The notes under the pieces are model-generated. The model was given only the letters and a program-made list of their open reading frames with translations. It ran no database searches and had not been told where the DNA came from. Made by a program: the position numbers and the translations under genes. This document shows positions 1-64,000 of a stretch of 64,000 nt of DNA, piece by piece. How positions within the stretch are numbered: the first letter of the stretch is position 1; each line of letters opens with the position of its first letter. This DNA comes from an uncultured Nanoarchaeota archaeon (GTDB lineage: Archaea > Nanobdellota > Nanobdellia > Pacearchaeales > GW2011-AR1): assembly GCA_963743615.1 (NCBI GenBank), contig CAVUQF010000002.1:65697-129696 (forward strand). Reading direction: 5' to 3'.

Positions 1-663
1 AAAAATCTTTGCCGACTTCTCATCAAATATCTCGTCGACATATTGGACCTCTAAAAAATGATTTCCAGATCCGATTGTTCCAAGCTGATTTTTTCCTCTT
101 GCCTTTGCCTTTTGTGAAACTTTTTTTGAATTTGAATTTTCTATACACCCCCCATCTTCTATATTCTTTAGATCTTCCTTTGTAGCGTATCCTTTATTCA
201 AAGCCCATTTTGCACCCTGTTCGAGAATTTCATCTATCTCTTTTTCTGATATCTTTAATTCTCCACCAACTCCGACGCCTGAAGGGATATTCTTGTATAA
301 CTCATTTAGAATCTGCTCTCTTTTTCCTAAGAATTCTTTTTTTGTCAGATCTGCTGAAAGTAGCCGGACTCCACAGTTTATGTCATAACCAACTCCTCCC
401 GGGGAGATGATTCCTTTTTTTATGTCAAATGCAGCAACTCCACCAATTGGGAATCCGTAGCCAACATGAACATCACTCATCACAAGACCATAATTAATTA
501 TTCCTGGAAGTTGGCAAATATTTGAGAGTTGTTTGATACATTCCTCTTCTATATTTTTAAACAACTTATCAGAAGCAAGAATTAATCCCGGGACTAGCAT
601 GCCTCCCTGTTTAGGTAATTCATAAATATTTTCCGCAATTTTCTTCATTTTTTCTTTTAACAT
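1..663 (-). CDS. rtcB: RNA-splicing ligase RtcB, N-terminal part; the gene continues beyond the window start
   Basis: Reverse-strand translation gives MLKEKMKKIAENIYELPKQGGMLVPG...LPGI...MSDVHVGYGFPIGGV...GTIGSGNHFLEVQYVDEIFDE. These are the canonical RtcB metal-binding motifs. The start ATG lies at 661-663 on the complement. Confidence 0.85.
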   Translation of the reverse strand, partial: MLKEKMKKIAENIYELPKQGGMLVPGLILASDKLFKNIEEECIKQLSNICQLPGIINYGLVMSDVHVGYGFPIGGVAAFDIKKGIISPGGVGYDINCGVRLLSADLTKKEFLGKREQILNELYKNIPSGVGVGGELKISEKEIDEILEQGAKWALNKGYATKEDLKNIEDGGCIENSNSKKVSQKAKARGKNQLGTIGSGNHFLEVQYVDEIFDEKSAKIF

Positions 664-697
664 TTTAGTTAATAATTTCCTTTTTTCCGTTCAATTG

Positions 698-913
698 TTA
701 TATATCAAAAGTGTACAAATCTCCAGGTCCTTTCCCGGTACTTTTTATTTTGTTTGGGCTTATCCCCAAAAATTTAGAGAGCATATTCATAAAAAATAGC
801 TTGGCATTCGGATCGTTTTCGTTCATTTTCATATAAACAAGATATCGCCATTCCCCAAAACTTTCTATTCTATCTTTGTTAGAACCAAACTTTATTTTTA
901 CATAAATTTTCAT
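698..913 (-). CDS. small protein, possibly DUF167/YggU-like
   Basis: 71 aa. The segment DPNAKLFFMNMLSKFLGISPNKIK resembles the DUF167 pattern GKANxALIxFLAKxLGVxKSxV. The resemblance is weak. Confidence 0.3.
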   Translation of the reverse strand: MKIYVKIKFGSNKDRIESFGEWRYLVYMKMNENDPNAKLFFMNMLSKFLGISPNKIKSTGKGPGDLYTFDI

Positions 914-945
914 AAGGGAATCACTATCAGACTATTTTTATAAGT

Positions 946-1362
946 TTAGATATCAACAACCGCTTGCGCCCTCCATCCATTCTTGTCCTTTTTAATATAC
1001 ATCTCAGAATAAGTCGCGGCCTTCAAACTTTCAAGATCTTTATAATTTTTTGTCTTGTCTCCATAAGTAACTGCATTAAGACTTATTCTATCTTTCTCTT
1101 TCTCTATTTTAATTTTTGCTTTTGAGCACACAAAATTTTCTGCATCAAGAAGATAAATGAGTTCATCAATAAATTTGTAGAAAAGCTCTTCATTGTCTTT
1201 CGCAGAAATAATAAACTCTTTCTTTATTGAGCTATTTATTTTTTTGGACTTAGATATAAATTCCGAGAGGGCTAATACCGAGTTTTCAAATATTTCATTA
1301 ATCGTTTTGCCTGATACAGCAAATTTAATATCGGCAGTATGGCTCAAGAGTTTATATTTCAT
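946..1362 (-). CDS. archease, an RtcB activator/chaperone
   Basis: The N-terminus reads LLSHTADIKF (the archease HTAD motif). It is 138 aa and lies next to rtcB, which is the known gene pairing. Confidence 0.8.
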   Translation of the reverse strand: MKYKLLSHTADIKFAVSGKTINEIFENSVLALSEFISKSKKINSSIKKEFIISAKDNEELFYKFIDELIYLLDAENFVCSKAKIKIEKEKDRISLNAVTYGDKTKNYKDLESLKAATYSEMYIKKDKNGWRAQAVVDI

Positions 1363-1799
1363 TGTTTTGCCCAGCAGAATAGTTTCAATTGTTTTGGATT
1401 ATAAGAGTTATCGGTCGCGGTTATGAAAATACTTTGTGCGTAAACATCCTTATTTAATTTAGATCCTAATTCGCATGTATCATATGTAAGACATATTTGT
1501 GCTTGGCATACAAGGGAACTAGGAGTTAGGATTTTAATTGTGTTTTCTATGCTTGTGGGAAAATTGGAACTGCTCCAATTAATCGGGAGAAGTGAATTGT
1601 CGATACCAACTACTTCATTTCTCATACTATCATTTAGTTCGATTGTTCTGAGAACATAAATTTCATAATTGCTTACAAGGTTTGTAGTATTGGACTGAGG
1701 ATTATTTTCTTGATTCAAGATTATAATCAGAACTGCTCCAATGAGCAAAATGGCAAGAAATGCTTCTATTATCCTCATCCATCCTTTTTTATCTTTCAT
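1359..1799 (-). CDS. pilin-like protein with a class III (type IV pilin-like) signal peptide
   Basis: The N-terminus MKDKKGWMRIIEAFLAILLIGAVLIIIL has a basic stretch, a Gly, then a hydrophobic helix. It is the last gene of the pilus operon. Confidence 0.45.
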   Translation of the reverse strand: MKDKKGWMRIIEAFLAILLIGAVLIIILNQENNPQSNTTNLVSNYEIYVLRTIELNDSMRNEVVGIDNSLLPINWSSSNFPTSIENTIKILTPSSLVCQAQICLTYDTCELGSKLNKDVYAQSIFITATDNSYNPKQLKLFCWAKQ

Positions 1800-1800
1800 T

Positions 1801-2541
1801 TTACCAGACTCTTATTATTAAATTTCCCTCCTGTAGACTGCTGTTTCCGTAAAAGTATGATACGGGAAATAATTCAGAGTAAACGTTCCCGCTTTTTTTT
1901 GGATCATTCGTTCCGATTGAGGTTAGATTTTGATAAGTAAAAGTAAACCCAAAATTATCTGCAGGGGAAAGACCTAACTGACCTTTTACAGCATTGTAGT
2001 TACTGTCGTACTCTCCTATTAACTGGGCGACATTGAAATCAAGTAAATAACTTGCATTTTGAACTTGTTCAATTGTATAATTATTTTCATTCGCACCTAG
2101 TGTGAGGCTTTGGGAGTCTGGGAGAGTCCCTGATGGGACTGTGCTAAACAAGGGAGAGTAATAAATCTCAAGAAGCATTTGATTCTCTTCTCCTGAAGAT
2201 GTATCTATACAAAGATCCGATCCAGAACTTACCGAATTAAATACACTTCCTGTGGAGTTTGCAACAATAATCTTTAACGGAATTCCCAAGCTGTTTAAAT
2301 TGTCCGCCATTCCTACAAGTTTGAGGCTGTTCTGGCTTCCCTGATAATCCGTTAGCACTGTTATTGTTGTAAGATTGCCTGTCATGTTTTTTATCAGCTC
2401 TTCATGCAAATAATTGAGATCAAGAGATTTATCCTGCTGGACTTTCATAGATGAACTTACTATCGCATAGAAGAATACAAGAAAACTGACAAATATCATA
2501 AAAGAAATTATTACATCTACATTAGAACCTCTTTTGTTCAT
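1801..2541 (-). CDS. pilin-like or minor pilin protein
   Basis: The N-terminus MNKRGSNVDVIISFMIFVSFLVFFYAIV has a KRG prepilin-like cleavage motif. It overlaps the neighbouring operon genes. Confidence 0.45.
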   Translation of the reverse strand: MNKRGSNVDVIISFMIFVSFLVFFYAIVSSSMKVQQDKSLDLNYLHEELIKNMTGNLTTITVLTDYQGSQNSLKLVGMADNLNSLGIPLKIIVANSTGSVFNSVSSGSDLCIDTSSGEENQMLLEIYYSPLFSTVPSGTLPDSQSLTLGANENNYTIEQVQNASYLLDFNVAQLIGEYDSNYNAVKGQLGLSPADNFGFTFTYQNLTSIGTNDPKKSGNVYSELFPVSYFYGNSSLQEGNLIIRVW

Positions 2542-2571
2542 ATGACTACCTACTTCTAGAAATATATAAAA

Positions 2572-3441
2572 TTATCCAAAGATAACCCCTGCCCCTGCAG
2601 AGATAATGAATGAGAAAACCATCATGGCGAAAGAGTGTTTTATTCCCGCTTTTATATTTCCTTCAGATAACTTTCCGATTGTCAACCCAGTAAAGAAACC
2701 TTGTGTTAATATCAGAAATAAGAACGCATTTCCCAGCTGTTGAGTTTGTAATGCTGAATTTCCCACGGTAGCTGCTGCAGCTGTTGTTGTTCCACCAAGG
2801 ACACCACTTATTCCTCCTCCTAGTGAGCCAACATTAAAACTAGATATTAATGGAAGTATTTTATACTGCATGACTAAAACAATAATCAAAAATATAAAGA
2901 AGATTACATAACCTTGTACAACCATTGTAGATGCAGTTGCCTCTCTTTCTTTTGCAAGCTTATCAGACATACTTACTGCCGATGCAACCGCTTCGAGTAT
3001 TCTTCCTATGTCCCCTCCCGCTTTCTCTGCTTCACCAATAAGAATCAAAGCTCGGGAAATTGTTTTGTTATTTACATCTTCGGAGAATGTTTGTAAGGCA
3101 TCCTTAAGGGGAATTCCCAGAGAGATTTGATTTGCAAGCTTTTTTATGTTTATACCCAGTGCTCCATAGGGTTTATCCTTAGAATTGATAATACTCTTAT
3201 TTATAGGAGTTCCACTCTTAACACTTTCTACTAGGTCTCTTGCAAATTCGAGGAACATTTCCTGTTTTTCAGCCTCTATCTTATTCTCTTGAATTACTGA
3301 AAACACAAAAGGGGAGGCTACTATTATTACTCCTATTCCCAGCAGAAAGAAGAAAAAATTTGTTTGGATAAATAACAGGGAAATTAATATTAAAGTCAGT
3401 CCTGCAATGATTCCAATCCAATGAATTCTTTTTATTTCCAT
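2572..3441 (-). CDS. type II secretion F-domain membrane protein (TadB/FlaJ-like platform subunit)
   Basis: It is polytopic and carries a T2SSF-like cytoplasmic domain (GIPLKDALQTF...ISRALILIGEAEKAGGDIGRILE). Confidence 0.7.
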   Translation of the reverse strand: MEIKRIHWIGIIAGLTLILISLLFIQTNFFFFLLGIGVIIVASPFVFSVIQENKIEAEKQEMFLEFARDLVESVKSGTPINKSIINSKDKPYGALGINIKKLANQISLGIPLKDALQTFSEDVNNKTISRALILIGEAEKAGGDIGRILEAVASAVSMSDKLAKEREATASTMVVQGYVIFFIFLIIVLVMQYKILPLISSFNVGSLGGGISGVLGGTTTAAAATVGNSALQTQQLGNAFLFLILTQGFFTGLTIGKLSEGNIKAGIKHSFAMMVFSFIISAGAGVIFG

Positions 3442-3442
3442 T

Positions 3443-4762
3443 TTATTTTCCGGGTTGTTTAAATCTTAAAAACATTAAGAATACAAAATTTATTAATGCC
3501 ACTCCGAATACCATAATAAGCGAAATTGCTGTGGTGCTTAAGGAGATTCCAAGCCCGCTAACCTGTATCATCATAAAAAGCAGCATTAAAATCATTGGTG
3601 CTGCAATAACTACGCTTATGTAGACATCAATGAATGTTTCAGAACTTCTTGTAGATCTCTCTCTTTCAAGTCTATAATCAAGAAGGAGACTCTCCGATCT
3701 CTTATCAAAAAATTCTCCCAAGTCTCCACCAGAAGTTATATTTGTGGCTAAGCTGTTATACAAATCAGTAAGTTTTTTACTTGGGCAGTAATCCGCTGTA
3801 TTCCTAAGGGCAGTAACCAGATCATGTCCGTATATGTTTACTTCATTCATTACCTTAGTAAACTGTTTTTTAAGATTAGGGTATTCTTCTCCCGTTGATA
3901 CTATGATCTTGAAGATGTTCGTTGGCTCTATCTTAGAACCTGCGATAGCAGACATATTTATTGTTGCAAATGGCAATTCCTGATCTATGTTTGTTTCTAA
4001 TGACTTTCTTTCAAGTGAAGGATAAAAGTAAAGGAAGACAAAAGTTAGTATTGGTAGTATAAATAAGATCCAGAATAGTTCCAAAAATCTTGATATTATA
4101 TTTGTTGCAGGGACTATAAAAGGAGGAGTTGCACTTAGGTTAAAGAACAAAAAAAACAGGAATATAACTAGCGCTACTACCAGAGAAATGAATACTGAGA
4201 GAAAAATTATTGAGATATAGACAGGTGGTATAAAACCAAGATTAGTTTTGAGTAAATCATTGACCATTCCTGAAAAATTCTTGCTTTCAACCAAAGGTCT
4301 TGAAAAATCCGAGAACAATCTGCTTGCAACTCCTGCATATTTATTTGGCCCCTTTCCTACTTTTTTTGCTATTTCTTCCTTCTTTTTCTTCTCAATCCTC
4401 TTGATTATATTTTTTTCAGATCTTGAAATTCTATATTCTCTTGTAAGTTTACTTTCTTCCTCCATTTTTTCGAAGAAATTTTTCTTTGGGACTTTTTTCT
4501 CCTTATCTTCGTTCAGAACTTTATCAATAGTTTTTTTGTTATCCTGATGATCAAGAATTTTAGTCAGATTGATATTATTGATAAATTTTGGAGCTTTATC
4601 ATTTTCAATCTTTAGATTTTGCTTCAATGAGTTTATGTGAGAGGATATAATGGAGTCACTATTTTTAGAGTGGACTACGGAGGTCATCTCATTTACTATT
4701 TTTTTCTCTTTAGATATTATTTTTTTAAGCTCTAGGAAATCACTATTTTTTTGAAAAATCAT
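3443..4762 (-). CDS. type II secretion F-domain membrane protein (TadC/FlaJ-like), with a ~150-aa lysine-rich N-terminal extension
   Basis: T2SSF domain: LPFATINMSAIAGSKIEPTNIFKII...YGHDLVTALRNTADYCPSKKLTDLYNSLATNITSGGDLGEFFDKRSE. The N-terminus is K/E-rich and predicted coiled coil. Its stop is adjacent to the start of the previous gene. Confidence 0.7.
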   Translation of the reverse strand: MIFQKNSDFLELKKIISKEKKIVNEMTSVVHSKNSDSIISSHINSLKQNLKIENDKAPKFINNINLTKILDHQDNKKTIDKVLNEDKEKKVPKKNFFEKMEEESKLTREYRISRSEKNIIKRIEKKKKEEIAKKVGKGPNKYAGVASRLFSDFSRPLVESKNFSGMVNDLLKTNLGFIPPVYISIIFLSVFISLVVALVIFLFFLFFNLSATPPFIVPATNIISRFLELFWILFILPILTFVFLYFYPSLERKSLETNIDQELPFATINMSAIAGSKIEPTNIFKIIVSTGEEYPNLKKQFTKVMNEVNIYGHDLVTALRNTADYCPSKKLTDLYNSLATNITSGGDLGEFFDKRSESLLLDYRLERERSTRSSETFIDVYISVVIAAPMILMLLFMMIQVSGLGISLSTTAISLIMVFGVALINFVFLMFLRFKQPGK

Positions 4763-4956
4763 TTTAAAATATCAGAAATTTTGCTGTTTATTTGGAGAAT
4801 AAATTTCTTTGTTTTGTTAAGATCCTCAGGATTGCTTTTTTTATAAAATTCTTCGAGTTTTTTTTCGGAATCATCAAGAGAGCTTATTAGCTGCCTGAGC
4901 TGTAACACTTGCTCCCCAATCTTGTTTTTAGAATTTTTATCATCCTCTTCTTTCAT
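4759..4956 (-). CDS. small coiled-coil hypothetical protein within the pilus operon
   Basis: 65 aa and K/E-rich. It overlaps its neighbours by 4 nt. Confidence 0.3.
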   Translation of the reverse strand: MKEEDDKNSKNKIGEQVLQLRQLISSLDDSEKKLEEFYKKSNPEDLNKTKKFILQINSKISDILK

Positions 4957-4999
4957 CTGAAGAAAAAGTGAATTCTCTTATTAAATATTTTGTTCTTAA

Positions 5000-6568
5000 C
5001 TATGCTGCAATATTAAACTGAGCTAATACTTCCTTTGGTTTTTTGTAATATTCATTTATAACATCTTGAACTTTTTTGAACTCAAATATCTTTCTCTTGA
5101 ACAATTCATAGATAAGTTGGGTTCTTATTCTAAACTCAGACTCAAGGTCCCTAGTATTTATTCCGTATCTATTAGAAATTTTCTCAAAAACTTTGCTATT
5201 TTTTTTAAAGTAAAAGTCATCGTCTGAAGGGTTCCAGACAAAGGGGGTGTTTGTAAGTGCAATTCCTTCGGAACTTACGTCTATAAGCTCAACAATTTCC
5301 CTCAAACGTCTTGTCTCTTGTTTATTGACAATCGCGTGTGTCATAATACAAACACAGTCTAGGACATTAAGAAGAGTTGGAGGAAGTTCTATAGGAGGAG
5401 TTTCTAGTCTTCTGATAACACTTTCAACGGAATCGGAGTGTATCGTACTCATTGAAGAGTGCCCCGAAGCCATACCTTGGAATAGTACAGATGCTTCTCT
5501 CCCTCTGACTTCTCCCACAATGACATAATCAGGATTTTGCCTGAATGAACTTCTTAATAAGTCAAACAAGCTTACAGAGCCTATTCCTCTTATCCCAGAT
5601 GATGATCTTGAAACACTAGGAAGCCAGTTTTCTCTTGGGAGGTTTAGCTCTCTCGTATCTTCAATACTTACAACTCTTGCTTCAGGGGGTATGAAGAATG
5701 CGACTGCGTTTAGCAAAGTTGTTTTTCCAGAGGATGTTCCCCCTGTAATTAGTATATTCATCTTGTACTGTATTAAAAGCCATAAATATGCAACCATTTC
5801 TGGACTTAGTGTATTAAAGGAAACTAATTGAGGGGGAGTCCATGGTTCTTTAGTGAATTTTCTTATAGTAAATGTTGGGCCTCTACTTGTAATATCTTTT
5901 GTGTATGTCGCATTTACTCTGCTTCCATCTGGGAGACTTCCATCAAGAATCGGATTTGCATATGAAATATACTGTCCTGATCTCTGGGCTAGTTTTTCTA
6001 CAAATCCTTCCAATTTGTCCATATCTCTAAATATTATATTTGTCTTCATATTTCTATACAGTCTGTGGACAATGTAAACAGGAGTATCTGCTCCGTTATT
6101 TTCTATATCTTCAATAAAATAATCTCTTAGCAGGGGCTCGATCTCATTAAATCCGATGAAATCTCTGCAAAGATAATAGTAAATTTTTTTATAACTTTCA
6201 TAATTAATATCAATTCCTAATTCAATTAAGAGAAATCTAAATCTCTGATCAATATATCCTAACAGCCCTTCGAGATCGTTCTCTACAATAATATCAAAAT
6301 TTATCATTTCTCTCATTGCATTGAGTATCCTTCTCCTGTAGTCTTCTTCCCTCATATTCAACAAAGGCTCCTCAATCTCATAGACAACTTCGTATATTTT
6401 TGGATCCCAGTATATATGCGCAAATGCAAAGGGGGAGATCAAACAGTACCTTACATCAATTTTACTTTTATCCTCTATCCTACTCATGTGGGGGATCTGA
6501 GGAGAAAAGTCTATATCCACCTTAGGAAAATTTTCTATTCCAATTCTTTTTTGTTCTTGTTCTGGCAT
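5000..6568 (-). CDS. type IV pilus/archaellum assembly ATPase of the FlaI/TadA/VirB11 family
   Basis: Walker A ILITGGTSSGKTTLLNA, followed by SIEDTRELNLP and the His box. The 522 aa length is typical of archaeal FlaI/PilB-like ATPases. Confidence 0.85.
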   Translation of the reverse strand: MPEQEQKRIGIENFPKVDIDFSPQIPHMSRIEDKSKIDVRYCLISPFAFAHIYWDPKIYEVVYEIEEPLLNMREEDYRRRILNAMREMINFDIIVENDLEGLLGYIDQRFRFLLIELGIDINYESYKKIYYYLCRDFIGFNEIEPLLRDYFIEDIENNGADTPVYIVHRLYRNMKTNIIFRDMDKLEGFVEKLAQRSGQYISYANPILDGSLPDGSRVNATYTKDITSRGPTFTIRKFTKEPWTPPQLVSFNTLSPEMVAYLWLLIQYKMNILITGGTSSGKTTLLNAVAFFIPPEARVVSIEDTRELNLPRENWLPSVSRSSSGIRGIGSVSLFDLLRSSFRQNPDYVIVGEVRGREASVLFQGMASGHSSMSTIHSDSVESVIRRLETPPIELPPTLLNVLDCVCIMTHAIVNKQETRRLREIVELIDVSSEGIALTNTPFVWNPSDDDFYFKKNSKVFEKISNRYGINTRDLESEFRIRTQLIYELFKRKIFEFKKVQDVINEYYKKPKEVLAQFNIAA

Positions 6569-7089
6569 TATCCTAGTGAAAAATCCATATTTGTAGGATT
6601 TCCTCCATTATTTGAAATTAAAAGATTGTAGGGGGTGGAAGAGTGCGTTATCTCTCTTACACTGTTTCCTCCGGAATAAGTTATGTTATATATCTTGTTG
6701 TAACTCATGGTCATGTTCACTATATTCAGATTATTTTGTGCTTGTGTATTAACTAAAATATTTCCGTAGCTCACAGGTTGCCCGGGCTCGCTAAATTGAT
6801 AATGACTATTGTCCATACTAAAAATAATGAGATCATTAGTTCCATCAATTGTCAGAGTTCCGGATGTTAAACTAATTTGCAGGCTTCTGGTATTGCCCGC
6901 ACCGTTATCTGCAAGGGACAATAAAATATTATTAATATTATTCAACATTGATACTGATTGTTGCAAAGTAGCTTTATCCTGTAATTCCATTATTTTTGGT
7001 TGAACATAAGAGAGCACTAATCCAATAATCACCAAGGCGATTAGAGTATAAATAACTGTCTCAACCCAAACCTGCCCTCTTTTACTCAT
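6568..7089 (-). CDS. type IV pilin-like protein
   Basis: The N-terminus MSKRGQVWVETVIYTLIALVIIGLVL has Gly, then Glu at +5, then a hydrophobic helix. This is the classic T4 pilin signature. Confidence 0.55.
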   Translation of the reverse strand: MSKRGQVWVETVIYTLIALVIIGLVLSYVQPKIMELQDKATLQQSVSMLNNINNILLSLADNGAGNTRSLQISLTSGTLTIDGTNDLIIFSMDNSHYQFSEPGQPVSYGNILVNTQAQNNLNIVNMTMSYNKIYNITYSGGNSVREITHSSTPYNLLISNNGGNPTNMDFSLG

Positions 7090-7188
7090 TATATTATGAA
7101 TAAAATTTAATTTAAATAATTATCATATACATCAAATTTAATTAGTTCTTAGCATAGAGAGATACAAATAATTCTATGGATCTTTTGA

Positions 7189-7806
7189 TTAATGGATAGA
7201 TAAGTCATGGTAGAAGAATTTTTTTCCTTCCATTAGAACAAAGTCAAGATAGGGATTTCCATTATAAAATAAGATTAAATCTTTGCATATCTGAACGATA
7301 TAATCTCTAAATTCAAAATCAGGAATCTCCGAAAATAGGATTTTATTATTAATAATTGGGACCTTAAATGAAAAATCCGGAGTAAAATCTGTCCCAGATT
7401 TCCTTAGTCCGTTTTTTATATCAATATAAATCGTATTTCCTATCTTAAATGAATGGCCTGTAAAAATAGTATTAGCCTCATTAAATGAGGGACCTATCGA
7501 AAAAATTCTATTTTTTCTGGAAATTCCATCCGCCTCCATCTCTGCATTTAATGATCTTAGAGCAGATTCAATTTCATTTTTATGAATATTAACTCTTCTC
7601 CATCTACCCATTTTGTAGGGGTGATCTGTAATCTTTATTCTGTTATCAGACCCCATAATTAAAATATTTTCTTTTTCTCCAATCTCCTCCAAAAATTCGG
7701 AAGGTATTTCTGAAATAATATTGAAATGAACAAACCTCTCAGGTAAGCCCATCTTCTTTAGTAACAAAACTCCTTGGATATTCATAAAAATATAGTTTAG
7801 AATCAA
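7189..7806 (-). CDS. hypothetical protein embedded in the pilus locus
   Basis: 205-aa ORF with no recognisable motif. Its start is uncertain; MGLPERF is an alternative. Confidence 0.3.
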   Translation of the reverse strand: MILNYIFMNIQGVLLLKKMGLPERFVHFNIISEIPSEFLEEIGEKENILIMGSDNRIKITDHPYKMGRWRRVNIHKNEIESALRSLNAEMEADGISRKNRIFSIGPSFNEANTIFTGHSFKIGNTIYIDIKNGLRKSGTDFTPDFSFKVPIINNKILFSEIPDFEFRDYIVQICKDLILFYNGNPYLDFVLMEGKKFFYHDLSIH

Positions 7807-7900
7807 GTTAAAAAATCTTACTCATAAAAGAATTGTAAATCGGACCAGTAGGGTAAATTTTAATTAAATTTAACTTTTTTAAGAATAACTAATGTAAACT

Positions 7901-8413
7901 TTATGATAAGAGACTACAGTCATCTAGTTTTTGTATTGAATCTGAAGCAGAGCATTGTTGCCCTCCTATCACCGGAGCAACTTGTATTGAATTTGGAGCA
8001 CTTGACCCTGTCCAAGAATAAAGATATGTTGATCCTGAGTTTATGCCCGGTAATATTACTTGCGAACTTCCATCTGGATAATTTGATAAACCCTGAATTG
8101 CCTGAGTTTGTGTTGTTATTGTAAAACTTTTCGATTGGCTTGGGCCAGAAATTGAAACTAAAGCTCCATCTACACTACTGCCACCTATATTCAATGAGAA
8201 TTGAACTTGATTTGAACTGCTATTATAACAAGAATATTCATTGTTTAAGGTGATATCATTGTAAACATTGTAACAAGATGTCGACTGGCTAATTTTAGGG
8301 CTGATAAAATTGTTTATCACAGTCCATACAACCGCAACCAGCACGATTGTTAATACGACAAGAAGCAAAGTTGCTATAATAGTTGAGATGCCTCTCTTAT
8401 TTTTTGAAAACAT
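7901..8413 (-). CDS. archaeal-type pilin (DUF361-like N-terminus)
   Basis: N-terminus MFSKNKRGISTIIATLLLVVLTIVLVAVV. The mature part is S/T/N-rich. Confidence 0.6.
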   Translation of the reverse strand: MFSKNKRGISTIIATLLLVVLTIVLVAVVWTVINNFISPKISQSTSCYNVYNDITLNNEYSCYNSSSNQVQFSLNIGGSSVDGALVSISGPSQSKSFTITTQTQAIQGLSNYPDGSSQVILPGINSGSTYLYSWTGSSAPNSIQVAPVIGGQQCSASDSIQKLDDCSLLS

Positions 8414-8414
8414 T

Positions 8415-8897
8415 TTAACTTAAAGAAATTTTATATTGATTCTGGCTTCCACAGGTATAAACCTGCTCTTGCCCTCCACTTGTGCTTCCCATTAATATTG
8501 GAATTAAGACTAAGCTGCTAGATCCAGATGGCAAGGTGACACTTCCAGAGAACACTCCCCCCTGATTTATTCCTATTTTGGGCCAACTTGAGATTAGACT
8601 GCTCACTGTTTGAGTTTGGTATGCTCCTCCGGCTCCATTAATTTGAACATTAAAGTTATAGATTGGTACATTTCCTGTATTAGAAATTGCTAGAGTTCCT
8701 GAAGTAGTAGACGTTGATGAATAACTCCCCTCAAACTGAACGTTATTACAAACCAATTGAATATTTTCTCCTCCAAATTTAGTCACCGCCTCTTGCGTAA
8801 AGCTTCTGAACCAGAAGAATACAACCAGCCCTAAAGCGATAACAATTCCAATCAGTAAAACTGTTGCTATTACTGGCGAAACCCCCTTTTTGTTCAT
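8415..8897 (-). CDS. archaeal-type pilin (DUF361-like N-terminus)
   Basis: The N-terminus MNKKGVSPVIATVLLIGIVIALGLVVF matches the archaeal pilin N-terminal domain consensus (GVSPVIATVLLI). Confidence 0.65.
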   Translation of the reverse strand: MNKKGVSPVIATVLLIGIVIALGLVVFFWFRSFTQEAVTKFGGENIQLVCNNVQFEGSYSSTSTTSGTLAISNTGNVPIYNFNVQINGAGGAYQTQTVSSLISSWPKIGINQGGVFSGSVTLPSGSSSLVLIPILMGSTSGGQEQVYTCGSQNQYKISLS

Positions 8898-8945
8898 ATT
8901 TTATTAAGTACAAATTAGTTTATAAATATAATGAGATTTTGAAAA

Positions 8946-9515
8946 TTAAGAACAGGTTATTGGGAGATCTATCTTTGCATTATCACACCCTGCAATCACA
9001 TTTCTTCCATTTAATTCCACAAATCTTGTCGGGGTAATCTCCAAACTGTTCAATGTTGTAATAGGGATCACAGGGTTTATCTTTGATAAATCGAAAAAAT
9101 TATCACTACCCCCCGTTATTTCTCCCGGGCTAAATGGGTTCAGGCTTGGATTAAGATTCCCCTCTGTAAGAAGGAAATAATAAACAGCATTGTTTGCTAT
9201 TGTGTAATCTCCCGAATAATATTCCGTAAGATCTATTGTGGCTATCTGTTGATTTGGACTATCCGATCCATGTATGAAGTAACCTGAAATGTTGAAAGTT
9301 CCTGTGTTTTGCAGTGTTAGATTTAGTGTGTTGCTTGCACAGCTGTAATTATAACTAATTACAGATAGAGATACCCCGTCGGGGCAAGATATTGCATCTT
9401 GAGGAACATAAGTTTTAAGCCATTGATATACAAAAATGCTTATTGTTACAACAATTGCAACTAATAAAATATATCCGATGATTTCGCTTACACCTTTTTT
9501 ATTTTTTGTATTCAT
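8946..9515 (-). CDS. archaeal-type pilin-like protein
   Basis: N-terminus MNTKNKKGVSEIIGYILLVAIVVTISI. Confidence 0.55.
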   Translation of the reverse strand: MNTKNKKGVSEIIGYILLVAIVVTISIFVYQWLKTYVPQDAISCPDGVSLSVISYNYSCASNTLNLTLQNTGTFNISGYFIHGSDSPNQQIATIDLTEYYSGDYTIANNAVYYFLLTEGNLNPSLNPFSPGEITGGSDNFFDLSKINPVIPITTLNSLEITPTRFVELNGRNVIAGCDNAKIDLPITCS

Positions 9516-10021
9516 TATCCGCTTACAGTGTAATTCTGTCCCCCGCTTTGACTAGATATAATAAAGAAAAAATTCTCATTTGATAATTGGAAGTTATAGT
9601 TATAATTATTAATCATGACACTTACTGTGCTTCCAGAAGGATTAAAATATTCTGAATATACTTTTTGGAGTGTATTCGTCGGAGAAAAACCATCTATTCT
9701 GACAGTGGCAGGAAAATTTTGATATATCGTAACGTTCATTCCATTTGTTCCATTAAAAATAAAATACCAATCATCTTGGGGTGTGCTATTAATGTATAAG
9801 TTGGCTAGAGAATATAAGCTATTTTCCATTTGTGCATTATCATAGTGGTTAACTATTCCATAATTTATAACTTTTTGGCTTTCAATTGTGAGTTCATCTT
9901 TTAAGTAGGAAGCATCGTAATTTTGTTGTGAAGAAACAGAATTTGAAACTACAAAAAAACCTATTGAAGCAGAAATGATAACTATTGCGGCTATGAGGAA
10001 GAACTGCCCCCTTTTGTTCAT
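9515..10021 (-). CDS. pilin-like protein, first gene of the operon
   Basis: N-terminus MNKRGQFFLIAAIVIISASIGFFV. It shares 1 nt with the next gene. Confidence 0.5.
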   Translation of the reverse strand: MNKRGQFFLIAAIVIISASIGFFVVSNSVSSQQNYDASYLKDELTIESQKVINYGIVNHYDNAQMENSLYSLANLYINSTPQDDWYFIFNGTNGMNVTIYQNFPATVRIDGFSPTNTLQKVYSEYFNPSGSTVSVMINNYNYNFQLSNENFFFIISSQSGGQNYTVSG

Positions 10022-10066
10022 CGGATAAACAACGAAAAAGTGTTTATTAATTTATTGAAAATATCC

Positions 10067-10339
10067 TCAATAAGAAACTGAGTTACTTGTAACAACCAAG
10101 ACAACTCCAATTATCATTAGAACAAGAAGAAGACCACTAATGATCAAGCCTACAATTGCAAATACTTTCCTTTCAGACCTAAGCCCGATTATAGAAAAAA
10201 TTACTCCTAATAAAATTGAAACAACTCCAACAAGCCCAAGCATAGGTACAAAACTAGTTAGTGCTATTAGAATCAAAGAGACTAGCCCAAAGACAAATCC
10301 CATGATCGCGAATTTACTCTTATCGGAACCCTTAGCCAT
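10067..10339 (-). CDS. small two-TM membrane protein
   Basis: 90 aa, with two long hydrophobic segments. Confidence 0.35.
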   Translation of the reverse strand: MAKGSDKSKFAIMGFVFGLVSLILIALTSFVPMLGLVGVVSILLGVIFSIIGLRSERKVFAIVGLIISGLLLVLMIIGVVLVVTSNSVSY

Positions 10340-10373
10340 TCTACGAAAAGCACTTTGGGTTTTATAAATTTTT

Positions 10374-10636
10374 TGTAGACTCGAAGGGTAGCTTTAGAAA
10401 TTGCTAAAAGATTTTCCTGCCCGTTCTCAACTCTGCACTCTATCAAGCACCTTAACAAATGTTTAGGGCTGCTCCGATCAAGGCCTGACCCGTTTCGCAT
10501 CTGCAAGATCGAGACAGACAAAGTCTCAACGTCTGGAACAGGGTCTTTTAACTCTCCCCTAACTTTCCCTTCTTGCAGTCTGCCATAAAGCCCTTTGGCA
10601 ATCAGCGGAGGGCTAACCCGCCAACCTAGTCTACGG
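10374..10636 (-). ncRNA. signal recognition particle RNA (7S/SRP RNA)
   Basis: The reverse strand contains GGGUCAGGCC...GGAGCAGCC, matching the SRP helix-8 motifs GGUCAGG and AGCAGCC. Terminal complementarity (GUAGACU / AGUCUAC) closes a ~260-nt structure. GC content is locally elevated. Confidence 0.55.
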
Positions 10637-10950
10637 AAGTAGATAATTGCTGTATTTTTAAGAGTTATGATTACAACAGTAGATAGGAAAGTACCAAAGT
10701 GGGCAAAACTTCTGGAATTTGACTGTTTAAAGCCTTGTTGATATTATATTCAAACATTCTTAGTGCAAGCACCTTTTGCTGTTCTCTTAAGTTTTTTATT
10801 CTGGATAATGTCTGGTTATTTTGCCTATACAAAGCTTGTTGTGCTAAGATTTTGACTTTTCTCTTGTTGTAATTCTTTCTCTTTTTTTCTAAGAGGTGCT
10901 CGTGATTGCTTGCCCAGTATTCTCTTTTTTGCTGGTTGTAATAATTTCTG

Positions 10951-11085
10951 TTATTTTCCCTCCAATTTGCCTGTGCCTGTTTTGATTATTAAAGCCAATA
11001 ATTCAGCATCGCTCAGCGCTTCCGGCCCCTTTTCTCTCAATCGTTCTCTGGGCCTATTATCTTCAGCAAAAGACTTAATTTTCAT
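10951..11085 (-). pseudogene. RadC (JAB/MPN) N-terminal fragment, truncated after 44 codons
   Basis: [40 protein letters not shown] matches the RadC N-terminal consensus RPRE(K/R)L...G...[11 protein letters not shown](R)TG. A stop follows, and no JAB domain is present in any frame. Confidence 0.45.
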
Positions 11086-11091
11086 AAAAAC

Positions 11092-11175
11092 TGCGGGAGA
11101 CAGGATTCGGACCTGCGCAGGCACTAAGCCACAGGATCTTAAGTCCTGCCCGTTTGACCACTCCGGCACCCCCGC
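11092..11175 (-). tRNA. tRNA-Leu (anticodon UAA)
   Basis: Cloverleaf with a 7-bp acceptor stem GCGGGGG/CCCGCA (one GU pair), anticodon arm CAGGA-CUUAAGA-UCCUG and a long variable arm. CCA is not encoded. Confidence 0.85.
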
Positions 11176-11227
11176 ATGGCTTTCACACATTAATTAGATT
11201 TAAAAAAGTTCTTATATTATTAAGGTA

Positions 11228-12943
11228 ATGTCAGATGATTCTGAAAAAAAAGAGATTATTGCGAGATCAATATTAGAGATTCTTAAGGGGGATAAGATAA
11301 ATTTGAAGGTTGATGAGATCCTGAAAAGAATAGAAACTCCTCCATCTCCAGAACTTGGAGATTTTGCATTTCCCTGTTTTTTTCTTGCTTCATTGTTAAA
11401 GGAAGATCCGAAAGACATAGCTTTGGAAATAAGGGAAGAAATTGGAAGCTTGAATGGGTTTAAGGATATACAAACTGAAGGGTCATACATAAATTTCTTT
11501 CTGGATAGGAAAAAACTTTCTGGAAATTTAATATCTGAAATTTTGTCTAAAAAAGATGATTTTGGTAAGCTAGATATTGGAAAAGGGAAAACAATTATGG
11601 TTGAATTTTCTCAGGCAAACACTCACAAGGCTTTCCATGTGGGTCATATTAGGGGGACATCGCTTGGAGAAAGTCTGTCAAGAATATCTGAATTTTGCGG
11701 AAACAAAGTAGTTAGGGCTAACTATCAGGGAGATAGCGGAATGCATGTAGCAAAATGGATCTGGTGTTATACTAAATACCATTCCCGGGAAAAATTGAAA
11801 GATGATGAGTCTTGGATAGCTTCCATCTATGTGGATGCGGTTAAGCGTCTTGAAAGAAATAAAAAATGGCAAGTGGAAGTTGATGATATCAACAAGAAAC
11901 TAGAATCTGGTGAAGATCAGAAATTAAATGAATTATGGAAAAAAACAAGGGAATTAAGCCTTCACTCTCTGGAAAAGATTTATTCTCAGTTGAATACACA
12001 CTTTGATGAATACTTTTTTGAAAAAGATATGGAAAGTAAGGGAAAAGAAATTGTTGAATCTATGTTAAAGAACAAGATTGCAAAAAAAAGTGAAGATGCT
12101 ATAATAATGGATTTGCAGAAATATAAATTGGGCGTATGGGTTCTTATAAGAAAAGATGGAACGATTTTATACTCTGCGAAAGATCTTGCCCTTGTTGAAA
12201 ATAAAACGGCAAAATATCCCGACTTAGATAAGCTAGTTTATGTAATTGCAAATGAGCAGGACTTGCATTTTAATCAATTAGTAAAAACGTTAGAATTGAT
12301 AGGATCTAAAAATTATAAAAATTTGTATCATGTTTCTTATGGAATGGTGAGGCTCCCAACTGGAAAAATGTCCTCACGTACCGGAAATAATATCCTTTAT
12401 TCGGATTTTTTGGAAGAAGTTGTATCGCATGCCCAAAAGGAGATAAAGAAACGTGAACCAAAAATAAAAAAAGAAAAATTAGAAGAGAGAGCTCTGAAGA
12501 TTTCCATTGCAGCAATAAAATATTCAATGTTGAAGCAGGGGGAGCAGAAAAATATTATCTTTGATGTCAAAGATTCTCTGAACTTTGAGGGAAATTCTGG
12601 AGCTTATATTTTGTACAGCTATGCAAGGGCGAATTCAATTCTTAAGAAGTCGAAGGTTGCAGGAAACCCAAATGTCTCAAGTTTGGAAAAAAAAGAAATT
12701 GATCTTGTAAAGGAACTATCTAAATTTCAGGAAGTATTGCTAAAATCTTATAATGACTTTAGTCCATCATACCTTGCAAATTATTCATACCAGCTTGCGC
12801 AGACTTTTAATGAGTTTTATCATTCTTGTCCCGTAATTAAGTCAAAGAAGGAAAGTTTCAGAATTGCACTTGTAGAAGCGTCCAAACAAATCCTAAAAAC
12901 TTCTCTATCTCTCTTGGGAATTGATGTTGTTGAAGAAATGTAG
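11228..12943 (+). CDS. argS: arginyl-tRNA synthetase
   Basis: HIGH-region FSQANTHKAFHVGHIRGTSLG. The DALR-type C-terminus ends in Met, as in ArgRS. Length is 571 aa. Confidence 0.9.
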   Translation: MSDDSEKKEIIARSILEILKGDKINLKVDEILKRIETPPSPELGDFAFPCFFLASLLKEDPKDIALEIREEIGSLNGFKDIQTEGSYINFFLDRKKLSGNLISEILSKKDDFGKLDIGKGKTIMVEFSQANTHKAFHVGHIRGTSLGESLSRISEFCGNKVVRANYQGDSGMHVAKWIWCYTKYHSREKLKDDESWIASIYVDAVKRLERNKKWQVEVDDINKKLESGEDQKLNELWKKTRELSLHSLEKIYSQLNTHFDEYFFEKDMESKGKEIVESMLKNKIAKKSEDAIIMDLQKYKLGVWVLIRKDGTILYSAKDLALVENKTAKYPDLDKLVYVIANEQDLHFNQLVKTLELIGSKNYKNLYHVSYGMVRLPTGKMSSRTGNNILYSDFLEEVVSHAQKEIKKREPKIKKEKLEERALKISIAAIKYSMLKQGEQKNIIFDVKDSLNFEGNSGAYILYSYARANSILKKSKVAGNPNVSSLEKKEIDLVKELSKFQEVLLKSYNDFSPSYLANYSYQLAQTFNEFYHSCPVIKSKKESFRIALVEASKQILKTSLSLLGIDVVEEM

Positions 12944-12945
12944 TT

Positions 12946-13809
12946 TTATTTTACCGGCTTTAAGTCTTTCCAAGCGAGCTCAAAGAATTGTTCCAATGCC
13001 TGAGCGAAGAATTCTGTATTTATCCAAACACCCACATCATAACTGGGGTGGAACTTTTCATCATCAAGAAGCATAAACATCAGCTGATTTGAATCAATTA
13101 TGACAAATCTTGCTCTTATGTTCTCTAAATTTCTTATTTCTGCTAACTTTTTGAATTCTCTTGCGACGGAAATATTATTGCTGTCAATTGGTGCTGCAAC
13201 TCTTATCTTAATTCCTCTCTTATTTGCTTTCTCAAGACTAGGCATAAGTGCTTCCCATTTCCTATTAATTCCTTCATGTGTTGTTACAATTGTGACACTC
13301 TTTTCTGCGCTTCTAATCATCATATCCAACTGATTGTACAAATTCTCTCTGCCTCTTAAACTTCCGGAAAGTTCGGAAGGTTCAACAAACTTTACTCCTT
13401 TCGTGAAAAGATTATTAAGCTCTCCAAGAACTTCATCATCCTTTAATGTTTCAAGCCTTTGCAATCTTTCTTTAGTATGAGCTGTCAGGTTTCTCTTAAC
13501 TCTCTCAACAACTTCATCTGGTTTTATTGCAACAAATTTAATTGGCTTTCCAAGTTTCATAACAATGAATCCCTTTTTCTCCAGACTCTCTAAAATATCA
13601 TATGTTCTGCTTCTTGGGACTCCAGAAATATTACTTAATTCTCCTGCAGTGCTATTTCCTCTTGAAAGGATGGCCGCCCAGACTTTTACTTCATAAAGAT
13701 TTAGATCAAATATCTTCCTCAGTCTGCTCAAAAATTCATCCTTTACTATCATTATTTTTTCGACACCTTTTTTATTTTTAAATATTGTTATATTAGAGGA
13801 ATGAAACAA
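12946..13809 (-). CDS. trmB: TrmB-family transcriptional regulator
   Basis: N-terminal wHTH LYEVKVWAAILSRGNSTAGELSNISGVPRSRTYDILESLEKKGFV. The likely true start is the internal Met at ~13752. Confidence 0.75.
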   Translation of the reverse strand: MFHSSNITIFKNKKGVEKIMIVKDEFLSRLRKIFDLNLYEVKVWAAILSRGNSTAGELSNISGVPRSRTYDILESLEKKGFIVMKLGKPIKFVAIKPDEVVERVKRNLTAHTKERLQRLETLKDDEVLGELNNLFTKGVKFVEPSELSGSLRGRENLYNQLDMMIRSAEKSVTIVTTHEGINRKWEALMPSLEKANKRGIKIRVAAPIDSNNISVAREFKKLAEIRNLENIRARFVIIDSNQLMFMLLDDEKFHPSYDVGVWINTEFFAQALEQFFELAWKDLKPVK

Positions 13810-13828
13810 TTAAATTACTAATCAGTAG

Positions 13829-16648
13829 TTATTTTTTGATTATCGCAATTTCCCCTTTTTTATCTTTGATTTCAAAGCCCATTTTATTTTTAAATCTTTC
13901 CTTGTCAGTTGTAACAATATTCAGCTCATCTGAATTTGTCCTTTCTTTTATGGTATCTTTCTCGGAATTAAGCATTTTTTTGAATTTTTCATCGGTTATT
14001 ATGTACGTTTTGACTTTATCCCCTTTATTTAACCCCAAATTTTTTCTAAATGACTGGATTTGTCTTGATATTTCTCTTGCAAACCCTTCCGCTTCCAATT
14101 TAGGAGTGATTTTTGTGTCAAATTCTATTTCAATTTGTTTTTTATTCTTAAGTTCAATCTTTTTCACATTCAACTGCCTCAAAATTATTTCCAAAATATC
14201 TTTGTCGAATTTTTCAGGGCAGGAAATTATTGCCTTTGCAAGGGGCCATTTTAATCCGATTTGAATCTTGTCTCTTTCTGAAAGGCCTTTTTCAATTATA
14301 TCAAACATCTTCAGGAACTTCTCTTCAAGTTGAGAATCAATCTTTTCTTTGTCATATTTTGGGAAAGAAGAGAGGTGAACAGACTCCTCTTTGACAATTT
14401 TCTTATCTCTAAACTTCTGCCATACATACTCGGTCATGAATGGCGAGATAGGAGCTAGCATTTTTAGCAAGGTAAGATAGACCTCTTTAACAGCAAATTG
14501 TGCAGATTTATCATCAGAAGACATCCTGTCTCTAACGAATTGGATATATTTTCTGCTAAGATCATTTATCCAAAAATCTTGTAACGCTCTTGTTGCAAGA
14601 TGAGGGTGCAGATTCTCCATTTCTTCAGTGAATTTTTTGATAAGAGAGTTTAATCTAGAGATGATCCATCTGTCCTCTATGCTCTTAGTTTTTGTTTCTT
14701 TGAGGTCTACAACGAGATTGCTAAGATTGTAGAATATGTTAAGATTGTTTGTAGGTTCTTTGACAACATTATATCCAAATCTTAGTTCTTGGCTAGGATC
14801 TTGCAGGCAATAGAGTAGCCTCATCGGATCTGCACCCATTTTTTCAACAGCATCATTGAACCAAATGGCATTTCCTTTGCTTTTGTGCATTTCATTTCCC
14901 TTTTCATCTTTCAAAGTTTCATATCCGAAAAGAGACTTGAATGGAACTTTTCCGGTTATTGCAACACTGGCCCACATCAATGCATTAAACCATCCTCTTG
15001 ACTGCCCGGGCATGCTTTCGGAAATTAAATCTGCAGGGAACCACTTTTTCCAGTATTCTCTGTCATTAAGGTAGTTTAAGGTTGAAAACGGAACAATTCC
15101 CGCATCAAGCCATGCGTCGCCAACGTCTTTTATTCTCTCTACTTCTTTTCCGCAGTTCTTGCATTTTACTTTTATTTCATCTATCCAAGGTCTGTGTATT
15201 TCTTTAAGATTGTCAACTTTCTTTTTATCGATTGCATTTTCTCTCAATTCTTTAAGACTTCCCGCCACAAAAATCTCTCCGCACTTGCATTCCCATATAG
15301 GAAGAGGTAATCCCCAGTATCTTTCTCTTGAGATAAGCCAATCCCCCATGTTCTTGAACCATTCTTCCTGCCTAACCTTACCATATTCAGGATACCATTT
15401 TACTTTTCTGTTCTCTTCGATAAGTGTTTTTCTTATCTCATCACATTTTATATACCACTCGCTAACTAATCTGAAAACTAATTCCTCCCCACATCTCCAG
15501 CAGTGGGGATATCTGTGTTTGTAGGGAACTATCTTGTAGACGAATCCTCTCTTTTCAAGGTCTGCCAGAACTTCTTTGCTAACTTCAGAATATTTTTTGT
15601 CGCTGAAACTCCCAAATCCCAAAGAATAAGTTCCTGCTTCATCTAATGGAGAGATCATATTCAATCCAAGTTCCTTTCCCAGTTCGTAATCTTCTGCTCC
15701 GCATCCTGGAGCTATATGAACAATTCCTGTTCCCTCTTCTTCAGAAGCCAGTTCCCATAATACTACTTTATGAGCCGATTTTTTTTGCTCTGTAAAATTA
15801 TTATAAGGCATTTCATATTTTATTCCTTCAAGCATTTTTCCTTTCTTTTTTTCTATAATTCTTGGACTTTCCGTCAATTCGCTCAGCCTTTTTTCGGCAA
15901 TCCAATAAAATTTGCCTCCTTGCTCAACTTTTACGTAATCAATGTCTTTATTTACCGCAATTGCGACATTTGCGGGAACCGTCCAGGGGGTAGTTGTAAA
16001 AATTAAGAAATATTCTCCTTCCTTTCCCTTTACAGGGAATCTCATAAACAAGGCAGAATGTGTAACTTCCTTGTATCCCTCTGTAACAATATCATGCTTT
16101 GAACTTGCCGTCCCGCATCTCCAGCACCAAGGCACTGCATCTTTTCCCCTGTATAATAATCCCTTGTCATTATAAGTTTTTATTAAAAACCAATTATGAA
16201 GATTATTATTGTCAGTCATGGTATAATAAGAGTTGTTCCAATCCATCCACTGCCCCAGTCTTATTGACTGCTCCATCTGTATCTTCGAGAATTTTTCCAC
16301 TCTTTTTTTGCAGGAATTGACGAAATTTAATATTCCAAATTTCTCAATATCTGATTTATCTTTCAATCCTAGATCTTTTTCCTCTTCCCTCTCGACCCAC
16401 AATCCTTGGCAATCAAAACCATTTTGGAATCTCTGATCGTATCCCTGCATAGCCTTGAATCTCTGGAATAGATCTTTGTAAGTCCTTCCCCATGCATGAT
16501 GAACCCCCATGGGGTTATTTGCAGTTATGGGACCGTCGATAAAGCTGAATCTCTTCCCGCCTTTATTCTTTTCTTTGAGATTTTCAAATGTTTTGTTCTC
16601 CTCCCAAAACTTAAGCGTGTTTTCTTCGACTTCTTTGAAATTATACAT
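13829..16648 (-). CDS. ileS: isoleucyl-tRNA synthetase (compact form)
   Basis: GFDCQGLWVE resembles IleRS GWDCHGLPIE. The editing domain carries TTTPWTVPANVAIAV, and there are Zn-finger CWRCG motifs and KMSKS-like HKSKGN. The HIGH region is atypical (GVHHAW). Valyl-tRNA synthetase (ValRS) is not fully excluded. Confidence 0.75.
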   Translation of the reverse strand: MYNFKEVEENTLKFWEENKTFENLKEKNKGGKRFSFIDGPITANNPMGVHHAWGRTYKDLFQRFKAMQGYDQRFQNGFDCQGLWVEREEEKDLGLKDKSDIEKFGILNFVNSCKKRVEKFSKIQMEQSIRLGQWMDWNNSYYTMTDNNNLHNWFLIKTYNDKGLLYRGKDAVPWCWRCGTASSKHDIVTEGYKEVTHSALFMRFPVKGKEGEYFLIFTTTPWTVPANVAIAVNKDIDYVKVEQGGKFYWIAEKRLSELTESPRIIEKKKGKMLEGIKYEMPYNNFTEQKKSAHKVVLWELASEEEGTGIVHIAPGCGAEDYELGKELGLNMISPLDEAGTYSLGFGSFSDKKYSEVSKEVLADLEKRGFVYKIVPYKHRYPHCWRCGEELVFRLVSEWYIKCDEIRKTLIEENRKVKWYPEYGKVRQEEWFKNMGDWLISRERYWGLPLPIWECKCGEIFVAGSLKELRENAIDKKKVDNLKEIHRPWIDEIKVKCKNCGKEVERIKDVGDAWLDAGIVPFSTLNYLNDREYWKKWFPADLISESMPGQSRGWFNALMWASVAITGKVPFKSLFGYETLKDEKGNEMHKSKGNAIWFNDAVEKMGADPMRLLYCLQDPSQELRFGYNVVKEPTNNLNIFYNLSNLVVDLKETKTKSIEDRWIISRLNSLIKKFTEEMENLHPHLATRALQDFWINDLSRKYIQFVRDRMSSDDKSAQFAVKEVYLTLLKMLAPISPFMTEYVWQKFRDKKIVKEESVHLSSFPKYDKEKIDSQLEEKFLKMFDIIEKGLSERDKIQIGLKWPLAKAIISCPEKFDKDILEIILRQLNVKKIELKNKKQIEIEFDTKITPKLEAEGFAREISRQIQSFRKNLGLNKGDKVKTYIITDEKFKKMLNSEKDTIKERTNSDELNIVTTDKERFKNKMGFEIKDKKGEIAIIKK

Positions 16649-16671
16649 TTTAATTATTGGTATATTGACTT

Positions 16672-17397
16672 TTAAATTTTTTTAATCTGATATTTTTCCA
16701 AAACTTCTTCCTCAATAAAATGAAGTTTTCCCGGAATTATAAAACAAAAAGGGGCTTTTATATTTTTATCAGTTACATCATCTACTTTGCCGTAAATAAT
16801 CTTCGTCTTGTCTGTTCCTAAATTGGAGCAGACCAGAATTCTCACAAGATTTAGTTCATATTCCTCTGCAGATTCTTTCAATTCTTTCAAAGCATCTTCA
16901 AATTTTAATCCAATATCTACAAGAACGAGGCTGTGGGCATCTATGGATAGATTCTGCTTTATATTTTCAACAAAACTTTTGGGTTTAAAGTTTCCGCTCC
17001 ACTTCGGAATGCTTGATATTTTTCCAAATTTGTATAATTGCAGGCCCGTCTCAGCAACAGCGTCGATAATCGAGGCATTGTAAATAATTTTATATTTTAT
17101 CTTTTTCTTCATTGTATCTTGGATCAAAGAGATATGTGTCGTGGCAGTCAGCGGGCTTCCGTAGATTAGCAATGCAATATCATCTTTTTTTGCTTCGTCG
17201 ACTATCTTTAAACTCTCCAAGAATTCTCTGCCTGCGGGTAATATCTTTTTTTTAATTACTTTTTCAAGTTTTTTTATGGAGTATGGAAAGTTAACAGTGT
17301 AATTATCAAGGTAGATTTTTTTACATTTACTGATTATTTCGCTAGACTTTCTTGATATTGAGTTATAATCTAGACCTAATCCGATCAAATACAGCAT
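16672..17397 (-). CDS. dph5: diphthine synthase
   Basis: N-terminus MLYLIGLGL, of the tetrapyrrole-methylase type, 241 aa. It matches the Dph5 consensus. Confidence 0.8.
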   Translation of the reverse strand: MLYLIGLGLDYNSISRKSSEIISKCKKIYLDNYTVNFPYSIKKLEKVIKKKILPAGREFLESLKIVDEAKKDDIALLIYGSPLTATTHISLIQDTMKKKIKYKIIYNASIIDAVAETGLQLYKFGKISSIPKWSGNFKPKSFVENIKQNLSIDAHSLVLVDIGLKFEDALKELKESAEEYELNLVRILVCSNLGTDKTKIIYGKVDDVTDKNIKAPFCFIIPGKLHFIEEEVLEKYQIKKI

Positions 17398-17629
17398 GTT
17401 TTATCGACTAGGTTTATATTTATTAATCTATACATTTTTATTTTTTGGAAAAAAGCGATAAATATAAAAATACTTTTTTATTAGTGTAATAATAAAAACG
17501 AGGTGGAGAATATGCCAGCAAAGAAAAAAAAGAAGAAATAGGATCTCTCTAATATTAGTTCAAGATGGAACTAAAATCCAATTCTAAAAAACATCTTGAT
17601 TTTCAAGTATTTATTAACCATTTTTATTT

Positions 17630-17878
17630 TTACTCTTTCTTATCTTTTTTCAGGCTCCCGTTCGTAACTGTAGTAAAAAACAGGAAGGTGAAGAAGAGAG
17701 CATCATTTCTGAATATCAAAGTTATGACTGCCCCGACGAGGGATACTATAATTATCAACTTAAACCAGAGCTGTCCTCCTTTATTTTCATCTTTTGTCAG
17801 ATTTGAAAGGATAATTCCTATGGGAAAGCCCAAGATTAGAACAAATATTCCAATCAAAATTGTATAAATCTGGTTCAT
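17630..17878 (-). CDS. small membrane protein
   Basis: 82 aa with two TM helices. It lies in a ~540-bp AT-rich intergenic region. Confidence 0.3.
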   Translation of the reverse strand: MNQIYTILIGIFVLILGFPIGIILSNLTKDENKGGQLWFKLIIIVSLVGAVITLIFRNDALFFTFLFFTTVTNGSLKKDKKE

Positions 17879-17939
17879 ATAAACTGTAAGTTCATAATAT
17901 ATTTAAATCTTTAAAGGCAATTTTATCCATAATTTTACA

Positions 17940-18773
17940 ATGGATTATCAAAAATTTTTAATAGTTGCAAGCAAAAAAGATAAAGCGGGGATTAATATCA
18001 CAACCCGCCTTTCTCAGTTCAGGGAGAACCCTATGCTTTCTTCAATGAAGCAGCAGTCTGGATTTGATTTTTATCTGGTTGAGGAGGAAATAATTTATAC
18101 AGAGAACCTAAATCTTGAGAAAATAAATAAATATGATTTTATCATATTTGCTTCAAGGCACAGTTCTGAGAAAAACGAGAAAACTCTTTCAGTTCATGCC
18201 CCGGGAAACTGGAGAAAGGCTGATTTGGGAGGAAAAGAAGGAAAAATTTGCCGAACTTCTGCTCTTTTTGAAAAACAACTGTTTGAGAACTTAAACAAGA
18301 ATACAAAACAATACGGTTTGGATAAGGATTATGCAGTGACTCTTGAAGCTACTCACCATGGTCCTCTCATTGATAAGCCCTGCATTTTTATTGAAATTGG
18401 GGCTACAGAAACAGAATGGAACGATAGAAGAGCGGGTTTTGTGGTTGCAAAAACAATTGATGATACAATAAAGACTTACAAAGAGAATCCATATAATGAA
18501 GTTGCCATTGCAATAGGGGGGCCTCATTACTGCCCTAGTTTCAACAAAATACAATCCAGCTCAAACATTGCCATTTCTCATACAATCCCGAGATATTCTT
18601 TACCTTTATCAGAAGAGATGATAAAAGAGGCAATACAGAAAACAGAGGAAGAGATTGATTTCGTTCTTCTTGATTGGAAAGGGATAGGTAATGAATCTGA
18701 AAGAAAGAGGATACTTGAAATTCTTGAAAGATGGTATCTTCAGTACAAAAAAATAAGCGATATTAAGAAATAA
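17940..18773 (+). CDS. dtdA: D-aminoacyl-tRNA deacylase, archaeal type (DtdA/DTD2)
   Basis: Motifs FASRHSSEK, HAPGNW, EATHHGP and FIEIGATETEW match the archaeal DTD2 family. Confidence 0.8.
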   Translation: MDYQKFLIVASKKDKAGINITTRLSQFRENPMLSSMKQQSGFDFYLVEEEIIYTENLNLEKINKYDFIIFASRHSSEKNEKTLSVHAPGNWRKADLGGKEGKICRTSALFEKQLFENLNKNTKQYGLDKDYAVTLEATHHGPLIDKPCIFIEIGATETEWNDRRAGFVVAKTIDDTIKTYKENPYNEVAIAIGGPHYCPSFNKIQSSSNIAISHTIPRYSLPLSEEMIKEAIQKTEEEIDFVLLDWKGIGNESERKRILEILERWYLQYKKISDIKK

Positions 18774-18799
18774 CTTTTACAAACATTTATATAATTTTT

Positions 18800-19417
18800 T
18801 TGCATAATCTTATAATGGACCCCGTCCCCGATAAGAACTTGAAAGATAAGATTTCTGCGCTAGATCCGCAATTCCGAGAAAAAATAAGCAAGATGTTTGA
18901 AGCTATGCATCAGTCGATTGACCTGCTTTATGATGCTGCGATTCATGATGAAAAGACGGGATTGTATAATCATAAATTCTTTGATACTGTTATTGATATG
19001 GAAATAGAGAAGGCAGAGAGAAAAAAGGAGAAGCTTTCTTTGGTCATGATTGATATAGACCATTTTAAAAAAATAAATGATACTTACGGGCATCTAAAAG
19101 CTGATGAGATGCTTGCCAAGCTTGCAAAAGTTTTGATGAACTGTGCAAGGAAGTCTGATGTTGTTGCAAGATTTGGCGGAGAAGAATTTTTTATACTGCT
19201 TCCCGAAACACAGATAGAAAAAGCAAAAAAATTTGCATCTAGACTAAAAACTGCAATTCACAGAGATGTTTTTCTAAAAAAATACAAGCTCACGGTAAGC
19301 GGGGGCATAACTCAATTTAAAGCAAAGGATGACAAGGCAAGATTTAAGGAGAGGGCGGACAGGGCATTGTACAAGGCAAAAGAGGGCGGTCGTGACAGGT
19401 TCGAGGTTTTGAAATAA
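18800..19417 (+). CDS. GGDEF-domain diguanylate cyclase with an intact GGEEF site
   Basis: KTGLYNHKFFD...LVMIDIDHFKKINDTYGHLKADEMLAKLAKVL...ARFGGEEFFILLPET...TVSGGIT...ADRALYKAKEGGRDRF. A-site and I-site-like motifs are both present. Confidence 0.8.
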   Translation: MHNLIMDPVPDKNLKDKISALDPQFREKISKMFEAMHQSIDLLYDAAIHDEKTGLYNHKFFDTVIDMEIEKAERKKEKLSLVMIDIDHFKKINDTYGHLKADEMLAKLAKVLMNCARKSDVVARFGGEEFFILLPETQIEKAKKFASRLKTAIHRDVFLKKYKLTVSGGITQFKAKDDKARFKERADRALYKAKEGGRDRFEVLK

Positions 19418-19459
19418 TTTTTCAATAAAAATATAAATCCATTTTACGAATATAAATTA

Positions 19460-22000
19460 ATGCAAAAGGGGTCTGAATTAGAATATTGGAATAAGACTGA
19501 GGGAGATTTATTTCGAGTCTTTAAGAGTTCTCGGCAGGGGCTGACAGAAAGTGAAATTGAATCAAGGCATAAAGAGTATGGTTATAATCAGCTAAAAAAG
19601 AAGAAGTCTTTTCTTCTTCTGCTTTTAAGGCAATTCAAGAATCCACTATTATGGCTTCTTATTGTAACAAGTGTACTTTCAATGTATTTTGGAGAGGTAC
19701 TCGGAGGAACAATAATACTTGTTCTTATTTTTCTTTCTGCAATTGTATCCTTTATTCAAGAATATCGTTCTGAAAGAATTGTCGATGATTTGAATAAAAA
19801 AATTTCCCATAAAGCAATTGTAACGAGAAATGGCGAGAAAATTGAGATTGATGTAAAGAACATCGTTCCAGGGGATATTATAAATTTGGATGTAGGGAGC
19901 AAGGTCCCTGCGGACGTAAGGCTTATTGAAGCCGAGAACCTTGAAATAAACGAGTCTATTCTTACAGGAGAATCCGTTCCAGTGCATAAAGTTTCGGATG
20001 TTCTTAAAAAAGCGGACGTGGACAAGAATTATAAGAATTATGCTTTTGCGGGAACAATTATTTCGGACGGTCAGGCCTTGGGAATTGTTCTGTCGATTGG
20101 AAATCAAACTAGGCTTGGGCAGCTTTCAAGGACAGTCATTCAGGAAAAGCCTCAAATTCAATTTCAAAAAGGTATAAGCCAGTTTGTAAATTTCCTGATA
20201 AAGGTTGTTTTGGTCCTAACAGTAATTATCTTTGCTGCAAATGCCGTTCTGAAACAAAATATCCTTGATTCTTTGCTATTTGCGCTTGCTGTTGCAATAG
20301 GGATCGCTCCAGAAATGATGCCTGTAATTATGACTATAAGTATGTCAATAGGTGCAAAAAACATGGCAAAAAAGGAAGTAATTGTGAAAAGGTTAGTCTC
20401 AATTGAGGATTTTGGGAACATGGATATTCTGTGTACAGATAAAACAGGAACAATAACAGAGGGAAATATAGAGTTGCATAACTATTTTGACCTTTCGAAC
20501 AATTTGAATGAAAATATACTGCTATACAGTGTTCTTTGCAATTCTGCAATACGCCACGGGAAAAAAATATCTGGGAATTCTATTGATGCGGCAATTCTTA
20601 AGTATGCCGGAGACAAGGTTATTTCGGAATTGGAATCATACTCTAAAATTGAAGATATCCCCTTTGATTATGATAGAAAAAGAATGTCCGTTGCGGTCAA
20701 GAATGGAAAGGAGCAACTGCTTATAACTAAAGGTGCCGTATTTCCTATACTGAAAGTTTGTTCAAAGATTGATATTAATGGAAGGGTTGGGGGAATTGCA
20801 AATTATAGAGAAAAAATAAAAAAGAAGTTTTTTGATCTGTCAAATGAGGGACTGAGGGTTATAGCCGTTGCATACAAGAATTCCTCAAAAGCTAGCTATG
20901 ATAAGGCTGATGAAAAGGAATTAACTTTCCTTGGATTTATTACTCTCTCCGATCCTCCAAGAAAAACAGTAAAGGGATCCCTTGAAAAATTAAAATCTCT
21001 CGATGTAGCTTTTAAAATACTTACAGGAGACAATGAAATAATAACTCAAAAGATTGCTCAAGAAGTTGGAATTCAGATTACTAGGATTGTTATTGGAGAC
21101 CAGATAGAAAAATTTGATGATAAGAAGCTCAGCGAAGTTGTTGAGAAAGCTAACGTTTTTTGCAGGCTCACACCCTCTCAGAAGCAAAGGATAATAAAAG
21201 TCCTGAAGGAAAACGGGCATGATGTGGGGTATATGGGAGATGGGGTAAATGATATAGAAGCTCTTTATGAAGCAGATGTTGGGATTTCAGTTGATACGGC
21301 TGTGGATGTTGCAAAAGATGCATCAGATATAATCCTTTTGAAGAAAGATCTTGGCATTCTCGCAGGAGGGGTTGCTGAAGGCAGGAAAATCTTTGGAAAC
21401 TCAATGAAATATATTCTCATGGAAGTAAGTTCAAACTTTGGGAACATGCTTAGTTTATCTGTCTCCTCTTTTGTTTTGCCATTTCTTCCAATGCTTCCTA
21501 CCCAGGTTCTGCTTAATGATATGCTCTACGACTTTTCTCAAGTACCCATATCCGGAGATAATGTTGATTCTGAGTATCTGAAAAAACCTAAAAAATTCGA
21601 TTTAAAACTTATTAGAAGATTTATGATTTGGTTCGGACCAATTAGTTCTCTTTATGATTTTCTTACTTATGGGGTTTTGATTTTCTTATTTAAGGCAAGC
21701 CAGGCGACATTCAGGACAGGCTGGTTTATTGAATCAATAGCAACTCAGACGCTTGTTGTTTTTGCAATAAGAACAAGACGTTCCCCTTTCTGGAAGAGCA
21801 AGCCTGGAAAGGGAATTTTAATTAGCTGCTTTACCATAGTTGCAATAGCCTTGATTATTCCATATACCCCTCTGGGGAACTTATTCCAATTCATTCCTAT
21901 GCCTATTTGGTTCTTTGTGTACGTCGTTGCCGCAGTATTAACTTACCTACTTTTAGTCGAGATGAGCAAGAGGATTTTCTACAAGAAATATGAGATTTAG
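19460..22000 (+). CDS. P-type cation-transporting ATPase (MgtA/Ca-ATPase-like)
   Basis: Phosphorylation site ICTDKTGTITEGN. Hinge GDGVNDIEALYEADVGIS. About 10 TM segments and 846 aa. Confidence 0.85.
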   Translation: MQKGSELEYWNKTEGDLFRVFKSSRQGLTESEIESRHKEYGYNQLKKKKSFLLLLLRQFKNPLLWLLIVTSVLSMYFGEVLGGTIILVLIFLSAIVSFIQEYRSERIVDDLNKKISHKAIVTRNGEKIEIDVKNIVPGDIINLDVGSKVPADVRLIEAENLEINESILTGESVPVHKVSDVLKKADVDKNYKNYAFAGTIISDGQALGIVLSIGNQTRLGQLSRTVIQEKPQIQFQKGISQFVNFLIKVVLVLTVIIFAANAVLKQNILDSLLFALAVAIGIAPEMMPVIMTISMSIGAKNMAKKEVIVKRLVSIEDFGNMDILCTDKTGTITEGNIELHNYFDLSNNLNENILLYSVLCNSAIRHGKKISGNSIDAAILKYAGDKVISELESYSKIEDIPFDYDRKRMSVAVKNGKEQLLITKGAVFPILKVCSKIDINGRVGGIANYREKIKKKFFDLSNEGLRVIAVAYKNSSKASYDKADEKELTFLGFITLSDPPRKTVKGSLEKLKSLDVAFKILTGDNEIITQKIAQEVGIQITRIVIGDQIEKFDDKKLSEVVEKANVFCRLTPSQKQRIIKVLKENGHDVGYMGDGVNDIEALYEADVGISVDTAVDVAKDASDIILLKKDLGILAGGVAEGRKIFGNSMKYILMEVSSNFGNMLSLSVSSFVLPFLPMLPTQVLLNDMLYDFSQVPISGDNVDSEYLKKPKKFDLKLIRRFMIWFGPISSLYDFLTYGVLIFLFKASQATFRTGWFIESIATQTLVVFAIRTRRSPFWKSKPGKGILISCFTIVAIALIIPYTPLGNLFQFIPMPIWFFVYVVAAVLTYLLLVEMSKRIFYKKYEI

Positions 22001-22005
22001 AGGTA

Positions 22006-22194
22006 CTACTTGTTTTTCTTTTTAGACCTATTTAATATACCAACTATAATTCCTATAATTAAAATTATTACGCCGAGCCCAATAATGTAATAAAGAAAAT
22101 TTGCAAGGCTATTTCCTTTTCCAAATATATCCATCAAAAGCTCTGGTATTGCTATTGTAATCATTCCAATGAGAATGATTGTTGACATTTTCAT
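22006..22194 (-). CDS. small membrane protein
   Basis: 62 aa and hydrophobic. It lies convergent to the ATPase. Confidence 0.25.
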   Translation of the reverse strand: MKMSTIILIGMITIAIPELLMDIFGKGNSLANFLYYIIGLGVIILIIGIIVGILNRSKKKNK

Positions 22195-22565
22195 ATTGCT
22201 AGATATTTATTGATATTTATAAAATTGCCATAAGTTCAAAGAAGTTATTAGAAAAGAATAAATACTCTAGAATAATTAAAAAAGTATGTATAAAAAGGGG
22301 AAGGGAAATGGCAAAGGCGGAATAATAATTTTTGTCTTGATTATAATTGGACTGCTTATATGGGGATATTTTGGAGGGAAGAATACTACTGACTTAACCA
22401 CATGTAACATCCACTTCGGGATATTCTGCTGGAAGTGGACAGGTGCAGTTAATGCAACTACTAACACAATTGGGCAGGCAGGGGGGACGGTAAGCAACCT
22501 CATTAATGGATCAAGTATTCCGTCATAAATTCTAATTGTAACCTCCTCGTCTTACGAAGAATCAT

Positions 22566-22646
22566 CGCCCAGAGCAGGAATCGAACCTGCGAGCCCTTGC
22601 GGGCCCGGATTAGCAATCCGGTGCAATACCATTATGCGATCTGGGC
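22566..22646 (-). tRNA. tRNA-Ser (anticodon GCU)
   Basis: Acceptor GCCCAGA/UCUGGGC+G. Anticodon arm CCGGA-UUGCUAA-UCCGG. Long variable arm GCCCGCAAGGGCUC. T-arm GCAGG-UUCGAUU-CCUGC. Confidence 0.6.
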
Positions 22647-22736
22647 ATAATACAAATTTCTATGATATATTACTTATAAGCCTTTTTATCCCTCTTATGA
22701 GAATCTTTAAAAACAAGTTCAGATACGTTTTATTAT

Positions 22737-22812
22737 AGCGGGGTAGAGCAGCCTGGAGTGCTCGCGAGGCCCATAACCTCGAGGTCGCGTGGTTCAAATC
22801 CCGCCCCCGCTA
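22737..22812 (+). tRNA. tRNA-Met (anticodon CAU), initiator-like
   Basis: The A1:U72-type acceptor AGCGGGG/CCCCGCU+A is typical of archaeal initiator tRNA. Anticodon arm CGAGG-CCCAUAA-CCUCG. T-loop UUCAAAU. C33 is unusual, and the T-stem has one bulged nucleotide. Confidence 0.7.
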
Positions 22813-22907
22813 TTAAATGATTAAGCAAATCGGAGTTTTGTGGATTTTGAATCCATTTTATTTATAAATCTTAAAGGGTTTACAGTCAAAAGGAGGAAAT
22901 TAGTCTA

Positions 22908-23492
22908 ATGGAAAGGATATACTCAAATAAAACTGCTCTGGTAGTTATAGATTTACAAAATGGAATTATTTCCATGGGCAGGAAGCTTGAGCCTTATTCT
23001 GGAGAGGAAGTCATAGAAAAATCATCCGAGCTTGCCGAAGCATGCAGAAAAAATAACATTCCAGTATTTTTGGTGCATGTTAAACCTTCTAGAGAAACAG
23101 CACTTAATCCTACTGCAGAAATGTCTATGGGTGTGCATGATCTTCCTGGAGATTGGGCGGACTTTGTTGATCAAATTGGACCAAAAGAAGGAGATATTGT
23201 GATAACAAAGCACCAGTGGGGTGCATTTTATGGAACAGACCTAGACTTGCAACTCAGAAGGAGAAAAATAGACACAATAATTCTTTGCGGGATATCAACT
23301 AACGTAGGTGTTGAAAGTACTGCAAGATTTGCATATGAATACGGATATCACCAGATATTTGCTGAAGATGCAATGACCGCCATGAGTGCAGCTGAGCACA
23401 ATATGTCCGTTAATATAATATTCAAGAGGATGGGAATTGTAAGGAAGACCAAAGAAATTATAGAAGCAATTTCACATGGGGGGCAGGATTAA
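22908..23492 (+). CDS. isochorismatase-family cysteine hydrolase
   Basis: TALVVIDLQNGI...ILCGISTNVGVESTARFAYEYGY. Confidence 0.8.
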   Translation: MERIYSNKTALVVIDLQNGIISMGRKLEPYSGEEVIEKSSELAEACRKNNIPVFLVHVKPSRETALNPTAEMSMGVHDLPGDWADFVDQIGPKEGDIVITKHQWGAFYGTDLDLQLRRRKIDTIILCGISTNVGVESTARFAYEYGYHQIFAEDAMTAMSAAEHNMSVNIIFKRMGIVRKTKEIIEAISHGGQD

Positions 23493-23596
23493 AAAGAGTT
23501 CTAGACACAGTCAAATATTTAAGTAATAACCTATTTTAATAAATCTAAAGGGGGAGACAACGTTAAAACAAATTTCCTATTAAAAAAATTCTTCAT

Positions 23597-24283
23597 ATGC
23601 CTATAAATATTAAAAAATTAAGGAAGTACTTGATTATTGTTCTATTAATTATTTACCTAGTAGTGATTATCTTTGAATCTAATTTCAATTTCAATCAGGA
23701 AGTTATTGAGAAACTGCTTTCAAATTATCAAAATTTTACTCAACCGATATACACATTTATCGTTTTAATCACTACCATGACCGGGACAGTATCATCTGCA
23801 TTCATACTTTCTGGATTTTTTATGTTTAATGCACCCACTTTAGTAGTTCTTACTTCCATAGGAATAATTTTAGGCATTATTCTTGTTTTTGTTCTATCAA
23901 GGACAATTGGGCATCAGGCATTTGAGAAGTATATCAATTCAGACAAGAATAATGCAAAAAAACTGAAAAGAATATTCAAGAACGACTCTAACGCAATTAT
24001 AGTTCTATTCAATTTTGTCTTCTTCCTCCCTTCCACGATTGGATGTATACTTGGAGGATTAAGTAAATCTAAAATGACTAAGTGGATAATTATAAGCATA
24101 ATCGGAAGTTTGCTTAATCAAATCGGGCTTATCCTTCTTCTATTAAGCATTCAAGATAACAGCTTAGTCTATCTGGTTCTTACAATATCTGCATTAGTAC
24201 TGATTTCAGTAATACCTATTATAATTTATAGAAAAGATATTAAGGATATTATGAAAATAACGTTTGAAAGGAGATCTAAATAA
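23597..24283 (+). CDS. DedA/VTT-family membrane protein
   Basis: Polytopic, with motifs like SRTIGHQAFEKY and GGLSKSKMTKW resembling the DedA SNARE-associated domain. Confidence 0.5.
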   Translation: MPINIKKLRKYLIIVLLIIYLVVIIFESNFNFNQEVIEKLLSNYQNFTQPIYTFIVLITTMTGTVSSAFILSGFFMFNAPTLVVLTSIGIILGIILVFVLSRTIGHQAFEKYINSDKNNAKKLKRIFKNDSNAIIVLFNFVFFLPSTIGCILGGLSKSKMTKWIIISIIGSLLNQIGLILLLLSIQDNSLVYLVLTISALVLISVIPIIIYRKDIKDIMKITFERRSK

Positions 24284-24284
24284 A

Positions 24285-24593
24285 ATGGTGACAGAAGGCT
24301 TCTTTGCTGAAAGGTGTTACTCTTTTCTTAGGAAAGTTCCATCAGGAAAACTGACAACTTACAAAGCTCTTGCCACCGCAATGGGAACGAAGGCATATCG
24401 AGCTGTTGGAACTGCCATGAACAAAAATCCTTATGCCCCCGAAGTTCCTTGTCACAGAGTTGTCAATAGCAATGGAAAAGTTGGAGGCTATGCCAAAGGA
24501 ACAAAAAAGAAGGTTGAAATTCTCAGGAAGGAAGGGATTCCGATAAAAAATGGTGGAATTGAGAACTTCGAAAGATATTTATACAGATTCTAG
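24285..24593 (+). CDS. ogt: methylated-DNA--protein-cysteine methyltransferase (DNA-binding/active-site domain only)
   Basis: PCHRVV active-site motif. ATG at 24285 is preceded by AGGAG. The ORF track starts the gene at TTG 24264, overlapping the upstream stop. Confidence 0.8.
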   Translation: MVTEGFFAERCYSFLRKVPSGKLTTYKALATAMGTKAYRAVGTAMNKNPYAPEVPCHRVVNSNGKVGGYAKGTKKKVEILRKEGIPIKNGGIENFERYLYRF

Positions 24594-24604
24594 AAAGTCT
24601 TTAT

Positions 24605-25273
24605 ATGTTAAAACTTGGAATTGACGAAGCAGGAAGAGGACCAATTTTAGGCCCTCTAGTAATAGCTGGTTGTCTGATTGATGAAAAATTTGAGAAAGAC
24701 TTGAAGAAATTAGGTGTCAAAGATAGCAAGCAACTCACACGAAAAAAAAGAGATGAACTGGAACCAGAAATAAAAAAACTCACAGAGGCCTTTGAAATAA
24801 TTATAATCCCTCCAATTGAAATAGAAGATAATAACGAACACGGGATAAAACTTAATGAGCTTGAGGCGATTGCGGCAGCGGAAATAATAAATAAGATAAA
24901 CAAGGGATTTAACAAGATAAAAGTTATTATTGATTGTCCAAATCCGACAACAGAGACTTGGAGACAGCTGGTTTTATCAAAAATAAAAGACAAGTCTAAC
25001 ATTGATTTGATATGTGAACATAAGGCAGATGTAAACCATATTGTGACCTCTGCGGCTTCGGTCCTGGCAAAATGTGTTAGGGACAAGGAAATGTCTTTTT
25101 TGAAAGAAAAATATGGTAATGTCGGTTCAGGGTATTGCCATGATCCAGTTACAATAAAATTCGTTGAAGAGAATTTGAAAAAATATGAAGAAGAGGGCAT
25201 TTTCAGGAAAACTTGGGTAACCTGGCGAGTTGCGGTAGCTAAGGCTAATCAGAAAAAACTTGACGAGTTTTGA
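24605..25273 (+). CDS. rnhB: ribonuclease HII
   Basis: N-terminus MLKLGIDEAGRGPILGPLVIAG with DEDD residues; 222 aa. Confidence 0.9.
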   Translation: MLKLGIDEAGRGPILGPLVIAGCLIDEKFEKDLKKLGVKDSKQLTRKKRDELEPEIKKLTEAFEIIIIPPIEIEDNNEHGIKLNELEAIAAAEIINKINKGFNKIKVIIDCPNPTTETWRQLVLSKIKDKSNIDLICEHKADVNHIVTSAASVLAKCVRDKEMSFLKEKYGNVGSGYCHDPVTIKFVEENLKKYEEEGIFRKTWVTWRVAVAKANQKKLDEF

Positions 25274-25312
25274 TCTATAAATCTTTAAAAATTCCTTTTA
25301 CTTTCCTCCGAT

Positions 25313-28171
25313 ATGACCTATATTAAAAAGCTGGTGATCAAGGGGTTCAAGAGTTTTGCCAAGAAAACAGAAATTCCCTTTGTTCCGCAGATAAATGTCA
25401 TTCTTGGTCCAAATGGTTCAGGAAAGAGTAATATCACAGATGCATTATGTTTTGTTTTTGGGAGATTAAGTTCAAAATCTCTTAGAGCAGCTAAATCAAG
25501 CAATTTGATTTTTCAGGGGAATAAATTTGTTGGTGCTGCTGGGGAAGCAATTGTTGAGATAGTATTTGATAATTCTGACAAAACATTTAGTATAGAAAAA
25601 AATGAAATCTCTATAGAAAGAATTGTAAGAAAGAACGGGCAGAGTATCTACAAAATTGATGGTGAAACAAAAAATAGGCAGGATGTATTATCTCTGTTGG
25701 CTCAGGGGGGGATTGATCCCAACGGATTTAACATAATTTTACAAGGAGAAATACAAAATTTTGTTAAAATGCACACAGAAGAAAGAAGGAAAGTAGTGGA
25801 GGAAATAGCGGGGATATCAATATATGAACTGAGAAAAGAAAAGTCTCTGAAGGAACTTGAAAAAACAGATGATAAACTGAAAGAAATTTCAACCATTCTT
25901 AGAGAGAGAACTGCATATATGAATAATCTTGAAAAGGAAAGGCAACAAGCATTAAAGTTCAAAAAGCTTCAAGAGGATGTGAAAAAATTCAAGGCAAGCA
26001 TAATTTATTTCGACTTAGTGAAAAAGGAAAAAGAAGTGGAGGAGGTTAAAGCAAAGATTGAAGGTAAGAATAATGAGAAAGAAAAAGTAAAAAAAGAAAT
26101 ATCAAAAATTCAGATTTCCATAGCAGATCTGGAAGCTAAAATAAATTCTATAAATTCTAATATTCAAACATCTACGGGATTTGAACAGGAAAGGCTTAAT
26201 CAAGAAATTACTAATCTTAGAGCGGATCTCGCTGGATTAAATGCAAGATTAGAGAATAGTGATAAAAGATTGAATGAGGCACTAAAACAAAAAGAGGCTC
26301 TTAATAAGAATTTGTTAGATCTAACTTCTGAGATAGAAAAGTTGAAAAAAGAAAATCCAAAAACAGTCGTAAAAAGAAAAGAAATTGAGCAGAAAAGCGG
26401 CGAGCTTGAAAAGCTGGAATTGCAGAGAAAGAAATTTTACCTAAATAGGTCAGAGTTAAAAACATTGCTGGACCGGTTTGAAGATAAAAAAATAACACTT
26501 CGGGGTTACGAACAGGAATCTTCCTTTTTATTAGAGCAGATAAAATCAATCTCTAAGGATTTATTTGATAGAAATTCAGATAAGTCTAGATTAAATTCTT
26601 TGAAATCTTCTCTGTCTGAAAAAAGGGGATTACTAGAGAAGCTTGAAAATGAAGAGCTAAAACTGGAAAAGATTTCGTATTCAAATGAACATGAGATAGA
26701 CGGTCAAAAATCGTTTATAGTTAAAATATCAAAGATGGATGTCTGTCCTGTTTGCAAGAACAAAATTACGGAAGAACACATTCATACAATAAGTAAAGAG
26801 ACTGCAGAAAAAATTGAATTGCTTAACAGGGAAATAAAAAAGTCTGATGAACAATTGGGAGAGATCTTCAAGAAAAAGAAAATGATTCGGGAAGAAATTG
26901 AGAATATGACCTCTGAGATTTCAAAAAGAGAGTCGGATATTATTTTACTTTCAAATGTAGAAGATAAAAAAAATCAGATAAAATCTCTTCAGGAAAAAAC
27001 TGAATCTCTCAAAATAGAAATTTCAGAAATTGAGAAAAAGAAAAATAACCTGCAGAATTATGTTGATACAGACTTTGATATTGATAAAAGATACGAAGAA
27101 TTAAGATTGAAGATCCAGGAAATTCCTTTAATTAATGAAGAAGATACCGATTCTGAAATAACTTTTAAAAGACGGGACATTGAAAAGATAAAATCTTCAC
27201 TGAGGCAGTTGCTTGGAAGTGAGCAGGAATTAAAAGATGAGATCCTGAAATTTAATGCAACGATTGGTGAGAAAAACAAGAGTTTGGAGGAGAAGAAAAA
27301 GCAGGAGGAGCAGCTTAGCGAGAAATTCAAGAAATTGATCTCGGAGAGGGATGAACTTCAGAAAAATGTTAGAGATAATCAGATTTTAGTTTCACAGCAT
27401 CAAAATAAGACTTATGGAATAGAGCAAGAGATCAATAATTTAAAGATTGAAGATGCAAAATTCAATGCAGAAGCAGAGAATTTGAGACTTGAAATGAATG
27501 AATTTGAAGGAATTGAAAAGATAAAAGCTCCTAAAGAGTCCTTGACAGAAAGACTAGAGAAGGCTCAGGAAATATTGTTGGATCTTGGATCTGTAAATCT
27601 CCGTTCGCTTGAAGTTTACGAATCGGTAAAAAAAGAGTATGATTCTATAAAAGAAAAGATGCAGATCATTGATGGTGAAAAAGAAAGCATAATGAATATA
27701 ATAAAAGAGATAGATTTCAGAAAAAAGAAAACTTTCATGAAAACATTTAATGCTTTGAATGAAATCTTTTCAAGAAATTTCTCGGAGCTGAGTCAGAAAG
27801 GGCAGGTTTACCTTGAGCTTGAGAACCAGAAGGAGCCTTTTGAAGGGGGAGTCAATATAGTCCTTAAGACGGGCCACGGTAAATATTTTGACGTTACTTC
27901 CCTATCTGGGGGAGAGCAGACTCTTGTTGCATTGTCTCTGATTTTTGCTATTCAAGAACTAAAACCATATCCCTTTTATCTTTTGGATGAAATTGATGCG
28001 GCGCTTGATAAAAGAAATTCAGAAAGACTTGCAATGCTTCTCAAGAAATATATGGAGAAGGGGCAGTATATTGTAACATCACACAATGATGAAGTAATAA
28101 TGAATGCGAATAACCTATATGGTATTAGTATGAATGATGGAATAAGTAAAGTAATTAGTTTGAAAGTCTAA
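25313..28171 (+). CDS. SMC-family ATPase with a central CxxC zinc-hook-like motif and no hinge domain
   Basis: The N-terminal head IKGFKSFAKK...ILGPNGSGKSNITDALCFVFG is SMC-type. The C-terminal LSGGEQTLVALSLIFAIQELKPYPFYLLDEIDAALD is also SMC-type. The central coiled coil has its apex at ISKMDVCPVCKNKITEEH. Length is 952 aa. Confidence 0.8.
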   Translation: MTYIKKLVIKGFKSFAKKTEIPFVPQINVILGPNGSGKSNITDALCFVFGRLSSKSLRAAKSSNLIFQGNKFVGAAGEAIVEIVFDNSDKTFSIEKNEISIERIVRKNGQSIYKIDGETKNRQDVLSLLAQGGIDPNGFNIILQGEIQNFVKMHTEERRKVVEEIAGISIYELRKEKSLKELEKTDDKLKEISTILRERTAYMNNLEKERQQALKFKKLQEDVKKFKASIIYFDLVKKEKEVEEVKAKIEGKNNEKEKVKKEISKIQISIADLEAKINSINSNIQTSTGFEQERLNQEITNLRADLAGLNARLENSDKRLNEALKQKEALNKNLLDLTSEIEKLKKENPKTVVKRKEIEQKSGELEKLELQRKKFYLNRSELKTLLDRFEDKKITLRGYEQESSFLLEQIKSISKDLFDRNSDKSRLNSLKSSLSEKRGLLEKLENEELKLEKISYSNEHEIDGQKSFIVKISKMDVCPVCKNKITEEHIHTISKETAEKIELLNREIKKSDEQLGEIFKKKKMIREEIENMTSEISKRESDIILLSNVEDKKNQIKSLQEKTESLKIEISEIEKKKNNLQNYVDTDFDIDKRYEELRLKIQEIPLINEEDTDSEITFKRRDIEKIKSSLRQLLGSEQELKDEILKFNATIGEKNKSLEEKKKQEEQLSEKFKKLISERDELQKNVRDNQILVSQHQNKTYGIEQEINNLKIEDAKFNAEAENLRLEMNEFEGIEKIKAPKESLTERLEKAQEILLDLGSVNLRSLEVYESVKKEYDSIKEKMQIIDGEKESIMNIIKEIDFRKKKTFMKTFNALNEIFSRNFSELSQKGQVYLELENQKEPFEGGVNIVLKTGHGKYFDVTSLSGGEQTLVALSLIFAIQELKPYPFYLLDEIDAALDKRNSERLAMLLKKYMEKGQYIVTSHNDEVIMNANNLYGISMNDGISKVISLKV

Positions 28172-28176
28172 TAATC

Positions 28177-29391
28177 TCAGTAATAGCTTTCACTGAACTC
28201 TTCTGGCTTATTACTACTTGGCTTTCTTGCAATCAATACAAGCAAAACAGCTAGCAATGTTATGAATATCACTGCAAGAACAATTGTTAATATTACTACA
28301 GGATTTGAAACTCCATTCCCCTCTGCATTTAAAGCCAAATTAACATTGCCTGTAAGTTGCCCATCATTTGAGAAAGCGCTAACACTAAGGTTGTAACTTC
28401 CAGCGGAACTTGGAGTTGCGGTCAATGTTATTGTTCTGCTTGAGCCTGCTGGAACCGTAATTATAGAATCTGTTGATATTGCAACACCAGATGCAGTTTG
28501 AGGAACGATATTATAAACAGTTATGCTTGTTGTTGGATTTACAACTTCTAAGTTATAGGTAGCAGATTGTCCCACATTAGATGATTGTACGGGATTATCC
28601 GCAACAATATTACTCTCGAATGAGTTTTCTATATTAAGAGTTGTAGTTTGTACTTCATCAACATACCCATTTCTTACCTCAGCCTGAACAATATATGATC
28701 CGGAGGTCACGTTGTATGAAGGCAACTGAAGGTATACTGTTCCACTTGTAGTATCATTTGATTGAACAACATTATTCAAATCTCCAAAATAAGCTGTTTT
28801 TTCAACATTTAATGCAGGAATGCTTACAATCACATAAAGATCATTTAACTCATTATATCCTGTATTTTTCAAGACAACATTAACAGGCACTAATCCTCCT
28901 GCGTTAACACTGCCTACAGTGTTTAAAGACATAACTTCTACATTATAAGACTGTCTCTGGTATCTAAAATATACTGTCTGTTGTGTTTCAACTACAGAGG
29001 AATCTCCATTCCAAATGGTTACAACAACCGGTAAATTATTACTTTGAATATCCCCATTGTCTGAAGGTATGCTAATGCTTAAAGGTTCTACATAAGTCTG
29101 TCCAGTCTCGATATCACCTACAAAGACCTGACTTTGAATATCTCCATTAATACCCTGAACATTTACACTCAAATATACATTTGATTCATTTGCGTTTGCT
29201 GTGAATGTGACAGTTACAGGCACACTATTACCTGCGAGAACGGCTATGCTTTGCCCGTTGCCAACTCCGTTTAGGCTATTCACATTTAAATTTGTAATAG
29301 TGGCAATTTGGTTAGCAGAGACTACACTAGTCAAAACAAGAACGCTTGCTAATATCAGAAAAGAAACCAAAAATTTCTTTTGTTTGTTCAT
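28177..29391 (-). CDS. cell-surface protein with a signal peptide, Ig/CARDB-like repeats and a C-terminal TM anchor
   Basis: N-terminal signal MNKQKKFLVSFLILASVLVLTSVVSA. Repeated beta-rich T/S/N/V domains. C-terminal TM followed by a basic tail. Confidence 0.5.
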   Translation of the reverse strand: MNKQKKFLVSFLILASVLVLTSVVSANQIATITNLNVNSLNGVGNGQSIAVLAGNSVPVTVTFTANANESNVYLSVNVQGINGDIQSQVFVGDIETGQTYVEPLSISIPSDNGDIQSNNLPVVVTIWNGDSSVVETQQTVYFRYQRQSYNVEVMSLNTVGSVNAGGLVPVNVVLKNTGYNELNDLYVIVSIPALNVEKTAYFGDLNNVVQSNDTTSGTVYLQLPSYNVTSGSYIVQAEVRNGYVDEVQTTTLNIENSFESNIVADNPVQSSNVGQSATYNLEVVNPTTSITVYNIVPQTASGVAISTDSIITVPAGSSRTITLTATPSSAGSYNLSVSAFSNDGQLTGNVNLALNAEGNGVSNPVVILTIVLAVIFITLLAVLLVLIARKPSSNKPEEFSESYY

Positions 29392-29504
29392 TTTAATTCA
29401 ATTTTCATATCTAAAAATTCTTTATAAACTTTATGGTGATAACAAAATAAGGTCATTTTATAGTACTCAATAATTCACCAAGTGTAGTTACAATAAGTGA
29501 ATAG

Positions 29505-30287
29505 TCATTTAGCCCTGTCTTCTTCGTAAATTTTCAGCCCTAAAACCGAATCTTCAACATTTTCTGGGCTTTCGTTGATAACTGTTATATCTTTGTCTTT
29601 AGGTAGATTAGAAACCAGTTCTCTAAGTTCCTTTTCAGTTGTCTTTATATGATGTTTTTCCCCTTTTTCTCCATATACAATACCTGAGAAATGTATATGC
29701 AGTTCTTTGTGGTCCTCAAATTTACTGAGAACTTCCCGAAAATTGTAATTCTTGTATCTTGCTAGTACATGTGCAAAGTCAATGCAGAAAGAGCATCCTG
29801 TCTCTTTTACCAGCTTTCCTATTTCATCAACACTTCCAAAAACATTTACCTTTCCCATAATTTCGGGGGCAATTTTTGGGGTGTAGTGATTCTCCTTTAT
29901 CCTTTCCTGAATATCTAAAATTGCGTTCTTTATATGTTCATAGGTCTCCTCCTTGTTCTTCCCATAAAATCCAGAATGAAAAACAACGGTTTGGGCACCA
30001 AGCCAGGTTCCAACCTTGCAGCATTCTAAAATTCTCTCCTTACTTTTTTCAACCTTATCTTTTTCTTCAGAATTGAGGTTAATCCAATATTGTGCATGAA
30101 TACTCAATTTTATTCCAAGCTCTTTTGCCCTTTCTCCAATCTTCTCAGCATCCTCCTTTTTCTTTATATAGGCACCATAAGAAAATTCTACTTCACATGC
30201 TTTAAGACCAAGCCGATGATACTCTTCAAGATTGGAAATTGCATCTTTTACGGGACCTATTCCTGCGGGACCGAATCTTATTGTCAT
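29505..30287 (-). CDS. xylose-isomerase-like TIM-barrel protein (AP endonuclease family 2 or sugar-phosphate isomerase-like)
   Basis: MTIRFGPAGIG...LGLKACEVEF...HAQYWINL...VVFHSG...IAPEIMGK...FCIDFAH. Confidence 0.6.
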   Translation of the reverse strand: MTIRFGPAGIGPVKDAISNLEEYHRLGLKACEVEFSYGAYIKKKEDAEKIGERAKELGIKLSIHAQYWINLNSEEKDKVEKSKERILECCKVGTWLGAQTVVFHSGFYGKNKEETYEHIKNAILDIQERIKENHYTPKIAPEIMGKVNVFGSVDEIGKLVKETGCSFCIDFAHVLARYKNYNFREVLSKFEDHKELHIHFSGIVYGEKGEKHHIKTTEKELRELVSNLPKDKDITVINESPENVEDSVLGLKIYEEDRAK

Positions 30288-30350
30288 AATTTTGATAGAT
30301 AAAAGATCTTTATAAAAATTAGTTTATAGAAGAGCATTAAGATTTACTAG

Positions 30351-30872
30351 TTAAAAAAGCATTTTCTCTAAATTTTGAGGAAATAAAACATCTGTTCCTT
30401 CTATATTCATTATATCTAAATAAGTAACCCCTTTTCTCATAAAATCTTTGTATCTCATAGCAATTTCAATATCATTTTCTGTTAAACGTCCTTTAAACTC
30501 CCCTTTGCTTATATGCTCTTTAACTTCTTTCTCTGGAATGCCAACAAAATTACCGCATTGTGTAGCTAAGAAACCAAAATAATTTAATGCAGTCTCAACT
30601 TCAATTTTTCCTAAAGAACAATAACCGGTAGAGCGCATAATAGAATCATATTCCTCACTTCCTCTTGGAACTGACTCCCCTTTTAGTCCAAATCTAGAGT
30701 CAATTTCTCGTGTGGCATTATTTTGATAAATATGACTATACCATGCCCCTTTTTCTAAGTTTAAATTATAAATTGTTATTCTTTGTTTATTAACTTTAAT
30801 CTCTCGTCCTTGCATTTGTTCGCTCATAAATTTCCTTAGAAATAGTAATCTTAAAAACATTTCCATATACAA
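30351..30872 (-). CDS. hypothetical protein
   Basis: ORF only. The probable start is MSEQMQGREIK. Confidence 0.3.
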   Translation of the reverse strand: MYMEMFLRLLFLRKFMSEQMQGREIKVNKQRITIYNLNLEKGAWYSHIYQNNATREIDSRFGLKGESVPRGSEEYDSIMRSTGYCSLGKIEVETALNYFGFLATQCGNFVGIPEKEVKEHISKGEFKGRLTENDIEIAMRYKDFMRKGVTYLDIMNIEGTDVLFPQNLEKMLF

Positions 30873-30886
30873 GACTAGAAATAAGA

Positions 30887-32071
30887 TTAGAAACTAAGTA
30901 ATCTTATTTTCGTATCTGTAGAAGTGAAATTCTTTGCAACGAGAACTTTGCACCCTTCCTCTTCTGCTAATTTTATTAGAGTATTGGTTGCCGTTCCGTC
31001 CATTACGATTGCCTTGACTCCTTTTGATCTTCTCAATGAAAGGTTCAAACCTTTTACAGAAAGTTCTTTTATCTCATTCAAATTTTCATCAAAAGTAATA
31101 GCTTTTTCTGTTCCTTTTATTTTGTTGAATATTTCTTCTAATTTTTTTTCATCAAAACTGAACTCTTTTTCTTCTTTCACTACAGGGGTTTCCCTCGCTC
31201 TATACATTGAATTATTTTCGCTATGATTATAAGGAGAATAGGTCTTTTCAGACCTATCTTTGAATAAAAATTCTTTTACAGATACTTTCTTTCTTAATGC
31301 TTGCAGGATTTCCTTGCCTGTCAATTCTTCAACTTCTTTTCCGTCTGGAGCGGTAGTAATATCTTTTATCTTAGCATTTTCAATCACGTTCTGGATAATC
31401 AATTTTCCTCCCCTATCTCCATCAACAAAAAGAGTCAGGTCCTTTTCTTCTCCTAATTTGCTGATATCTCTCGGAAGTTTCGTTCCATTCATGGCGATAA
31501 CATTACTTACCCCATTTCTCATCAGATTGACAACATCAGCTCTTCCTTCAACAACAATTATCTCATTTCCAGATAAGTCTCCACATGGTAGTTTTTCATC
31601 CCCATATTCGCTTATATCTGATGCCCTTGTTGCACTTTTTATTTCCGTAGAGATTTCTCTTGAGTCTGTCATCCCCTGAAGTTCCTTCATGAGCTTCTTT
31701 GCTCTATCAACAATGTATTCTCTTTTACTTCCTCTAACATCCTCAATTCTCTCAACTTCAATTTGTGCATCGCATGGGCCAATTCTTTCTATAGTCTCTA
31801 TAGATGCTGCTATAAGGGCTGTTTCTGACTGGTCTAGAGCGGTGGGAATCTGAATCTTTCCGGTTGTTCTTTTGTCCTTCTTTTCGAGCTCAACTTCAAT
31901 TCTTCCGATTTTCCCCTCTTTCTGAAGTTCTCTCATTTCAAGATCAGAACCAAGCAACCCTTCAGTTTGTCCAAAAAGTGCGCCTATGACATCCGGCTTT
32001 TCCAGAAAGCCTTCCACATTAAAATTTGCATGTATCATATATTTTATTGATACAGGACTTATTTTTGCCAT
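30887..32071 (-). CDS. dnaG: archaeal DnaG-type primase (Toprim)
   Basis: Toprim IIVVEGRADVVNLMRNGVSNVIAMNGT...LFVDGDRGG. The 394 aa length fits archaeal DnaG. Confidence 0.8.
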   Translation of the reverse strand: MAKISPVSIKYMIHANFNVEGFLEKPDVIGALFGQTEGLLGSDLEMRELQKEGKIGRIEVELEKKDKRTTGKIQIPTALDQSETALIAASIETIERIGPCDAQIEVERIEDVRGSKREYIVDRAKKLMKELQGMTDSREISTEIKSATRASDISEYGDEKLPCGDLSGNEIIVVEGRADVVNLMRNGVSNVIAMNGTKLPRDISKLGEEKDLTLFVDGDRGGKLIIQNVIENAKIKDITTAPDGKEVEELTGKEILQALRKKVSVKEFLFKDRSEKTYSPYNHSENNSMYRARETPVVKEEKEFSFDEKKLEEIFNKIKGTEKAITFDENLNEIKELSVKGLNLSLRRSKGVKAIVMDGTATNTLIKLAEEEGCKVLVAKNFTSTDTKIRLLSF

Positions 32072-32240
32072 ATTTTATTATTTTAATTTAATTTGTTGAA
32101 ACCTTATGGTTCCATTAGAAAATACCCAAGCCAAGCCACGCTCTTCTTCGTACCTTGCAACGCAAAATGAGTATAAAGGTGAATGTGAAATAATCCTATG
32201 ATACTTTCTAAATAGCAGAAGAAAATTACTTTTTTAAAGT

Positions 32241-33113
32241 TTATGGAACACTGAGAAAACTCCTCTTGTACTTCGGATCCTGCAGGATGCTAGTTTGTAC
32301 CCCCCAAGGATTAAAAGCTGCTCCATTGATCAGATATGGCTTAACCAAACCTTGAAGTGACTGATTTGGATTTCTTTTGTAGTCTTGAGATATTCCCTTG
32401 ATAGACAAGTTTCCTCTTGAGTCATAGAAATCAAGCGATAGGGCAAGTAAGTTTTTTGGGCCCTCTGAATTACCCTTTTCGGTAAGGAAAGAGGATGGTC
32501 TTCCCAGGCATTTTGCAAAATAAGGGTTGGATGTGTCACATACTAAGACCATTTCGTTTTCTTGCGTTGCATGCAATTTGCCCGATAAGTCATAGGAAGA
32601 AATTTGCCCATCTTCTACGCAAACAACGGGGCTACTTTCTCCATATTCGTCCATGCTTGCTATTGTTACTGGCTTTTCTAAAGGGGCATCCAAAATAAAC
32701 ATATATAACCTCCCCTTTTTAGAGCTCTCCTTTATGCCCTCGAAGATATTTTCCTTTGTTGCCGGCCCAGCCACTTTAACATCTTTTGGGGTCTTGATTT
32801 CATAGGGGTTTGAAAGGAATAATTGAATTCTATCTGGTTTTATTTTTTGAGCCAAAAGGTTGTAAGCTTCAAAAGCAGCCTGGACGGAATCTCTCTGGCC
32901 TTTTTCGGAATAAAAATCTGCATTTCCTATACCATTAAAGATTATTGCATAATCTTCTAGCTTACGTTCTCGGAATGAGTCCATACTCTTTTCAATAGGT
33001 TTTGTAGGAGAGGGTAAGAAATCTTCTATAGCGCCGATCATTGTAGGGACTATCAAGCCAGTGGCTAGAGCTCCTGCCAGAACTCTCACAATTAGATTTT
33101 TATTTTCTCTCAT
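32241..33113 (-). CDS. exported or membrane-anchored hypothetical protein
   Basis: N-terminal signal/TM MRENKNLIVRVLAGALATGLIVPTMIGA. There is only a faint resemblance to clan CD peptidase N-termini, and no catalytic His was found. Confidence 0.35.
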   Translation of the reverse strand: MRENKNLIVRVLAGALATGLIVPTMIGAIEDFLPSPTKPIEKSMDSFRERKLEDYAIIFNGIGNADFYSEKGQRDSVQAAFEAYNLLAQKIKPDRIQLFLSNPYEIKTPKDVKVAGPATKENIFEGIKESSKKGRLYMFILDAPLEKPVTIASMDEYGESSPVVCVEDGQISSYDLSGKLHATQENEMVLVCDTSNPYFAKCLGRPSSFLTEKGNSEGPKNLLALSLDFYDSRGNLSIKGISQDYKRNPNQSLQGLVKPYLINGAAFNPWGVQTSILQDPKYKRSFLSVP

Positions 33114-33604
33114 GACTATCGAGCCCTTTGATCCTTTTTAAACTTTGTGCTTTATAACTACTATAGAAAGACAATAAAACTCATTCTTTTCCAATTTCGC
33201 TGATAATTGTTCTGAGCTCTCTCATTACTTCCCTTAAAATTTCAGAATCGCTTTCAGAAGGATTTTTTTCTTTAAACTTCAAAGCATGGGCAGCCCCTGA
33301 GATTACAGCTCTCTTAATCATCTCTTCATTTGCATTCGCCATAGAATAGATTAACTATTACAATTTAAAAAGATTTATGTAAAAAAAGATTAATGTTGTA
33401 GAATCAGTAATTTTGCTATCCTCTTCCTAGCTTTAATCAAATCATCAAACTACTCTAGATATTATTTTGGTTTATATGTTGATATTTATCCGTTTTGAAG
33501 TTTGAATCCCTTAGCTTACTAACGAAAAACTCCGTTAGATCCTCATCTACCAGACTGTCCAATCCTCTTTCATGGGCTCTCCTTGCCAATCTTTCAACGC
33601 AATC

Positions 33605-34045
33605 CTATATATGAAAACCTGCTATCACTAATTTATTTGTTTCTCCTAATTGGTTAAGGATATAATCCTGATCTGGATAAGGATAACTTCCGTCCGGCCT
33701 TTTTGTTATATGAGTTTTAATATCCATTCCATTTTCAATAATTCTATCTTGCCTTTGAAGTTCAATTACATCCGACATAGAACCATTGTTAAAGATAACA
33801 TAGCTTATCCCGAATCCATTTTTTCTATATCTTGCGTCAATGCAATCATTCAAATTTCTCTTATAAAATTCTTTAAATTCGGATAATAACACCTTAATTG
33901 CTTCTCTATCCTCATTTGATCTTGCTTTCTTTAATCTGCCTAGAAATTCATTCTTTTTATTTCCGCAATCAAAATAACTAGCGCCATTATTTATTTGAGA
34001 ATTAATATATTCTGGAATTGGATATAGAAAAACGAACTGTTTCAT
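33605..34045 (-). CDS. hypothetical protein whose Rossmann-like C-terminal motif is interrupted by an in-frame TAG (see findings)
   Basis: The ORF ends in LVIAGFHI*. The same frame continues as DCVERLARRAHERGLDSLVDEDLTEFF down to ~33465. Confidence 0.4.
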   Translation of the reverse strand: MKQFVFLYPIPEYINSQINNGASYFDCGNKKNEFLGRLKKARSNEDREAIKVLLSEFKEFYKRNLNDCIDARYRKNGFGISYVIFNNGSMSDVIELQRQDRIIENGMDIKTHITKRPDGSYPYPDQDYILNQLGETNKLVIAGFHI

Positions 34046-34047
34046 TA

Positions 34048-35343
34048 CTACTTTTCAGAAAAAGTCTTCGCTTTCAATTCAATGCAAACACCTGCAGCAA
34101 CAGTTTGTCCTGCATCTCTAACTGCAAATCTGCTCATGAATGGATTTGCTTTCTGTGTTTCCAAAGCTAGATTTCCTTGTGGTTTTATCTTAACCTTAGC
34201 AAGATCTCCATTCTTCAGAAAATCAGGATGTTCTTTTATAACCTGGCCTGTTCTTGGATCAATCTGTTCCAAAAGTTCAACAAACTGGCATGGAACCTGT
34301 GCTGTGTGAACGTGGAAGACAGGAGTATAACCCTTTGCCAAAACAGTTGGGTGATTAATTATTGTGATCATAGCAGTGAACTCTTCAACGACGGGAACGG
34401 GATTAGCTGCATCGCAGATAACATCTCCCCTTGCAATATCCTTCTTTCCAACTCCCCTTATATTTATTCCAACATTATCTCCAGCATCAGCGGTTGAAAT
34501 TGCCTCGTGGTGCATTTCAATTGTCTTAACTTCTCCTTCAATTCCTTTTCCTGTTCTTCCCGGTACAATCTTAACTTTTTGTCCAACCTTCATTATTCCT
34601 GTTTCAACCTTTCCAACAGGCACAGTACCTATTCCTGTAATTTCATAAACATCCTGAACAGGCATTCTCATTGGAAGGTTTGTTGGTGCTTCCGGCATTG
34701 GGAACAAATCAAACTGTTCTATAACAGTAGGCCCTGTGTACCAAGGCATATTTTCTGATTTCTTAACAACATTATCTCCCTTTAATCCAGCGCATGCAAG
34801 GAACTGAACCTTGTCAAGTTTATATCCAACAGCACTCAAAAGTTGGCCAACTTCTTCTTTAACCTTTTTGAATCTGTCTTCCTTGTACTGAACCATATCC
34901 ATCTTGTTTATGATAACAGCAACATTCTGAACACCCATTGTTCTCAAAAGCCATAAATGCTCTTTTGTCTGAGGTTCAACACCTGTAGGGGCAGCAACAA
35001 CAAGGAAAGCTGCATCAGCTTGTGAAGCTCCAGTGATCATATTCTTAACGAAGTCTTTGTGTCCTGGTGCATCAATAATTGTAATCTGGAATTTGTTTGT
35101 TAGAATTTTCCTGTAAGCCAAATCAATTGTAACTCCTCTTTCTCTTGATTCTCTAATTTGATCCATTACGTAAGCAAATTCAAACCCGATTTTTCCATGC
35201 TTCTCTGCTTCTTGCCTAAGCTTTGCCATTTCCTGTTCAGATACTGCGCCAGAATCGAACAAGAGTCTTCCAACTACGGTTGATTTTCCAGCATCAACAT
35301 GTCCGACGAAAACAACGTTAAAGTTTGGTTTTTCTTTTGCCAT
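34048..35343 (-). CDS. tuf: translation elongation factor 1-alpha (aEF-1alpha/EF-Tu)
   Basis: GHVDAGKST, DAPGHKDF and NKMD motifs; 431 aa. Confidence 0.95.
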   Translation of the reverse strand: MAKEKPNFNVVFVGHVDAGKSTVVGRLLFDSGAVSEQEMAKLRQEAEKHGKIGFEFAYVMDQIRESRERGVTIDLAYRKILTNKFQITIIDAPGHKDFVKNMITGASQADAAFLVVAAPTGVEPQTKEHLWLLRTMGVQNVAVIINKMDMVQYKEDRFKKVKEEVGQLLSAVGYKLDKVQFLACAGLKGDNVVKKSENMPWYTGPTVIEQFDLFPMPEAPTNLPMRMPVQDVYEITGIGTVPVGKVETGIMKVGQKVKIVPGRTGKGIEGEVKTIEMHHEAISTADAGDNVGINIRGVGKKDIARGDVICDAANPVPVVEEFTAMITIINHPTVLAKGYTPVFHVHTAQVPCQFVELLEQIDPRTGQVIKEHPDFLKNGDLAKVKIKPQGNLALETQKANPFMSRFAVRDAGQTVAAGVCIELKAKTFSEK

Positions 35344-35436
35344 TTTGGTTGATAAATTTTCATAAAGAAAATTTGATATTGTTTAATCAAAAATTACATT
35401 TATAAATTTTTTGGTCTTCTCGGCTTTGCACAATAA

Positions 35437-35649
35437 CTAGACCCCTTTTTGTGCAGGAAGATATTTTACGCAGTCTGAAAAATCAACGTCTATCTTTAGC
35501 TCAAAAATTTCATGAATTAGGCAAGTAATGTTATGAGCCAGAACCTTTGCTAATATTTCATTGTCTTGGGAAATTTCCTTCTTGCATTTCAACCTGTTGC
35601 CAAATCTTCTCTTTATTATTTCTATGGTTTGCTGGAACTCTGAAAACAA
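35437..35649 (-). CDS. hypothetical small protein
   Basis: ORF only. Confidence 0.2.
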   Translation of the reverse strand: MFSEFQQTIEIIKRRFGNRLKCKKEISQDNEILAKVLAHNITCLIHEIFELKIDVDFSDCVKYLPAQKGV

Positions 35650-35695
35650 AAGAGATCAGGTTCATAAATAGTAACCCCACAATCATTAGATAGAA

Positions 35696-35983
35696 TTAGA
35701 TTTTGCAATAGGACGCGGAACAGTAATATCCCTCATAATCTCCATAACCTTTGCTAACTTTTTCTCCAACTAACAAGGCATTTGCTTTTTCCCGAAATCC
35801 CCTTGCCTTTGTTATGTAGATCGGTAATTCAGTGCTAGAATCAAAATTCAGTATTATTGGTTGTTGCTTTGCCATTCTAATGTTTTCCACGGGGATAAAC
35901 TCCTCGGTATCTAATCTCCTGAAATTTGTTTTCCCAGAACTATCTGTCTCCTGAACAACTAAAACTAGTTTTGTTAAGCTCAT
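35696..35983 (-). CDS. hypothetical small protein between fusA and tuf
   Basis: 95-aa ORF with no recognisable motif. Confidence 0.3.
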   Translation of the reverse strand: MSLTKLVLVVQETDSSGKTNFRRLDTEEFIPVENIRMAKQQPIILNFDSSTELPIYITKARGFREKANALLVGEKVSKGYGDYEGYYCSASYCKI

Positions 35984-36027
35984 AAGTTAGGATAAGAATT
36001 TAACTTTATAAGGATTATCAAGAGAAA

Positions 36028-38220
36028 TTACTGATTTTCAGCGAGTCCCTTTCTCTCTCTAATTTTTCTGATCACTTCGGCTTGCATATTCATTGGGATC
36101 CTCTCGAAAAGCTGGTCAGCGAGAGAGGAAGTTCCTCTTCCCTCTGTTGCGCTTCTAAGATCATTGCTCCATCCTATCATTTCTGCTACAGGGATTTTTG
36201 CCCTTATTTCGACCCCATAATCTTCCTGTGAGACATTTATTAGCTGTCCTCTCTTTCCTCCAAGAAGTTTTGTCATTTCTCCGAGGAATTTGTCCGGGCA
36301 TTCTATAACATGAATTTGTAAAGGTTCTAGCAAGGATGAATCTGCCGTCTTCATAGCCTCTGTTATTGCCTCCCTGACCGCAGGATAGACCTGGGCTGGA
36401 CCACGGTGAATTGCATCTTCATGAAGTCTTATATCTGAGAGAGAAACTCTCATTTTGACACAAGGTTCCCTTGCAAGAGGCCCCTGATTCATTACCATCT
36501 CAAATGCATCTAATACCATATCTATTACTTCTCCAATGTGAACCTCCCCCTTTGTTTCATCTAAGAAAATATTTCCTTTGTAAATATCTCTTATGCACTT
36601 AACAGTATCATTATCCCATCCATCAAATCTGGAAAATTTGTTTGATAACTCCTGACTCTTTTTCTTTACTCTTCCTTCGGGAATTTCTCCACTTTTGATT
36701 GCTTCATACAGATCATCTTCGAGAGGTTCTATCTTAATGAAGAAACTATTATGTTTGTTTGGAGATCTTCCCTCAACTTCCTTTGATTCTTTGTTAACCG
36801 TCTCTCTATAAACAACAATTGGAGGGGAAGTCTTCACATCAAGTCCCTTCTCTGTTCTTATTCTGTTTTCTATAATTTCAAGATGAAGTTCTCCCATTCC
36901 AGAAATTAGGCTTTCTCCAGTTTGTTCATTTATCTCAACTTTTACAGACGGATCTTCCTTTCCTACCTGTTTTAATATTTCAATAAGCTTTGGCAGGTCC
37001 ATTAATTTCTTTACTTCAATAGATTTTGTAACAACTGGTTCGAAAATATGTTTCAATTCTTCAAAGGGCGTTTCAGGTTCTACAGTAATTGTCTCTCCAG
37101 CCTCTCCGGTGATTCCAGAAATGGCTAGAACATTTCCAGCTCCAACTTCATCAACCTGTTCAGGTTTTATTCCGTTGTAAACCAATATTTGCTGAACCTT
37201 TTGTTCTTTATTTGCAAGGTTAAGATGAACTTCCATTCCATTTTTTATTGTTCCTGAGAATAATCTTCCTGCAGATATCTCTTTTCCAGAACGTTGGTCA
37301 ATCACAATTCTGGTTATGACAAAACCAACTTTTCCCTTGGGATCACAACTCAATAAATCTTTTCCAAACTGACTGTCCAAATCGCCGTGCCAAATCTTTG
37401 GTATTCTATATTTTTGCGCTTCTAGAGGATTTGGGAGATGTTTTACGGCCATATCTAGGAGAACTTCATATAATGGCGCGTTTTTCCAAACCCAATCTTT
37501 TCTTTCAGTGTCACTCATCTGTTCAAGGTTGAAAATATCTTTGAATGTAATCCCCTTCTTTTTCATAAATGGAATGGACAGCGCCCAATTATCTTTTGCA
37601 CTTCCGAATGCAACACTTCCATCATTAATATTAACAACCCACTTGTCTTTGAATTCAGGCTCGGCTGCTTTGTATACCAAACTATTAAACTCCTCTATAA
37701 TCTTAACAAATCTCTGCTGCATTCCCTCGGGAGTAAGTTTCATTTCTTTTATCAATCTGTCAATCTTGTTTATGAACAAAACGGGTTTTACTCTTTCTCT
37801 AAGTGCTTGCTTGATCACTGTTTCAGTCTGGGGCATTATTCCCTCAACGGCACATACAAGGACGATTGTTCCGTCGATTGCTCTCATAGCTCTTGTAACA
37901 TTCCCTCCAAAATCAACGTGCCCGGGAGTATCTATGAGATTGATCAGATATTCTTCACCCTGATAATCATGAACCATAGAAACATTTGCAGCATCAACAG
38001 TCATAAGCCTCTCCTGTTCATCAGAATGCTGCCAGGTTGCCATACCTTCCTCAAGATTTCCTGCATTCTTCTCGGCCATATATCCAGATGCGGCTAAAAG
38101 ATTATCTGTCAAAGCCGTTTTTCCATGGTGAATGTGTGCACTTGTGGCTATATTTCTAATATTTTTTTGGCTTTTGCTAAGTCTTACTATTCTTCCAGAT
38201 TGTGATTCTTTTTCTGCCAT
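36028..38220 (-). CDS. fusA: translation elongation factor 2 (aEF-2)
   Basis: AHIHHGKTALTDNLL and DTPGHVDF. The diphthamide-region domain IV is present; 730 aa. Confidence 0.95.
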   Translation of the reverse strand: MAEKESQSGRIVRLSKSQKNIRNIATSAHIHHGKTALTDNLLAASGYMAEKNAGNLEEGMATWQHSDEQERLMTVDAANVSMVHDYQGEEYLINLIDTPGHVDFGGNVTRAMRAIDGTIVLVCAVEGIMPQTETVIKQALRERVKPVLFINKIDRLIKEMKLTPEGMQQRFVKIIEEFNSLVYKAAEPEFKDKWVVNINDGSVAFGSAKDNWALSIPFMKKKGITFKDIFNLEQMSDTERKDWVWKNAPLYEVLLDMAVKHLPNPLEAQKYRIPKIWHGDLDSQFGKDLLSCDPKGKVGFVITRIVIDQRSGKEISAGRLFSGTIKNGMEVHLNLANKEQKVQQILVYNGIKPEQVDEVGAGNVLAISGITGEAGETITVEPETPFEELKHIFEPVVTKSIEVKKLMDLPKLIEILKQVGKEDPSVKVEINEQTGESLISGMGELHLEIIENRIRTEKGLDVKTSPPIVVYRETVNKESKEVEGRSPNKHNSFFIKIEPLEDDLYEAIKSGEIPEGRVKKKSQELSNKFSRFDGWDNDTVKCIRDIYKGNIFLDETKGEVHIGEVIDMVLDAFEMVMNQGPLAREPCVKMRVSLSDIRLHEDAIHRGPAQVYPAVREAITEAMKTADSSLLEPLQIHVIECPDKFLGEMTKLLGGKRGQLINVSQEDYGVEIRAKIPVAEMIGWSNDLRSATEGRGTSSLADQLFERIPMNMQAEVIRKIRERKGLAENQ

Positions 38221-38287
38221 TTTTCAATATATAAAGTGAGAATAATTAGTTATATTAAAATTCTTTTTTAAATGTTTTTGTGAGAAT

Positions 38288-38902
38288 TTATCTCGCAGAA
38301 TCGGCTTGCTTCTCAGATTCATTCCTCTTTCTTACGGCAAAACTGTCACCGTTGTTGTCAGCTGCAAGCATTATTTCATCTGCCAATCCCTGGACAATTG
38401 TCTTCTTCTTGTTAAATGCCTTGTCCGAAGCACCTTGTACAAGCCATCTTACTGCAAGATTGACTCTCCTCAAAGGTGAAACATCAACAGATTGGGGATA
38501 TCTTGCCCCGCCATACTCAATTACCGTGATTTCGTCTCTTGGAGCAGAGTTTTCTATAGCTTTTATCAAAACTTCAACAGGATTTTTGCTTGTCTTTTTT
38601 TCAATTAAATCAAGAGCTTCGAGGATTTTCTTCATATACTTGGAATATTTTCCTGTAGATTTGCCAAGTTGTATTCTATGCTTTTTCCCTCTATGCCCTG
38701 CGACAGCGAGTCTGTTCATTAATCTCTCAACAATGTTAACTTTTATCTGACCGAATTTTTGAACATTCCTTCCCTGATTTTTCAGAATTAATCTAGGTTC
38801 AAGTGAAATTACCTGCTTTAATCCAGGATCTTTAACCTCAATTCCTCCTAAATCATACTTGTCAAAGATTTTGAACTTTGGAATTGTTTTTTCTGTTGCC
38901 AT
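38288..38902 (-). CDS. rps7: ribosomal protein S7 (uS7)
   Basis: GQIKVNIVERLMNRL...AIENSAPRDEITVIEYGGARYPQSVDVSPLRRVNLAVRWL matches archaeal S7. The start is taken at MATEK; the ORF track extends it to 38932. Confidence 0.9.
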   Translation of the reverse strand: MATEKTIPKFKIFDKYDLGGIEVKDPGLKQVISLEPRLILKNQGRNVQKFGQIKVNIVERLMNRLAVAGHRGKKHRIQLGKSTGKYSKYMKKILEALDLIEKKTSKNPVEVLIKAIENSAPRDEITVIEYGGARYPQSVDVSPLRRVNLAVRWLVQGASDKAFNKKKTIVQGLADEIMLAADNNGDSFAVRKRNESEKQADSAR

Positions 38903-38903
38903 C

Positions 38904-39104
38904 TTAATTCTGTACTCCTCTTTCCAATTCACTTAAAACTCTTGCATTAGCTTCAACATAATCAAGTCCTTTTCCAATATATTCAGCTCTTTTTTTTTCA
39001 TTGTATCTTGATATGTCTGCTTTTGTAACAACTGTTGCCAACCCTCCTATAAGAGCAGCACCTGTGCATAGGTAAAGAACAGCTAAAGCATTGTTACAAT
39101 CCAT
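38904..39104 (-). CDS. small hypothetical protein wedged between rps12 and rps7
   Basis: 66 aa with an N-terminal hydrophobic segment. It fills the S12-S7 spacer exactly. Confidence 0.3.
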   Translation of the reverse strand: MDCNNALAVLYLCTGAALIGGLATVVTKADISRYNEKKRAEYIGKGLDYVEANARVLSELERGVQN

Positions 39105-39106
39105 AA

Positions 39107-39529
39107 TTATCTTCTACCCTTCTCAATCTTGCCAAGCCATAATCTTTGCAAAGGTTGATCATTTACTTTAATAACTTGGAACCTTATTCCAGGAATATCT
39201 CCCTTCTGTCTTCCGCTTCTTCCGCCTATTCTTTCAATTATAACTTCATCATGTTCATCAATAAATCTTTGCGCCAAATTTCCCGGAATGAAAACTCCTA
39301 CACCAACTCCGTTCTTTGTAAGCTGAACTCTGCAGCACTTTCTCATCGCTGAGTTTGGCTGTCTAGCTTCTTTTTGGAATTTTGAAAGAACAATTCCTTT
39401 TGCCTGGCTTGTGCCTTCAAGAGGATCTGACTTCTGGTAAAGATGCAGGGCTCTGGCTCTGTAAAATTTATTATGCCATCTATCTTTCTTCCTATTCTTG
39501 ATTATTTTTCTTGCGCTGTTTAAACCCAT
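39107..39529 (-). CDS. rps12: ribosomal protein S12 (uS12)
   Basis: PNSAMRKCCRVQLTKNGVGVGVFIPG... Confidence 0.95.
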   Translation of the reverse strand: MGLNSARKIIKNRKKDRWHNKFYRARALHLYQKSDPLEGTSQAKGIVLSKFQKEARQPNSAMRKCCRVQLTKNGVGVGVFIPGNLAQRFIDEHDEVIIERIGGRSGRQKGDIPGIRFQVIKVNDQPLQRLWLGKIEKGRR

Positions 39530-39572
39530 ATTAGTTGTTGATAAAAATAGTTTAAAAATATTGTGTTGAACG

Positions 39573-39595
39573 TACTTTGTTACCTTAAAGGTTGG
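39573..39595. repeat. left terminal inverted repeat (23 bp), preceded by an 11-bp direct repeat at 39564-39574
   Basis: TACTTTGTTACCTTAAAGGTTGG is the exact reverse complement of 43186-43208. Confidence 0.75.
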
Positions 39596-39632
39596 TGGTT
39601 AAGTTTTTAAGTTTCTGAAACATCCTCTTTTT

Positions 39633-40208
39633 ATGAATATTAAAGATGTAAAAACTGCCTTTAAAGTTGCAGATGTAATCCTTGAAAAAGAACATCCGAT
39701 AAGACGTATAAGATTTGTTTTCCTTGATGAAATCTATGATGAACATAGAAAGAGATTAAATAACGATGTTCTAAAGGATAATTCTGGTAGAATTTATCTG
39801 ATTGTTGTGAATGGTCAAATAATGAAAATTGGTGGCTCACAAAGTAAGGGAGGGATAAAAAGCACACTATCCTTTTATCAGGGAGGATTACAAGGCGGTC
39901 CAAGTATCAGGACCTATGGAATTCATATTCTATTGAGCGAAGAACTTGAAAAAGGAAAGAAAGCAGAAATTTATATGATAACTTCTCAAAGAGCAAGGAT
40001 GAAAGTAAAGGGTCTATTTAGTGAAGATGAAACGGAAGTTTCGGCATTTAAGGATATGGAAGATAAATGTAAAAAAGATTATGTTGATAAAGAAGGCACT
40101 TATCCTCCTTGGAATTTTCAGGAGAAGGGAGAACCTTGGAGAGAAGATATAACACGAGGATTAAATATACACGGTAGCAAAAGGAAAGTCTTGAATAAAA
40201 ATAACTAA
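39633..40208 (+). CDS. hypothetical protein, a candidate restriction endonuclease partner of the adjacent MTase
   Basis: 191-aa ORF convergent with the MTase, overlapping it by 4 nt. No motif is assigned, so the call rests on context only. Confidence 0.3.
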   Translation: MNIKDVKTAFKVADVILEKEHPIRRIRFVFLDEIYDEHRKRLNNDVLKDNSGRIYLIVVNGQIMKIGGSQSKGGIKSTLSFYQGGLQGGPSIRTYGIHILLSEELEKGKKAEIYMITSQRARMKVKGLFSEDETEVSAFKDMEDKCKKDYVDKEGTYPPWNFQEKGEPWREDITRGLNIHGSKRKVLNKNN

Positions 40209-41182
40209 TTTCTTGGTGGGCAATAGATTAAAATTTCGTGAGAACCTTTGATATTGCTTTCAGTTCCATTATCAATTCTATTCTTTCCTATCCTTGTTTC
40301 TCCTTGACCCATAGTATATTGCCAAATTGGAAATAATTGCTGAAATTCTTTGTAATATTCTCTTATTGTTGGACAATCATTATAAGACAAGATAAAACCA
40401 CCTTTATGCTGTTTCAATAAATCCCTTAAAACTTCGTGGGGAAATCCTTTATGATGAACAGGAATATTTCTCATAGGATAAATTCCTTTGAACATTTTAG
40501 AATCTGGTCCGATATAGTAAGGTGGGTCCAAATACATAAAATCATTTGGATATTTTTTAAGAGTATCTTGGAAATCTGCCTGTTCAACTTTCAAGTTTCC
40601 TGGTTCAAAATCTCTAATTTTTTCTATTATCTTTTTATATCTCTCTGGTTTTAGATAAATATCAGAACTCCAACCCATAAAACCAGGACCATAAGACAAA
40701 TTAAAATTATAAACATAATAAATAGCAAGGGTTAATGGGTCTAAAGTAATCTCTTTTCTCCAGACCTGATTTAATATTTTTCTTATCCTTTCAAATTCTT
40801 CTTTGGTAGGTTTTAACTCCATTAACTTTTCATAGAGAAGTTTTGGATTTTCTATTTGATATTTCCAATAATTACATAGAATATCAAAAATCTCATAACC
40901 TCGGACTTCAATATCAAGATATTTGCTCATAGCAATTTCAACAGAGCCACCACCAAAAAAAGGGGATATAACTCTTGTTACATTATCTGGCAATAGTTCA
41001 AGAATATGCCCAACAGCTAAACTCTTGCCCCCTGCATATCTTATCGGAGAAACAGGGACTCTCTTGTATTTGTTCATACTCTCTGGGTTTTTACTTCTTA
41101 TGCTTTCCAGAAAATCTCTCCTCTTTTCAGTATCCATATTTATCTCATTCTCTTTTGTCTTTTTAACTTTTCTGACTTGCAT
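40205..41182 (-). CDS. Dam-class (alpha, D12) N6-adenine DNA methyltransferase
   Basis: PIRYAGGKS; motif I ISPFFGGGSVEIAM; motif IV FMYLDPPYY. The likely true start is Met at ~41077. Its 5' end overlaps the transposase gene by 20 nt. Confidence 0.85.
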   Translation of the reverse strand: MQVRKVKKTKENEINMDTEKRRDFLESIRSKNPESMNKYKRVPVSPIRYAGGKSLAVGHILELLPDNVTRVISPFFGGGSVEIAMSKYLDIEVRGYEIFDILCNYWKYQIENPKLLYEKLMELKPTKEEFERIRKILNQVWRKEITLDPLTLAIYYVYNFNLSYGPGFMGWSSDIYLKPERYKKIIEKIRDFEPGNLKVEQADFQDTLKKYPNDFMYLDPPYYIGPDSKMFKGIYPMRNIPVHHKGFPHEVLRDLLKQHKGGFILSYNDCPTIREYYKEFQQLFPIWQYTMGQGETRIGKNRIDNGTESNIKGSHEILIYCPPRN

Positions 41183-42113
41183 TATATATTAACTCCAACC
41201 ATTTATTTTCTGAATTTAATATTAAATCAGTAGCTAATTCATAAGGACAGCAATTCAAACTTTGATGTTTGGTTATGAAATTGTAATAAACTTCCCAACC
41301 TTTCATAATCGCATTTGCAGAATTTACAGAACCGTGAAATCCTCTGAAAGTTTTAGTTCGCTGTCTAATATTATTATGCAATCTTTCAACCATAATATTG
41401 AACCCTTCGCCACGAGAAGCATTAACTTGATTATGGATTACATTTACTTGATGTGTTTTATTTGAATATCCAAAAACTTTCTTTATTGCATTAGGATAAG
41501 CCATAAGTCCATCAGTAGTTATGACTTTGATTTGTTCTCCTGTCTTGATTTTTGTTGCTTTTAGGATTTGCTTAATGTTTCTCTGTTCTCTGTGCTTTAC
41601 AAATTCAGAAGCAACCATATAACGAGTTTCAGTATCTATGGAATCAATAAACCAATTTCTATCTACTCCTCTTTTGTTGTGATATTTTCTTCTGGAATAC
41701 TCCATTTCATCAACTTGCAGTTCGCTACCGACATTCAGCTTTAAGCTGTTTGTAAATTGAGAAATCATCTTGCCATATTTCACAATCCACTTATAGATTG
41801 ACTTATGACTGGAATTATGAGGGTAGAATGCCTTAAAGTGTTCCTGAACCTTTCTGGTGCTAACTCCTCTGTAGAATAAGTCAATAGCACAAGTTATCTT
41901 TTGAGGGGCATTTCTCATTCTCTTGAAGCCATCATCAAGAACAAATGTGTTTAAGCAATCTTTACACTTATATCTTTGAATTAGACCTCTATTTTGGGTT
42001 TTTCTTCTGCACCACTTAATTGTGCTGTTGCTCTTGCATTTTGGACATATCATTTTGTTTTCCATAGTATAATTCGGTATCCGAACTATATATATCTTTC
42101 GGTATCCGAACAT
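41163..42113 (-). CDS. IS6-family-like DDE transposase with an N-terminal zinc-finger extension
   Basis: The C-terminal region (ITTDGLMAYPNAIKKVFG...HNQVNASRGEGFNIMVERLHNNIRQRTKTFRGFHGSVNSANAIMKGWEVYYNFITKH) follows the IS26/IS6 pattern. The N-terminus carries CPKCKS...CKDC. Confidence 0.7.
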   Translation of the reverse strand: MFGYRKIYIVRIPNYTMENKMICPKCKSNSTIKWCRRKTQNRGLIQRYKCKDCLNTFVLDDGFKRMRNAPQKITCAIDLFYRGVSTRKVQEHFKAFYPHNSSHKSIYKWIVKYGKMISQFTNSLKLNVGSELQVDEMEYSRRKYHNKRGVDRNWFIDSIDTETRYMVASEFVKHREQRNIKQILKATKIKTGEQIKVITTDGLMAYPNAIKKVFGYSNKTHQVNVIHNQVNASRGEGFNIMVERLHNNIRQRTKTFRGFHGSVNSANAIMKGWEVYYNFITKHQSLNCCPYELATDLILNSENKWLELIYNASQKS

Positions 42114-42187
42114 ATATTATATACCTACTTAAAGGTATAGTCTTTTAAAATAATAAAGTTTAAAAACATACCTATTTTAAGGTATAT

Positions 42188-42790
42188 ATGCCTAATAGTG
42201 AGTATATATCATTCTGCCATCGTTGTTATCACACTTGGAAGAGAAGACGAGAAGAACTTCCAAAAGTCTGCCCAAAATGTAAAAGTCCTTACTGGAATAA
42301 ACCAAAGAGAATTGCTCAAAGATTAATTCTTCCAACTTCCGAAACTATAATTAAAATCCATGATGAGATAATAAGAAAAAGTGGAGGTGAATTGGGTATA
42401 AGAGAAGATGGAGGAATACATAACTCTATTCTTAAATTACTGAATCATCAACAAAAGAACAGGAAGAATCCTGAAAGTATAGGTGCTTTTGCTTTAAACG
42501 AATTTGCTAAAAGACACTATTTTATAGATGGTAATAAAAGAATAGCTTATGCAGTAGCTAAAATATTTATGCTCATAAATAGATGTCATCTAAAAACAAA
42601 ATATGGTGAAGCTACTGAATTTATTAGAGAGGTAGCTAAATATCAAAGCAAAATAGACCTTCCAGAAATTAGGAATTGGTTTAAAGATAACAGATGTGAA
42701 ATAATTACCGAGAAAGAATTAGAAAACTATTTAAGTAGAAACTACTTTGATTTAGTATTTGAAGAGGAAGGGGGGCAAAATGGAAGATGA
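42188..42790 (+). CDS. Doc/Fic-family toxin (death-on-curing) with an N-terminal Zn ribbon
   Basis: The Doc motif HYFIDGNKRIAYAVAKIFML has the form HxFx(D/N)GNKR. The N-terminal CHRC...CPKC forms the Zn ribbon. Confidence 0.75.
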   Translation: MPNSEYISFCHRCYHTWKRRREELPKVCPKCKSPYWNKPKRIAQRLILPTSETIIKIHDEIIRKSGGELGIREDGGIHNSILKLLNHQQKNRKNPESIGAFALNEFAKRHYFIDGNKRIAYAVAKIFMLINRCHLKTKYGEATEFIREVAKYQSKIDLPEIRNWFKDNRCEIITEKELENYLSRNYFDLVFEEEGGQNGR

Positions 42791-42965
42791 AAAATCTGAA
42801 CTAAAAAATAACGAGATAAAAATAACTAAAAAAATCGTTTATGAATTCTCTAAAAAAGATGACCTTACTGATAAAGATAAGAAATTCTTGAAGTTAGTAA
42901 TGATTGCAGGAGAACTCGTTATAAAGGAAGATGAATTGCTATTCAAAGAATTAGCAAAATATTAA
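42759..42965 (+). CDS. small charged protein overlapping the doc 3' end; a possible cognate antitoxin
   Basis: 68 aa and K/E-rich. It overlaps doc by 32 nt. An alternative start is MEDEKSEL at ~42780. Confidence 0.3.
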   Translation: MKRKGGKMEDEKSELKNNEIKITKKIVYEFSKKDDLTDKDKKFLKLVMIAGELVIKEDELLFKELAKY

Positions 42966-43185
42966 TTATTATTTTTCTTTTTCAATAACTATTTTATCTT
43001 TTTCTATATTAACTTTTAACTCTTTATTTAAAAGATTTGACTCTTCAACTTTCTTTGGGAGATTTATTTTGTATTTATAGTAAGTTGTATTACCTACTTT
43101 CTTATCAACTGACTTCATTATTTTCATAAAATAATTAGGTATCCGAACCTTTTAAATAATTCGGTTTCCGAAGAAAAAGAAGCTA

Positions 43186-43208
43186 CCAACCTTTAAGGTA
43201 ACAAAGTA
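43186..43208. repeat. right terminal inverted repeat (23 bp), followed by an 11-bp direct repeat at 43209-43219
   Basis: CCAACCTTTAAGGTAACAAAGTA is the reverse complement of 39573-39595. Confidence 0.75.
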
Positions 43209-43220
43209 TGTTGAACGTAA

Positions 43221-43637
43221 TTACAAAATTCTCAGCTCTTTGCCAAAAAAGTCCTTTAATATTTTTTTCATTTCTAGGAGCCTTCTCTTCTCTCTACCTA
43301 TAAAAGCTGCTTTGTTTTTTGTTCCCGCATGAATTATTATCTCGTTGTTTCTGATTTCCAGATTCTTGAACTCAAATGGTTCTACTATCTGTTTTACAAA
43401 TCTCTCTGCATCAGCTATTCCCTCTGGAGCTATTATTATCTTGATCTTCTTTCCTATAATATTGCTTAACTGCTTTGAATTTTTTCCATCCTCTCCTATT
43501 GCCTTTGAGACTAAATTCTTTGGAACGCAAAAGAATATTGTATCATTGTATTCAAAACAGAATCTTGTGCTTATTTTGGTAATATCCCTAAAGAGATTAA
43601 GATGTCTCATATCCTGCATATTTATTGTGCTTTCCAT
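43221..43637 (-). CDS. nusA: archaeal NusA-like transcription termination factor (KH domains)
   Basis: KH motif LVSKAIGEDGKNSKQLSNIIGKKIKII. The 138 aa length fits, and the gene lies immediately downstream of rpoA. Confidence 0.8.
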   Translation of the reverse strand: MESTINMQDMRHLNLFRDITKISTRFCFEYNDTIFFCVPKNLVSKAIGEDGKNSKQLSNIIGKKIKIIIAPEGIADAERFVKQIVEPFEFKNLEIRNNEIIIHAGTKNKAAFIGREKRRLLEMKKILKDFFGKELRIL

Positions 43638-43653
43638 TAGGTTGAGTATTGAT

Positions 43654-46600
43654 TTATTTCTTTTCCTTGGACTCTTTCGTCAAAGGTCCAGAAACTTTTA
43701 CAAATAATCCAGGAAGTCCAGTACCAACAGGGATAGGCTGATTCAGAATTATATTTTCAACAACACTTGCAAGTTTGTCTTTGCTTCCTTTTATCGTTGC
43801 ATTTACAAACTGTTTAACTGGAGTCTCAAAAGTTGCCCTTGCTAGTATTGAAGATTTCTGAGAGATAATTCCCATTCTGGTTACCCCTGACACAACTCCC
43901 GTATTTGTCATAGCATCAGCGACCAGTTTCAAATGTCTCTTGTCTATATCTAGACCCTGATTGTTCAAGACTTCGTATATTTCATTCATTATAAGTTTTC
44001 TTGCAGATTCAATTCCGAAAACATCTGCTACTTCATAAGGATCATTTGAAATTAACTTTTCGACATCCACTTCCTTCAACTTTATTATTTCCTTCAAATT
44101 TGTTCCCAGAGTGAGTATAACAAAGTCCTTATCTCTCTTTACAATCAATATCTGGCTGACATTCTTTATTCCCGAGATTATTGTTCTCTTAAGTTTTTCC
44201 TTCAACTGATAAATTTCCTTGAAATTCAATTCTGCTGCGTCTATAACAATGGAATCTTCTTTTTCTTTTATCTTGTACCCAGATTCCTTAAGTTTTTCTG
44301 TAATCTTATCTAAAGAAGTATGAACATGCTTTAATCTTTCTTTGTTAATAATAATTTCAATCTTCTTATCGCTGAAATTTAATTTGATTTCATCCGAAAC
44401 TTCTTCTATCTTTACTTCTTTTATTTTCTCAGCAATAATTCTTGCATCTTTTTCATTGTTGAAGTTCTTGTTCAAGTAAATTTCCATCTTTGGAGATGTT
44501 GGCTTCTTTCTTGCATCAAATATTTCAATTAATCTTGGAAGTCCTTGTGTAACCTGCATTTCGGATACTCCTGCGAAGTGGAATGTTCTCAAAACCATTT
44601 GCGTCGAAGGTTCTCCAAAAGATTGTGCGGTAACTATTCCTATTGCTTCTCCTGGTTCTAACTTTCCATCTTTAAGATGAAGTTTTGAAACATCCAGTCC
44701 ATCTCCACCATACTTGAACTGAATAATGCTACCATTACTGTTTCTTACCGTTCCATCATATTCTTCTCTTAAATCCTGTAGTGCGCTTGCAAGTCTTCTG
44801 TATAAATATCCGGATTTAGGAGTTCTTAATGCAGTATCCATAAGAGAGGATCTTCCAGTCATTGCCTGGAAGAAGAATTCTTCTGGCTTAAGACCATCCA
44901 TAAATGAACTGTTAATGAATCCTCTTGCCTTTGGAGATAAATCTCCCTTTTTGAAGAAAGATAATGTTCTGTCATTAAATCCTATATCAATTCTCTTTCC
45001 TTCTAAATCTTGCTGTCCTACAGAGCAAGCCATTTGGGTAATATTAAGAATATTTCCTCCGCTTCCTGACTTGATCATATATGAAACCGGGTTATCTTCA
45101 GGGAACTCTTCTTTGACTACTTCACTGATCTTTGATCTGACCTCATTTAGTATCTGCAATATCTTAAGTTCTCTTGACTCCTCTCTTGTCTTTCCAGGTA
45201 TTATCTCAAGACTTTTATTGTTGTAAGATTCAATTATTTCTTCTGTTTTCTTTTCAGCATTCTTGATTATCTTATCTTTTTCTTCAAGAACTTTCTTTGA
45301 TACATCAAGGTCTCCTACCGAAATTGTGATTCCTCTATTTGTCAAATATTTTGTTCCTAGAGCATAAGCCTTTTTTAGTGTCTCAAAGATTACATCTCTT
45401 CCAAGTTCTCTATCAATAACTTTTACCAAATCTCCTTCCTCATCGCTGAAAATTGTTTTGTTAAGTATTCCACTAACAACTTTTCCATCCTTAATTTTTA
45501 CAGAATCATTTTCAAAACTTATCTCCTTTGGAAGAACATGTGAGAATATCTCCATCCCTGAAACTTTCTTTCCTTGTGAGCCATTGAAGATTCCACACTT
45601 GTAAAGAAGATCATCCGCAAAATCCTTTGAGAACTGTCCAAGTCCGAGTAGATATCCTCCGGTTATTGCATCCCCTGTGCATCCAATTAAATTGGTATTG
45701 TTCTTTGGGGAAATCAGATTTTTCTTTATATCCAATAGAATTCTTGCTTCTGCTCTTGCCTCTTCAGTCTGAGGAGAGTGAATATTCATTTCATCCCCAT
45801 CAAAATCCGCATTATAAGGAGGTACAGCGGCAGGGTGAACTCTGAATGTTCTTCCCGGAAGAACTCTTACGAAGTGGGCCATCAGGCTTCCCTTGTGAAG
45901 GCTTGGGTGTCTGTTGAATAAAACAACATCTCCGTCCTGAAGGTGTCTTTCGACTTTATATCCTGTAATTATTTCATTTATTATTTCATCCTTTAGCTCC
46001 GGAGTAATCTTTTTTCTCTTCCCGTCTGGTCTTATAACATAATTTGCACCGGGATAATCCTCTCCTTTTAAGATAAGTTTTTTCAAATTATCTATGTTCA
46101 GATCATTAACAGTCTCGCAAACAGTTATCACCTTTGCAATTTCATAAGGAATACCTATTTCATTTATTTCAATGCAAGGATCAGGAGAGATGACGGTTCT
46201 TGCGGAATAATTAACTCTCTTTCCTGCAAGGTTCTTTCTTATTCTTCCCTCTTTTCCTTTGATTCTTTCCGTGATTGTCTTTAATGGTTGTCCGCTTCTA
46301 TGCCTTGCGGGAGGAATTCTTGAAACAGTATTATCAAAGAATGTTGTTATATGGAACTGCAATAAATCCCAAAGATCTTCTATAATAACTTCAGGAGCTC
46401 CGGCATTAAGATTCTCCCATAATCTTTGGTTTGCTCTTATTATATCTGATAGTTTGTGAGTCAAGTCATCTTCACTTCTCTCTCCACTTTCAAGAATAAT
46501 ACTTGGACGCACAGTTACAGGAGGAACAAGAAGGTATGTTAGTATTGCCCACTCAGGTCTTGAGCTTGTAGGATCAACCCCTATCTTTTTTAGCTCTTCA

Positions 46601-47178
46601 TTTGAAATATTTTCAAGAAGTTCTCTTACTTCATTTGGAAATAATCTCTTCTTGCCAATGTAGAAACTAGTTGGCTTATCAACTTTTATCTTCTCATGGT
46701 CAGCTCCGCAGTAAGGGCATTTCTTTACGTCCTTTGCTTTCTTGGCTCTTTCACTTTGAGAATATTTCTTTAGATTTTTATCATCAAGAAGCAACTTTCC
46801 GCATTTATGGCAGAAGCATCTTAGCCCCATTTCAATCAAAGGGACATACTTCAAGTGTACAACCGGTCTTGCAAGCTCAATTCTTCCAGGGTGTCCAAGG
46901 CATTCTTTTAATCTTCCCCCACATGTTCTGCATCTTACACCCGGATCAATTGCTCCAAGTCTTAAGTCCATTAATCCTCCATCAACAGGGTAACCATCGA
47001 CATCATAGAGCTCAGGTGTTACAATCTTCGCAGCCGAGATTTTTTTAATCTCTTCCGGACTAAATAAAGTGAATTTTATCTCTCCAATTTTCTTTCTTAT
47101 TATTTGTGGATACATTTTATTCGTATTTGTTCTTAAGACCAAATTTAGTATGGATATGTAATCCTTGAAGTTCTTCAA
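43654..47178 (-). CDS. rpoA: DNA-directed RNA polymerase largest subunit; the A' and A'' regions are in a single ORF
   Basis: The N-terminal clamp Zn motif RCRTCGGRLKECLGHPGRIELARPVVH and the catalytic NADFDGDEMN are A' features. The C-terminus ...ILNQPIPVGTGLPGLFV is A''-like. The ORF is continuous over 1174 aa. Confidence 0.9.
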   Translation of the reverse strand: MKNFKDYISILNLVLRTNTNKMYPQIIRKKIGEIKFTLFSPEEIKKISAAKIVTPELYDVDGYPVDGGLMDLRLGAIDPGVRCRTCGGRLKECLGHPGRIELARPVVHLKYVPLIEMGLRCFCHKCGKLLLDDKNLKKYSQSERAKKAKDVKKCPYCGADHEKIKVDKPTSFYIGKKRLFPNEVRELLENISNEELKKIGVDPTSSRPEWAILTYLLVPPVTVRPSIILESGERSEDDLTHKLSDIIRANQRLWENLNAGAPEVIIEDLWDLLQFHITTFFDNTVSRIPPARHRSGQPLKTITERIKGKEGRIRKNLAGKRVNYSARTVISPDPCIEINEIGIPYEIAKVITVCETVNDLNIDNLKKLILKGEDYPGANYVIRPDGKRKKITPELKDEIINEIITGYKVERHLQDGDVVLFNRHPSLHKGSLMAHFVRVLPGRTFRVHPAAVPPYNADFDGDEMNIHSPQTEEARAEARILLDIKKNLISPKNNTNLIGCTGDAITGGYLLGLGQFSKDFADDLLYKCGIFNGSQGKKVSGMEIFSHVLPKEISFENDSVKIKDGKVVSGILNKTIFSDEEGDLVKVIDRELGRDVIFETLKKAYALGTKYLTNRGITISVGDLDVSKKVLEEKDKIIKNAEKKTEEIIESYNNKSLEIIPGKTREESRELKILQILNEVRSKISEVVKEEFPEDNPVSYMIKSGSGGNILNITQMACSVGQQDLEGKRIDIGFNDRTLSFFKKGDLSPKARGFINSSFMDGLKPEEFFFQAMTGRSSLMDTALRTPKSGYLYRRLASALQDLREEYDGTVRNSNGSIIQFKYGGDGLDVSKLHLKDGKLEPGEAIGIVTAQSFGEPSTQMVLRTFHFAGVSEMQVTQGLPRLIEIFDARKKPTSPKMEIYLNKNFNNEKDARIIAEKIKEVKIEEVSDEIKLNFSDKKIEIIINKERLKHVHTSLDKITEKLKESGYKIKEKEDSIVIDAAELNFKEIYQLKEKLKRTIISGIKNVSQILIVKRDKDFVILTLGTNLKEIIKLKEVDVEKLISNDPYEVADVFGIESARKLIMNEIYEVLNNQGLDIDKRHLKLVADAMTNTGVVSGVTRMGIISQKSSILARATFETPVKQFVNATIKGSKDKLASVVENIILNQPIPVGTGLPGLFVKVSGPLTKESKEKK

Positions 47179-50100
47179 GCAGCAATTTGAATGCGTATGA
47201 AACTTCTACAGGTTCTGCCTCTTCGCTTCCGCATATTGGGCAGATAATCTTATTCCTTATATTATCCTCAATTGCAATTGAGCCGCATTTTGTGCAAATG
47301 TTTAGTATAATTCTATCAGAGTCATATCTTTCTTTTAACAATAATGCTGCTCCGTGAGCTACAAGTGCTTGCTGTTCCATTTCTCCCAATCTTAATGCTC
47401 CTCCCTTGGATCTTCCTTCTACCGGCTGTCTTGTTAATAATGCAATCTTTCCTGAAGCTCTTGCATGTATCTTGTTTCCAACCATGTACTTCAATTTCAA
47501 ATAATATAAATCTCCAACGAAGATCTTGATATCAAACTTCTTTCCTGTTATTCCATTATACATAGTTTCTTTTCCATCGCATCTGAATCCCAATTTCTTA
47601 AGCTGCAATTCCAAATCTCCCTTGCTCTCCCCAGAGAATGGACTTCCATCAATAGTCTCTCCCTTTAAACATCCAACTTTGCCTGCAAGTAATTCTAACA
47701 AATATCCGACGGTCATTCTGCTTGGCAATCCATGTGGATTAAATATAATATCTGGTCTTATTCCTCTTGATGTAAATGGAATATCTTCTTCAGGGACAAT
47801 TGCCCCTATAACTCCTTTCTGTCCTGATGGTGCTGCAAATTTATCCCCTATCTCTGGAATTCTAGGATCTCTAGTTTTTACCTGAACTATTTTATTACCC
47901 TCAGAATCTTCCGTAATAAAAACAGCTTCAACAATTCCTTTCTCTTCCTGTCTCATAGGGATAGACGACTCTTTCTTGGTCTTGACAGAAATTTCTCTTG
48001 CTTCCGATAAGAATTTTGGAGGAGACATTTTTCCTATTAATACATCTCTTTCGTTTATGTCCGCTTCAGGATAGATTATTCCATCTCCTTCCAATAGTCT
48101 ATAACTTGATTCTATCTTATATCCTGATGCATCTTTTTCAGGAATTGCAATTTCATCCTTTAATCCTCCGGAATAATTCATTTCAACAGCTGAATAGGGT
48201 CTGAAGAAAAAGCTTCTTCCAACACCTCTATCTATACTTCCTTTGTTGAAAACAAGGGCATCTTCCATGTTATAACCATCATAAGTCATAACTGCAACAA
48301 CCAAATTCTGTCCTGCAGGATAAATATTAAGAGTATCATAAATGAAGCTTTTTACAATCGGTTTTTGCGGATATTGAAGGACAGAAACATCTGTATCAAT
48401 TCTTGCAAGATAATTTGCGGCATACAATCCAAGAGCTTGTTTGTAACCCTTACTTCCCTTGATTAATTTAGCGCAAGAATTATGGTTGACGTATGGCAAC
48501 AGACTTGTAACGACTCCAAGCACTCCTATCCCTTCAATTTCTAGATGAGTATGGTCTGGGGTTAAATCTTCTTCCTTTTGTGCAACAAGAGCATTTTCTT
48601 CTTCTGCAGCGTCGAGATATTCAATGACTCCCTTTGAGATCAAATCTTCCCAGCTTAATTCTTCTTGCTCTAATTGGACCAAATGTTCATCTGTTAATCT
48701 TGATATTCCCTTATCTGCGACGATTAAAGGTCTTAGTACTCTTCCAGGCTCAGTTGAAATTAAGACAACCTTAAATTCGGAATAGTCCCTAACACTCATC
48801 TGCAATGGAAGTTCCTTTGTTCTTCTTCTTTCTTTTATATTATTAACAAATTCTTTTCTGTTCTTTATGCTTCCTATAAATATACCATTGAAGAAAACAT
48901 CAGTTCCTTCAGTTTCTTCGATGCTCAATCCTTCTTTTTCAAGATTTTTGACAAACTCTTTTTCATCCAGATCAACTTTTGTTGAGACTCTGCTTAAGAT
49001 TGCGAGATTTTTTCTTAATCCAATTTCAGTTCCCTCTGGAGTTTCAATAGGGCAGAATCTTCCGTAATGAGTGGGGTTCAATGTTCTTGCTTCAAAATTT
49101 TCCTGCTCTGTCTGAAGCATGCTTGAAACTCTCTGTAACTGTGAAATTATTGCAAGATAATTTGTCTTATCCATATTCTGCGTGATTCCGCTTCTTTCAC
49201 CAACCCAGCTACCGGTTGCGATTGCAGACTCAATTCTATGGGAGAATAATGTTGATTTTGAAATAACTTTTAATGAGGAGAATTTTTTTCTCTTCATTGA
49301 TTTCTGCAAGGAATACTGTATATCTCTTATTAAAATCCCAAGATTGACTCTGAATAAGCTTGCAAGCAAATCTCCAGAAAGTCTAACTCTCTTATTTGCA
49401 TAGTGGTCCTTGTATGTTCTTAAGTTGGGGTTTAATTTTGCAATCAGGAATTGTTTTATAAGCTTGCAGAGTGTGACTGCTTTCTTTAGTCTGTCTTCCT
49501 TGTCTTGTCCAATATGTGGGAATAAGAAAGAGTCAATTCTTTGTTTTACTCTGTCCAAGATTTCTTTTTTTGTTCCTTGAAGATTTGTTTTTTCTGCAAT
49601 GTACATCATTGCATCTTCTTTTGTTGCAATATTAACAAATTCATAAAGATTAACAATAAAACTATCTGTTTCAATGCCGATATATCTTGCGATATCTGAC
49701 TCTTTTGTAAGGCCAAGTGCCTTTAGCAAAACCACAGAAGGAATATCTCTAAATCTGCTAAATGAGGTGTTTATCAATCCCTCTTTATTTTCTGAGATTA
49801 ATATCGGAATTCTATAGGTTCCTCTCAAGGAGAATAATCTTAATGTCAGATTTCCATTCTTGTCGTTTTCAATGAATGGCTGATTCTCTGCAAGGTCTTC
49901 GGCCATGACCATGACTCTCTCATTTCCGTTTATTATGAAGTATCCACCAGGATCATTTGGATCCTCATAATTTTTTATAAGATCGTCTTTTGACAAGCCA
50001 TTTGTGTTACAGATGCTGCTCTTTACCATTACAGGAATTCTTCCTATCTCAACTGTTTCAGAGTCAACCTGATCTTCATGTTTAACAGTTAATTCAACAT

Positions 50101-50371
50101 AGACCGGAGCAGAATAAGTTAAGTTCCTGAGTCTTGCTTCATAAGGCATAATCAGGGATGAACTTCCATCGGCTTCAATGATATTTGGTCTTCCTATTTT
50201 TATCCTTCCCAAAGAAATATCAAATTCTCCCTTCTCAATTGTTCTAGAAATTTCTTCCGTAATCTCCTGAACTCTCCCCTCGATAAAATCGTTAAAGGAA
50301 GTTATATTGGACGCAACTAAAGAATGATCTTGCAGGTATCTTTTTACGATTAGGTGATTATTTTTTTCCAT
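47117..50371 (-). CDS. rpoB: DNA-directed RNA polymerase subunit B (unsplit)
   Basis: GDKFAAPSGQKGVIG...GLPSRMTVGYLLELLAGK and a C-terminal Zn motif; 1084 aa. Confidence 0.95.
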   Translation of the reverse strand: MEKNNHLIVKRYLQDHSLVASNITSFNDFIEGRVQEITEEISRTIEKGEFDISLGRIKIGRPNIIEADGSSSLIMPYEARLRNLTYSAPVYVELTVKHEDQVDSETVEIGRIPVMVKSSICNTNGLSKDDLIKNYEDPNDPGGYFIINGNERVMVMAEDLAENQPFIENDKNGNLTLRLFSLRGTYRIPILISENKEGLINTSFSRFRDIPSVVLLKALGLTKESDIARYIGIETDSFIVNLYEFVNIATKEDAMMYIAEKTNLQGTKKEILDRVKQRIDSFLFPHIGQDKEDRLKKAVTLCKLIKQFLIAKLNPNLRTYKDHYANKRVRLSGDLLASLFRVNLGILIRDIQYSLQKSMKRKKFSSLKVISKSTLFSHRIESAIATGSWVGERSGITQNMDKTNYLAIISQLQRVSSMLQTEQENFEARTLNPTHYGRFCPIETPEGTEIGLRKNLAILSRVSTKVDLDEKEFVKNLEKEGLSIEETEGTDVFFNGIFIGSIKNRKEFVNNIKERRRTKELPLQMSVRDYSEFKVVLISTEPGRVLRPLIVADKGISRLTDEHLVQLEQEELSWEDLISKGVIEYLDAAEEENALVAQKEEDLTPDHTHLEIEGIGVLGVVTSLLPYVNHNSCAKLIKGSKGYKQALGLYAANYLARIDTDVSVLQYPQKPIVKSFIYDTLNIYPAGQNLVVAVMTYDGYNMEDALVFNKGSIDRGVGRSFFFRPYSAVEMNYSGGLKDEIAIPEKDASGYKIESSYRLLEGDGIIYPEADINERDVLIGKMSPPKFLSEAREISVKTKKESSIPMRQEEKGIVEAVFITEDSEGNKIVQVKTRDPRIPEIGDKFAAPSGQKGVIGAIVPEEDIPFTSRGIRPDIIFNPHGLPSRMTVGYLLELLAGKVGCLKGETIDGSPFSGESKGDLELQLKKLGFRCDGKETMYNGITGKKFDIKIFVGDLYYLKLKYMVGNKIHARASGKIALLTRQPVEGRSKGGALRLGEMEQQALVAHGAALLLKERYDSDRIILNICTKCGSIAIEDNIRNKIICPICGSEEAEPVEVSYAFKLLLEELQGLHIHTKFGLKNKYE

Positions 50372-50391
50372 TTTGGTTAAATCGTCTCTAA

Positions 50392-50598
50392 CTAAACTAT
50401 AACTCTAAAATAAACTTCAGTTTCATCGCCATCTTTTCTTTCGATTTTTATCACATCTCCGACGCTGCACTCCTGTGGTAACACTGGATCTGTTAAAAGA
50501 ATCTTTGGCAACTGTGCTTTTGTAACATTTAGTTTAGACAATAATTCCTGAACTTCTTTTTCGTTGAGTTTGATGTGTTTAGGTTGGAGTATATGCAT
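50392..50598 (-). CDS. rpoH: RNA polymerase subunit H (Rpb5 homologue)
   Basis: HILQPKHIKLNEKEVQELL...DPV...GDVIKIERKDGDETEVYFRVIV matches RpoH. Confidence 0.85.
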   Translation of the reverse strand: MHILQPKHIKLNEKEVQELLSKLNVTKAQLPKILLTDPVLPQECSVGDVIKIERKDGDETEVYFRVIV

Positions 50599-50739
50599 CG
50601 GTTTTTTTATATTTAAAAACGTTTTGTTTATTTTATTTATAACTTAAGGATAATAAAAGATATAAAAATTTGATTTAAAAAGCTTTTGCTTTTTAACCAA
50701 AATATCAAGTTTCTAATATATTGGGACAATTGAGATAAT

Positions 50740-51477
50740 TTACGGGTTTCTTAACTTTTCAATAAGCCCTTTCGAAATTTGAGTATACCCTATCTCATCT
50801 AAGGCTTCTCCTATTTGCAAGAGAGTATACTTTTCTTCTTTTCTTGAGGCATAGCCTTTTACTCCCCTAATTAAAAGCATTTCCGGGTTAATGCTATTAT
50901 TGCTGCCTATTGCAGATCCTCCATGAAGCCCCATGAGGAGTGCCTGCCTTGCGAATGGCTCCTTCACATCCTTATATGTACTAATTCCAATAGGCATTTT
51001 CCCTATCCTCCGTTGTTCCAAAAATTTACCATAATCTCCTGCAGAATCTCCAAAAGCATATACAGTTACTTCCTCCTCTCCGAATCGGTTTGTTGGGATT
51101 GAAGAATATCCTTTAGGCAACTTTACTGAATTTTTCGAAAAAATTTCAAATTGTCGATCTGTCAAATAGAATTTATTACTCTCTCTAAGAGCCATTCTAA
51201 CTTTATCAGGATAAGATGTTGTTGGAGAATCTCTTACCAAAAAGTTTCCCTCATTTGTGTAAATAATTCCCTCTCCAACCAGATTTTCTTCCATACAAAC
51301 ATCATCCATCGCCATTTGCATTCTCAGATTTGCTACTTCTTCAAAAGAGGGAATATGGTATCCTAATCTCTCCAATTCAGATTTACCTCTCCAAAAATCA
51401 GTCACCACATGGGCCGAACTTATTCCTTCGGGAAGAATATCTTCAATTATATGCATACTTTTCCGTGTAAATATCAC
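50740..51477 (-). CDS. hypothetical protein
   Basis: 245-aa ORF with no assignable motif. Confidence 0.3.
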   Translation of the reverse strand: MIFTRKSMHIIEDILPEGISSAHVVTDFWRGKSELERLGYHIPSFEEVANLRMQMAMDDVCMEENLVGEGIIYTNEGNFLVRDSPTTSYPDKVRMALRESNKFYLTDRQFEIFSKNSVKLPKGYSSIPTNRFGEEEVTVYAFGDSAGDYGKFLEQRRIGKMPIGISTYKDVKEPFARQALLMGLHGGSAIGSNNSINPEMLLIRGVKGYASRKEEKYTLLQIGEALDEIGYTQISKGLIEKLRNP

Positions 51478-51512
51478 TATTTAAAATTTGTGCAGTTAAA
51501 GTTCCAATGAAA

Positions 51513-52154
51513 TTATCCCCCTAATTCAATAGAAATACACCAGTTCTTTTCATAAAATTCTTTGAGCAAAGACTCTATATCTTTCTTAAGTCCCACTATA
51601 AGGTATTTTAGTAAAACTTTTTTCTCTACCCTATTTGCATCAATCTTAAGTATTTTAAAGTTTAAGCAATATTTTGCCAAGATGTTTGTAATCTCTTCTT
51701 TATTTACAAACCCTTTTGTAACAATATTTATTTCCCTCCTGTAGGATCCAACAAATATATTTTCAAGATATCTGTCCACAAAAACCACGGCCCAGACAAG
51801 AATATATATTACTATTCCCACTTCATACATTCCAAGTCCTATAAGCAATCCGAAAATTGCGAAAAGCCAGATACTTGCGGCAGTTGTAAAGCCAAAAATC
51901 CTGTCCGAAGTCCTTATCAGGGCTCCAGCTCCAAGAAAACCAATACCTGTAACGATTCCTCCAAGCAGGTATATACCTAGAGTTAATCCAATCTGATCTG
52001 CAGCAATACCTAAACCCGCTGCGCCCATTGAAACAAGAATGAATGTTCCAAACCCTATGGGTTTGTGTGTTCGCTGCCTTTCTAATCCATATACCGATGC
52101 CAATACAAAAACAACAAGAAGTCTTTCAATGGTAGTTAAATCAAATTGTATCAT
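51513..52154 (-). CDS. mgtC: MgtC/SapB-family membrane protein
   Basis: LASVYGLERQRTHKPIGFGTFILVSMGAAG matches the MgtC N-terminal consensus (GLERE...AGLRTH). A C-terminal ACT-like domain is present. Confidence 0.7.
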   Translation of the reverse strand: MIQFDLTTIERLLVVFVLASVYGLERQRTHKPIGFGTFILVSMGAAGLGIAADQIGLTLGIYLLGGIVTGIGFLGAGALIRTSDRIFGFTTAASIWLFAIFGLLIGLGMYEVGIVIYILVWAVVFVDRYLENIFVGSYRREINIVTKGFVNKEEITNILAKYCLNFKILKIDANRVEKKVLLKYLIVGLKKDIESLLKEFYEKNWCISIELGG

Positions 52155-52259
52155 AGATCAAAAATTTTATTTATCTTTATAATTATATCTTGAACTTCTT
52201 CAGTGACAAAATGTAATATATAGAACATTTTTTAAATTAATTATTTTTATCTAACTGAT

Positions 52260-52333
52260 GGTTCCGTAGCTCAGTTTGGTAGAGCACTAGGCTTTTAACC
52301 TAGGTGTCGGGGGTTCAAATCCCCTCGGGACCA
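52260..52333 (+). tRNA. tRNA-Lys (anticodon UUU)
   Basis: Acceptor GGUUCCG/CGGGACC+A. D-arm GCUC/GAGC. Anticodon arm CUAGG-CUUUUAA-CCUAG. T-arm GGGGG-UUCAAAU-CCCCU. Confidence 0.9.
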
Positions 52334-52346
52334 CTTTGACTCACAT

Positions 52347-52712
52347 CTATTTCGAAGGAACAAGACCAAGATAACGGGGTAAATTCATGACTGAATATGA
52401 CACACGAACACAAACGGCTCTTAAATACTCCTGCCTTTCTTCTGGAAGTTTTGTAAATATTGCGAGATCTTCTGAGAGCGACGATGTTTGTGATCTCACA
52501 TCTTCTATTACTTTGCCTCTCCAATCATTTTTATTTGGCCAAAGGGCTCTAGCCATTTTTACTAAGTATGAAAAATCCCCCTCTCTTGAAATTTCTCCAA
52601 GAGAACTAGCTAAATCTTGGACGTTTTGATACTCTTCTAGTGTAGCTCTTCCTAGAATATGATTGTCTGTCGCTATGGCCGCATCGCAAGCTTCCCACGC
52701 AAGATCTTTCAT
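52347..52712 (-). CDS. hypothetical protein adjacent to tRNA-Lys
   Basis: 121-aa ORF that looks less AT-rich than the local average. Confidence 0.3.
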   Translation of the reverse strand: MKDLAWEACDAAIATDNHILGRATLEEYQNVQDLASSLGEISREGDFSYLVKMARALWPNKNDWRGKVIEDVRSQTSSLSEDLAIFTKLPEERQEYLRAVCVRVSYSVMNLPRYLGLVPSK

Positions 52713-52773
52713 AATTTATCCAAGGAGCAATAACTTTTAAGCATTATGGTGATACTTATATTATTCAGAATAA

Positions 52774-53097
52774 TCAGAGATTTTTCTTCAATTTTTTCTC
52801 AAAATCTTCAAGGTTTACAGCTCCAACGAATCTTTCAGAAGCCTTTCCATCCTTGAACAGAATAAAATTAGGTATTGACATAACATCAAATTTTTGCGCA
52901 AGCTTATTGTTCTCATCAACATTTATCTTCCCAAATTTAACTTTCCCTTTGAATTTGTCAGAAAGCTCTTCAATAATTGGAGCCATCATCAAGCAAGGCA
53001 TACACCACTCCGCAAAGAAATCAATCAAGACATTTCCATTTTTTATGAAACTATCAAACTCCCCGCTTGTTAATTCGGGTACCTTATCATTTGCCAT
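52774..53097 (-). CDS. trxA: thioredoxin
   Basis: WCMPC active site; 107 aa. Confidence 0.85.
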   Translation of the reverse strand: MANDKVPELTSGEFDSFIKNGNVLIDFFAEWCMPCLMMAPIIEELSDKFKGKVKFGKINVDENNKLAQKFDVMSIPNFILFKDGKASERFVGAVNLEDFEKKLKKNL

Positions 53098-53160
53098 CTT
53101 TTGAGTAGAAGAAGATTATTTATAAAATTTTCTTGTGCTAGATTATCGAGCAAAAATTGT

Positions 53161-54198
53161 TTATACATTATTACTTTTTTCAAAGAATTCTATAGCTTTC
53201 AGGGCTTTTTCCTTGGTATTGTTGAAAATTTCAGGGTGGTTTGCTATCTCTTGGGCCAAGAACCACTTAAGTTCTGTTCCTTCATCCGACTTATCTAGGA
53301 TTTTACCTCCGGATATTCTGCCCAAGTATGAAATGTTTATATGATGATGATCTGGCTTGATTATATCTATTTGAATATCAAGGTTTTGTGGCATATTGCT
53401 ATATTGCATCTCTCTTGGATTTATTAATTCAATATCATATCCGGATTCTTCTTTTGCCTCTCTAATTGCACAATCTGAAGGAAGCTCGTTTTTCTCAACA
53501 TGTCCTCCTAGAGGTACAAATTTGTTCACTTTTCTATTCCATGTAAGCAAGACTCGACCCCTGTCTACAACATAAACCGTAGATAAAAACTCTCTTGTTA
53601 TCTCCTTATCTTGTAATTCTTTAAGAGGTTGGGATTCTCCAAAATTAAGGTACATTCTGCTTTCCTGAATCTTTTCTGCACCTAGATATTTACTGTTTAA
53701 TCCTTCGGACCCGTAAGGCTTCTCGCAGTCAGAATCCAGCTCCTCGAATGCTATTTGCGCGATTTTCATTCCAGGATACAGCTTTATTGGTAGAGGGCTT
53801 GCATTATGTAGCTCAAGAGTCAGTTTGAGACAGTTGCCTGGATCCAGAAACCCTGCGGTGGTGTGTATAAGAAGTCCAAGTCTTGCAAGGGAGCTCTTTC
53901 CTTCCAATCTCCCAACATGTCTCTTGTCCACCCCGGTCTTTTCTTTTATCAGCGCCAGTGCAAAGCTTCCGGGATGAAGAACAAAATATCTATCATCTTC
54001 TATATACACTTCTTCCATAAATCCTGTAACAGGTTTCTTTGTATCTATAACTTCTGTTTCATGGGGTTTGTAAATCTTGAATTCATTTCCTAGGTGAAGA
54101 TCATAGCTTGCAGGCTGTAAGTTCTCGGGATTAAACGGTTCAATCATTATTTCACCTGTTTTAACTTTCTCTTTTATCGACCTATCACTAAGTATCAT
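53161..54198 (-). CDS. dcd: dCTP deaminase (Dcd/dUTPase fold) fused to a C-terminal NUDIX hydrolase domain
   Basis: The N-terminal MILSDRSIKEKV...ASYDLHLGNEF...GLLIHTTAGFLDPG is the Dcd signature. The C-terminal GGHVEKNELPSDCAIREAKEESG is a NUDIX box. Confidence 0.75.
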   Translation of the reverse strand: MILSDRSIKEKVKTGEIMIEPFNPENLQPASYDLHLGNEFKIYKPHETEVIDTKKPVTGFMEEVYIEDDRYFVLHPGSFALALIKEKTGVDKRHVGRLEGKSSLARLGLLIHTTAGFLDPGNCLKLTLELHNASPLPIKLYPGMKIAQIAFEELDSDCEKPYGSEGLNSKYLGAEKIQESRMYLNFGESQPLKELQDKEITREFLSTVYVVDRGRVLLTWNRKVNKFVPLGGHVEKNELPSDCAIREAKEESGYDIELINPREMQYSNMPQNLDIQIDIIKPDHHHINISYLGRISGGKILDKSDEGTELKWFLAQEIANHPEIFNNTKEKALKAIEFFEKSNNV

Positions 54199-54241
54199 TT
54201 TCTCAGATACAGTTTAAATTTTATATTCTTTTCCATTATTT

Positions 54242-54514
54242 TTAACCAATCAATGTTGATATGAACTTATATCCGAACCAAACGAGCATGAGATAGTAAA
54301 TGAACGAGGACACGTGGAATATTGCAACAATTATTAAGTATATTCCAAAAACTGCGTCAATACCACTCATTACCTCCCTGAAAATTGCAAATTTGAAAAT
54401 TAAATATGATCCTCCCGCAACAAGAAGATAAGTTGAGTATACTATATTGAATTGCGCAAGTGAAACTGCGGTGAAAGAAATCAGATCAAGTATCATCAAT
54501 ATCCAGACTATCAT
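54242..54514 (-). CDS. small membrane protein
   Basis: 90 aa with 3 TM segments. Confidence 0.3.
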   Translation of the reverse strand: MIVWILMILDLISFTAVSLAQFNIVYSTYLLVAGGSYLIFKFAIFREVMSGIDAVFGIYLIIVAIFHVSSFIYYLMLVWFGYKFISTLIG

Positions 54515-54529
54515 TTGAAAATTGCTTTG

Positions 54530-55063
54530 TTAAAATTCTATTCCTTTTCTTGCAAGAATTCCTTTGTCATAAGGGTGCTTTAGTTTTTTTACTTCAGAAA
54601 CGTAATCTGCTATGTCTTTTAAGGATTGTGGGTAATCTCTTCCAGTAAGAATAAGTTCTGTGTTTTTTGGTTTATTAACTATCAGATCAATTCCCAGAGA
54701 TTCGGGAATAACATCCCAATTGATTCCTGGCCCAAGTTCATCAATAAGAACAACATCATAATCTTTAAGATCAGAAATTGCATCGTTCCAGAATTCCATG
54801 AAATTTTTTGTTAAATCTTCCTTTTGGCTTTGGTCATAGTTTTTGAAGTAAGGATGTAGTGGCTTGAACTGTAAATAGTTTACATTTAATTTTTCAAAGA
54901 AAAACTGTTCTCCAGTATCTCTCTTAAATAACTGTATTATTTTGACTTTTAATCCTCTTCCTAATGCCCTCACAATAAGACCCATCCCTGCAGAAGTCTT
55001 TCCCTTTCCCTCCCCCGTGTAGATATGAACAAGTCCGAGATTTAATCTTTCATTATCTTCCAT
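54530..55063 (-). CDS. CobA/CobO/BtuR-type cob(I)alamin adenosyltransferase
   Basis: GLVHIYTGEGKGKTSAGMGLIVRALGRGLKVKIIQLFK matches the family's P-loop N-terminus. Confidence 0.7.
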   Translation of the reverse strand: MEDNERLNLGLVHIYTGEGKGKTSAGMGLIVRALGRGLKVKIIQLFKRDTGEQFFFEKLNVNYLQFKPLHPYFKNYDQSQKEDLTKNFMEFWNDAISDLKDYDVVLIDELGPGINWDVIPESLGIDLIVNKPKNTELILTGRDYPQSLKDIADYVSEVKKLKHPYDKGILARKGIEF

Positions 55064-55069
55064 ATTTTT

Positions 55070-57553
55070 TCAGCTGCATTTGCTATATCCACAGTCAAAG
55101 CATGTAGGTTCAGAGCATCCTGCAACCATACCTACGTTCGAGCTAAAGCATTTAGGGCAATGAAGTGCAGAGTTATTGTCAATTGTCTTTACAGTCATAT
55201 CATGTCCACCTATCTCTTGATTTATTACTTTTATTTTTCCAGTCTTGACAAGATGATTTCTTAGTGCAACAGAGATAGCATGTGCCACGGAATCAATTTT
55301 ATTCTTTCCAAAACCAAAAGGTCTCTCAGATTTTATTGAATTGAGATGTTTGAGAATTCTTACAGGATCTCCCCCAAGTTCAAAATACTTTGAAAGTAGG
55401 ATTGAGACTGCTGTAGCCATGCCTGAGATTTCTGTTCCTGTTGGAGAAAGATTTGCAAATACTCTTGTCGGACCATTCTCATCATAATTTATGTGTATAT
55501 GCATAGGCCCCTGACCCGTTTCAATGAGGTAATAATCCGCCTTTTCCTCTGTGGATTTTTCCTTCGCTTTCTTTTCCTCCTTCTTATCATTAATATTCAG
55601 AACTTGGAATTGCTTGCTTCCATCTCTATAGACCGTAACACCCTTTGCCCCATTATCAAATGCAAGCATATAAGCATCCTCAACATCTTTTTCTGTTGCA
55701 TCATTTCTCATGTTTACTGTTTTGGAAACTGCATTGTCTGTGTATTTTTGGAATGCACACTGCATTAGTACATGCTCCTTGGGATTTAGATCGTGTGAAG
55801 TCAAAAATAAATTTTGTATCTTTTCCGGAATTTCCTTAATCCCAACAAGAGATTTGTGATTGTCGCTTATCCTTATGTAAAGTTCTTCTTTTCTCATTCC
55901 AAAGTAGTTGTTTTTGTCTGCAATTTTTTCAAATAAAGGATTTACTTCAAAAAATGTATCTTTCTCTGCAGGAGTCTGTCCTTTCTTTAGTGCATCTATT
56001 CCGGCGGCATTGTATCTTACATAAACAACGGCAAAGAATGGTTCAATTCCTGCGCCTTGCAAGCCTGCTGTAATTCCTATTGTTCCCGTTGGGGCTATAG
56101 TTGTTCTTGCAGAATGCCTTGGAAAGAATTCTTGTCCTCTAAAAAACATGCTGTCTTTGTCAAAGATTGAGCCCTTCCATGCTGGGAATACCCCTTTGTT
56201 TTCAGCTAACTCCTCTGATGCATTCAAGCAGGATACGTTGATAAATTCCATTAGTTCTTCAGCTTTTGAAAGTGCTTTTTGGGAATTATAAGGGATACCA
56301 AGCATTACAAGAGATTCTGCCCATCCCATAACTCCGAGTCCTATTCTTCTTGTTTTCTTCGCCATCTCCTCAATCTCGGGTATTGGATAATTGTTTATAT
56401 CAATAACATTATCTAGAAAATGGGTGCATACAAAAACGCATTTCTTAAGTGATTCATAATCGAAATTACTTCCGTCTTCTTTTACAAATTTTGATAGGTT
56501 TATTGACCCAAGATTACAGGGCTCATAAGGAAGAAGTGGTTGCTCTCCACAGGGATTTGTTGATTCTATCTCACCAAGTTGGGGTGTTGCGTTGCTGGAG
56601 GTCATATTTATTCGATCAATCATTATAATCCCCGGATCTCCTGTTTCCCACGCACCCCTTACAAGCTTCTGCCAAACTTCCTTTGCATTTACTCTTCTAA
56701 CAACCTCTTTGGTTCTTGGGTTAAGTAAATCATATTCTCTGTCTTCTTTTACAGCTCTCATAAACTTTTCATCTATTGTTACAGACACATTGAAATTTTC
56801 CATAACCCCTGGGGTTTTCTTCATATCTATAAAGTCTAAAATATTTGGGTGGGTATAATGCATTATTCCCATATTTGCTCCACGTCTTGTCCCTCCTTGC
56901 TTTACAACCTCTGTTGATTTGTCGAATATTTGCATAAACGAAATTGGTCCTGACGAGATCCCCTTTGTCGTTTTTACCTGATCTCCAGAAGGCCTTAATT
57001 TTGAAAAGGAAAATCCAGTCCCGCCACCGCTCTTATGGATTAAAGCCATATTTTTTACAGATTCATAAATATCTTCTATTGAATCTCCTACAGGTAGGAC
57101 ATAACACGCACTCAGCTGTTGCAGTTCTCTACCAGCATTCATGAGTGTTGGAGAATTTGGAAGGAATTTGAATGTGGACAATAATTCGTAAAACTCCTCC
57201 TCCGTCCTGGAAACTAATTCTGGATTTTTAGTGTAGATTTCTTCAAGATTCTTTACAAATCTCTTGAAATTTTCATCCCGTTTATTATGATTAATTAGCC
57301 CATAGTGAAGAAGGTACATGTGCGCATTTTTTCCATGTGAGTCATAGTTTACATCCTTATAATTTATTCCCGCAAAAATTTCGTCGCTGCTTGCATTACC
57401 GGAACTTAGAATATCTGCAAGGGCAATGTTGTGGCAAATAGTTCTAAACCAAGATTCAACGGTTGGAGAATCTTTCAGGTATTTATTCTTTATTACTTTA
57501 AGCTGATTTTCTGTAAGGTTTAGTTTTGTAAGCTGCTGAAGTTCTGGAATCAT
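55070..57553 (-). CDS. nrdJ: adenosylcobalamin-dependent (class II) ribonucleotide reductase
   Basis: 827 aa with the RNR barrel motifs and a C-terminal Cys-rich tail CPKCFSS...CSEPTCFDCGYSKCS. Its start overlaps the nrdR stop. Confidence 0.85.
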   Translation of the reverse strand: MIPELQQLTKLNLTENQLKVIKNKYLKDSPTVESWFRTICHNIALADILSSGNASSDEIFAGINYKDVNYDSHGKNAHMYLLHYGLINHNKRDENFKRFVKNLEEIYTKNPELVSRTEEEFYELLSTFKFLPNSPTLMNAGRELQQLSACYVLPVGDSIEDIYESVKNMALIHKSGGGTGFSFSKLRPSGDQVKTTKGISSGPISFMQIFDKSTEVVKQGGTRRGANMGIMHYTHPNILDFIDMKKTPGVMENFNVSVTIDEKFMRAVKEDREYDLLNPRTKEVVRRVNAKEVWQKLVRGAWETGDPGIIMIDRINMTSSNATPQLGEIESTNPCGEQPLLPYEPCNLGSINLSKFVKEDGSNFDYESLKKCVFVCTHFLDNVIDINNYPIPEIEEMAKKTRRIGLGVMGWAESLVMLGIPYNSQKALSKAEELMEFINVSCLNASEELAENKGVFPAWKGSIFDKDSMFFRGQEFFPRHSARTTIAPTGTIGITAGLQGAGIEPFFAVVYVRYNAAGIDALKKGQTPAEKDTFFEVNPLFEKIADKNNYFGMRKEELYIRISDNHKSLVGIKEIPEKIQNLFLTSHDLNPKEHVLMQCAFQKYTDNAVSKTVNMRNDATEKDVEDAYMLAFDNGAKGVTVYRDGSKQFQVLNINDKKEEKKAKEKSTEEKADYYLIETGQGPMHIHINYDENGPTRVFANLSPTGTEISGMATAVSILLSKYFELGGDPVRILKHLNSIKSERPFGFGKNKIDSVAHAISVALRNHLVKTGKIKVINQEIGGHDMTVKTIDNNSALHCPKCFSSNVGMVAGCSEPTCFDCGYSKCS

Positions 57554-57554
57554 C

Positions 57555-57989
57555 TTATAATTCTTTCAACTCCTCCTTAAAATCTTTTATATCTTGGAAA
57601 TCTCTATATACAGATGCGAATCTTATGTATGCAACATGATCTAGTTTTTTTATTTTCTTCATTGTCAATTCTCCAATAAATGAACTTTTCACTTCCTTAC
57701 CTTTTTTTCTAACCTGTTCTTCAATCTCTGTTATCATATTGTCGATTTTTTCCTTTGGTACTGGACGTTTTTCAAACGCTTTATCAATACCGTGCTCAAG
57801 TTTTTCCCTGCTGAATTTTTCTCTCCTTCCATCTTTTTTTACAACGTAAAAGTCTTCTCTCTCAATTCTTTCATACGTTGTAAATCTCTTCTTGCACTTA
57901 AGACACTCTCTCCTCCTCCTTATTCCCCCAGGAGACCCTCTCTTATTGGTCACCTTCGACTCTTCACTCAAGCAGTATGGGCACTTCAT
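57555..57989 (-). CDS. nrdR: NrdR transcriptional repressor (Zn ribbon plus ATP-cone)
   Basis: MKCPYCLSEESKVTNKR...CLKCKKRFTTYERIE, followed by an ATP-cone. The ORF track begins at TTG 58007; the MKCPYC start is preferred. Confidence 0.8.
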   Translation of the reverse strand: MKCPYCLSEESKVTNKRGSPGGIRRRRECLKCKKRFTTYERIEREDFYVVKKDGRREKFSREKLEHGIDKAFEKRPVPKEKIDNMITEIEEQVRKKGKEVKSSFIGELTMKKIKKLDHVAYIRFASVYRDFQDIKDFKEELKEL

Positions 57990-58003
57990 AAATATGAACG
58001 TAT

Positions 58004-58017
58004 ACAATATATTGTAC
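58004..58017. promoter_or_regulatory. NrdR-box-like palindrome upstream of nrdR-nrdJ
   Basis: TACAATATATTGTA is a perfect 14-bp palindrome matching the NrdR-box core acaCwAtATaTwGtgt. It sits ~15 bp upstream of the nrdR ATG. Confidence 0.5.
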
Positions 58018-58174
58018 TTTTATCTTTTTATATTACTACAGGTTGTATAATAGAGTATCTTATTTAGAACTATTATTTAAACATTCATAATTACTTTAGA
58101 ATAAATACATCCTTGGGCTTTGCACGATAAGTAAGGCTCCTGAAAATCAATGAACGAGAAGTGCTAAGGTTTCT

Positions 58175-58543
58175 TCAAAGAACAAGTCCTTCTACTTTTG
58201 ACGGGTCTAGCTTGCTTCCATTCTTTGGAAATAAGACTGTTGTTTCCCCAAGAATTGGAGAATTGAGACAAATTCTCTCTTCTCCAACATCAATAAGATT
58301 ATAAATCTGTAGGTTCGCAACGTACTCTAGGTGCCCGTCATTAATCCATTTGTGGGGTATTGGTGATTTTGCTGAAAATCCTTCACCCTTTGCATTCCAA
58401 GATAGTCTAACTCTTAGTTCATTATATTCAAAAGATGCATCGGCTATCTCCCCCTGATAAAGATACCCTTCATTAGCATTTTGAACTTCGAGTTGTCCCC
58501 CAGTATATGCTTTTCTTAAGAGTCTCGTATCCAATCCTGTCAT
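58175..58543 (-). CDS. hypothetical protein
   Basis: 122-aa ORF with a somewhat higher GC content than its surroundings. Confidence 0.3.
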   Translation of the reverse strand: MTGLDTRLLRKAYTGGQLEVQNANEGYLYQGEIADASFEYNELRVRLSWNAKGEGFSAKSPIPHKWINDGHLEYVANLQIYNLIDVGEERICLNSPILGETTVLFPKNGSKLDPSKVEGLVL

Positions 58544-58834
58544 AGAGATAGTTCCTTCTGAACATATTTAAGGATTTCTTTAATGAAAAGTATATATCAT
58601 AAATTGTTACAATACTTCTTGTTCAAAACTAAACAAATAATTTGATTTTCCTTACTTATCGTTCAAAAAATAGCTAAAATTTATAAGTCTAGACTTTCCA
58701 TGCAACGCAACATTCTTAAGGAAGAATTAAATGTAAAAAACAATGGAAACGTTCAAACAAAGAATAGTTCAGGTTAGGTATGATCTGTTAATTTAGAATC
58801 TCTTCCAAAAGATGATAAGACAATCTATGTTCAT

Positions 58835-59116
58835 TTGTTTAAAACTGCTGATGGGAAAAATTTAGAGGGAGTTGCGACATCAAATTTCTTATTTAACATT
58901 TTGTCCAAGGGGCGGGCAAAAAGATCTTCTTTACCTTATTCACAACATCTTATCTTACCACTTATTAAACAGTTAGCTCAGACTAATAATGCAGAAATTG
59001 ATTACGAACCGGCAATTGTACAAGGTTTAGAAGCTTATATTTCGATGGAGTCTGAAAAGGGTCGCGGTTATTCCAGTACTGAAGGAGTTTATGTTAAAGC
59101 CACTTCTAGTGCTTAA
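58835..59116 (+). CDS. hypothetical protein
   Basis: 93-aa ORF. Confidence 0.2.
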   Translation: MFKTADGKNLEGVATSNFLFNILSKGRAKRSSLPYSQHLILPLIKQLAQTNNAEIDYEPAIVQGLEAYISMESEKGRGYSSTEGVYVKATSSA

Positions 59117-59156
59117 ACAATAATCAGTCAATTTAGATTATAATCTTACAAAGATA

Positions 59157-59468
59157 TTACATATGGCCAGTATGTGTTCTCTTTTCATTACTTTCAATAA
59201 TTTTGCTAAGAACCTCTTCACCACTTACTCCTATCATCGAGCATAAACCCAAGCAATAAACCATTAGATCTCCGATAGCATCAATTATCTCTTCTTTGTT
59301 GTTAATCTCGGCAGCTGGTTTCTTATTGCTATTTTTGTAAGCTTTTGCCAATTCACCAAGCTCTTCAGTCATTAGAATAATTTCTTTACTAATATCGGTT
59401 ACATTAAATCCTCTATTAACTTTGTTATTGAAGATTTTCTTCTGCAAATCATCCATAGACATGATCAC
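59157..59468 (-). CDS. MazG-like all-alpha nucleotide pyrophosphohydrolase
   Basis: EExxE-type motif LMTEELGELAKA, plus AIGDLMVY; 103 aa. Confidence 0.6.
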   Translation of the reverse strand: MIMSMDDLQKKIFNNKVNRGFNVTDISKEIILMTEELGELAKAYKNSNKKPAAEINNKEEIIDAIGDLMVYCLGLCSMIGVSGEEVLSKIIESNEKRTHTGHM

Positions 59469-59562
59469 TAAAAGAATACGCGAAATTTAAATTCTTCTAA
59501 AGTCCGCAGAAGACTCTTAGCATACTAAAAATTAAAAAAAATAAAAAAATAAGGAAAAGGTT

Positions 59563-59751
59563 TTACCCGTGATACTTGTGTGGCATTGCTAACTTTGATA
59601 TCCCTGCAAGAACAAGTAAAATACCGATGAATGTACCCCAGTCCAAGAAAGGCCAGTAAACATTTGCAAGAACTAGCAATCCGACAACAATCATCCCCCA
59701 CCCTTTCATCTTATGCATCATGCAACACCCCATCATTTCTTTTTTTGGCAT
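59563..59751 (-). CDS. small membrane protein
   Basis: 62 aa with 2 TM segments. Confidence 0.25.
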   Translation of the reverse strand: MPKKEMMGCCMMHKMKGWGMIVVGLLVLANVYWPFLDWGTFIGILLVLAGISKLAMPHKYHG

Positions 59752-59812
59752 TTTTCACCTCCTCTTAATTATATTATTTTTCTTCTATTTAAATGTTTTT
59801 TATTACAATTTT

Positions 59813-60472
59813 TCAAATTTTATATTCGTAATATTTGTTGTAATCAATTGTCCATCCAACAACTTCTTTTTTTGGCTTATTTTCCATAATTTTCCTGAAC
59901 AGTCTTATAGAGTTGCCTGATGCCGAAATTGCGATGTTGGCTTTTTCCCTCTTAGAAAGTTTTTTGATATATTCTATGAATCTTCTAACCCTTTTTTCAA
60001 CATCCGCAAAAGATTCTCCATGAGGGGGAGCAACGTCATATCCCCTGTGAATAAGATTATACTCTTTTTCCCCAAGGAACTTTTCAACATCTTTTCTCTC
60101 CCTTATGGAAAGATCTGATATTGCATCTCCTTCTTTCATTAGGTTATATTCTTGTCTTCCAATTCTTTTAACAAATTCATTGTGTGAAGTTCCTTCTAAA
60201 TCCCCATAGCTTCTTTCAATCATCCTTTTATCACTAATTACTTTCCTGCATTCCGGATGATATTTTAAAACTTCTTTAAGAGTTTGTCTTGATCTCCAGA
60301 GGGTATTATCAAATGCTATATCAATTCTTTTGTCTTTAAGCTGGCGTGCAATTCCTTGCGCCTGTCTTATTCCAAGGGGGGTAAGCTTTGATTCTTTCCA
60401 TCCTGTGAATATGCCTTTTTTGTTAAAATAAGTCTGACCATGCCTAAACAAATAAATGTGATACTTTTTCAT
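59813..60472 (-). CDS. histidine phosphatase (phosphoglycerate-mutase family)
   Basis: IYLFRHGQTYFNKKGIFTGW carries the RHG catalytic motif. Confidence 0.8.
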   Translation of the reverse strand: MKKYHIYLFRHGQTYFNKKGIFTGWKESKLTPLGIRQAQGIARQLKDKRIDIAFDNTLWRSRQTLKEVLKYHPECRKVISDKRMIERSYGDLEGTSHNEFVKRIGRQEYNLMKEGDAISDLSIRERKDVEKFLGEKEYNLIHRGYDVAPPHGESFADVEKRVRRFIEYIKKLSKREKANIAISASGNSIRLFRKIMENKPKKEVVGWTIDYNKYYEYKI

Positions 60473-60494
60473 TTTACCTCTTTAGTTTATTGTT

Positions 60495-61703
60495 CTATAA
60501 CTTCTGGAATTTTCCCAGAATCTTTTTCATTTTTTCGATGAAATAATCAATTTCTTCCTCTGTTGTAAATCTGCTTATACTTACTCTTATTGAATTGCTT
60601 GCCTTTTCATCTGATAATCCTATTGCTTTCAATACATGACTTATCCCGCTAGTTGAATGGGACATGCACGCGCTTCCTGCGGAGGTTAGTATTCCAGAAT
60701 TCTCAAGATATCCTCCTACAACCTCTCCATCAACATTTTCAAATGAGATGTTAATGTTGTTGCATAACCTTCTTTCCCTTGGGCCATTTAATTTTATTCC
60801 CGGGATTCTAAGAAGCTCATTTATCGTTTTGTCTCTGAGTATTATCATTTTTTCAACATCTTTTTTGTTTGAAATGTCTGCGGCTTTCGCAAATCCAACA
60901 ATGCCAGAAATATTTTCTGTTCCACTCCTTAATCCTCTTTCATGTCCTCCTCCGTGAAGCAAGGGGGTTATTTCAATTCCCTTCCTTATGTATAACGCAC
61001 CAACCCCTTTGGGCCCGTGAATTTTATGAGAGTTCAAGGTGACCAAATCAAGATTTTGTTTTTTTACGTCGATAGGAACTTTCGTAAAGCTCTGGCAGGC
61101 GTCAGTATGAAATAGTACATTTTTTGCTTTGCAAATTTTTGTTATCGCTTCCAAATCTTGGATGGTCCCTATTTCATTGTTTCCATGAATAATCGAAACT
61201 ACAATTGTTTTGTCTGTTATCTCTTTTTCAATATCTTTTGGATTTACAAAACCATCCTTATCAACACTAAGATAAGTTACCTTTGCGCCCTGTTTTTCAA
61301 GCCATTTGCATGTGTTCAAGACGCAATCATGCTCTATTTTCGTGGTTATAATATGATTTTTTTTAGGAAAATTTGAGAAGAATAAACCCTTTAGCGCAAA
61401 ATTATTAGATTCTGTTCCTCCAGAGGTAAAATAAATCTCTTCTTTATTTGCATTTATTGACTTTGCAATTGCGTGCCTGCTATCCTCAAGTGCGTTTTTT
61501 GCTTCCTTCCCTTTTTCGTGGATTGAAGAAGCATTTCCATACTTCTCTGTAAAGTAAGGAAGCATTTCTTTTACAACTCTTTCATCAACTTTTGTTGATG
61601 CTGCATTATCAAAATATATCTGCTTGTCCATACCAATCCCATAATTGTTAAATATAAAAATCTTGTGAGTTACATCTCGGAGGCTATCCCCTCTTTCGAA
61701 CAT
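60495..61703 (-). CDS. iscS: cysteine desulfurase (class V aminotransferase, IscS/NifS-like)
   Basis: IYFDNAASTKV; PLP-Lys SHKIHGPKGVGALYIR; active-site Cys GSACMS. Confidence 0.9.
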   Translation of the reverse strand: MFERGDSLRDVTHKIFIFNNYGIGMDKQIYFDNAASTKVDERVVKEMLPYFTEKYGNASSIHEKGKEAKNALEDSRHAIAKSINANKEEIYFTSGGTESNNFALKGLFFSNFPKKNHIITTKIEHDCVLNTCKWLEKQGAKVTYLSVDKDGFVNPKDIEKEITDKTIVVSIIHGNNEIGTIQDLEAITKICKAKNVLFHTDACQSFTKVPIDVKKQNLDLVTLNSHKIHGPKGVGALYIRKGIEITPLLHGGGHERGLRSGTENISGIVGFAKAADISNKKDVEKMIILRDKTINELLRIPGIKLNGPRERRLCNNINISFENVDGEVVGGYLENSGILTSAGSACMSHSTSGISHVLKAIGLSDEKASNSIRVSISRFTTEEEIDYFIEKMKKILGKFQKL

Positions 61704-61904
61704 CCTTTACTTATTCTCTATCGTTTGATTTTGTTAGATCCAATCCGGCATTCAAGTCAACAAGCTCTAGAATAAAATTATCATCTTGAGAGTTATCGCT
61801 TGTATTTTCTTTGTTCTTTACAATAGGCTTATTTTTCATAGAATTAGTATGTATCTCTACTTTATAAATTCTACTATTTGTTATTACTATTAAGTTACAT
61901 AGAA

Positions 61905-61975
61905 TGGGCACGGAGGGAATCGAACCCCCATCTGGCGGTCTGGAGCCGCCGAGTCTGCCATTAGCCTACGCACCC
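61905..61975 (-). tRNA. tRNA-Trp (anticodon CCA)
   Basis: Acceptor GGGUGCG/CGUGCCC+A with GU pairs. Anticodon arm GGCGG-CUCCAGA-CCGCC. T-arm GGGGG-UUCGAUU-CCCUC. The D-stem is poorly paired. Confidence 0.55.
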
Positions 61976-62051
61976 ATGCTATTCCTTTAACTTTTTGATT
62001 AATAAATATTCCTTAACAAATATTTTTATAGTTCTTTATTCTTATAAAAAA

Positions 62052-62423
62052 ATGAAACAGGTGTTGCTGGATACTAATTTTATAATAAGTTGCGTGAGGC
62101 AGAAAATAGATTTCTTTGAAGAAATTCCATTAATGGGTCTGGAAATCCTTATTCCAAGACAAGTATTTAATGAGATAAAAAAACTTTCAAAGTCAAGGGA
62201 AGGCGCAAATATAAGAGAGGAAGCTGATCTCGCGTTAAAGTTGCTTAATCGGAATAAATTTACCCTCATGAAATTGAAATATAACTATGTTGACAAAGGA
62301 ATAGAAAAAATGGCAGATGAAAACAAGGATCTTATCATTGCAACTTTAGATAAGGAGCTAAAAGAAAAAATTCAAAACAGAAAAATGATCATTAGGGGAA
62401 TGAAAAAGTTGGAGATTATCTAA
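62052..62423 (+). CDS. PIN-domain protein (Fcf1/Nob1-like) upstream of rpoE
   Basis: MKQVLLDTNFII is a PIN N-terminal Asp motif, and DLIIATLD is a distal acidic motif. This is the conserved archaeal position before rpoE. Confidence 0.55.
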   Translation: MKQVLLDTNFIISCVRQKIDFFEEIPLMGLEILIPRQVFNEIKKLSKSREGANIREEADLALKLLNRNKFTLMKLKYNYVDKGIEKMADENKDLIIATLDKELKEKIQNRKMIIRGMKKLEII

Positions 62424-62512
62424 AATTTCTCTAATAATTTTTGTTTCTTTAATAATGATTTATCCTTATTGAAATAATAAGCTTTAAAAACCAAATTCAC
62501 TAACTTTTTTCA

Positions 62513-63127
62513 ATGTTCTATATAACTGAAGTCGAAGATCATGTAAGAGTTGAACCAAAGCTGTTTGGCCTATCTACAAGGGATGCTGTGGAGAACCAGT
62601 TAAAAGAAACTTACAAGGATTATTACGAGAGAGATTTAGGAAAAGTAATCACAGTGGTTGAGGTAATGGAAATAGGGGATGGTATTATAATCCCGGGTGA
62701 TGGAGCAGTTTACTACGCTTCAAGATTCAAACTTCTTGTATGGAAACCAGAATTGCAGGAACTTGTTTATGGCTCAATTGCGGAAATAACAAATTTTGGA
62801 GCTTTCATAGATTTGGGTGTTATGAGAGGGATGATTCATATAAGTCAGACAATGAATGATTATGTCACTTTTTCAAAGACAGACAGTCTTACTGGGAAGG
62901 TTTCAAAAAGGGCATTGAAAAGTGGGGATCTTTGCCTTGCAAGGATTGTTGCAATAAGTCACAAAGGTGGAGCACCAAAAATTGGCATAACTATGAGACA
63001 GCCTGGACTTGGAAAGTTAGAATGGATCAAAGAAGATAATGCAAAGAAAGACAGAGACGCCAAGAGAGCTGCAAAAGAAGGATCTGACGAAAAGAAAGGA
63101 AAAGGAAAAAAGGAGAAGAAGAAATAA
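62513..63127 (+). CDS. rpoE: RNA polymerase subunit E (Rpb7 homologue, S1 domain) with a Lys-rich tail
   Basis: MFYITEVEDHVRVEPKLFG...GSIAEITNFGAFIDLGVMRGMIHISQ. Confidence 0.85.
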   Translation: MFYITEVEDHVRVEPKLFGLSTRDAVENQLKETYKDYYERDLGKVITVVEVMEIGDGIIIPGDGAVYYASRFKLLVWKPELQELVYGSIAEITNFGAFIDLGVMRGMIHISQTMNDYVTFSKTDSLTGKVSKRALKSGDLCLARIVAISHKGGAPKIGITMRQPGLGKLEWIKEDNAKKDRDAKRAAKEGSDEKKGKGKKEKKK

Positions 63128-63132
63128 GGAAG

Positions 63133-63318
63133 ATGTCTAAATCAAAAGCATGTAAGATTTGCAAGAAGATTTATGAAGGAGATAAGTGCCCAAATTGCGG
63201 CTCTAAAGAGTTTAGCGATAGCTTCAAAGGGAGGATAGTTGTTATTGATCCAGAGAAGTCAGAAATCGCCCCAAAGATTGGGATTAAAGATAAAGGAAAC
63301 TTTGCAATAAAATTATAA
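63133..63318 (+). CDS. spt4: Spt4/RpoE'' transcription elongation factor (Zn ribbon)
   Basis: CKICKKIYEGDKCPNCGS; 61 aa, adjacent to rpoE. Confidence 0.8.
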   Translation: MSKSKACKICKKIYEGDKCPNCGSKEFSDSFKGRIVVIDPEKSEIAPKIGIKDKGNFAIKL

Positions 63319-63599
63319 TGGAACAAATAAAGGAAAAGCACAATTTTTTATTGAACAGAAAAGAAGTTAGTTTTAAGGTTACAGAATTGCAGTCCCCTCC
63401 TAGCATGGAAAATGCAAAAAAGATGGTTGCTGAAAAACTTTCTGTTCCTGAAGATTTGGTTCATATAGAAAAAGTTATGGGTAAATTTGGGACAGATGAT
63501 TTTACTATAACTGCAAAAATCTATAGCACATCCGCAGAAAGAGAGAGATTTCATGTTGTAAATAAAAAGGCAAAAAAGCCGAAGAAAGGTAAAAAGTAA
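63318..63599 (+). CDS. rps24e: ribosomal protein S24e
   Basis: HNFLLNRKEVSFKV...HIEKVMGKFGTDDFTITAKIYST. Confidence 0.85.
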   Translation: MEQIKEKHNFLLNRKEVSFKVTELQSPPSMENAKKMVAEKLSVPEDLVHIEKVMGKFGTDDFTITAKIYSTSAERERFHVVNKKAKKPKKGKK

Positions 63600-63604
63600 A
63601 CAAA

Positions 63605-63811
63605 ATGGCCGGAAAGAAAGATGCAAAAAAAGGTAAGAAACCTCATAAGAACAAGCCTACAAGCAAAAAATATTCAAAGTATAAAATAGAAGGGACTAAG
63701 GTTGTAAAGGCAGCCCACTGTCCTAGATGTGGTCCAGGAGTATTCCTTATGGACACAAAGGATAGATTATATTGTGGCAAGTGCCATTATTCTGAATTTA
63801 AGAAGAAATAA
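63605..63811 (+). CDS. rps27ae: ribosomal protein S27a (eS31, Zn ribbon)
   Basis: The basic N-terminus is followed by CPRCGPGVFLMDTKDRLYCGKCHY. Confidence 0.85.
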   Translation: MAGKKDAKKGKKPHKNKPTSKKYSKYKIEGTKVVKAAHCPRCGPGVFLMDTKDRLYCGKCHYSEFKKK

Positions 63812-63814
63812 AGC

Positions 63815-64000
63815 TTACAAGGATCTGCTAAGGAGGTCTTGAGCTCTCTTACGATTTATTAAATAAGACATTGTCTCTTCTTCAAGATCTCCAGATATTT
63901 CTATAGCTCCGGCAGGGAGACCTTTTTCTTGGGTATACGCTCTCTGGAGAGAGAGTATTGTCCTAAATAGTTCACTACCATCTCCATTTACATCACTAAC
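63815..64000 (-). CDS. C-terminal 61 codons of an unidentified gene that continues beyond the window end
   Basis: An open reverse-strand frame ending in ...RKRAQDLLSRSL, with its stop at 63815-63817. Confidence 0.25.
   Translation of the reverse strand, partial: VSDVNGDGSELFRTILSLQRAYTQEKGLPAGAIEISGDLEEETMSYLINRKRAQDLLSRSL

Follow-up and report, generated by a model that had tools for sequence, protein, structure and literature searches.

The diguanylate cyclases with which the gene described here is best compared are mostly bacterial. Activation of SiaD occurs by docking of the SiaABC partner switch on the SiaD stalk, and the RxxD motif of the I-site is found in many, though not all, active cyclases. 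The residues binding substrate, metal and guanine in PleD have been listed together with their roles (PMC6629876), and mutational work has associated the combination of Asp348 and GGEEF with diguanylate cyclase activity only (PMC6456294). According to reviews up to 2023, c-di-GMP has not been described or detected in any archaeon (PMC10249747). RCIX2274 of Methanocella arvoryzae (CAJ37382) has long been cited as the sole accepted archaeal GGDEF protein (PMC5847659; bioRxiv 2021.11.05.467447), and the curators of c-di-GMP domain censuses have regarded GGDEF and HD-GYP matches in archaeal metagenome-assembled genomes (MAGs) as possible bacterial contamination (PMC5847659; PMC10086821; bioRxiv 2021.11.05.467447). 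One paper mentions, in passing, more than 300 BLAST matches in Asgard and DPANN archaea. In the literature searched, we found no published description of a DPANN family of stalk-GGDEF proteins. The gene reported below, situated in a 64-kb window (the whole stretch of DNA analyzed), represents a known kind of enzyme in an unexpected domain of life.

Results

The open reading frame at 18800–19417 (+), which the first-pass annotation had described as a stand-alone GGDEF domain of 205 residues with a short N-terminal extension, was confirmed in the window, with Pfam PF00990 covering residues 47–200 of its 205-aa translation. The stand-alone nature of the protein held, but its length did not; the gene (18815..19417, +), assigned as a stalk-plus-GGDEF cyclase by PF00990, TIGR00254, AF2 and Foldseek, almost certainly starts at ATG 18815 (200 aa) rather than at TTG 18800 (205 aa), because the 200-aa form is called on 13 independent contigs, all orthologues begin at this codon, and a TATA-like box (TTTATATA, 18786..18793, +) is located 29 nt 5′ of the ATG. 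On these 13 contigs, which derive from several assemblies, the 200-aa protein is exactly the same and the gene arrangement is identical. Of 23 orthologous GGDEF loci, 20 have a TTTAWATA-like box between −28 and −30, and across the 55 genes of the window this motif forms a sharp peak at −29, the genome background being 0.0009 per position. The box in front of the GGDEF gene is hence implied to be an archaeal-type promoter at the genome-typical spacing, from which a leaderless or near-leaderless mRNA would be produced. A T-run (TAATTTTTC) comes after the stop codon of the GGDEF gene, and the MgtA-type gene downstream is preceded by a single TATA-like stretch, which falls outside the motif set scanned.

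The protein matches PF00990 over the whole profile (1–161 of 161; E = 2.6e-43; 148 bits versus a cutoff of 23.8) and TIGR00254 at 158.4 bits (E = 1.2e-46; cutoff 37.4), and it matches 47 diguanylate cyclases of the PDB in a phmmer search, with 3IGN as the best (E = 1.2e-34); the Pfam and phmmer matches place the catalytic domain at about residues 44–198 (18944..19408, +). The AF2 model (pLDDT 91.2, pTM 0.80) adopts the palm-like GGDEF fold, the 50 best Foldseek matches in the PDB all being GGDEF proteins or diguanylate cyclases, and aligns with 3IGN at an rmsd of 1.9 Å over 163 columns. The A-site motif, read from the sequence as G121-G-E-E-F125 (19175..19189, +), is invariant in a 49-sequence family alignment. 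Residues D80, K85, N88, D97, K189 and R193 are found at the offsets of PleD D327, K332, N335, D344, K442 and R446, respectively; in family alignments of up to 121 sequences, the first five never vary and R193 is conserved at 90% or more. An I-site, likewise read from the sequence as R112-K-S-D115 (19148..19159, +), lies five residues before GGEEF, and 117 of 120 family members have this RxxD-5-GGEEF arrangement; R143, corresponding to the secondary I-site arginine R390 of PleD, is conserved at 90% or more in the family alignment. The full-profile match and the PleD-equivalent residues thus bear out the initial description of a complete domain with a canonical GGEEF and conserved D, K and N positions. 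D97 together with GGEEF would specify GTP as the substrate and therefore c-di-GMP as the product.

The N-terminal extension (residues 1–43; 18815..18943, +) is composed, in the AF2 secondary structure, of a short amphipathic helix (residues 7–14), a hinge (L16-D17-P18-x-F20) and a long amphipathic helix (residues 18–43). The hinge motif L[DE]PxF is present in 119 of 120 family members, and the stalk positions 20, 24, 27/28, 31, 35 and 38 are 100% hydrophobic, in a heptad-like pattern with a periodicity peak at 3.5–3.6 residues. Foldseek matches extend over the coiled-coil stalks of SiaD, DgcB and GCN4-WspR. Judging from the monomer model and from these analogues, we infer that the extension acts as a dimerization stalk and that the homodimer would synthesize c-di-GMP from two molecules of GTP.

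The window also carries Rpb1/Rpb2-type RNA polymerase, aEF-2 and aEF-1alpha. The genes flanking the cyclase are those initially named: diphthine synthase (Dph5) at 16672–17397 (TIGR00522, 183.5 bits versus a cutoff of 114.3), the archaeal D-aminoacyl-tRNA deacylase DtdA at 17940..18773 (+; PF04414, E = 1.3e-58) and, downstream, a P-type ATPase at 19460..22000 (+), now identified as an MgtA-type Mg2+ transporter (TIGR01524, 834.8 bits versus a cutoff of 610.75, positions 13–865 of 867). The order Dph5–DtdA→GGDEF…tRNAs–RNaseHII–Rad50 is conserved, being found on orthologous contigs of 200–780 kb, and intron-bearing tRNAs occur in related GGDEF loci. Among the 41 metagenomic family loci with enough flanking sequence, 31 have DtdA as the immediate 5′ neighbor of the GGDEF gene in the same orientation, and four more have it no further than 1 kb away; DtdA also adjoins the gene in loci L005–L007, L085–L087, L209, L223 and L224. 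The GGDEF family remains syntenic down to about 49–54% identity. Divergence of the GGDEF protein is correlated with that of DtdA (r = 0.66, p = 0.001, n = 21), and the mean identities are comparable (GGDEF, 64.6%; DtdA, 65.6%; Dph5, 57.6%). The dN/dS of the GGDEF gene is about 0.06–0.10, rough values in view of the saturated dS, and strong purifying selection on the gene is shown at the level of the coding sequences compared.

Rather than being a rare, isolated case within its lineage, the protein belongs to a very large, tightly conserved and vertically inherited DPANN family comprising at least 198 protein clusters of 192–220 aa with the same architecture, its members being stand-alone and about 196–200 aa long. 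The best 120 clusters are 64–88% identical to the protein of the window; the taxonomy is based on named homologues only, and those named among the best 120 are Nanoarchaeota, Pacearchaeota, Woesearchaeota or Nanoarchaeia, with the exception of one, a mis-binned contig. A profile built on distant members recovered the same clade again. Near-complete assemblies with the gene are GCA_040961015.1, GCA_040961635.1, GCA_049288015.1, JGI Ga0265297_10000045 and the ENA contig ERZ25039471:contig_36072 (297 kb); many matches came from groundwater sets, and no member of the family is carried by a cultured organism. Scanning of GTDB genomes with generic GGDEF patterns yielded at least three family loci (L005–L007), and scanning of metagenomes with the DEKTGLYN motif, which is incompletely family-specific, yielded 120 loci, of which 54 were family loci, 33 contained other GGDEFs and 33 contained no GGDEF.

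In a neighbor-joining tree (a simple distance tree of 151 columns), the members at 54% identity or higher grouped together without any bacterial sequence in 82 of 100 bootstraps. The sister group (L012, L037), considered as a hint to a donor lineage, was without support and was rejected as such. The comparison of codon usage was divided: within the window, the GGDEF gene does deviate, its GC3 being the highest of 52 genes (z = 2.4) and its codon adaptation low (z = −2.2), but three orthologues show no deviation in GC3 (z 0.07–0.73), and for this reason the raised GC3 was dropped as a mark of recent transfer. Because the gene is syntenic and co-diverging with its housekeeping neighbors, a horizontal acquisition, if any, is ancient rather than recent and took place before the sampled Pacearchaeota/Woesearchaeota-type relatives split. 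Of the two origins initially offered, horizontal or native, the native one is thus the better supported, and an acquisition of recent date is contradicted by synteny and co-divergence. Taken together, the conserved synteny with archaeal housekeeping genes, the co-divergence, the purifying selection and the native promoter settle the question of provenance for one clade, in which the cyclase gene is a native archaeal gene.

The search for EAL, HD-GYP and PilZ partners, which had been suggested from the outset, found none, either in the 64-kb window, where every ORF of 110 aa or more was covered, or in the 10-kb flanks on both sides of it (about 84 kb in all). Nor was a c-di-GMP riboswitch found in these 84 kb or by the Rfam scans, which included related loci, and in 145 kb of related loci none of these four elements was found. 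Several other candidates were considered and rejected. The type IV pilus ATPase encoded at 5000–6568 gives no T2SSE_N/MshEN match that would mark a c-di-GMP receptor. RimK is located a few kb from the GGDEF gene only in L085, L086 and L224, and DAC, which abuts the cyclase in L224, is otherwise nearby only in L103 and L182; neither association is conserved. A role in a defense system was also set aside, with no PADLOC matches, no family members found on viral contigs and no effector genes nearby.

Discussion

The results described above make it probable, as far as sequence and predicted structure can tell, that the product of the gene is a catalytically competent diguanylate cyclase native to a Pacearchaeota/Nanoarchaeota-type DPANN archaeon. 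In the proposed mechanism, two monomers would pair via the amphipathic N-terminal stalk, in the manner of SiaD, DgcB and WspR, and this pairing would bring together two GTP-loaded GGDEF domains for the formation of c-di-GMP, the level of which would then be capped by binding of c-di-GMP at the I-site. Since the protein has no sensor domain, its output may be set by transcription and feedback inhibition, and possibly by docking of a partner on the LDPxF hinge.

The doubt voiced generally about archaeal GGDEF and HD-GYP matches in MAGs (PMC5847659; bioRxiv 2021.11.05.467447; PMC10086821) would apply here if the gene resided on bacterial contaminant DNA or in a chimeric assembly, and two orthologous contigs in public genomes do carry the labels Omnitrophota and Bacillota. 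These ‘bacterial’ contigs (L005, L006), however, hold the same archaeal synteny block at 57–90% identity and are therefore regarded as mis-binned. With archaeal DtdA/Dph5 and RNaseHII/Rad50 on either side of the gene, RNA polymerase, aEF-2 and aEF-1alpha on the same window, the same arrangement on the 13 contigs and on the orthologous contigs of 200–780 kb, and an archaeal-type TATA box at −29, contamination is so improbable that it may be practically disregarded, in agreement with the first-pass annotation. Scarcely more credible is a recent, lineage-restricted acquisition whose product would cooperate with the neighboring P-type ATPase, for instance in c-di-GMP control of cation transport. 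The GC3 of the gene and its distance of only 42 nt from MgtA, on the same strand, appear to favor this reading, as do the presence of MgtC in the window and of a VTT/DedA membrane protein and a further P-type ATPase among the variable-region neighbors in relatives, but the adjacency, which had been pointed out at first, does not recur: MgtA is downstream of the GGDEF gene in none of 19 metagenomic family loci, nor is it downstream in L005–L007, L085, L087, L208, L209 and L224, and in L223, the closest relative with available sequence (82% identity), two opposite-strand genes intervene between GGDEF and MgtA. The T-run after the GGDEF stop codon also speaks against coupling, and the orthologues without GC3 deviation against recent acquisition; moreover, because its synteny reaches down to about 49–54% identity, the GGDEF gene predates the insertion of the ATPase. 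From these genomic comparisons, the adjacency is incidental and lineage-specific, with MgtA lying outside the conserved unit, and MgtA is not a c-di-GMP target by any genomic evidence.

The neighbor on the other side is a more serious candidate, as the frequent position of DtdA directly 5′ on the same strand, with gaps of about 35–60 nt, may reflect an operon or a pathway joining tRNA proofreading and the cyclase. Nevertheless, the conserved TATA box at the genome-typical −29 is placed inside this short gap, implying an independent transcription start for the GGDEF gene; DtdA is absent in 6 of the 41 loci, and in other loci a divergent membrane-protein gene separates the two. The block composed of aminoacyl-tRNA synthetase genes, Dph5, DtdA, RNaseHII and Rad50 is, furthermore, a conserved order of unrelated housekeeping genes. 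We therefore consider functional coupling unlikely and take DtdA as a synteny anchor for the GGDEF gene, a partnership in function being a putative reading only. A similarly small, if slightly larger, chance is given to a protein that is not a c-di-GMP synthase and instead makes cGAMP (Hypr-like) or linear pppGpG, hydrolyzes NTP (GdpP-like), or serves in nucleotide binding or as a scaffold. Other products have been described for some GGDEF enzymes (PMC6456294), canonical c-di-GMP partners were not found nearby, and there is a weak likeness to the Cas10/Cmr2 palm (PF22335, 26.4 bits versus a cutoff of 27) and to the GdpP-type degenerate GGDEF (PF24898, 20.6 bits versus a cutoff of 30). Both scores are, however, below their cutoffs and reflect the common palm fold, and the catalytic and guanine-specific positions (N88, D97, GGEEF, K189, R193) are canonical, with an invariant D97 and GGEEF, whereas Hypr enzymes are defined by a Ser that replaces the guanine-specific Asp (S348 in GacA), together with GGDEF; in the mutational work, the Asp/GGEEF combination gave diguanylate cyclase activity and no other (PMC6456294). 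The I-site conserved in 117 of 120 members makes sense only if c-di-GMP is the product, which argues for the diguanylate cyclase reading.

We tentatively propose, with slightly less than even confidence, that a major clade of DPANN archaea (Pacearchaeota/Woesearchaeota-type Nanoarchaeia) has c-di-GMP as a true, ancestral second messenger, supplied by one housekeeping-like, feedback-limited cyclase; if so, no c-di-GMP system of an archaeon would precede it. Since EAL, HD-GYP, PilZ and the riboswitch were not found nearby, its readout and removal would be performed by components unlike the bacterial ones, and the receptors could be new. The genomes of these DPANN archaea are roughly 0.5–1 Mb in size and contain very few regulators, and strict retention of the cyclase in such genomes suggests an important role. 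A role in controlling the attachment of these ultra-small symbionts to surfaces or hosts is possible. The enzyme is small, soluble and sensor-less, and is thereby open to direct synthesis and assay, so that whether archaea make c-di-GMP becomes a matter of experiment rather than of database argument.

The DPANN cyclase is worth comparing with the enzymes that it most resembles. SiaD of Pseudomonas aeruginosa (PA0169, PDB 7E6G) ranks first in the Foldseek search (E = 3.8e-17, TMq 0.78, stalk and GGDEF covered), and its family NF038266 is the second-best NCBIfam match (E = 6.8e-48); both are small cytoplasmic cyclases without a sensor domain, and both have an I-site along with an active site of the GGEEF type. 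The score of 163.2 bits is, however, far under the SiaD equivalog cutoff of 290, indicating that the DPANN cyclase is not a SiaD orthologue, and the C-terminal stalk-GGDEF part alone aligns; the host is archaeal, no SiaABC-type partners are seen with the DPANN cyclase, and the LDPxF hinge is specific to the DPANN family. PleD of Caulobacter and WspR of Pseudomonas are also structural matches, and PleD has D327, K332, N335, D344, R359xxD362, GGEEF, R390, K442 and R446 at identical offsets, but here too the stalk-GGDEF part alone aligns (165.2 bits versus the NF007135 cutoff of 474). Unlike these REC-GGDEF response regulators, the DPANN cyclase has no receiver domain, no activation by phosphorylation and no recognizable input domain. 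DgcB of Caulobacter crescentus (6TTR) and the GCN4-zipper-WspR (3I5C) share a parallel coiled-coil stalk just before GGDEF, aligning structurally over about 190–208 columns with the helix included at a sequence identity of 27–32%, although they are bacterial or engineered and differ in their other N-terminal parts. The Hypr cGAMP synthase GacA of Geobacter has the common GGDEF fold (6D9M, E = 3.6e-27), but such enzymes combine a Ser at the Watson–Crick-face position with GGDEF, whereas the DPANN family combines D97 with GGEEF. Finally, RCIX2274 is likewise a GGDEF domain encoded by an archaeal genome; by its description, it is a multidomain REC-PAS-PocR-GGDEF-HD-GYP protein of one methanogen, in distinction from the large, syntenic stand-alone stalk-GGDEF family of the DPANN archaea.

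The cyclase gene, its promoter and its predicted fold

The open reading frame claimed at 18800-19417(+) in the first-pass annotation is present in the window, but the product of 205 residues read from a start at 18800 gives way to one of 200 residues. The start at ATG 18815 is preferred because gene callers use it on 13 independent contigs, all orthologues begin at the matching position, and a TATA-like box lies 29 nt upstream. The GGDEF domain is full length, as had been described; the translation of the 18800-19417 reading frame matches the Pfam GGDEF profile over positions 1-161 of 161 (E = 2.6e-43; 148 bits against a cutoff of 23.8), and TIGR00254 is matched as well (E = 1.2e-46). The canonical active site is also borne out, with GGEEF read directly from the sequence at residues 121-125 (nt 19175-19189) and the I-site RxxD, R112-K-S-D115 (nt 19148-19159), five residues ahead of it. 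The conserved D, K and N positions noted earlier correspond to D80, K85, N88 and D97, at the offsets of PleD D327, K332, N335 and D344, and K189 and R193 are spaced from GGEEF as are PleD K442 and R446; these PleD residues form the set by which GGDEF competence has been judged (PMC6629876).

The box TTTATATA at 18786-18793, 29 nt before the ATG, falls within the 41-nt gap that follows the DtdA stop codon. Of 23 orthologous loci, 20 keep a TTTAWATA-like box at -28 to -30, although little else in their flanks has stayed alike. The same motif peaks sharply at -29 across the 55 genes of the window, 17 of the 26 motif starts in their 60-nt upstream regions lying at -30 to -27, against a genome-wide background of 0.0009 per position. 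Judged by sequence and spacing, the -29 motif is the genome's own promoter geometry, that of a putative archaeal TATA box with leaderless or near-leaderless mRNA; the cyclase gene follows this geometry and appears to form an independent transcription unit.

A confident AlphaFold2 model computed from 49 family sequences (pLDDT 91.2, pTM 0.80) begins with a short helix (residues 7-14), is interrupted at the invariant L16-D17-P18, resumes as a helix of 26 residues (residues 18-43) and then forms the GGDEF fold. Residues 20, 24, 27/28, 31, 35 and 38 are hydrophobic in 100% of the members, and the hydrophobic periodicity of this stalk peaks at 3.5-3.6 residues. The best structural matches are cyclases that carry the GGDEF domain on a dimeric coiled-coil stalk, namely SiaD (7E6G), a GCN4-zipper-WspR fusion (3I5C), DgcB (6TTR) and DgcR (6ZXB). 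At the level of sequence and predicted fold, everything needed to bind GTP, to catalyse the reaction and to bind product at the I-site is shown to be present and conserved.

Archaeal provenance and family membership

The contig is archaeal. The flanking DtdA (PF04414, E = 1.3e-58) and diphthine synthase (TIGR00522, over the cutoff) genes that had been named in support of this were confirmed, and the window further encodes Rpb1- and Rpb2-type RNA polymerase subunits, aEF-2, aEF-1alpha, ribosomal S7 and S12, a NusA-like KH protein, Rpb7/RpoE, archease and archaeal type IV pilins, with a uniform GC content of about 0.35. A one-off chimera is excluded, since 13 contigs of up to 297 kb, drawn from several ENA assemblies, carry the identical protein beside the same neighbours.

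Several other features of the window may be recorded here. The Rpb1-type subunit (43654-47178(-)) is a single, apparently unsplit ORF of 1174 residues with Rpb1 domains 1-5, its listed TTG start overlapping the Rpb2-type gene by 62 nt; in most archaea this subunit is split into A' and A''. Between the ribosomal S12/S7-EF-2 and NusA-RNAP genes lies a likely mobile insertion (40205-42790) with a D12-class adenine methyltransferase, a DDE (IS240/Mutator-like) transposase and a Fic-domain protein. At 55070-58007(-) and 54530-55063(-), the gene for a ribonucleotide reductase large subunit bearing a TSCPD domain is immediately preceded by that for an NrdR repressor of bacterial type (Zn-ribbon plus ATP-cone), and a corrinoid adenosyltransferase (BtuR/CobO) is encoded beside them.

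The gene had been taken for one of the very rare GGDEF domains of archaea; it belongs instead to a large DPANN family. When 5.8 billion proteins were searched, over 120 clusters matched the query with 64-88% identity; the best 120 are stand-alone proteins of 192-210 residues, their named sources being Nanoarchaeota, Pacearchaeota, Woesearchaeota or 'Nanoarchaeia' archaea. A second profile, made from those stand-alone representatives that lie farthest from the query (45-60% identity), brought back the same DPANN clade, and at least 198 distinct 90%-identity clusters were seen overall. Among 121 aligned members, pairwise identity ranges from 57 to 99% (median 67%), and 53 of the 200 positions, every catalytic and I-site residue among them, reach 99% conservation or more; RxxD-5-GGEEF is found in 117 of 120 members and the N-terminal L[DE]PxF motif in 119 of 120. 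One hit is labelled 'Omnitrophota' and one contig 'Bacillota'. Both of these public MAG contigs, L005 (DATJPO010000045.1, 'Candidatus Omnitrophota bacterium') and L006 (DATKUW010000087.1, 'Bacillota bacterium'), carry an archaeal DtdA/Dph5/RNaseHII/Rad50 block with 57-90% identity to the window over the two, and are thus mis-binned DPANN DNA. In one further locus (L093:76-984) a family member is cut short after NDTYGHxKAD, and its reading frame runs on into ~230 C-terminal residues of unrelated sequence; it is either a disrupted gene or an assembly chimera.

Inheritance and gene neighbourhood

The family occupies one chromosomal position, ArgRS - TrmB - class I aaRS - Dph5 - DtdA, followed by GGDEF, a variable stretch, tRNAs, RNaseHII and Rad50/SMC. 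This order holds for homologues of 69%, 66% and 75% identity on contigs of 247-777 kb, for the 82% identical one, on Pacearchaeota contigs of 184 and 464 kb, and at 54% identity on a Woesearchaeota-labelled MAG contig (L007); even a 49% identical member without the LDPxF motif lies 4 kb from RNaseHII-Rad50. Metagenomes supplied 54 family loci, 41 of them with 900 nt or more of sequence ahead of the cyclase. DtdA immediately precedes the cyclase in the same orientation in 31 of these 41, lies no more than 1 kb upstream in 4 others and is missing from 6. The more closely a cyclase resembles the window copy, the more closely its neighbouring DtdA does so too (r = 0.66, p = 0.001, n = 21). Mean identities are 64.6% (cyclase), 65.6% (DtdA) and 57.6% (Dph5), and dN/dS is ~0.06-0.10 against four orthologues, with dS saturated.

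The alternatives initially offered were horizontal acquisition from bacteria and a native archaeal enzyme. A comparison of codon usage with neighbouring genes seems at first to favor transfer, as the cyclase (GC3 0.390; mean 0.299) ranks first in GC3 among 52 window genes (z = 2.4) and third from the bottom in codon-adaptation score (z = -2.2). This deviation has no counterpart in three orthologues (L085-L087), whose GC3 is ordinary among their own neighbours (z 0.07-0.73); the transfer signature was therefore dropped and the value treated as a local fluctuation, which may be sampling noise. Bacterial proteins align over no more than the catalytic domain, with ~43-48% identity at best, and in a distance tree of 163 sequences and 151 columns the members of at least 54% identity form a bacteria-free clade in 82 of 100 bootstraps; the tree settles no sister group, so that no donor can be named. 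No family member was found on viral contigs. Taken together, the synteny, the co-divergence with DtdA, the low dN/dS and the normal GC3 of the orthologues point to acquisition long ago and to vertical descent under strong constraint since then, and the native enzyme is the better of the two alternatives.

The P-type ATPase reported directly downstream is indeed adjacent and is an MgtA-type Mg2+ ATPase (19460-22000(+); TIGR01524, 834.8 bits against a cutoff of 610.75), but the adjacency is not conserved. In 19 family loci that offer 1.5 kb or more of sequence past the cyclase, no MgtA-like gene follows it, and such a gene is likewise missing in L005-L007, L085, L087, L208, L209 and L224. The 82% identical relative (L223) has MgtA 1.4 kb away beyond two opposite-strand genes, and L086 has another P-type ATPase (666 residues) 2 kb from the cyclase. 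A cyclase-ATPase link was accordingly rejected, there being no genomic evidence for it. With an MgtC-family protein (51513-52154(-)), MgtA makes a bacterial-style Mg2+ homeostasis pair in a DPANN archaeon.

No neighbour of the cyclase is conserved apart from the housekeeping anchors. The variable region, from the cyclase to the tRNA/RNaseHII genes, differs in content by lineage (saccharopine dehydrogenase, MFS-RimK-nitrilase, ParE/MazE, a DAC gene and others). The one containing MgtA closes at tRNA-Ser and tRNA-Met (22565-22814), the latter (22735-22814) called by ARAGORN and under the Rfam gathering score; tRNA matches of 141-222 nt in related loci (L005:12111-12251, L160:11825-12027, L086:9344-9565) are consistent with intron-containing archaeal tRNAs. 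In seven loci (L109:796-1245, L116:8613-9056, L139, L154, L162, L165 and L112) a gene for a ~150-residue membrane protein with 3-4 TM helices lies divergently just upstream of GGDEF, sometimes between it and DtdA. A same-strand gene directly downstream in L085, L101, L137 and L143 encodes, where full length (L085, L101), a product of ~170 residues with an N-terminal TM helix and a GNFEAGLGHPGHIEGT...YLRGRNGARLYYR motif. On the 464-kb Pacearchaeota contig L224, a DAC (PF02457) gene (7592-8164(-); 190 residues, C-terminal hydrophobic tail) abuts GGDEF (7001-7591) convergently, making c-di-AMP and c-di-GMP cyclases neighbours; a related DAC is near GGDEF in two other loci only (L103:2055-2603, L182).

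Discussion

In 2018 a multidomain ORF of Methanocella arvoryzae was the one archaeal GGDEF to be accepted, and contamination was suspected for others (PMC5847659), a caution restated for HD-GYP in 2021 (bioRxiv 2021.11.05.467447) and for GGDEF in 2022 (PMC10086821). A 2021 paper mentioned over 300 BLAST hits in archaea, a good number of them Asgard and DPANN, without analysing them (PMC8646023), and a 2023 review states that c-di-GMP has been detected in no archaeon (PMC10249747). Our literature search combining DPANN with GGDEF, c-di-GMP or diguanylate found no account of the stalk-GGDEF family.

Neither EAL, HD-GYP nor PilZ was found among window ORFs of at least 110 residues and several smaller ones, nor in precomputed Pfam annotations of the 10 kb past each window end; no c-di-GMP riboswitch was found in the window or 145 kb of related loci, and defence-system models gave no match. 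A 180-residue protein ~8.8 kb past the 3' end (L225:18830-19372) matches PF09778 'Guanylate_cyc_2' and is noted for its name. A genuine archaeal c-di-GMP system with non-canonical receptors is a tentative reading, to which we give slightly less than an even chance. An attachment-related role is a conjecture, plausible by analogy with bacteria. As context, diguanylate cyclase genes were reported to be 1.7-fold commoner in sediment-attached than in planktonic ultra-small (CPR and DPANN) groundwater MAGs (PMC9938205), and a type IV pilus-like locus (946-10021(-)) lies 9 kb from the cyclase gene, with a T2SSE ATPase (5000-6568), whose N-terminus has no MshEN/T2SSE_N match, and T2SSF platform proteins (2572-3441 and 3443-4762, both (-)). 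The locus also holds archease and several small proteins with weak, sub-cutoff archaeal Pilin_N matches.

In the predicted mechanism, the stalk would pair two monomers into a homodimer making c-di-GMP, the level of which would be capped by feedback inhibition. Since a sensor domain is absent, control would be exerted through transcription and feedback, and possibly by a partner docking on the invariant LDPxF hinge, as SiaC does on the SiaD stalk.

The enzyme is of a well-known kind, a stalk-GGDEF cyclase; what is unexpected is that it can be placed firmly in a gene family both native to and conserved in a major archaeal clade, a placement directly testable by expression of the 200-residue protein. 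The family differs from the Hypr cGAMP synthases, which have Ser with GGDEF; the present proteins combine an invariant Asp97 with GGEEF, a combination that by mutagenesis is solely a diguanylate cyclase (PMC6456294).

Follow-up and report, generated by a model that had tools for sequence, protein, structure and literature searches.

The 952-amino-acid protein studied here, encoded in a 64-kb stretch of DNA (hereafter, the window), is probably an orthologous condensin-type SMC of a DPANN lineage (Nanoarchaeota) in which the hinge has been swapped for a CPxC zinc hook of the Rad50/ASRP type. It is best read neither as a separate SMC-superfamily lineage, nor as a Rad50, nor as an ASRP. We consider it to be a derived orthologue of canonical SMC because it has the heads, neck and proximal arms of a canonical SMC, the hook proteins form a single clade inside the hinge SMCs, and the two types share the same synteny. 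As a result of the hook-for-hinge swap, pipelines annotate these proteins simply as "SMC family protein". The features of the gene and its immediate neighbours are listed in Table 1.

Table 1. Features of the zinc-hook SMC gene and flanking markers (positions in the window).
Feature	Coordinates	Strand	Basis or remark
RNase HII gene, conserved upstream neighbour	24605..25273	+	Synteny marker, outside the protein machine
smc gene, 952-aa zinc-hook SMC	25313..28171	+	ORF list; ATG start; stop codon 28169-28171
N-terminal half of ATPase head, residues 1-170	25313..25822	+	Alignment to Pyrococcus and B. subtilis Smc heads
Walker A GPNGSGKS, residues 32-39	25406-25429	+	
Q-loop region IILQGEIQ	25733-25756	+	
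N-terminal coiled-coil strand, residues 171-474	25823..26734	+	AF2 helices 156-340, 364-415, 424-474
Conserved head-proximal neck LRERTAYMNNLEKERQQALKFKKL	25898-25969	+	Part of N-terminal strand
Break in N-strand helix, residues 341-363	26333..26401	+	AF2
Zinc-hook hairpin MDVCPVCKNKIT, residues 475-486	26735..26770	+	Pfam, AF2, Foldseek
CPVC of hook hairpin	26744-26755	+	
C-terminal coiled-coil strand, residues 487-799	26771..27709	+	AF2 helices 487-586, 590-599, 614-729, 741-758, 764-826
C-strand break, pairing with N-strand break 26333..26401	27110-27151	+	AF2
Conserved joint/neck motif DLGSVNLRSLEVYESVKKEY	27581-27640	+	Part of C-terminal strand
C-terminal half of ATPase head, residues 800-952	27710..28168	+	Alignment to Smc heads
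Signature LSGGEQ, residues 864-869	27902-27919	+	
Walker B/D-loop FYLLDEIDAALD, residues 888-899	27974-28009	+	
H-loop His924	28082-28084	+	
404-aa Ig-like surface protein gene, conserved convergent downstream neighbour	28177..29391	-	Pfam ASH/FixG_C; synteny marker

An ATPase head of the SMC type

The 952-aa reading frame reported in the first-pass annotation was present as described, with all the motifs quoted. Judged by these motifs, the protein has a full SMC ABC-ATPase head in which every catalytic motif is intact. GFKSFA lies at residues 11-16. Across 19 diverse members of the family, G32, N34, G35, G37, K38, S39 and Q144 never vary, and S865, G866, G867, E868, D892, E893, D895 and H924 are likewise invariant in the family. 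Pfam SMC_N matched residues 3-945 with a score of 173 bits. The NCBIfam model SMC_prok_A (TIGR02169) gave 520.7 bits, in two stretches that skipped the hinge positions, a score that falls short of the equivalog cut-off of 729.4. The SMC-like nature of the heads, already proposed from the sequence, held up in a search of PDB sequences (E=1.2e-100 for the Pyrococcus Smc head, versus E=5e-11 for Rad50), and SMCs ranked first when the full-length AlphaFold2 (AF2) model was used as the query in Foldseek. None of the NCBIfam Rad50 models scored above 111.6 bits, their cut-offs being 700-1087, which indicates that the head is not of the Rad50 type; a clustering of the heads with Rad50/SbcC was checked for and did not occur. 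The ASRP model (NF045487) gave 118 bits against a cut-off of 300, its match falling mainly in residues 299-604.

The PADLOC models mad3 (177 bits) and LmuB (91 bits) also matched the protein, raising the question of whether it serves a defence system as an SMC-like subunit (Lamassu LmuB, Wadjet JetC or MADS). We give this next to no credence and rejected it, because these scores are at about the generic head level of SMC_N and far below the SMC_prok_A score, and because every locus examined has a conserved housekeeping neighbourhood in which effector and partner genes are absent.

A CPxC hairpin at the apex in place of the hinge

The element CPVCKNKITEEH (residues 478-489) lies at the centre of the coiled coil. 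The AF2 model (mean pLDDT of 88) contains a hook hairpin: a helix (424-474) leads into a 12-residue hairpin (475-486) followed by a second helix (487-586), with the CPVC hairpin exactly at the apex of the arm. Pfam Rad50_zn_hook scored 23.6 bits in the whole protein, versus a threshold of 24.3, and 27.1 bits with the isolated centre, which is above that threshold; the isolated centres of 16 of the 18 family members matched this model. In a Foldseek search against 350,542 PDB chains, the top two hits were to 1L8D, the Rad50 Zn hook (E=0.012). 1L8D was also the top hit of the family profile against the PDB, with CPxC and T-EH aligned, at an E value (0.12) tied with those of unrelated coiled coils. 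P. furiosus Rad50 has the same extended motif, CPxC-x3-[IL]T-x-EH, as the hook SMC. The hook SMC has only three cysteines (46, 478 and 481). These results bear out the first-pass description of a Rad50-like CPxC zinc hook occupying the place of the hinge.

The hinge itself was reported missing, and our searches concur. PF06470 was absent from the protein in Pfam searches, and a purpose-built hinge HMM, with which most of the related hinge SMCs score 100-212 bits, found no match in it. The AlphaFold models contain no hinge, the non-helical stretch at the apex being only 12 residues long. A cryptic hinge in the central region, named beforehand as an observation that would count against this architecture, was thus looked for and is absent.

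The CP.C motif is kept in 120 of the 120 closest clusters (the best 120 matches listed), in every full-length relative, at identities down to 39%, and in all cleanly translated full-length GTDB loci, which argues against a chance occurrence. Between positions 290 and 714, C478, P479 and C481 are the sole invariant residues, and the hook forms an island of conservation within poorly conserved arms. By analogy with Rad50, two protomers would together hold one Zn2+ with four cysteines; zinc binding and dimerisation of the hook SMC are suggested by the motif, the model and this analogy. We see little probability in the view that CPxC is a disulfide or a structural turn rather than a zinc hook, with dimerisation elsewhere or absent. 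The low significance of the similarity to 1L8D and the existence of motif-less mini forms within the same clade would fit such a view, but the Rad50_zn_hook matches, the motif common to P. furiosus Rad50, the exactly apical position, the invariance of both cysteines and the proline, and the first place of 1L8D among all PDB chains speak against it.

Coiled-coil arms and the extent of the exchanged module

The proximal arms follow the canonical SMC: residues 171-359 are in register with SMC_prok_A positions 169-356, and residues 611-800 match positions 831-1012. Conservation is 0.64-0.82 at residues 171-220 and about 0.3-0.5 farther out on the N-terminal strand; on the C-terminal side, N762, L766 and Y769 of the joint/neck are invariant in the family. 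In the AlphaFold model, two strands of about 310 residues each fold back to form one antiparallel arm. The strands are 307 (N) and 318 (C) residues long here, and arm lengths are tightly constrained in the family (302-322 residues for the N strand and 317-382 for the C strand), with a total length of 944-958 aa across the best 120 close clusters listed. At residues 343-356 and 603-613, the AF2 model has pLDDT values below 50 and no helix, and the paired breaks in the two strands are predicted to constitute an elbow-like discontinuity.

We also considered the donor of the hook and the boundary of the graft. The isolated distal module (residues 360-610, 250 aa) matched ASRP and Rad50 rather than SMC, the best match being to ASRP (47.6 bits, E=1e-12). 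Hinge-type control segments also gave weak ASRP matches (19-26 bits), so part of this signal is coiled-coil background. SMC models were still matched by 10 of 18 hook modules, and in full-length alignments the SMC match extends to about residue 460. Together, these three observations imply that the excess signal corresponds approximately to the hook motif's own contribution. A graft of the whole distal arm was rejected, given the ASRP matches of the controls and the reach of the SMC similarity. The relationship to ASRP, Sph and ClsN suggested in the first-pass annotation therefore stands for the apex module, which resembles ASRP and Rad50 hooks, and fails for the protein as a whole, the TIGR02169 score of which far exceeds that for ASRP.

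Family distribution and phylogeny of the heads

The hook SMCs form a large, length-constrained family of DPANN archaea, found in MAGs that bear the labels Pacearchaeota, Woesearchaeota or Nanoarchaeia. The two apex types exclude each other: among 151 representatives, 36 had a hook, 100 had a hinge and none had both. In a neighbour-joining tree based on the heads only (323 columns), all 19 full-length hook forms and four derived mini forms constituted one clade, with a bootstrap value of 0.895, and the remaining 87 sequences, among them the heads from B. subtilis and Pyrococcus, were all hinge-bearing. A sister-group relationship of the hook clade to Woesearchaeota-type hinge SMCs was weakly supported (bootstrap value of 0.17). 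The hinge SMC P0157 and the cluster of another, P0153, are named Woesearchaeota; a split into hook-bearing Pacearchaeota and hinge-bearing Woesearchaeota was rejected, because hook-type GTDB loci carry both names. On this reading, the hook-for-hinge swap was made once and has been kept through deep divergence, in members down to 39% identical. The suggestion that the protein represents a distinct archaeal SMC-superfamily lineage is not supported, in view of the canonical heads, the placement of the hook clade inside the hinge SMCs and the shared synteny.

The four mini forms, of about 800 aa, have neither a hook nor a hinge and lie within the hook clade; the apex module is therefore dispensable in some lineages. 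Their deletions begin just distal to the elbow-like break.

Genomic context and candidate partners

The two genes flanking the SMC gene in the window are those named in the first-pass annotation, encoding RNase HII and a surface protein. Upstream of the SMC gene, most hook-type loci for which the flank was recovered carry an RNase HII homologue, as do the hinge-type loci L006 and L007 and the mini-SMC loci L008/L009. On the downstream side, surface-protein homologues accompany SMC genes of all three types (hook, hinge and mini). The arrangement RNase HII, SMC, surface protein is shared by P0153 and P0154, which are the closest of the hinge SMCs. Hook-type loci display recurrent synteny with RNase HII, the surface protein, AP endonuclease and DnaG. 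An 822-aa neighbour in a mini-SMC locus was rejected as a partner, as it is a surface protein. DNA-repair functions (MGMT, RNase HII and AP endonuclease) are encoded among the neighbouring genes.

This context bears on whether the protein is a paralogous second SMC-like protein, serving for instance in compartment organisation of the ClsN/ASRP kind or in repair, while another gene of the genome provides a canonical hinge SMC. We regard such a paralogue as unlikely. In its favour, the distal 250 aa score best against ASRP and Rad50, and scpA is absent next to the gene. Against it, the hinge SMC genes of the closest relatives sit at the same syntenic position, hook and hinge exclude each other among the representatives, and the two types group in a sister-like manner in the head tree; the protein is also canonical in its heads, neck and proximal arms, and its full-length ASRP score is well below the cut-off.

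As claimed previously, there is no kleisin or Mre11 gene next door; scpA adjoins smc in most Euryarchaeota (PMC7055376). The window yielded no ScpA, ScpB, Mre11 or Rad50 in a screen of partial coverage, for which Pfam and NCBIfam were run on unannotated ORFs only and the remaining genes were inspected by eye. An ScpA HMM found no match among the six-frame ORFs of the window and of about 390 kb of related loci. This HMM was built solely from bacterial PDB sequences, gathered by searching with B. subtilis ScpA, and a divergent DPANN ScpA may therefore escape detection. Pfam and NCBIfam searches of the neighbours in related loci revealed no kleisin, ScpB or other partner. A 231-aa gene upstream of the hinge-type P0150 was rejected as a kleisin candidate: it is not kleisin-like, and the window contains no homologue.

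A functional analogue of Rad50, acting with a Mre11-type nuclease in double-strand-break repair, might be envisaged from the Rad50-type zinc hook and the repair genes nearby (MGMT, RNase HII and AP endonuclease). It is very improbable, given the low scores with the Rad50 models and the far better PDB match of the heads to SMC than to Rad50. Moreover, no Mre11/SbcD was seen in the window, by eye or with Pfam on the unannotated ORFs, or in the ready-made Pfam annotation of the related loci looked up.

Discussion

If the protein is, as we favour, an orthologous condensin-type SMC, the hook would replace the globular hinge together with roughly 30-45 residues of adjoining coiled coil per strand, and would supply the hinge's dimerisation function only. 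Joined by the shared-Zn2+ hook, the two protomers would form a homodimer constitutively, with arms about 45 nm long (~310 residues × ~0.15 nm), and their heads would engage and disengage in an ATP-driven manner. A kleisin would probably bind at the neck and cap, which are strongly conserved, and the outcome would be the organisation or segregation of chromosomal DNA, as by Smc-ScpA.

The role of the hinge beyond dimerisation has long been debated, with proposals that it serves as a DNA entry gate, a DNA-binding site or a partner of the heads in loop extrusion. The retention of the swap at identities down to 39%, with near-fixed arm lengths, speaks for a bare dimerising hook being sufficient for SMC function in these cells. 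It is quite possible, if short of probable, that a very species-rich DPANN branch has a hinge-less complex as its sole SMC complex, with a hook recombined from a Rad50/ASRP gene, and that some members have since lost the distal arm and apex. Were this so, the roles proposed for the hinge in DNA binding, gating and loop extrusion would be dispensable in nature, and the hook and mini proteins would be ready-made minimal systems for tests of SMC mechanism. The family also illustrates cleanly how two branches of the SMC superfamily can exchange a module. In a laboratory chimera, the MukB hinge is reportedly able to replace the Rad50 hook. The small hinge-free SMCs and the apex-less mini variants could be used for biochemistry and single-molecule work.

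The hook SMC has the head motifs, neck/joint motifs, in-register proximal arms and rod architecture of the canonical Smc of Smc-ScpA(B) (TIGR02169/TIGR02168; Pyrococcus, B. subtilis), and the genomic position of its closest hinge-bearing relatives, but it has a CPxC hairpin where canonical Smc has the PF06470 hinge. Its arm fits the canonical range of about 250-350 residues per strand, although the strands (307/318) are about 25-45 residues shorter than those of the sister hinge SMCs (324-340/356-363). With Rad50/SbcC it shares an apical CPxC zinc hook flanked by antiparallel coiled coil, the CPVC-x3-[IL]T-x-EH of P. furiosus Rad50 being nearly identical in the hook SMC; Rad50/SbcC differ in having Rad50-type heads and a Mre11/SbcD partner gene, no such gene having been seen near the hook SMC. 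The ASRP family (ClsN/coalescin, Sph1/Sph2; NF045487) carries zinc hooks in the middle of the coiled coil (PMC9389158). These proteins are likewise archaeal, with an SMC-like fold and an apical zinc hook, and they are the best NCBIfam match of residues 360-610; the hook aligns within ASRP profile positions 192-427. However, that profile is 593 positions long, as against the 952 aa and canonical SMC heads of the protein described here. A hinge-less SMC cluster of marine Actinobacteria, also known from metagenomes and also combining SMC-type heads with a coiled coil, is explicitly devoid of CxxC (Sussfeld et al. 2025, PMC12153180); it is bacterial and, unlike the hook SMC, has no zinc hook, the ~800-aa forms being closer to it.

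The closest parallel in design is an engineered protein, B. subtilis Smc(Zh), in which SMC heads and arms are joined by the P. furiosus Rad50 hook and which supports normal growth, given a suitable arm length (PMC5344682, PMC6969161). A literature search for a natural zinc-hook SMC found no publication. The hook SMC is the natural counterpart of this domain swap, previously made only in the laboratory; it differs from the chimera in being lineage-wide, under long-term purifying selection and hosted by DPANN archaea.

Domain identity of the hook SMC

The gene for the hook SMC, an SMC-headed protein with a CPVC zinc hook at its apex, lies between an upstream RNase HII gene and a convergent downstream gene for a 404-aa Ig-like surface protein. 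The surrounding archaeal segment is low in GC (~35%) and carries genes for DnaG primase, EF-1alpha, EF-2, RNA polymerase subunits, aminoacyl-tRNA synthetases and pilin-like proteins. Pfam SMC_N covered residues 3-945 (173 bits), and the best NCBIfam models were SMC_prok_A (520.7 bits, in two stretches with the hinge positions skipped) and SMC_prok_B (500 bits), far above the archaeal Rad50-paralogue family (ASRP, 118 bits) and the Rad50 models (all ≤112 bits). The best PDB match was the Pyrococcus Smc head (E=1.2e-100), followed by B. subtilis Smc (8e-71), whereas Rad50 scored no better than 5e-11; SMC proteins were also the best structural matches of the full model. The ATPase is complete, with Walker A, Q-loop, signature, Walker B/D-loop and H-loop all invariant, and the neck and joint motifs are strongly conserved. 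PADLOC returned generic head-level matches only.

Pfam gave no SMC_hinge match in the whole protein. Rad50_zn_hook reached 23.6 bits at residues 468-508 of the whole protein (threshold 24.3) and 27.1 bits, above the threshold, when residues 400-560 were scanned alone; it was matched by 16 of 18 members of the hook family (best E=5.5e-08). The full AlphaFold2 model (56-sequence family alignment, mean pLDDT 72.6) is a single long antiparallel helical arm with no globular apex, comprising N-strand helices at 156-340, 364-415 and 424-474, an apical hairpin at 475-486, and C-strand helices at 487-586, 590-599, 614-729, 741-758 and 764-826. Residues 400-560 modelled alone again yielded a helix-hairpin-helix (pLDDT 88.3). 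Foldseek, run against 350,542 PDB chains, gave the top two ranks to the two chains of 1L8D, the Zn hook of P. furiosus Rad50, and retrieved other Rad50 hooks (5GOX, 7ZQY and 6ZFF); the E-values were weak (0.012), as is usual for helical hairpins. With the family profile of the centre, 1L8D was the top PDB sequence match (E=0.12, a value shared by unrelated coiled coils), and the alignment placed the CPxC and the subsequent [IL]T-x-EH in register. The first-pass annotation had quoted motifs that were each found in place in the 952-aa ORF, and had named the same flanking genes. Its reading of the heads as SMC-like rather than Rad50-like agrees with the PDB search, that of a missing hinge with Pfam and AlphaFold2, and that of a Rad50-like CPxC hook with the isolated-centre score and the Foldseek ranking.

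Distribution and conservation

Among the closest relatives, each of the best 120 clusters at 90% identity was 944-958 aa long, shared 59% identity or more with the query, and contained one CP.C. Those with a name are 'chromosome segregation SMC family protein', and their MAGs are assigned to Nanoarchaeia, Nanoarchaeota or Pacearchaeota; some database entries already carry a precomputed PF04423 match. All 1.84 billion representatives at 50% identity were searched exhaustively, and the relatives retrieved were sorted by the presence of CP.C and by a match to a hinge HMM run offline. Of these, 36 had the hook, 100 the hinge and none both; the other 15, mostly fragments, had neither. PF06470 was recovered by Pfam in the hinge class and was absent from the ~800-aa members of the "neither" class. 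Hook forms (946-1023 aa) extended down to 39% identity. The scan of GTDB species genomes identified 26 loci, labelled Nanoarchaeia, Nanoarchaeota, Pacearchaeota and Woesearchaeota, with CP.C in all full-length, cleanly translated copies and 89% identity to the query in the closest. Across 19 diverse full-length hook SMCs, the heads and neck were well conserved and the arms poorly so (0.3-0.5 per-column agreement), with an island of conservation at 471-490; C478, P479 and C481 were the only invariant positions in residues 290-714. The hook is genuine, and selection on it is strong.

Two contigs of one MAG (assembly CAZOAN01, loci L017 and L018) carry 100% identical hook SMC copies, which suggests assembly redundancy. 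One hook SMC (protein P0014, locus L011) is filed as 'Candidatus Omnitrophota bacterium'; its neighbours include a DnaG primase 76% identical to the one in the window and a homologue of the window's surface protein, and the contig is probably mis-binned.

Phylogeny and synteny

A neighbour-joining tree of the heads alone (323 columns, 116 sequences, rooted on the B. subtilis head) placed all 19 full-length hook SMCs and four ~800-aa relatives in one clade (bootstrap 0.895), and every sequence outside it, Pyrococcus included, has a hinge. Nearest to this clade were 14 hinge SMCs, with Woesearchaeota names for the cluster of P0153 and for P0157; bootstrap support for the sister pairing was weak (0.17). 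The loci of the relatives P0153 and P0154 are arranged as in the window: the upstream RNase HII is 41-43% identical, and the surface protein, encoded convergently downstream, is ~405-433 aa long and matches at E about 1e-10. The P0150 locus shares a nearby Ile-tRNA synthetase gene with the window. Hook-type loci repeatedly show the gene order RNase HII, SMC, surface protein, AP endonuclease, DnaG. A distinct SMC-superfamily lineage, as initially proposed, is not upheld by the position of the hook clade among hinge SMCs and the synteny shared with P0153 and P0154. The hook SMC is best regarded as a canonical SMC in which a zinc hook has taken the place of the hinge; on the simplest reading, this replacement happened once, in the resident smc gene.

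Extent of the replacement

Counted from the head-HMM boundaries, median strand lengths in hook SMCs are 309 residues for N and 318 for C; sister hinge SMCs have strands of 324-340 and 356-363 residues, respectively. Proximal arm pieces of the hook SMC are in register with the SMC model. The isolated distal piece (360-610) had no SMC model match, and matched ASRP, through the hook, at 47.6 bits and Rad50 at 27.7 bits. For 18 diverse hook modules, ASRP matched 17, Rad50 16 and SMC 10; in the control, which used the distal arms of eight sister SMCs with the hinge cut out, SMC matched all eight, ASRP five (only 19-26 bits, on one strand) and Rad50 one. The ASRP/Rad50 excess roughly equals the contribution of the hook motif by itself, and the SMC match in full-length alignments reaches approximately residue 460; we therefore confine the claim to the apex, a Rad50/ASRP-type hook.

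Variant relatives and other features

Within the hook clade, P0141/P0275, P0143, P0144 and P0147 are SMCs of ~780-804 aa ("mini SMCs") without roughly query residues 375-590, corresponding to the distal arm plus apex. The 804-aa form occupies the same RNase HII ... SMC ... surface protein-AP endonuclease locus and occurs on 10 contigs, and is thus no assembly artefact. An insertion of ~525-545 aa with the hallmarks of an intein interrupts Walker A (GPNGSGK, then C...VHN, then SN) at an identical site in hook SMCs (P0122 and P0131) and hinge SMCs (P0162, P0165 and P0176). Much shorter arms were found in hinge SMCs of 943-963 aa (P0156, P0163 and P0221; ~240-260 residues per strand) and 810-840 aa (P0209, P0210, P0224, P0237 and P0242; ~180-190). 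This multimodal arm-length distribution resembles that reported for prokaryotic SMCs generally.

Elsewhere in the window, a single ORF contains all five Rpb1 domains, and the largest RNA polymerase subunit therefore appears to be unsplit; most archaea have separate A' and A'' genes for it. A GGDEF protein is also encoded; c-di-GMP signalling is not known to be typical of archaea.

Coordinates of the hook SMC gene, mini SMC genes and other window features
Feature	Location	Strand	Description
Hook SMC ORF	window 25313-28171	+	952 aa
Mini SMC	L008 (relative's locus) 6279-8693		lacks hook and hinge
Mini SMC	L009 (relative's locus) 6069-8483		lacks hook and hinge
Rpb1 ORF	window 43654-47115	-	1152 aa, RNA polymerase Rpb1 domains 1-5
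GGDEF protein	window 18815-19417	+	200 aa, essentially one diguanylate cyclase domain (148 bits)
Small mobile-looking island	window 40205-42790		between ribosomal protein and RNA polymerase genes; D12-class adenine methyltransferase, IS240-type DDE transposase, Fic/DOC protein
Putative domain fusion	window 53161-54198	-	345 aa; by eye, resembles dCTP deaminase plus Nudix hydrolase
Short pilin-like proteins	window 1359-10021	-	series whose N-termini carry pilin-like signals or hydrophobic segments, next to genes for a secretion ATPase-like protein and a polytopic membrane protein; by eye, resembles a type IV pilus or archaellum-like cluster

Possible mechanism and relation to known systems

The arm is length-constrained and the hairpin at its apex bears two cysteines. 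Two protomers would be bridged by Zn2+ into a homodimer, as in Rad50, and the protein may act on chromosomal DNA in a Smc-ScpA-like manner. Family scans on unannotated ORFs and a search with a bacterial ScpA HMM detected no ScpA, ScpB, Mre11 or Rad50 in the window or in related loci totalling ~390 kb; most Euryarchaeota have smc and scpA side by side (PMC7055376).

We found no description of a natural zinc-hook SMC in the open-access literature, the related reports being engineered chimeras, ASRP/ClsN hooks, a hinge-less cluster and reviews. A canonical SMC with a zinc hook instead of a hinge may already have been mentioned outside that literature. Zinc hooks are known in ASRP/ClsN (PMC9389158). 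The hinge-less actinobacterial SMC cluster is explicitly without CxxC (PMC12153180), whereas the query lacks a hinge but has a zinc hook. The direct precedent for its design is the engineered Smc chimera of Buermann et al., in which the P. furiosus Rad50 hook in place of the B. subtilis hinge allowed normal growth, and from which they concluded that how the dimerisation domain is folded does not matter for chromosome segregation (PMC5344682); Tatebe et al. showed the converse exchange in fission yeast (PMC6969161).

Follow-up and report, generated by a model that had tools for sequence, protein, structure and literature searches.

Positions 39573-43208 of the window (the whole 64-kb stretch of DNA analysed here) very likely represent a unit transposon of a DPANN family, bounded by inverted repeats (TIRs) and a target-site duplication (TSD). 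This explanation, the best we have, includes the insertion history proposed below and the retention by rps12 of its own promoter. The family appears to be widespread in tiny DPANN archaea and to have escaped description; no description of it was found in the papers searched. The features of the element and its borders are as follows.

39551..39558, - strand: TATA-like box (TTTTTAAA on the - strand) of a putative leaderless rps12 promoter, -29..-22 from the rps12 ATG, outside the element
39564..39572: TSD, left copy, TGTTGAACG (repeat search)
39573..39596, + strand: left TIR, TACTTTGTTACCTTAAAGGTTGGT, 24 bp perfect (repeat search; family consensus in 13 other elements)
39633..40208, + strand: ORF191, a GIY-YIG nuclease and probably a type II restriction endonuclease; its gene converges with that of the methyltransferase (profile, AF2, Foldseek)
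40205..41182, - strand: D12-class N6-adenine DNA methyltransferase, type II (Pfam PF02086, 3.5e-33; PADLOC MTase_II PDLC03281, 2.4e-113)
41163..42065, - strand: transposase with N-terminal Zn ribbon (CxxC..CxxC), HTH and DDE, R at E+7 (Pfam, NCBIfam, hhalign, alignment)
42073-42085 and 42098-42110: two TTCGGTATCCGAA palindromes, putative operators, around the TATA-like box of the transposase promoter (repeat search)
42121-42139 and 42168-42186: two ATACCTAnTTnAAGGTATA palindromes in the Zn-ribbon-Doc promoter region (repeat search)
42188..42790, + strand: Zn-ribbon-Doc fusion, motif HYFIDGNKR, divergent from the transposase gene (Pfam Fic, 6.9e-9; TIGR01550 DOC_P1)
42780..42965, + strand: ORF61, candidate antitoxin, 11-nt overlap with the Doc stop codon (conserved partner of Zn-ribbon-Doc)
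42969..43127, - strand: ORF52, small AbrB/MazE-like candidate repressor just inside the right TIR (position, L094 homolog)
43135-43147 and 43160-43172: operator-like palindromes TTAGGTATCCGAA and TTCGGTTTCCGAA around the ORF52 TATA-like box (repeat search)
43185..43208, - strand: right TIR (repeat search)
43209..43217: TSD, right copy; the nusA stop codon (43221-43223) is 3 bp away

Ends of the element

The element measures 3636 bp. The 64-kb window contains just two matches to its 23-mer TIR, TACTTTGTTACCTTAAAGGTTGG, with up to three mismatches tolerated: 39573-39595 (+) and 43186-43208 (-). From 100 shuffles, the expectation was zero matches. The preliminary description, which had reported perfect 23-bp inverted repeats, was right about the two copies and one base short on their length: the perfect repeat covers 24 bp (39573-39596 / 43185-43208), and 27 of the 32 outermost positions match. 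It had also taken an 11-bp direct repeat for the TSD. This 11-mer, TGTTGAACGTA, is indeed present exactly twice in the window (39564-39574 and 43209-43219; none expected), but its left copy shares two bases (TA) with the start of the TIR, and the right-hand TA belongs to the flank. Because of this overlap, the duplication proper is the 9-bp TGTTGAACG; 15 related copies likewise have 9-bp duplications.

Identical junctions were found in more than eight independent assemblies from different samples, and the structure is therefore not an assembly artefact. One could also ascribe the repeats to chance, to a family of intergenic palindromes or to a chimeric assembly, but this notion has nothing in its favour beyond the AT-rich background. 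It is refuted by the shuffles, the shared junctions, the existence of an empty site and the conserved architecture of the family, and we regard it as virtually inconceivable.

Empty site and probable insertion history

An empty nusA-rps12 site with a spacer of about 45 bp had been predicted. Indeed, in a sister lineage (L002, L005 and L010), whose neighbouring genes are approximately 87% identical, the spacer without the element is 46 bp, equal to the window spacer minus 3645 bp. The target there differs from that of the window at 3 of 11 positions; empty sites came from this sister lineage only, none being recovered from the same lineage. With TIRs, TSD and empty site all found, the transposon insertion between nusA and rps12 first proposed from the bare sequence stands.

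Within the population, the element was seen only at the nusA-rps12 site, where it exists in full, mini (468 bp), transposase-degraded and hybrid forms, all with identical junctions and with flanks 100% identical. The mini form lacks the transposase and methyltransferase genes and all of ORF191 except the first ~40 bp, and its rps12 upstream sequence is the same. The hybrid, L003, has another left TIR (TACTTTGGTGAATTAGAGGGAC), another C-terminal half of the transposase and another methyltransferase. Its right two thirds, from the right TIR to the middle of the transposase, are 100% identical to the window, which marks L003 as a probable recombinant of the resident element rather than an independent insertion.

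Alternatively, the element might have integrated site-specifically into the spacer, with TGTTGAACG(TA) as an attachment core rather than a TSD and with different relatives entering this site independently. Such a process would place the divergent L003 at exactly the same junction; moreover, the window target is similar to the flank (GCGTTGAAC) of L053, an unrelated copy, and in L007 another gene, a 115-aa ORF, occupies the same spacer. However, the element carries no integrase or recombinase, 15 other copies with family TIRs lie at unrelated loci with a different 9-bp TSD in each, L003 goes back to the resident element by recombination rather than to a separate insertion, and the L007 ORF is unrelated and has no TIRs. 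We consider site-specific integration very unlikely.

Most probably, a single insertion took place in an ancestor of the strain lineage. It would have hit the short permissive stretch, a few base pairs long, that separates the nusA stop codon from the rps12 promoter, and the element would now be diversifying and decaying in situ, giving the four forms described above. Several observations count against this explanation: the empty sites belong to the sister lineage and differ in their target, the different left TIR of L003 demands an extra, unproven recombination step from the single-insertion model, and with a single insertion site seen in the population the element may no longer be active.

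A family of elements in DPANN archaea

Homologs of the transposase numbered more than 1250 at 90% clustering, and all organism names given by the sources were DPANN; records hosting the family are titled Pacearchaeota, Woesearchaeota or Nanoarchaeota. The 15 other copies with family TIRs (1.1-7.7 kb) are flanked by 9-bp TSDs that all differ, 14 of them perfect and one matching at 8 of 9 positions. Twelve genome loci with family TIRs (2.4-7.7 kb) again have 9-bp TSDs that are all different, 11 being perfect. The TIRs of 13 other elements follow the consensus TAC(A/T)TTG-N5-TTAAAGGTTGGT. A search for further copies of the window's own 23-mer, suggested in the preliminary description, found it in three further metagenome contigs, where it encloses other DNA. 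Two derivatives without transposase, L083 (1.1 kb) and L094 (1.27 kb), have perfect 9-bp TSDs. A copy on a viral contig, L086, has no TSD, which counts against our explanation.

The cargo of the family is variable and consists mostly of restriction-modification (R-M) systems. A DNA methyltransferase is carried by eight of the 14 inventoried elements, to which L086 adds one more; non-defence cargo comprises an ABC transporter of the Liv type, a tRNA synthetase of class I, a glycosyltransferase and surface proteins.

The transposase

The transposase is intact; its ORF spans 316 aa and reaches 42113, with M17 (42065) as the likely start; among the matches listed, homologs mostly align from residue ~18-23 of this ORF. 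As had been suggested, the protein is IS6-like. Pfam DDE_Tnp_IS240 (PF13610) scored 35 bits, above its gathering score of 27; NCBIfam IS6, covered over the whole profile, was the best match with 80 bits, below its cutoff of 125; and hhalign against the validated IS26 Tnp gave a probability of 94.5% (E 8e-8). All 24 sequences compared have D119, D185, E227 and R234. The transposase is a distant homolog of those of the IS6 family. Its score falls short of the NCBIfam IS6 cutoff, and the element departs from IS6 in the lengths of TSD and TIR and in the TIR tips; IS6 membership and a cointegrate mechanism are therefore matters that we infer. The transposase would bind the 24-30 bp TIRs and make 9-bp staggered target cuts, in a reaction that would be either replicative (with cointegrates, as in IS6) or cut-and-paste.

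An IS6-like transposase might also point to a composite transposon, compound or pseudo-compound. In such a structure, typical for IS6/IS26, the DNA lying between two IS copies is mobilised by them, and the pseudo-compound form is the classical way in which IS6 members move cargo (PMC7986276). Yet tblastn found one transposase gene only, no flanking IS copies were found at the element, and the end repeats are inverted and only 24-27 bp long, whereas IS6 pseudo-compound transposons have whole IS copies directly repeated (PMC7986276). The architecture of single transposase, TIRs and TSD recurs in 12 relatives. A composite is thus extremely improbable, and what we have is a unit transposon with one transposase. 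Of the two options raised originally, an undescribed cargo-carrying element or a composite, only the first survives.

Restriction-modification cargo

One of two addiction/defence modules in the cargo is a type II R-M pair, made up of the D12 methyltransferase, rightly noted before as Dam-class, and the Hpy188I-like ORF191. The latter had been listed as an unknown convergent ORF; convergent it is, and we can now identify it as a GIY-YIG nuclease. A profile of 35 ORF191 homologs matched R.Hpy188I (3oqg, E 0.0017) and T4 EndoII (2wsh), and Foldseek returned Hpy188I and EndoII as best matches (probability 1.00) to its AF2 model (pLDDT 92.8). ORF191 is thus a probable type II restriction endonuclease. 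The convergent endonuclease-methyltransferase layout is also found in L030 (His-Me endonuclease) and L031 (MjaI endonuclease).

Not a single GATC, CTAG, GTAC or TCGA site occurs in the element, against 10.8, 5.7, 3.9 and 6.9 expected, respectively. The host flanks are near expectation for all four, and other R-M-carrying members of the family show the same avoidance. The missing sites are a restriction-avoidance signature. TCNGA is not depleted (17 observed, 10 expected).

The Doc module

The Zn-ribbon-Doc fusion, ORF61 and ORF52 form the second addiction/defence module. A Doc toxin with a small partner ORF had been described; both are present, but Doc is fused to a Zn ribbon and the small ORFs are two. 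The Doc protein scored 47.5 bits against TIGR01550 DOC_P1 (cutoff 38.65). Its N-terminal 45 aa are homologous to a 46-60 aa Zn-ribbon ORF divergent from the transposase gene in eight relatives, and the fusion is widespread in DPANN. In L090, L092 and L094, too, a homolog of ORF61 (46-71 aa) overlaps a Doc homolog at its 3' end. The module is a long-term companion of the transposase sub-lineage of the window element.

ORF52 has a 63% identical homolog at the same position in L094, and related ORFs in L016 and L053 gave weak MazE_antitoxin matches below cutoff. ORF52 itself had no Pfam match; its candidate role as a repressor therefore rests on position, operator repeats and the weak matches of its relatives. 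The palindrome arrangement at its promoter matches that at the transposase promoter, with a 70-nt repeat (42059-42128 / 43121-43190, 73%). ORF52 would probably repress both promoters via shared TTCGGATACCGAA operators around the TATA boxes. Relatives have TACCT..AGGTA repeats, related to the ATACCTAnTTnAAGGTATA palindromes, in the corresponding intergenic region.

A probable rps12 promoter

The element is inserted at -44 from the rps12 ATG; the TSD spans -43..-35, and 43 bp remain beside rps12. The TATA-like box in this stretch is conserved in the spacers of occupied sites, of the empty sites (L002/L010) and of the more distant relative L007. Among 47 host genes of the window, TATA-like hexamers peak at -30..-26, with 25 matches versus 1-6 in each other bin. 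From this geometry and conservation we infer an rps12 promoter, so that rps12-rps7-fusA would keep a leaderless promoter of their own. As the insertion lies just upstream of this apparent promoter, the operon is probably not crippled. According to the preliminary description, expression of rps12-rps7-fusA-tuf had to start inside the element or on its far side; the conserved box speaks against this, as do interruptions of the cluster elsewhere, by opposite-strand genes between fusA and tuf in L002 and by the ORF between nusA and rps12 in L007.

The element could instead supply the promoter, by read-out from the transposase and methyltransferase genes, which share the strand of rps12, or through a hybrid promoter at its left end. 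Its rps12-proximal gene, ORF191, however, points away from rps12, the TATA-like box stands in the retained spacer at a genome-typical distance and also in the empty site, and the 468-bp mini form persists without transposase, methyltransferase and most of ORF191, with the same sequence upstream of rps12. We judge an element-borne promoter unlikely and favour the retained one.

Comparison with known systems

IS6 elements (IS26, IS257, IS6100 and archaeal clades) are 0.7-0.9 kb and at most 1.76 kb long and have TIRs of ~14 bp; ISDsp3 is the single known passenger-carrying member, and clade (h) has an N-terminal zinc finger (Varani et al. 2021, PMC7986276). The window element resembles them in its HTH and DDE transposase with a basic residue 7 positions past E, in being TIR-bounded and in making a TSD, and it shares the zinc finger with clade (h). 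Unlike them, it has a TSD of 9 instead of 8 bp and cargo inside one TIR pair, not between two directly repeated IS copies; its family has TIRs of 24-30 bp, not ~14 bp, starting TAC(A/T)TTG, and reaches 2.4-7.7 kb with 2-7 passenger genes, not 0.7-0.9 kb. IS26 tips start GG. The earlier remark that a simple IS6 copy would have another geometry is borne out.

Among transporter IS (tIS), the ISMhu11 subgroup of IS1 reaches 4.6 kb. Like tIS and unit transposons such as ISMhu11, the element holds one DDE transposase and passenger genes within one TSD-flanked TIR pair. Also shared are the N-terminal Zn finger of the transposase and the TSD length, 8-9 bp being typical of IS1. The IS1 HMM, however, gives the element's transposase 40 bits (cutoff 100), weaker than IS6, and the element's ends do not match GGnnnTG.

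With Phd/Doc of phage P1 the element shares the Doc-type Fic motif HxFx(D/N)(A/G)NKR, as HYFIDGNKR, and the TIGR01550 match above cutoff. Its Doc differs in having no upstream Phd and in the N-terminal Zn ribbon; the conserved partner is a downstream overlapping ORF of 46-71 aa, joined in some copies by an AbrB-like ORF of 52 aa in convergent orientation. ORF191 shares with the Hpy188I R-M system (PDB 3oqg/3or3) the GIY-YIG fold and motifs (..VYlivv..KIGgS.., R93, E112/E143) and the pairing with an adenine methyltransferase, and the solved structures nearest to it are those of R.Hpy188I and T4 EndoII; identity is just 17-18%, however, and the element shows no TCNGA depletion. Finally, Kobayashi and colleagues reportedly put forward the concept of mobile R-M units, in which R-M genes are bounded by inverted repeats and TSDs. 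The element fits this concept in carrying a selfish R-M pair as cargo within a TIR- and TSD-bounded unit. It departs from it in having an identified transposase, common to the whole family, and in belonging to a family whose chassis carries non-defence cargo as well.

The ends of the element and a 9-bp target-site duplication

The 3636-bp element between nusA and rps12 comprises the following features, in window positions:

39573-43208, the complete element, tip to tip
39633-40208 (+), ORF191
40205-41182 (-), MTase
41163-42065, transposase
42188-42790 (+), Doc protein
42780-42965 (+), ORF61
42969-43127 (-), ORF52

When the whole window was searched with up to three mismatches allowed, the 23-mer TACTTTGTTACCTTAAAGGTTGG occurred only at 39573-39595 (+) and 43186-43208 (-); none was expected in shuffled sequence. 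The perfect inverted repeats noticed in the preliminary description are real, except that their perfect length is 24 bp rather than 23 bp, with matches at 27 of the 32 outermost positions. At the same tolerance no second terminal inverted repeat (TIR) was present elsewhere in the window, nor did the transposase, Doc, MTase or ORF191 have another homolog in the window.

The 11-mer TGTTGAACGTA, initially taken for the target-site duplication (TSD), was found in the window only at 39564-39574 and 43209-43219. Its left copy ends in TA, the dinucleotide with which the TIR opens, so the duplication itself is 9 bp, TGTTGAACG. The TSD is also 9 bp in every relative, and we therefore rejected the 11-bp repeat as the true TSD.

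The empty site and variants in the population

Exact-protein look-ups with S12, NusA, transposase and Doc yielded a large number of independent assemblies, from the same organism or its close relatives. In a sister lineage (L002, L005 and L010), which is ~87% identical to the window in neighbouring genes, the nusA-rps12 spacer measures 46 bp. Indeed, exactly 46 bp remain when the 3645 bp between the direct repeats are subtracted from the window spacer. The empty site with a ~45-bp spacer had thus been predicted correctly; the single target copy expected within it is there, albeit as TGTTGAGCATT, with differences at 3 of its 11 positions.

All contigs with the window's own flanks were occupied and had an identical junction. 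The same look-ups detected no empty site in this lineage and no second insertion site of the element, every occupied contig having the same site. Full-length copies in two contigs (L004 and L011) were 100% identical, while another contig (L058) contained a degraded form in which the transposase gene is split into three small ORFs. A mini element of 468 bp was present at the same junction and in the same strain background in L001 (7490-7957) and L060, and probably also in L068, as judged by ORF pattern. The mini element retains both TIRs and ORF52 and is missing window ~39673-42840, a 3.17-kb deletion whose junction shows 3-bp CAT microhomology within a 14/19 imperfect repeat. Flank identity is 100% towards nusA and 99.9% towards rps12. 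The population states are consistent with a single old insertion undergoing diversification in situ. The 468-bp derivative is itself a MITE-like, non-autonomous form.

rps12 retains its own promoter-like sequence

The insertion lies 3 bp past the nusA stop codon and 43 bp ahead of the rps12 ATG, with the TSD at -43 to -35. The preliminary argument that rps12 must now depend on a promoter inside the element or farther away is unsupported, as the retained spacer carries a TATA-like box, TTTTTAAA, at -29 to -22 from the rps12 ATG, conserved and at a genome-typical distance. This box is kept in the empty lineage and in a more distant relative, L007. Among 47 host genes of the window, TATA-like hexamers started at -30 to -26 from the ATG in 25 cases, with one to six in other 5-nt bins, and no Shine-Dalgarno-like spacing was visible. 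Four genes of the element obey the same spacing as the host. Given this peak, leaderless promoters at that distance appear to be the norm in the genome, and the pattern indicates that leaderless transcripts predominate in this organism.

The cluster is interrupted at other places as well. An unrelated 115-aa lipoprotein-like ORF occupies the nusA-rps12 spacer of L007 (624-971), three extra genes, two of them on the opposite strand, separate fusA from tuf in L002 (11344-13358), and in the window rps12 and rps7 have a 66-aa hydrophobic ORF between them (38904-39104, -). Taken together, the conserved box, the spacing norm and these other interruptions suggest that the host cluster is probably a string of units, in which rpo/nusA and rps12-rps7-fusA-tuf are promoted separately and tolerate insertions between them. 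Our literature search on archaeal nusA-rps12 promoters found nothing relevant, and an Rfam scan of the window returned tRNAs only.

A separate observation concerns the neighbouring polymerase genes. Archaea usually have split A'/A'' RNA polymerase genes; here, RNA polymerase subunit A is a single ORF of 1153-1174 aa containing Rpb1 domains 1-5 (43654-47178, -), and rpoB is likewise unsplit (1084 aa).

An IS6-related transposase in a unit transposon

The transposase probably starts at M17 of a 316-aa ORF. Its N-terminal CxxC..CxxC Zn ribbon, its HTH and its DDE triad with R at E+7 (D119, D185, E227 and R234) are all invariant in 24 homologs. It passed the gathering score of PF13610 (DDE_Tnp_IS240; 35 bits, threshold 27). 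Among NCBIfam models the best match was IS6 (NF033587), whose whole profile was covered at 80.1 bits, below the cutoff of 125; the IS256, IS1 and IS481 profiles were weaker. The IS1 transposase model NF033558 gave 40 bits under a cutoff of 100, and the N-terminal Zn domain NF050000 gave 25.8 under a cutoff of 28. The ends differ too: IS1 ends follow the consensus GGnnnTG, whereas those of the element read TAC(A/T)TTG. When the family alignment was compared with the IS26 Tnp by hhalign, the two matched with 94.5% probability (E 8e-8) and the HTH, the second D and the E..K/R motif were aligned. The IS26 sequence used was validated by 100% identity on thousands of plasmids. A PDB sequence search with the transposase gave no meaningful match, and NCBI names its homologs 'IS1/IS6 family' or 'DDE-type integrase/transposase'. 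The original IS6-like assignment is upheld by the profile and IS26 matches, on which the transposase reads as homologous to IS6, its closest known family.

The element has one transposase gene with passengers inside a single TIR pair, a TSD and an empty site elsewhere, which is the constitution of a unit transposon. A composite or pseudo-compound structure, the alternative offered in the preliminary description, was rejected because there is a single transposase gene instead of two complete IS copies and the end repeats span merely 24-27 bp.

Passenger genes

ORF191, previously an 'unknown convergent ORF', has a GIY-YIG nuclease fold. Pfam, NCBIfam and PADLOC returned nothing for it, and a single-sequence PDB search gave no GIY-YIG match and one unrelated weak match; its identification thus comes only from profile and predicted fold. 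A profile of 35 sequences matched R.Hpy188I (E 0.0017) and T4 EndoII, and the same two proteins were the sole significant Foldseek matches (probability 1.00) of its AlphaFold model (pLDDT 92.8). The adjoining MTase is of the D12 class, and together with this protein of predicted nuclease fold it would constitute a type II R-M system. Site counts singled out neither of two candidate targets: GATC is absent from the element but present in the host, and TCNGA shows no depletion in the element.

A DNA MTase is carried by 8 of the 14 inventoried elements. It is accompanied by a Pfam-recognisable REase in L030 and L031 (His-Me finger, MjaI) and by an unannotated ORF in most other carriers. L086, outside the 14 and read from ORFs only, has another MTase that likewise adjoins an unannotated ORF. 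Other cargo of the family includes:

Laminin_G surface proteins
PMT-type glycosyltransferase
class I Trp/Tyr-type tRNA synthetase with a chorismate-mutase domain protein
Exo_endo_phos nuclease with a CYTH protein
complete Liv-type ABC transporter with a TrmB regulator

A core of the transposase gene and a divergent 46-60 aa Zn-ribbon ORF is conserved in the family. The Zn-ribbon ORF is present in 10 of the 14 elements, as a gene of its own in eight relatives and as part of Doc in the window and its hybrid counterpart L003. In the window, the Zn ribbon forms the N-terminus of a 200-aa Doc protein that exceeds the TIGR01550 cutoff (47.5 against 38.65 bits) and whose motif HYFIDGNKR fits HxFx(D/N)(A/G)NKR. 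Zn-ribbon-Doc proteins are common in DPANN, where they occur with an overlapping downstream ORF of 46-71 aa and sometimes a convergent 52-aa ORF, exactly the arrangement of Doc, ORF61 and ORF52. In Phd/Doc the Phd antitoxin is encoded upstream, whereas the conserved partner ORF of the window Doc overlaps it downstream; upstream, no Phd-type antitoxin gene is present and the divergent transposase gene lies there instead. Neither ORF52 nor ORF61 gave a significant Pfam match even at E <= 10. The Doc-type toxin gene (42188-42790) lies within the gene cluster whose aEF-2 and aEF-1alpha genes are at 34048-38220. Bacterial Doc targets EF-Tu, to which aEF-1alpha is homologous; the proximity is probably a coincidence.

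The promoters of the transposase and ORF52 have a common 70-nt architecture, in the order TTCGGATACCGAA-type palindrome, TATA-like box, second palindrome, 7 nt, ATG. ORF52 resembles small ORFs of L016 and L053 that give weak AbrB/MazE matches, and we infer that it is a candidate repressor of its own gene and of the transposase. In related loci (L017, L021, L025, L035 and L038, ~20-40 nt upstream of the tnp ATG; also L028 and L029), the transposase 5' leader contains a hairpin with a stem that changes on both sides between sub-groups (GGGCTC-CGAA-GAGCCC versus GTGGTG-CGTGAA-CACCAC). In the window copy, the place of this hairpin is taken by the TTCGGATACCGAA palindromes.

Distribution and mobility of the family

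Homologs of the transposase fell into more than 1250 90%-clusters. All organism names given by the sources belong to DPANN (Pacearchaeota, Nanoarchaeia), and genome records with the transposase are titled Pacearchaeota, Woesearchaeota, Nanoarchaeota or just 'archaeon'. In an exhaustive HMMER scan the homologs reduced to ~3 full-length 50%-cluster representatives, followed after a gap by relatives at 34-38% identity. Scanning genomes with the transposase gave 40 loci, to which we applied an inverted-repeat script and boundary refinement. At 12 of the 40, family TIRs of 21-32 bp with the consensus TAC(A/T)TTG-N5-TTAAAGGTTGGT flank the transposase gene, delimiting elements of 2.4-7.7 kb. The 9-bp direct repeats at these loci are all different, 11 being perfect and one matching at 8/9 positions.

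Among metagenome contigs, the exact 23-mer TIR was found in just three others, all short and each with a different flank, where it bounds unrelated DNA. The degenerate family TIR had 21 matches in viral contigs, most of them single chance ones; partner ends occurred only in L083, a transposase-less derivative of 1.1 kb, and in L086. The latter (96-4160 of IMGVR_UViG_3300001335_000237) is a 4.07-kb copy lacking a TSD, which encodes a transposase, an MTase and a REase-like ORF and adjoins portal, head-protease and major-capsid genes, suggesting that viruses carry these transposons. A Nanoarchaeota contig from Hainich groundwater (L094, 4758-6024) harbours a defective element of 1267 bp with a perfect 9-bp TSD, TAGCTAAAC. 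Since Zn-ribbon-Doc, ORF61 and ORF52 all have homologs in it, next to a transposase remnant, the Doc module moves together with this sub-lineage of transposases.

At 9 of 15 insertion sites no open frame of at least 70 codons spanned the site, and the others were near frame ends; surviving copies thus sit between genes. The element is a single-transposase unit transposon and a member of a real mobile family.

The element is also depleted of restriction sites: it has no GATC (10.8 expected), CTAG (5.7), GTAC (3.9), TCGA (6.9) or CCGG (2.4) and one CATG (7.9), the total expectation being 37.6. In the rest of the window the same six sites are near expectation. Relatives carrying R-M show depletion as well, and it is weaker in those with housekeeping-type cargo (L016, L023, L028-L031, L050 and L086 were among those compared). 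Such avoidance of restriction sites is classically seen in promiscuous mobile DNA.

A hybrid copy with a replaced arm

The counterpart of window 39573-43208 in L003 (1-3200, ERZ25039466 contig_64922) is a hybrid. It matches the window at 100% identity from nusA across the right TIR, ORF52, ORF61 and Doc to ~340 bp into the transposase gene. Identity ends mid-transposase, at window ~41781, past which the C-terminal half of the transposase is 50-80% identical and frameshifted at the joint. The replaced arm also encodes an N6_N4 MTase, and its left TIR is a different one, TACTTTGGTGAATTAGAGGGAC; outward of the TIR tip the sequence is again 100% identical to the window. The replacement thus stops exactly at the tip of the TIR at one end and within a conserved segment of the transposase at the opposite end.

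An IS26-like, transposase-mediated exchange targeted to the element end, followed by homologous recombination, would explain the hybrid. Such an end-targeted arm exchange, if real, accounts for a replacement running from a conserved stretch of tnp to the left TIR tip between fully identical flanks, and it resembles the 'targeted conservative' mode of IS26. An independent insertion at the same site would also explain the hybrid. No donor of the arm was present among the collected loci, the best being 77% at the protein level, and the variant left TIR had no matches in viral contigs.

Discussion

Our analysis shows that the element is a genuine transposon and that it belongs to a defined family of cargo transposons in DPANN. 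The particular insertion between nusA and rps12 is less important than the preliminary description held; it does not demonstrate disruption of an essential operon and is not an operon-breaking anomaly. DPANN have tiny genomes, are not yet genetically tractable, and their mobilome has been little charted. In this setting the family offers a defined chassis with known ends, a 9-bp TSD, one ~300-aa transposase and room for 1-6 kb of arbitrary cargo, hence a concrete carrier of horizontally transferred genes in DPANN lineages and a candidate genetic tool for them. Defence and addiction modules are foremost among its cargo, which also includes metabolic and translation genes.

A more far-reaching proposal would have an undescribed, DPANN-wide family of IS6-related cargo transposons move R-M and toxin modules as well as housekeeping-type genes (an aaRS, a complete ABC transporter) among ultra-small archaea and their viruses, its members swapping whole arms by a transposase-mediated, end-targeted reaction. 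Taken as a whole, we consider this proposal rather unlikely. In the searchable literature we found no description of this DPANN transposon family, and searches on IS6-like cargo transposons of DPANN or Pacearchaeota and on ISMhu11 found nothing relevant.

IS6 elements transpose through replicative cointegrates. They generate an 8-bp TSD and have terminal IRs of ~14 bp; their length is 0.7-0.9 kb, reaching ~1.76 kb at most, and they encode only a transposase (PMC7986276). In contrast, the window copy has a 9-bp TSD, as do 15 further copies with family TIRs (14 perfect, one 8/9); the TIRs span 24-30 bp, and the window element has 3.6 kb and five passenger ORFs, its relatives spanning 2.4-7.7 kb. 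The early remark that this geometry is unlike that of a simple IS6 copy was thus well founded. The curated IS6 family includes a single passenger-carrying member among ~160 (PMC7986276), and the present family extends the IS6 superfamily to cargo enclosed within one TIR pair. In its behaviour, the element is a DDE unit transposon, or 'transporter IS', an already known kind.
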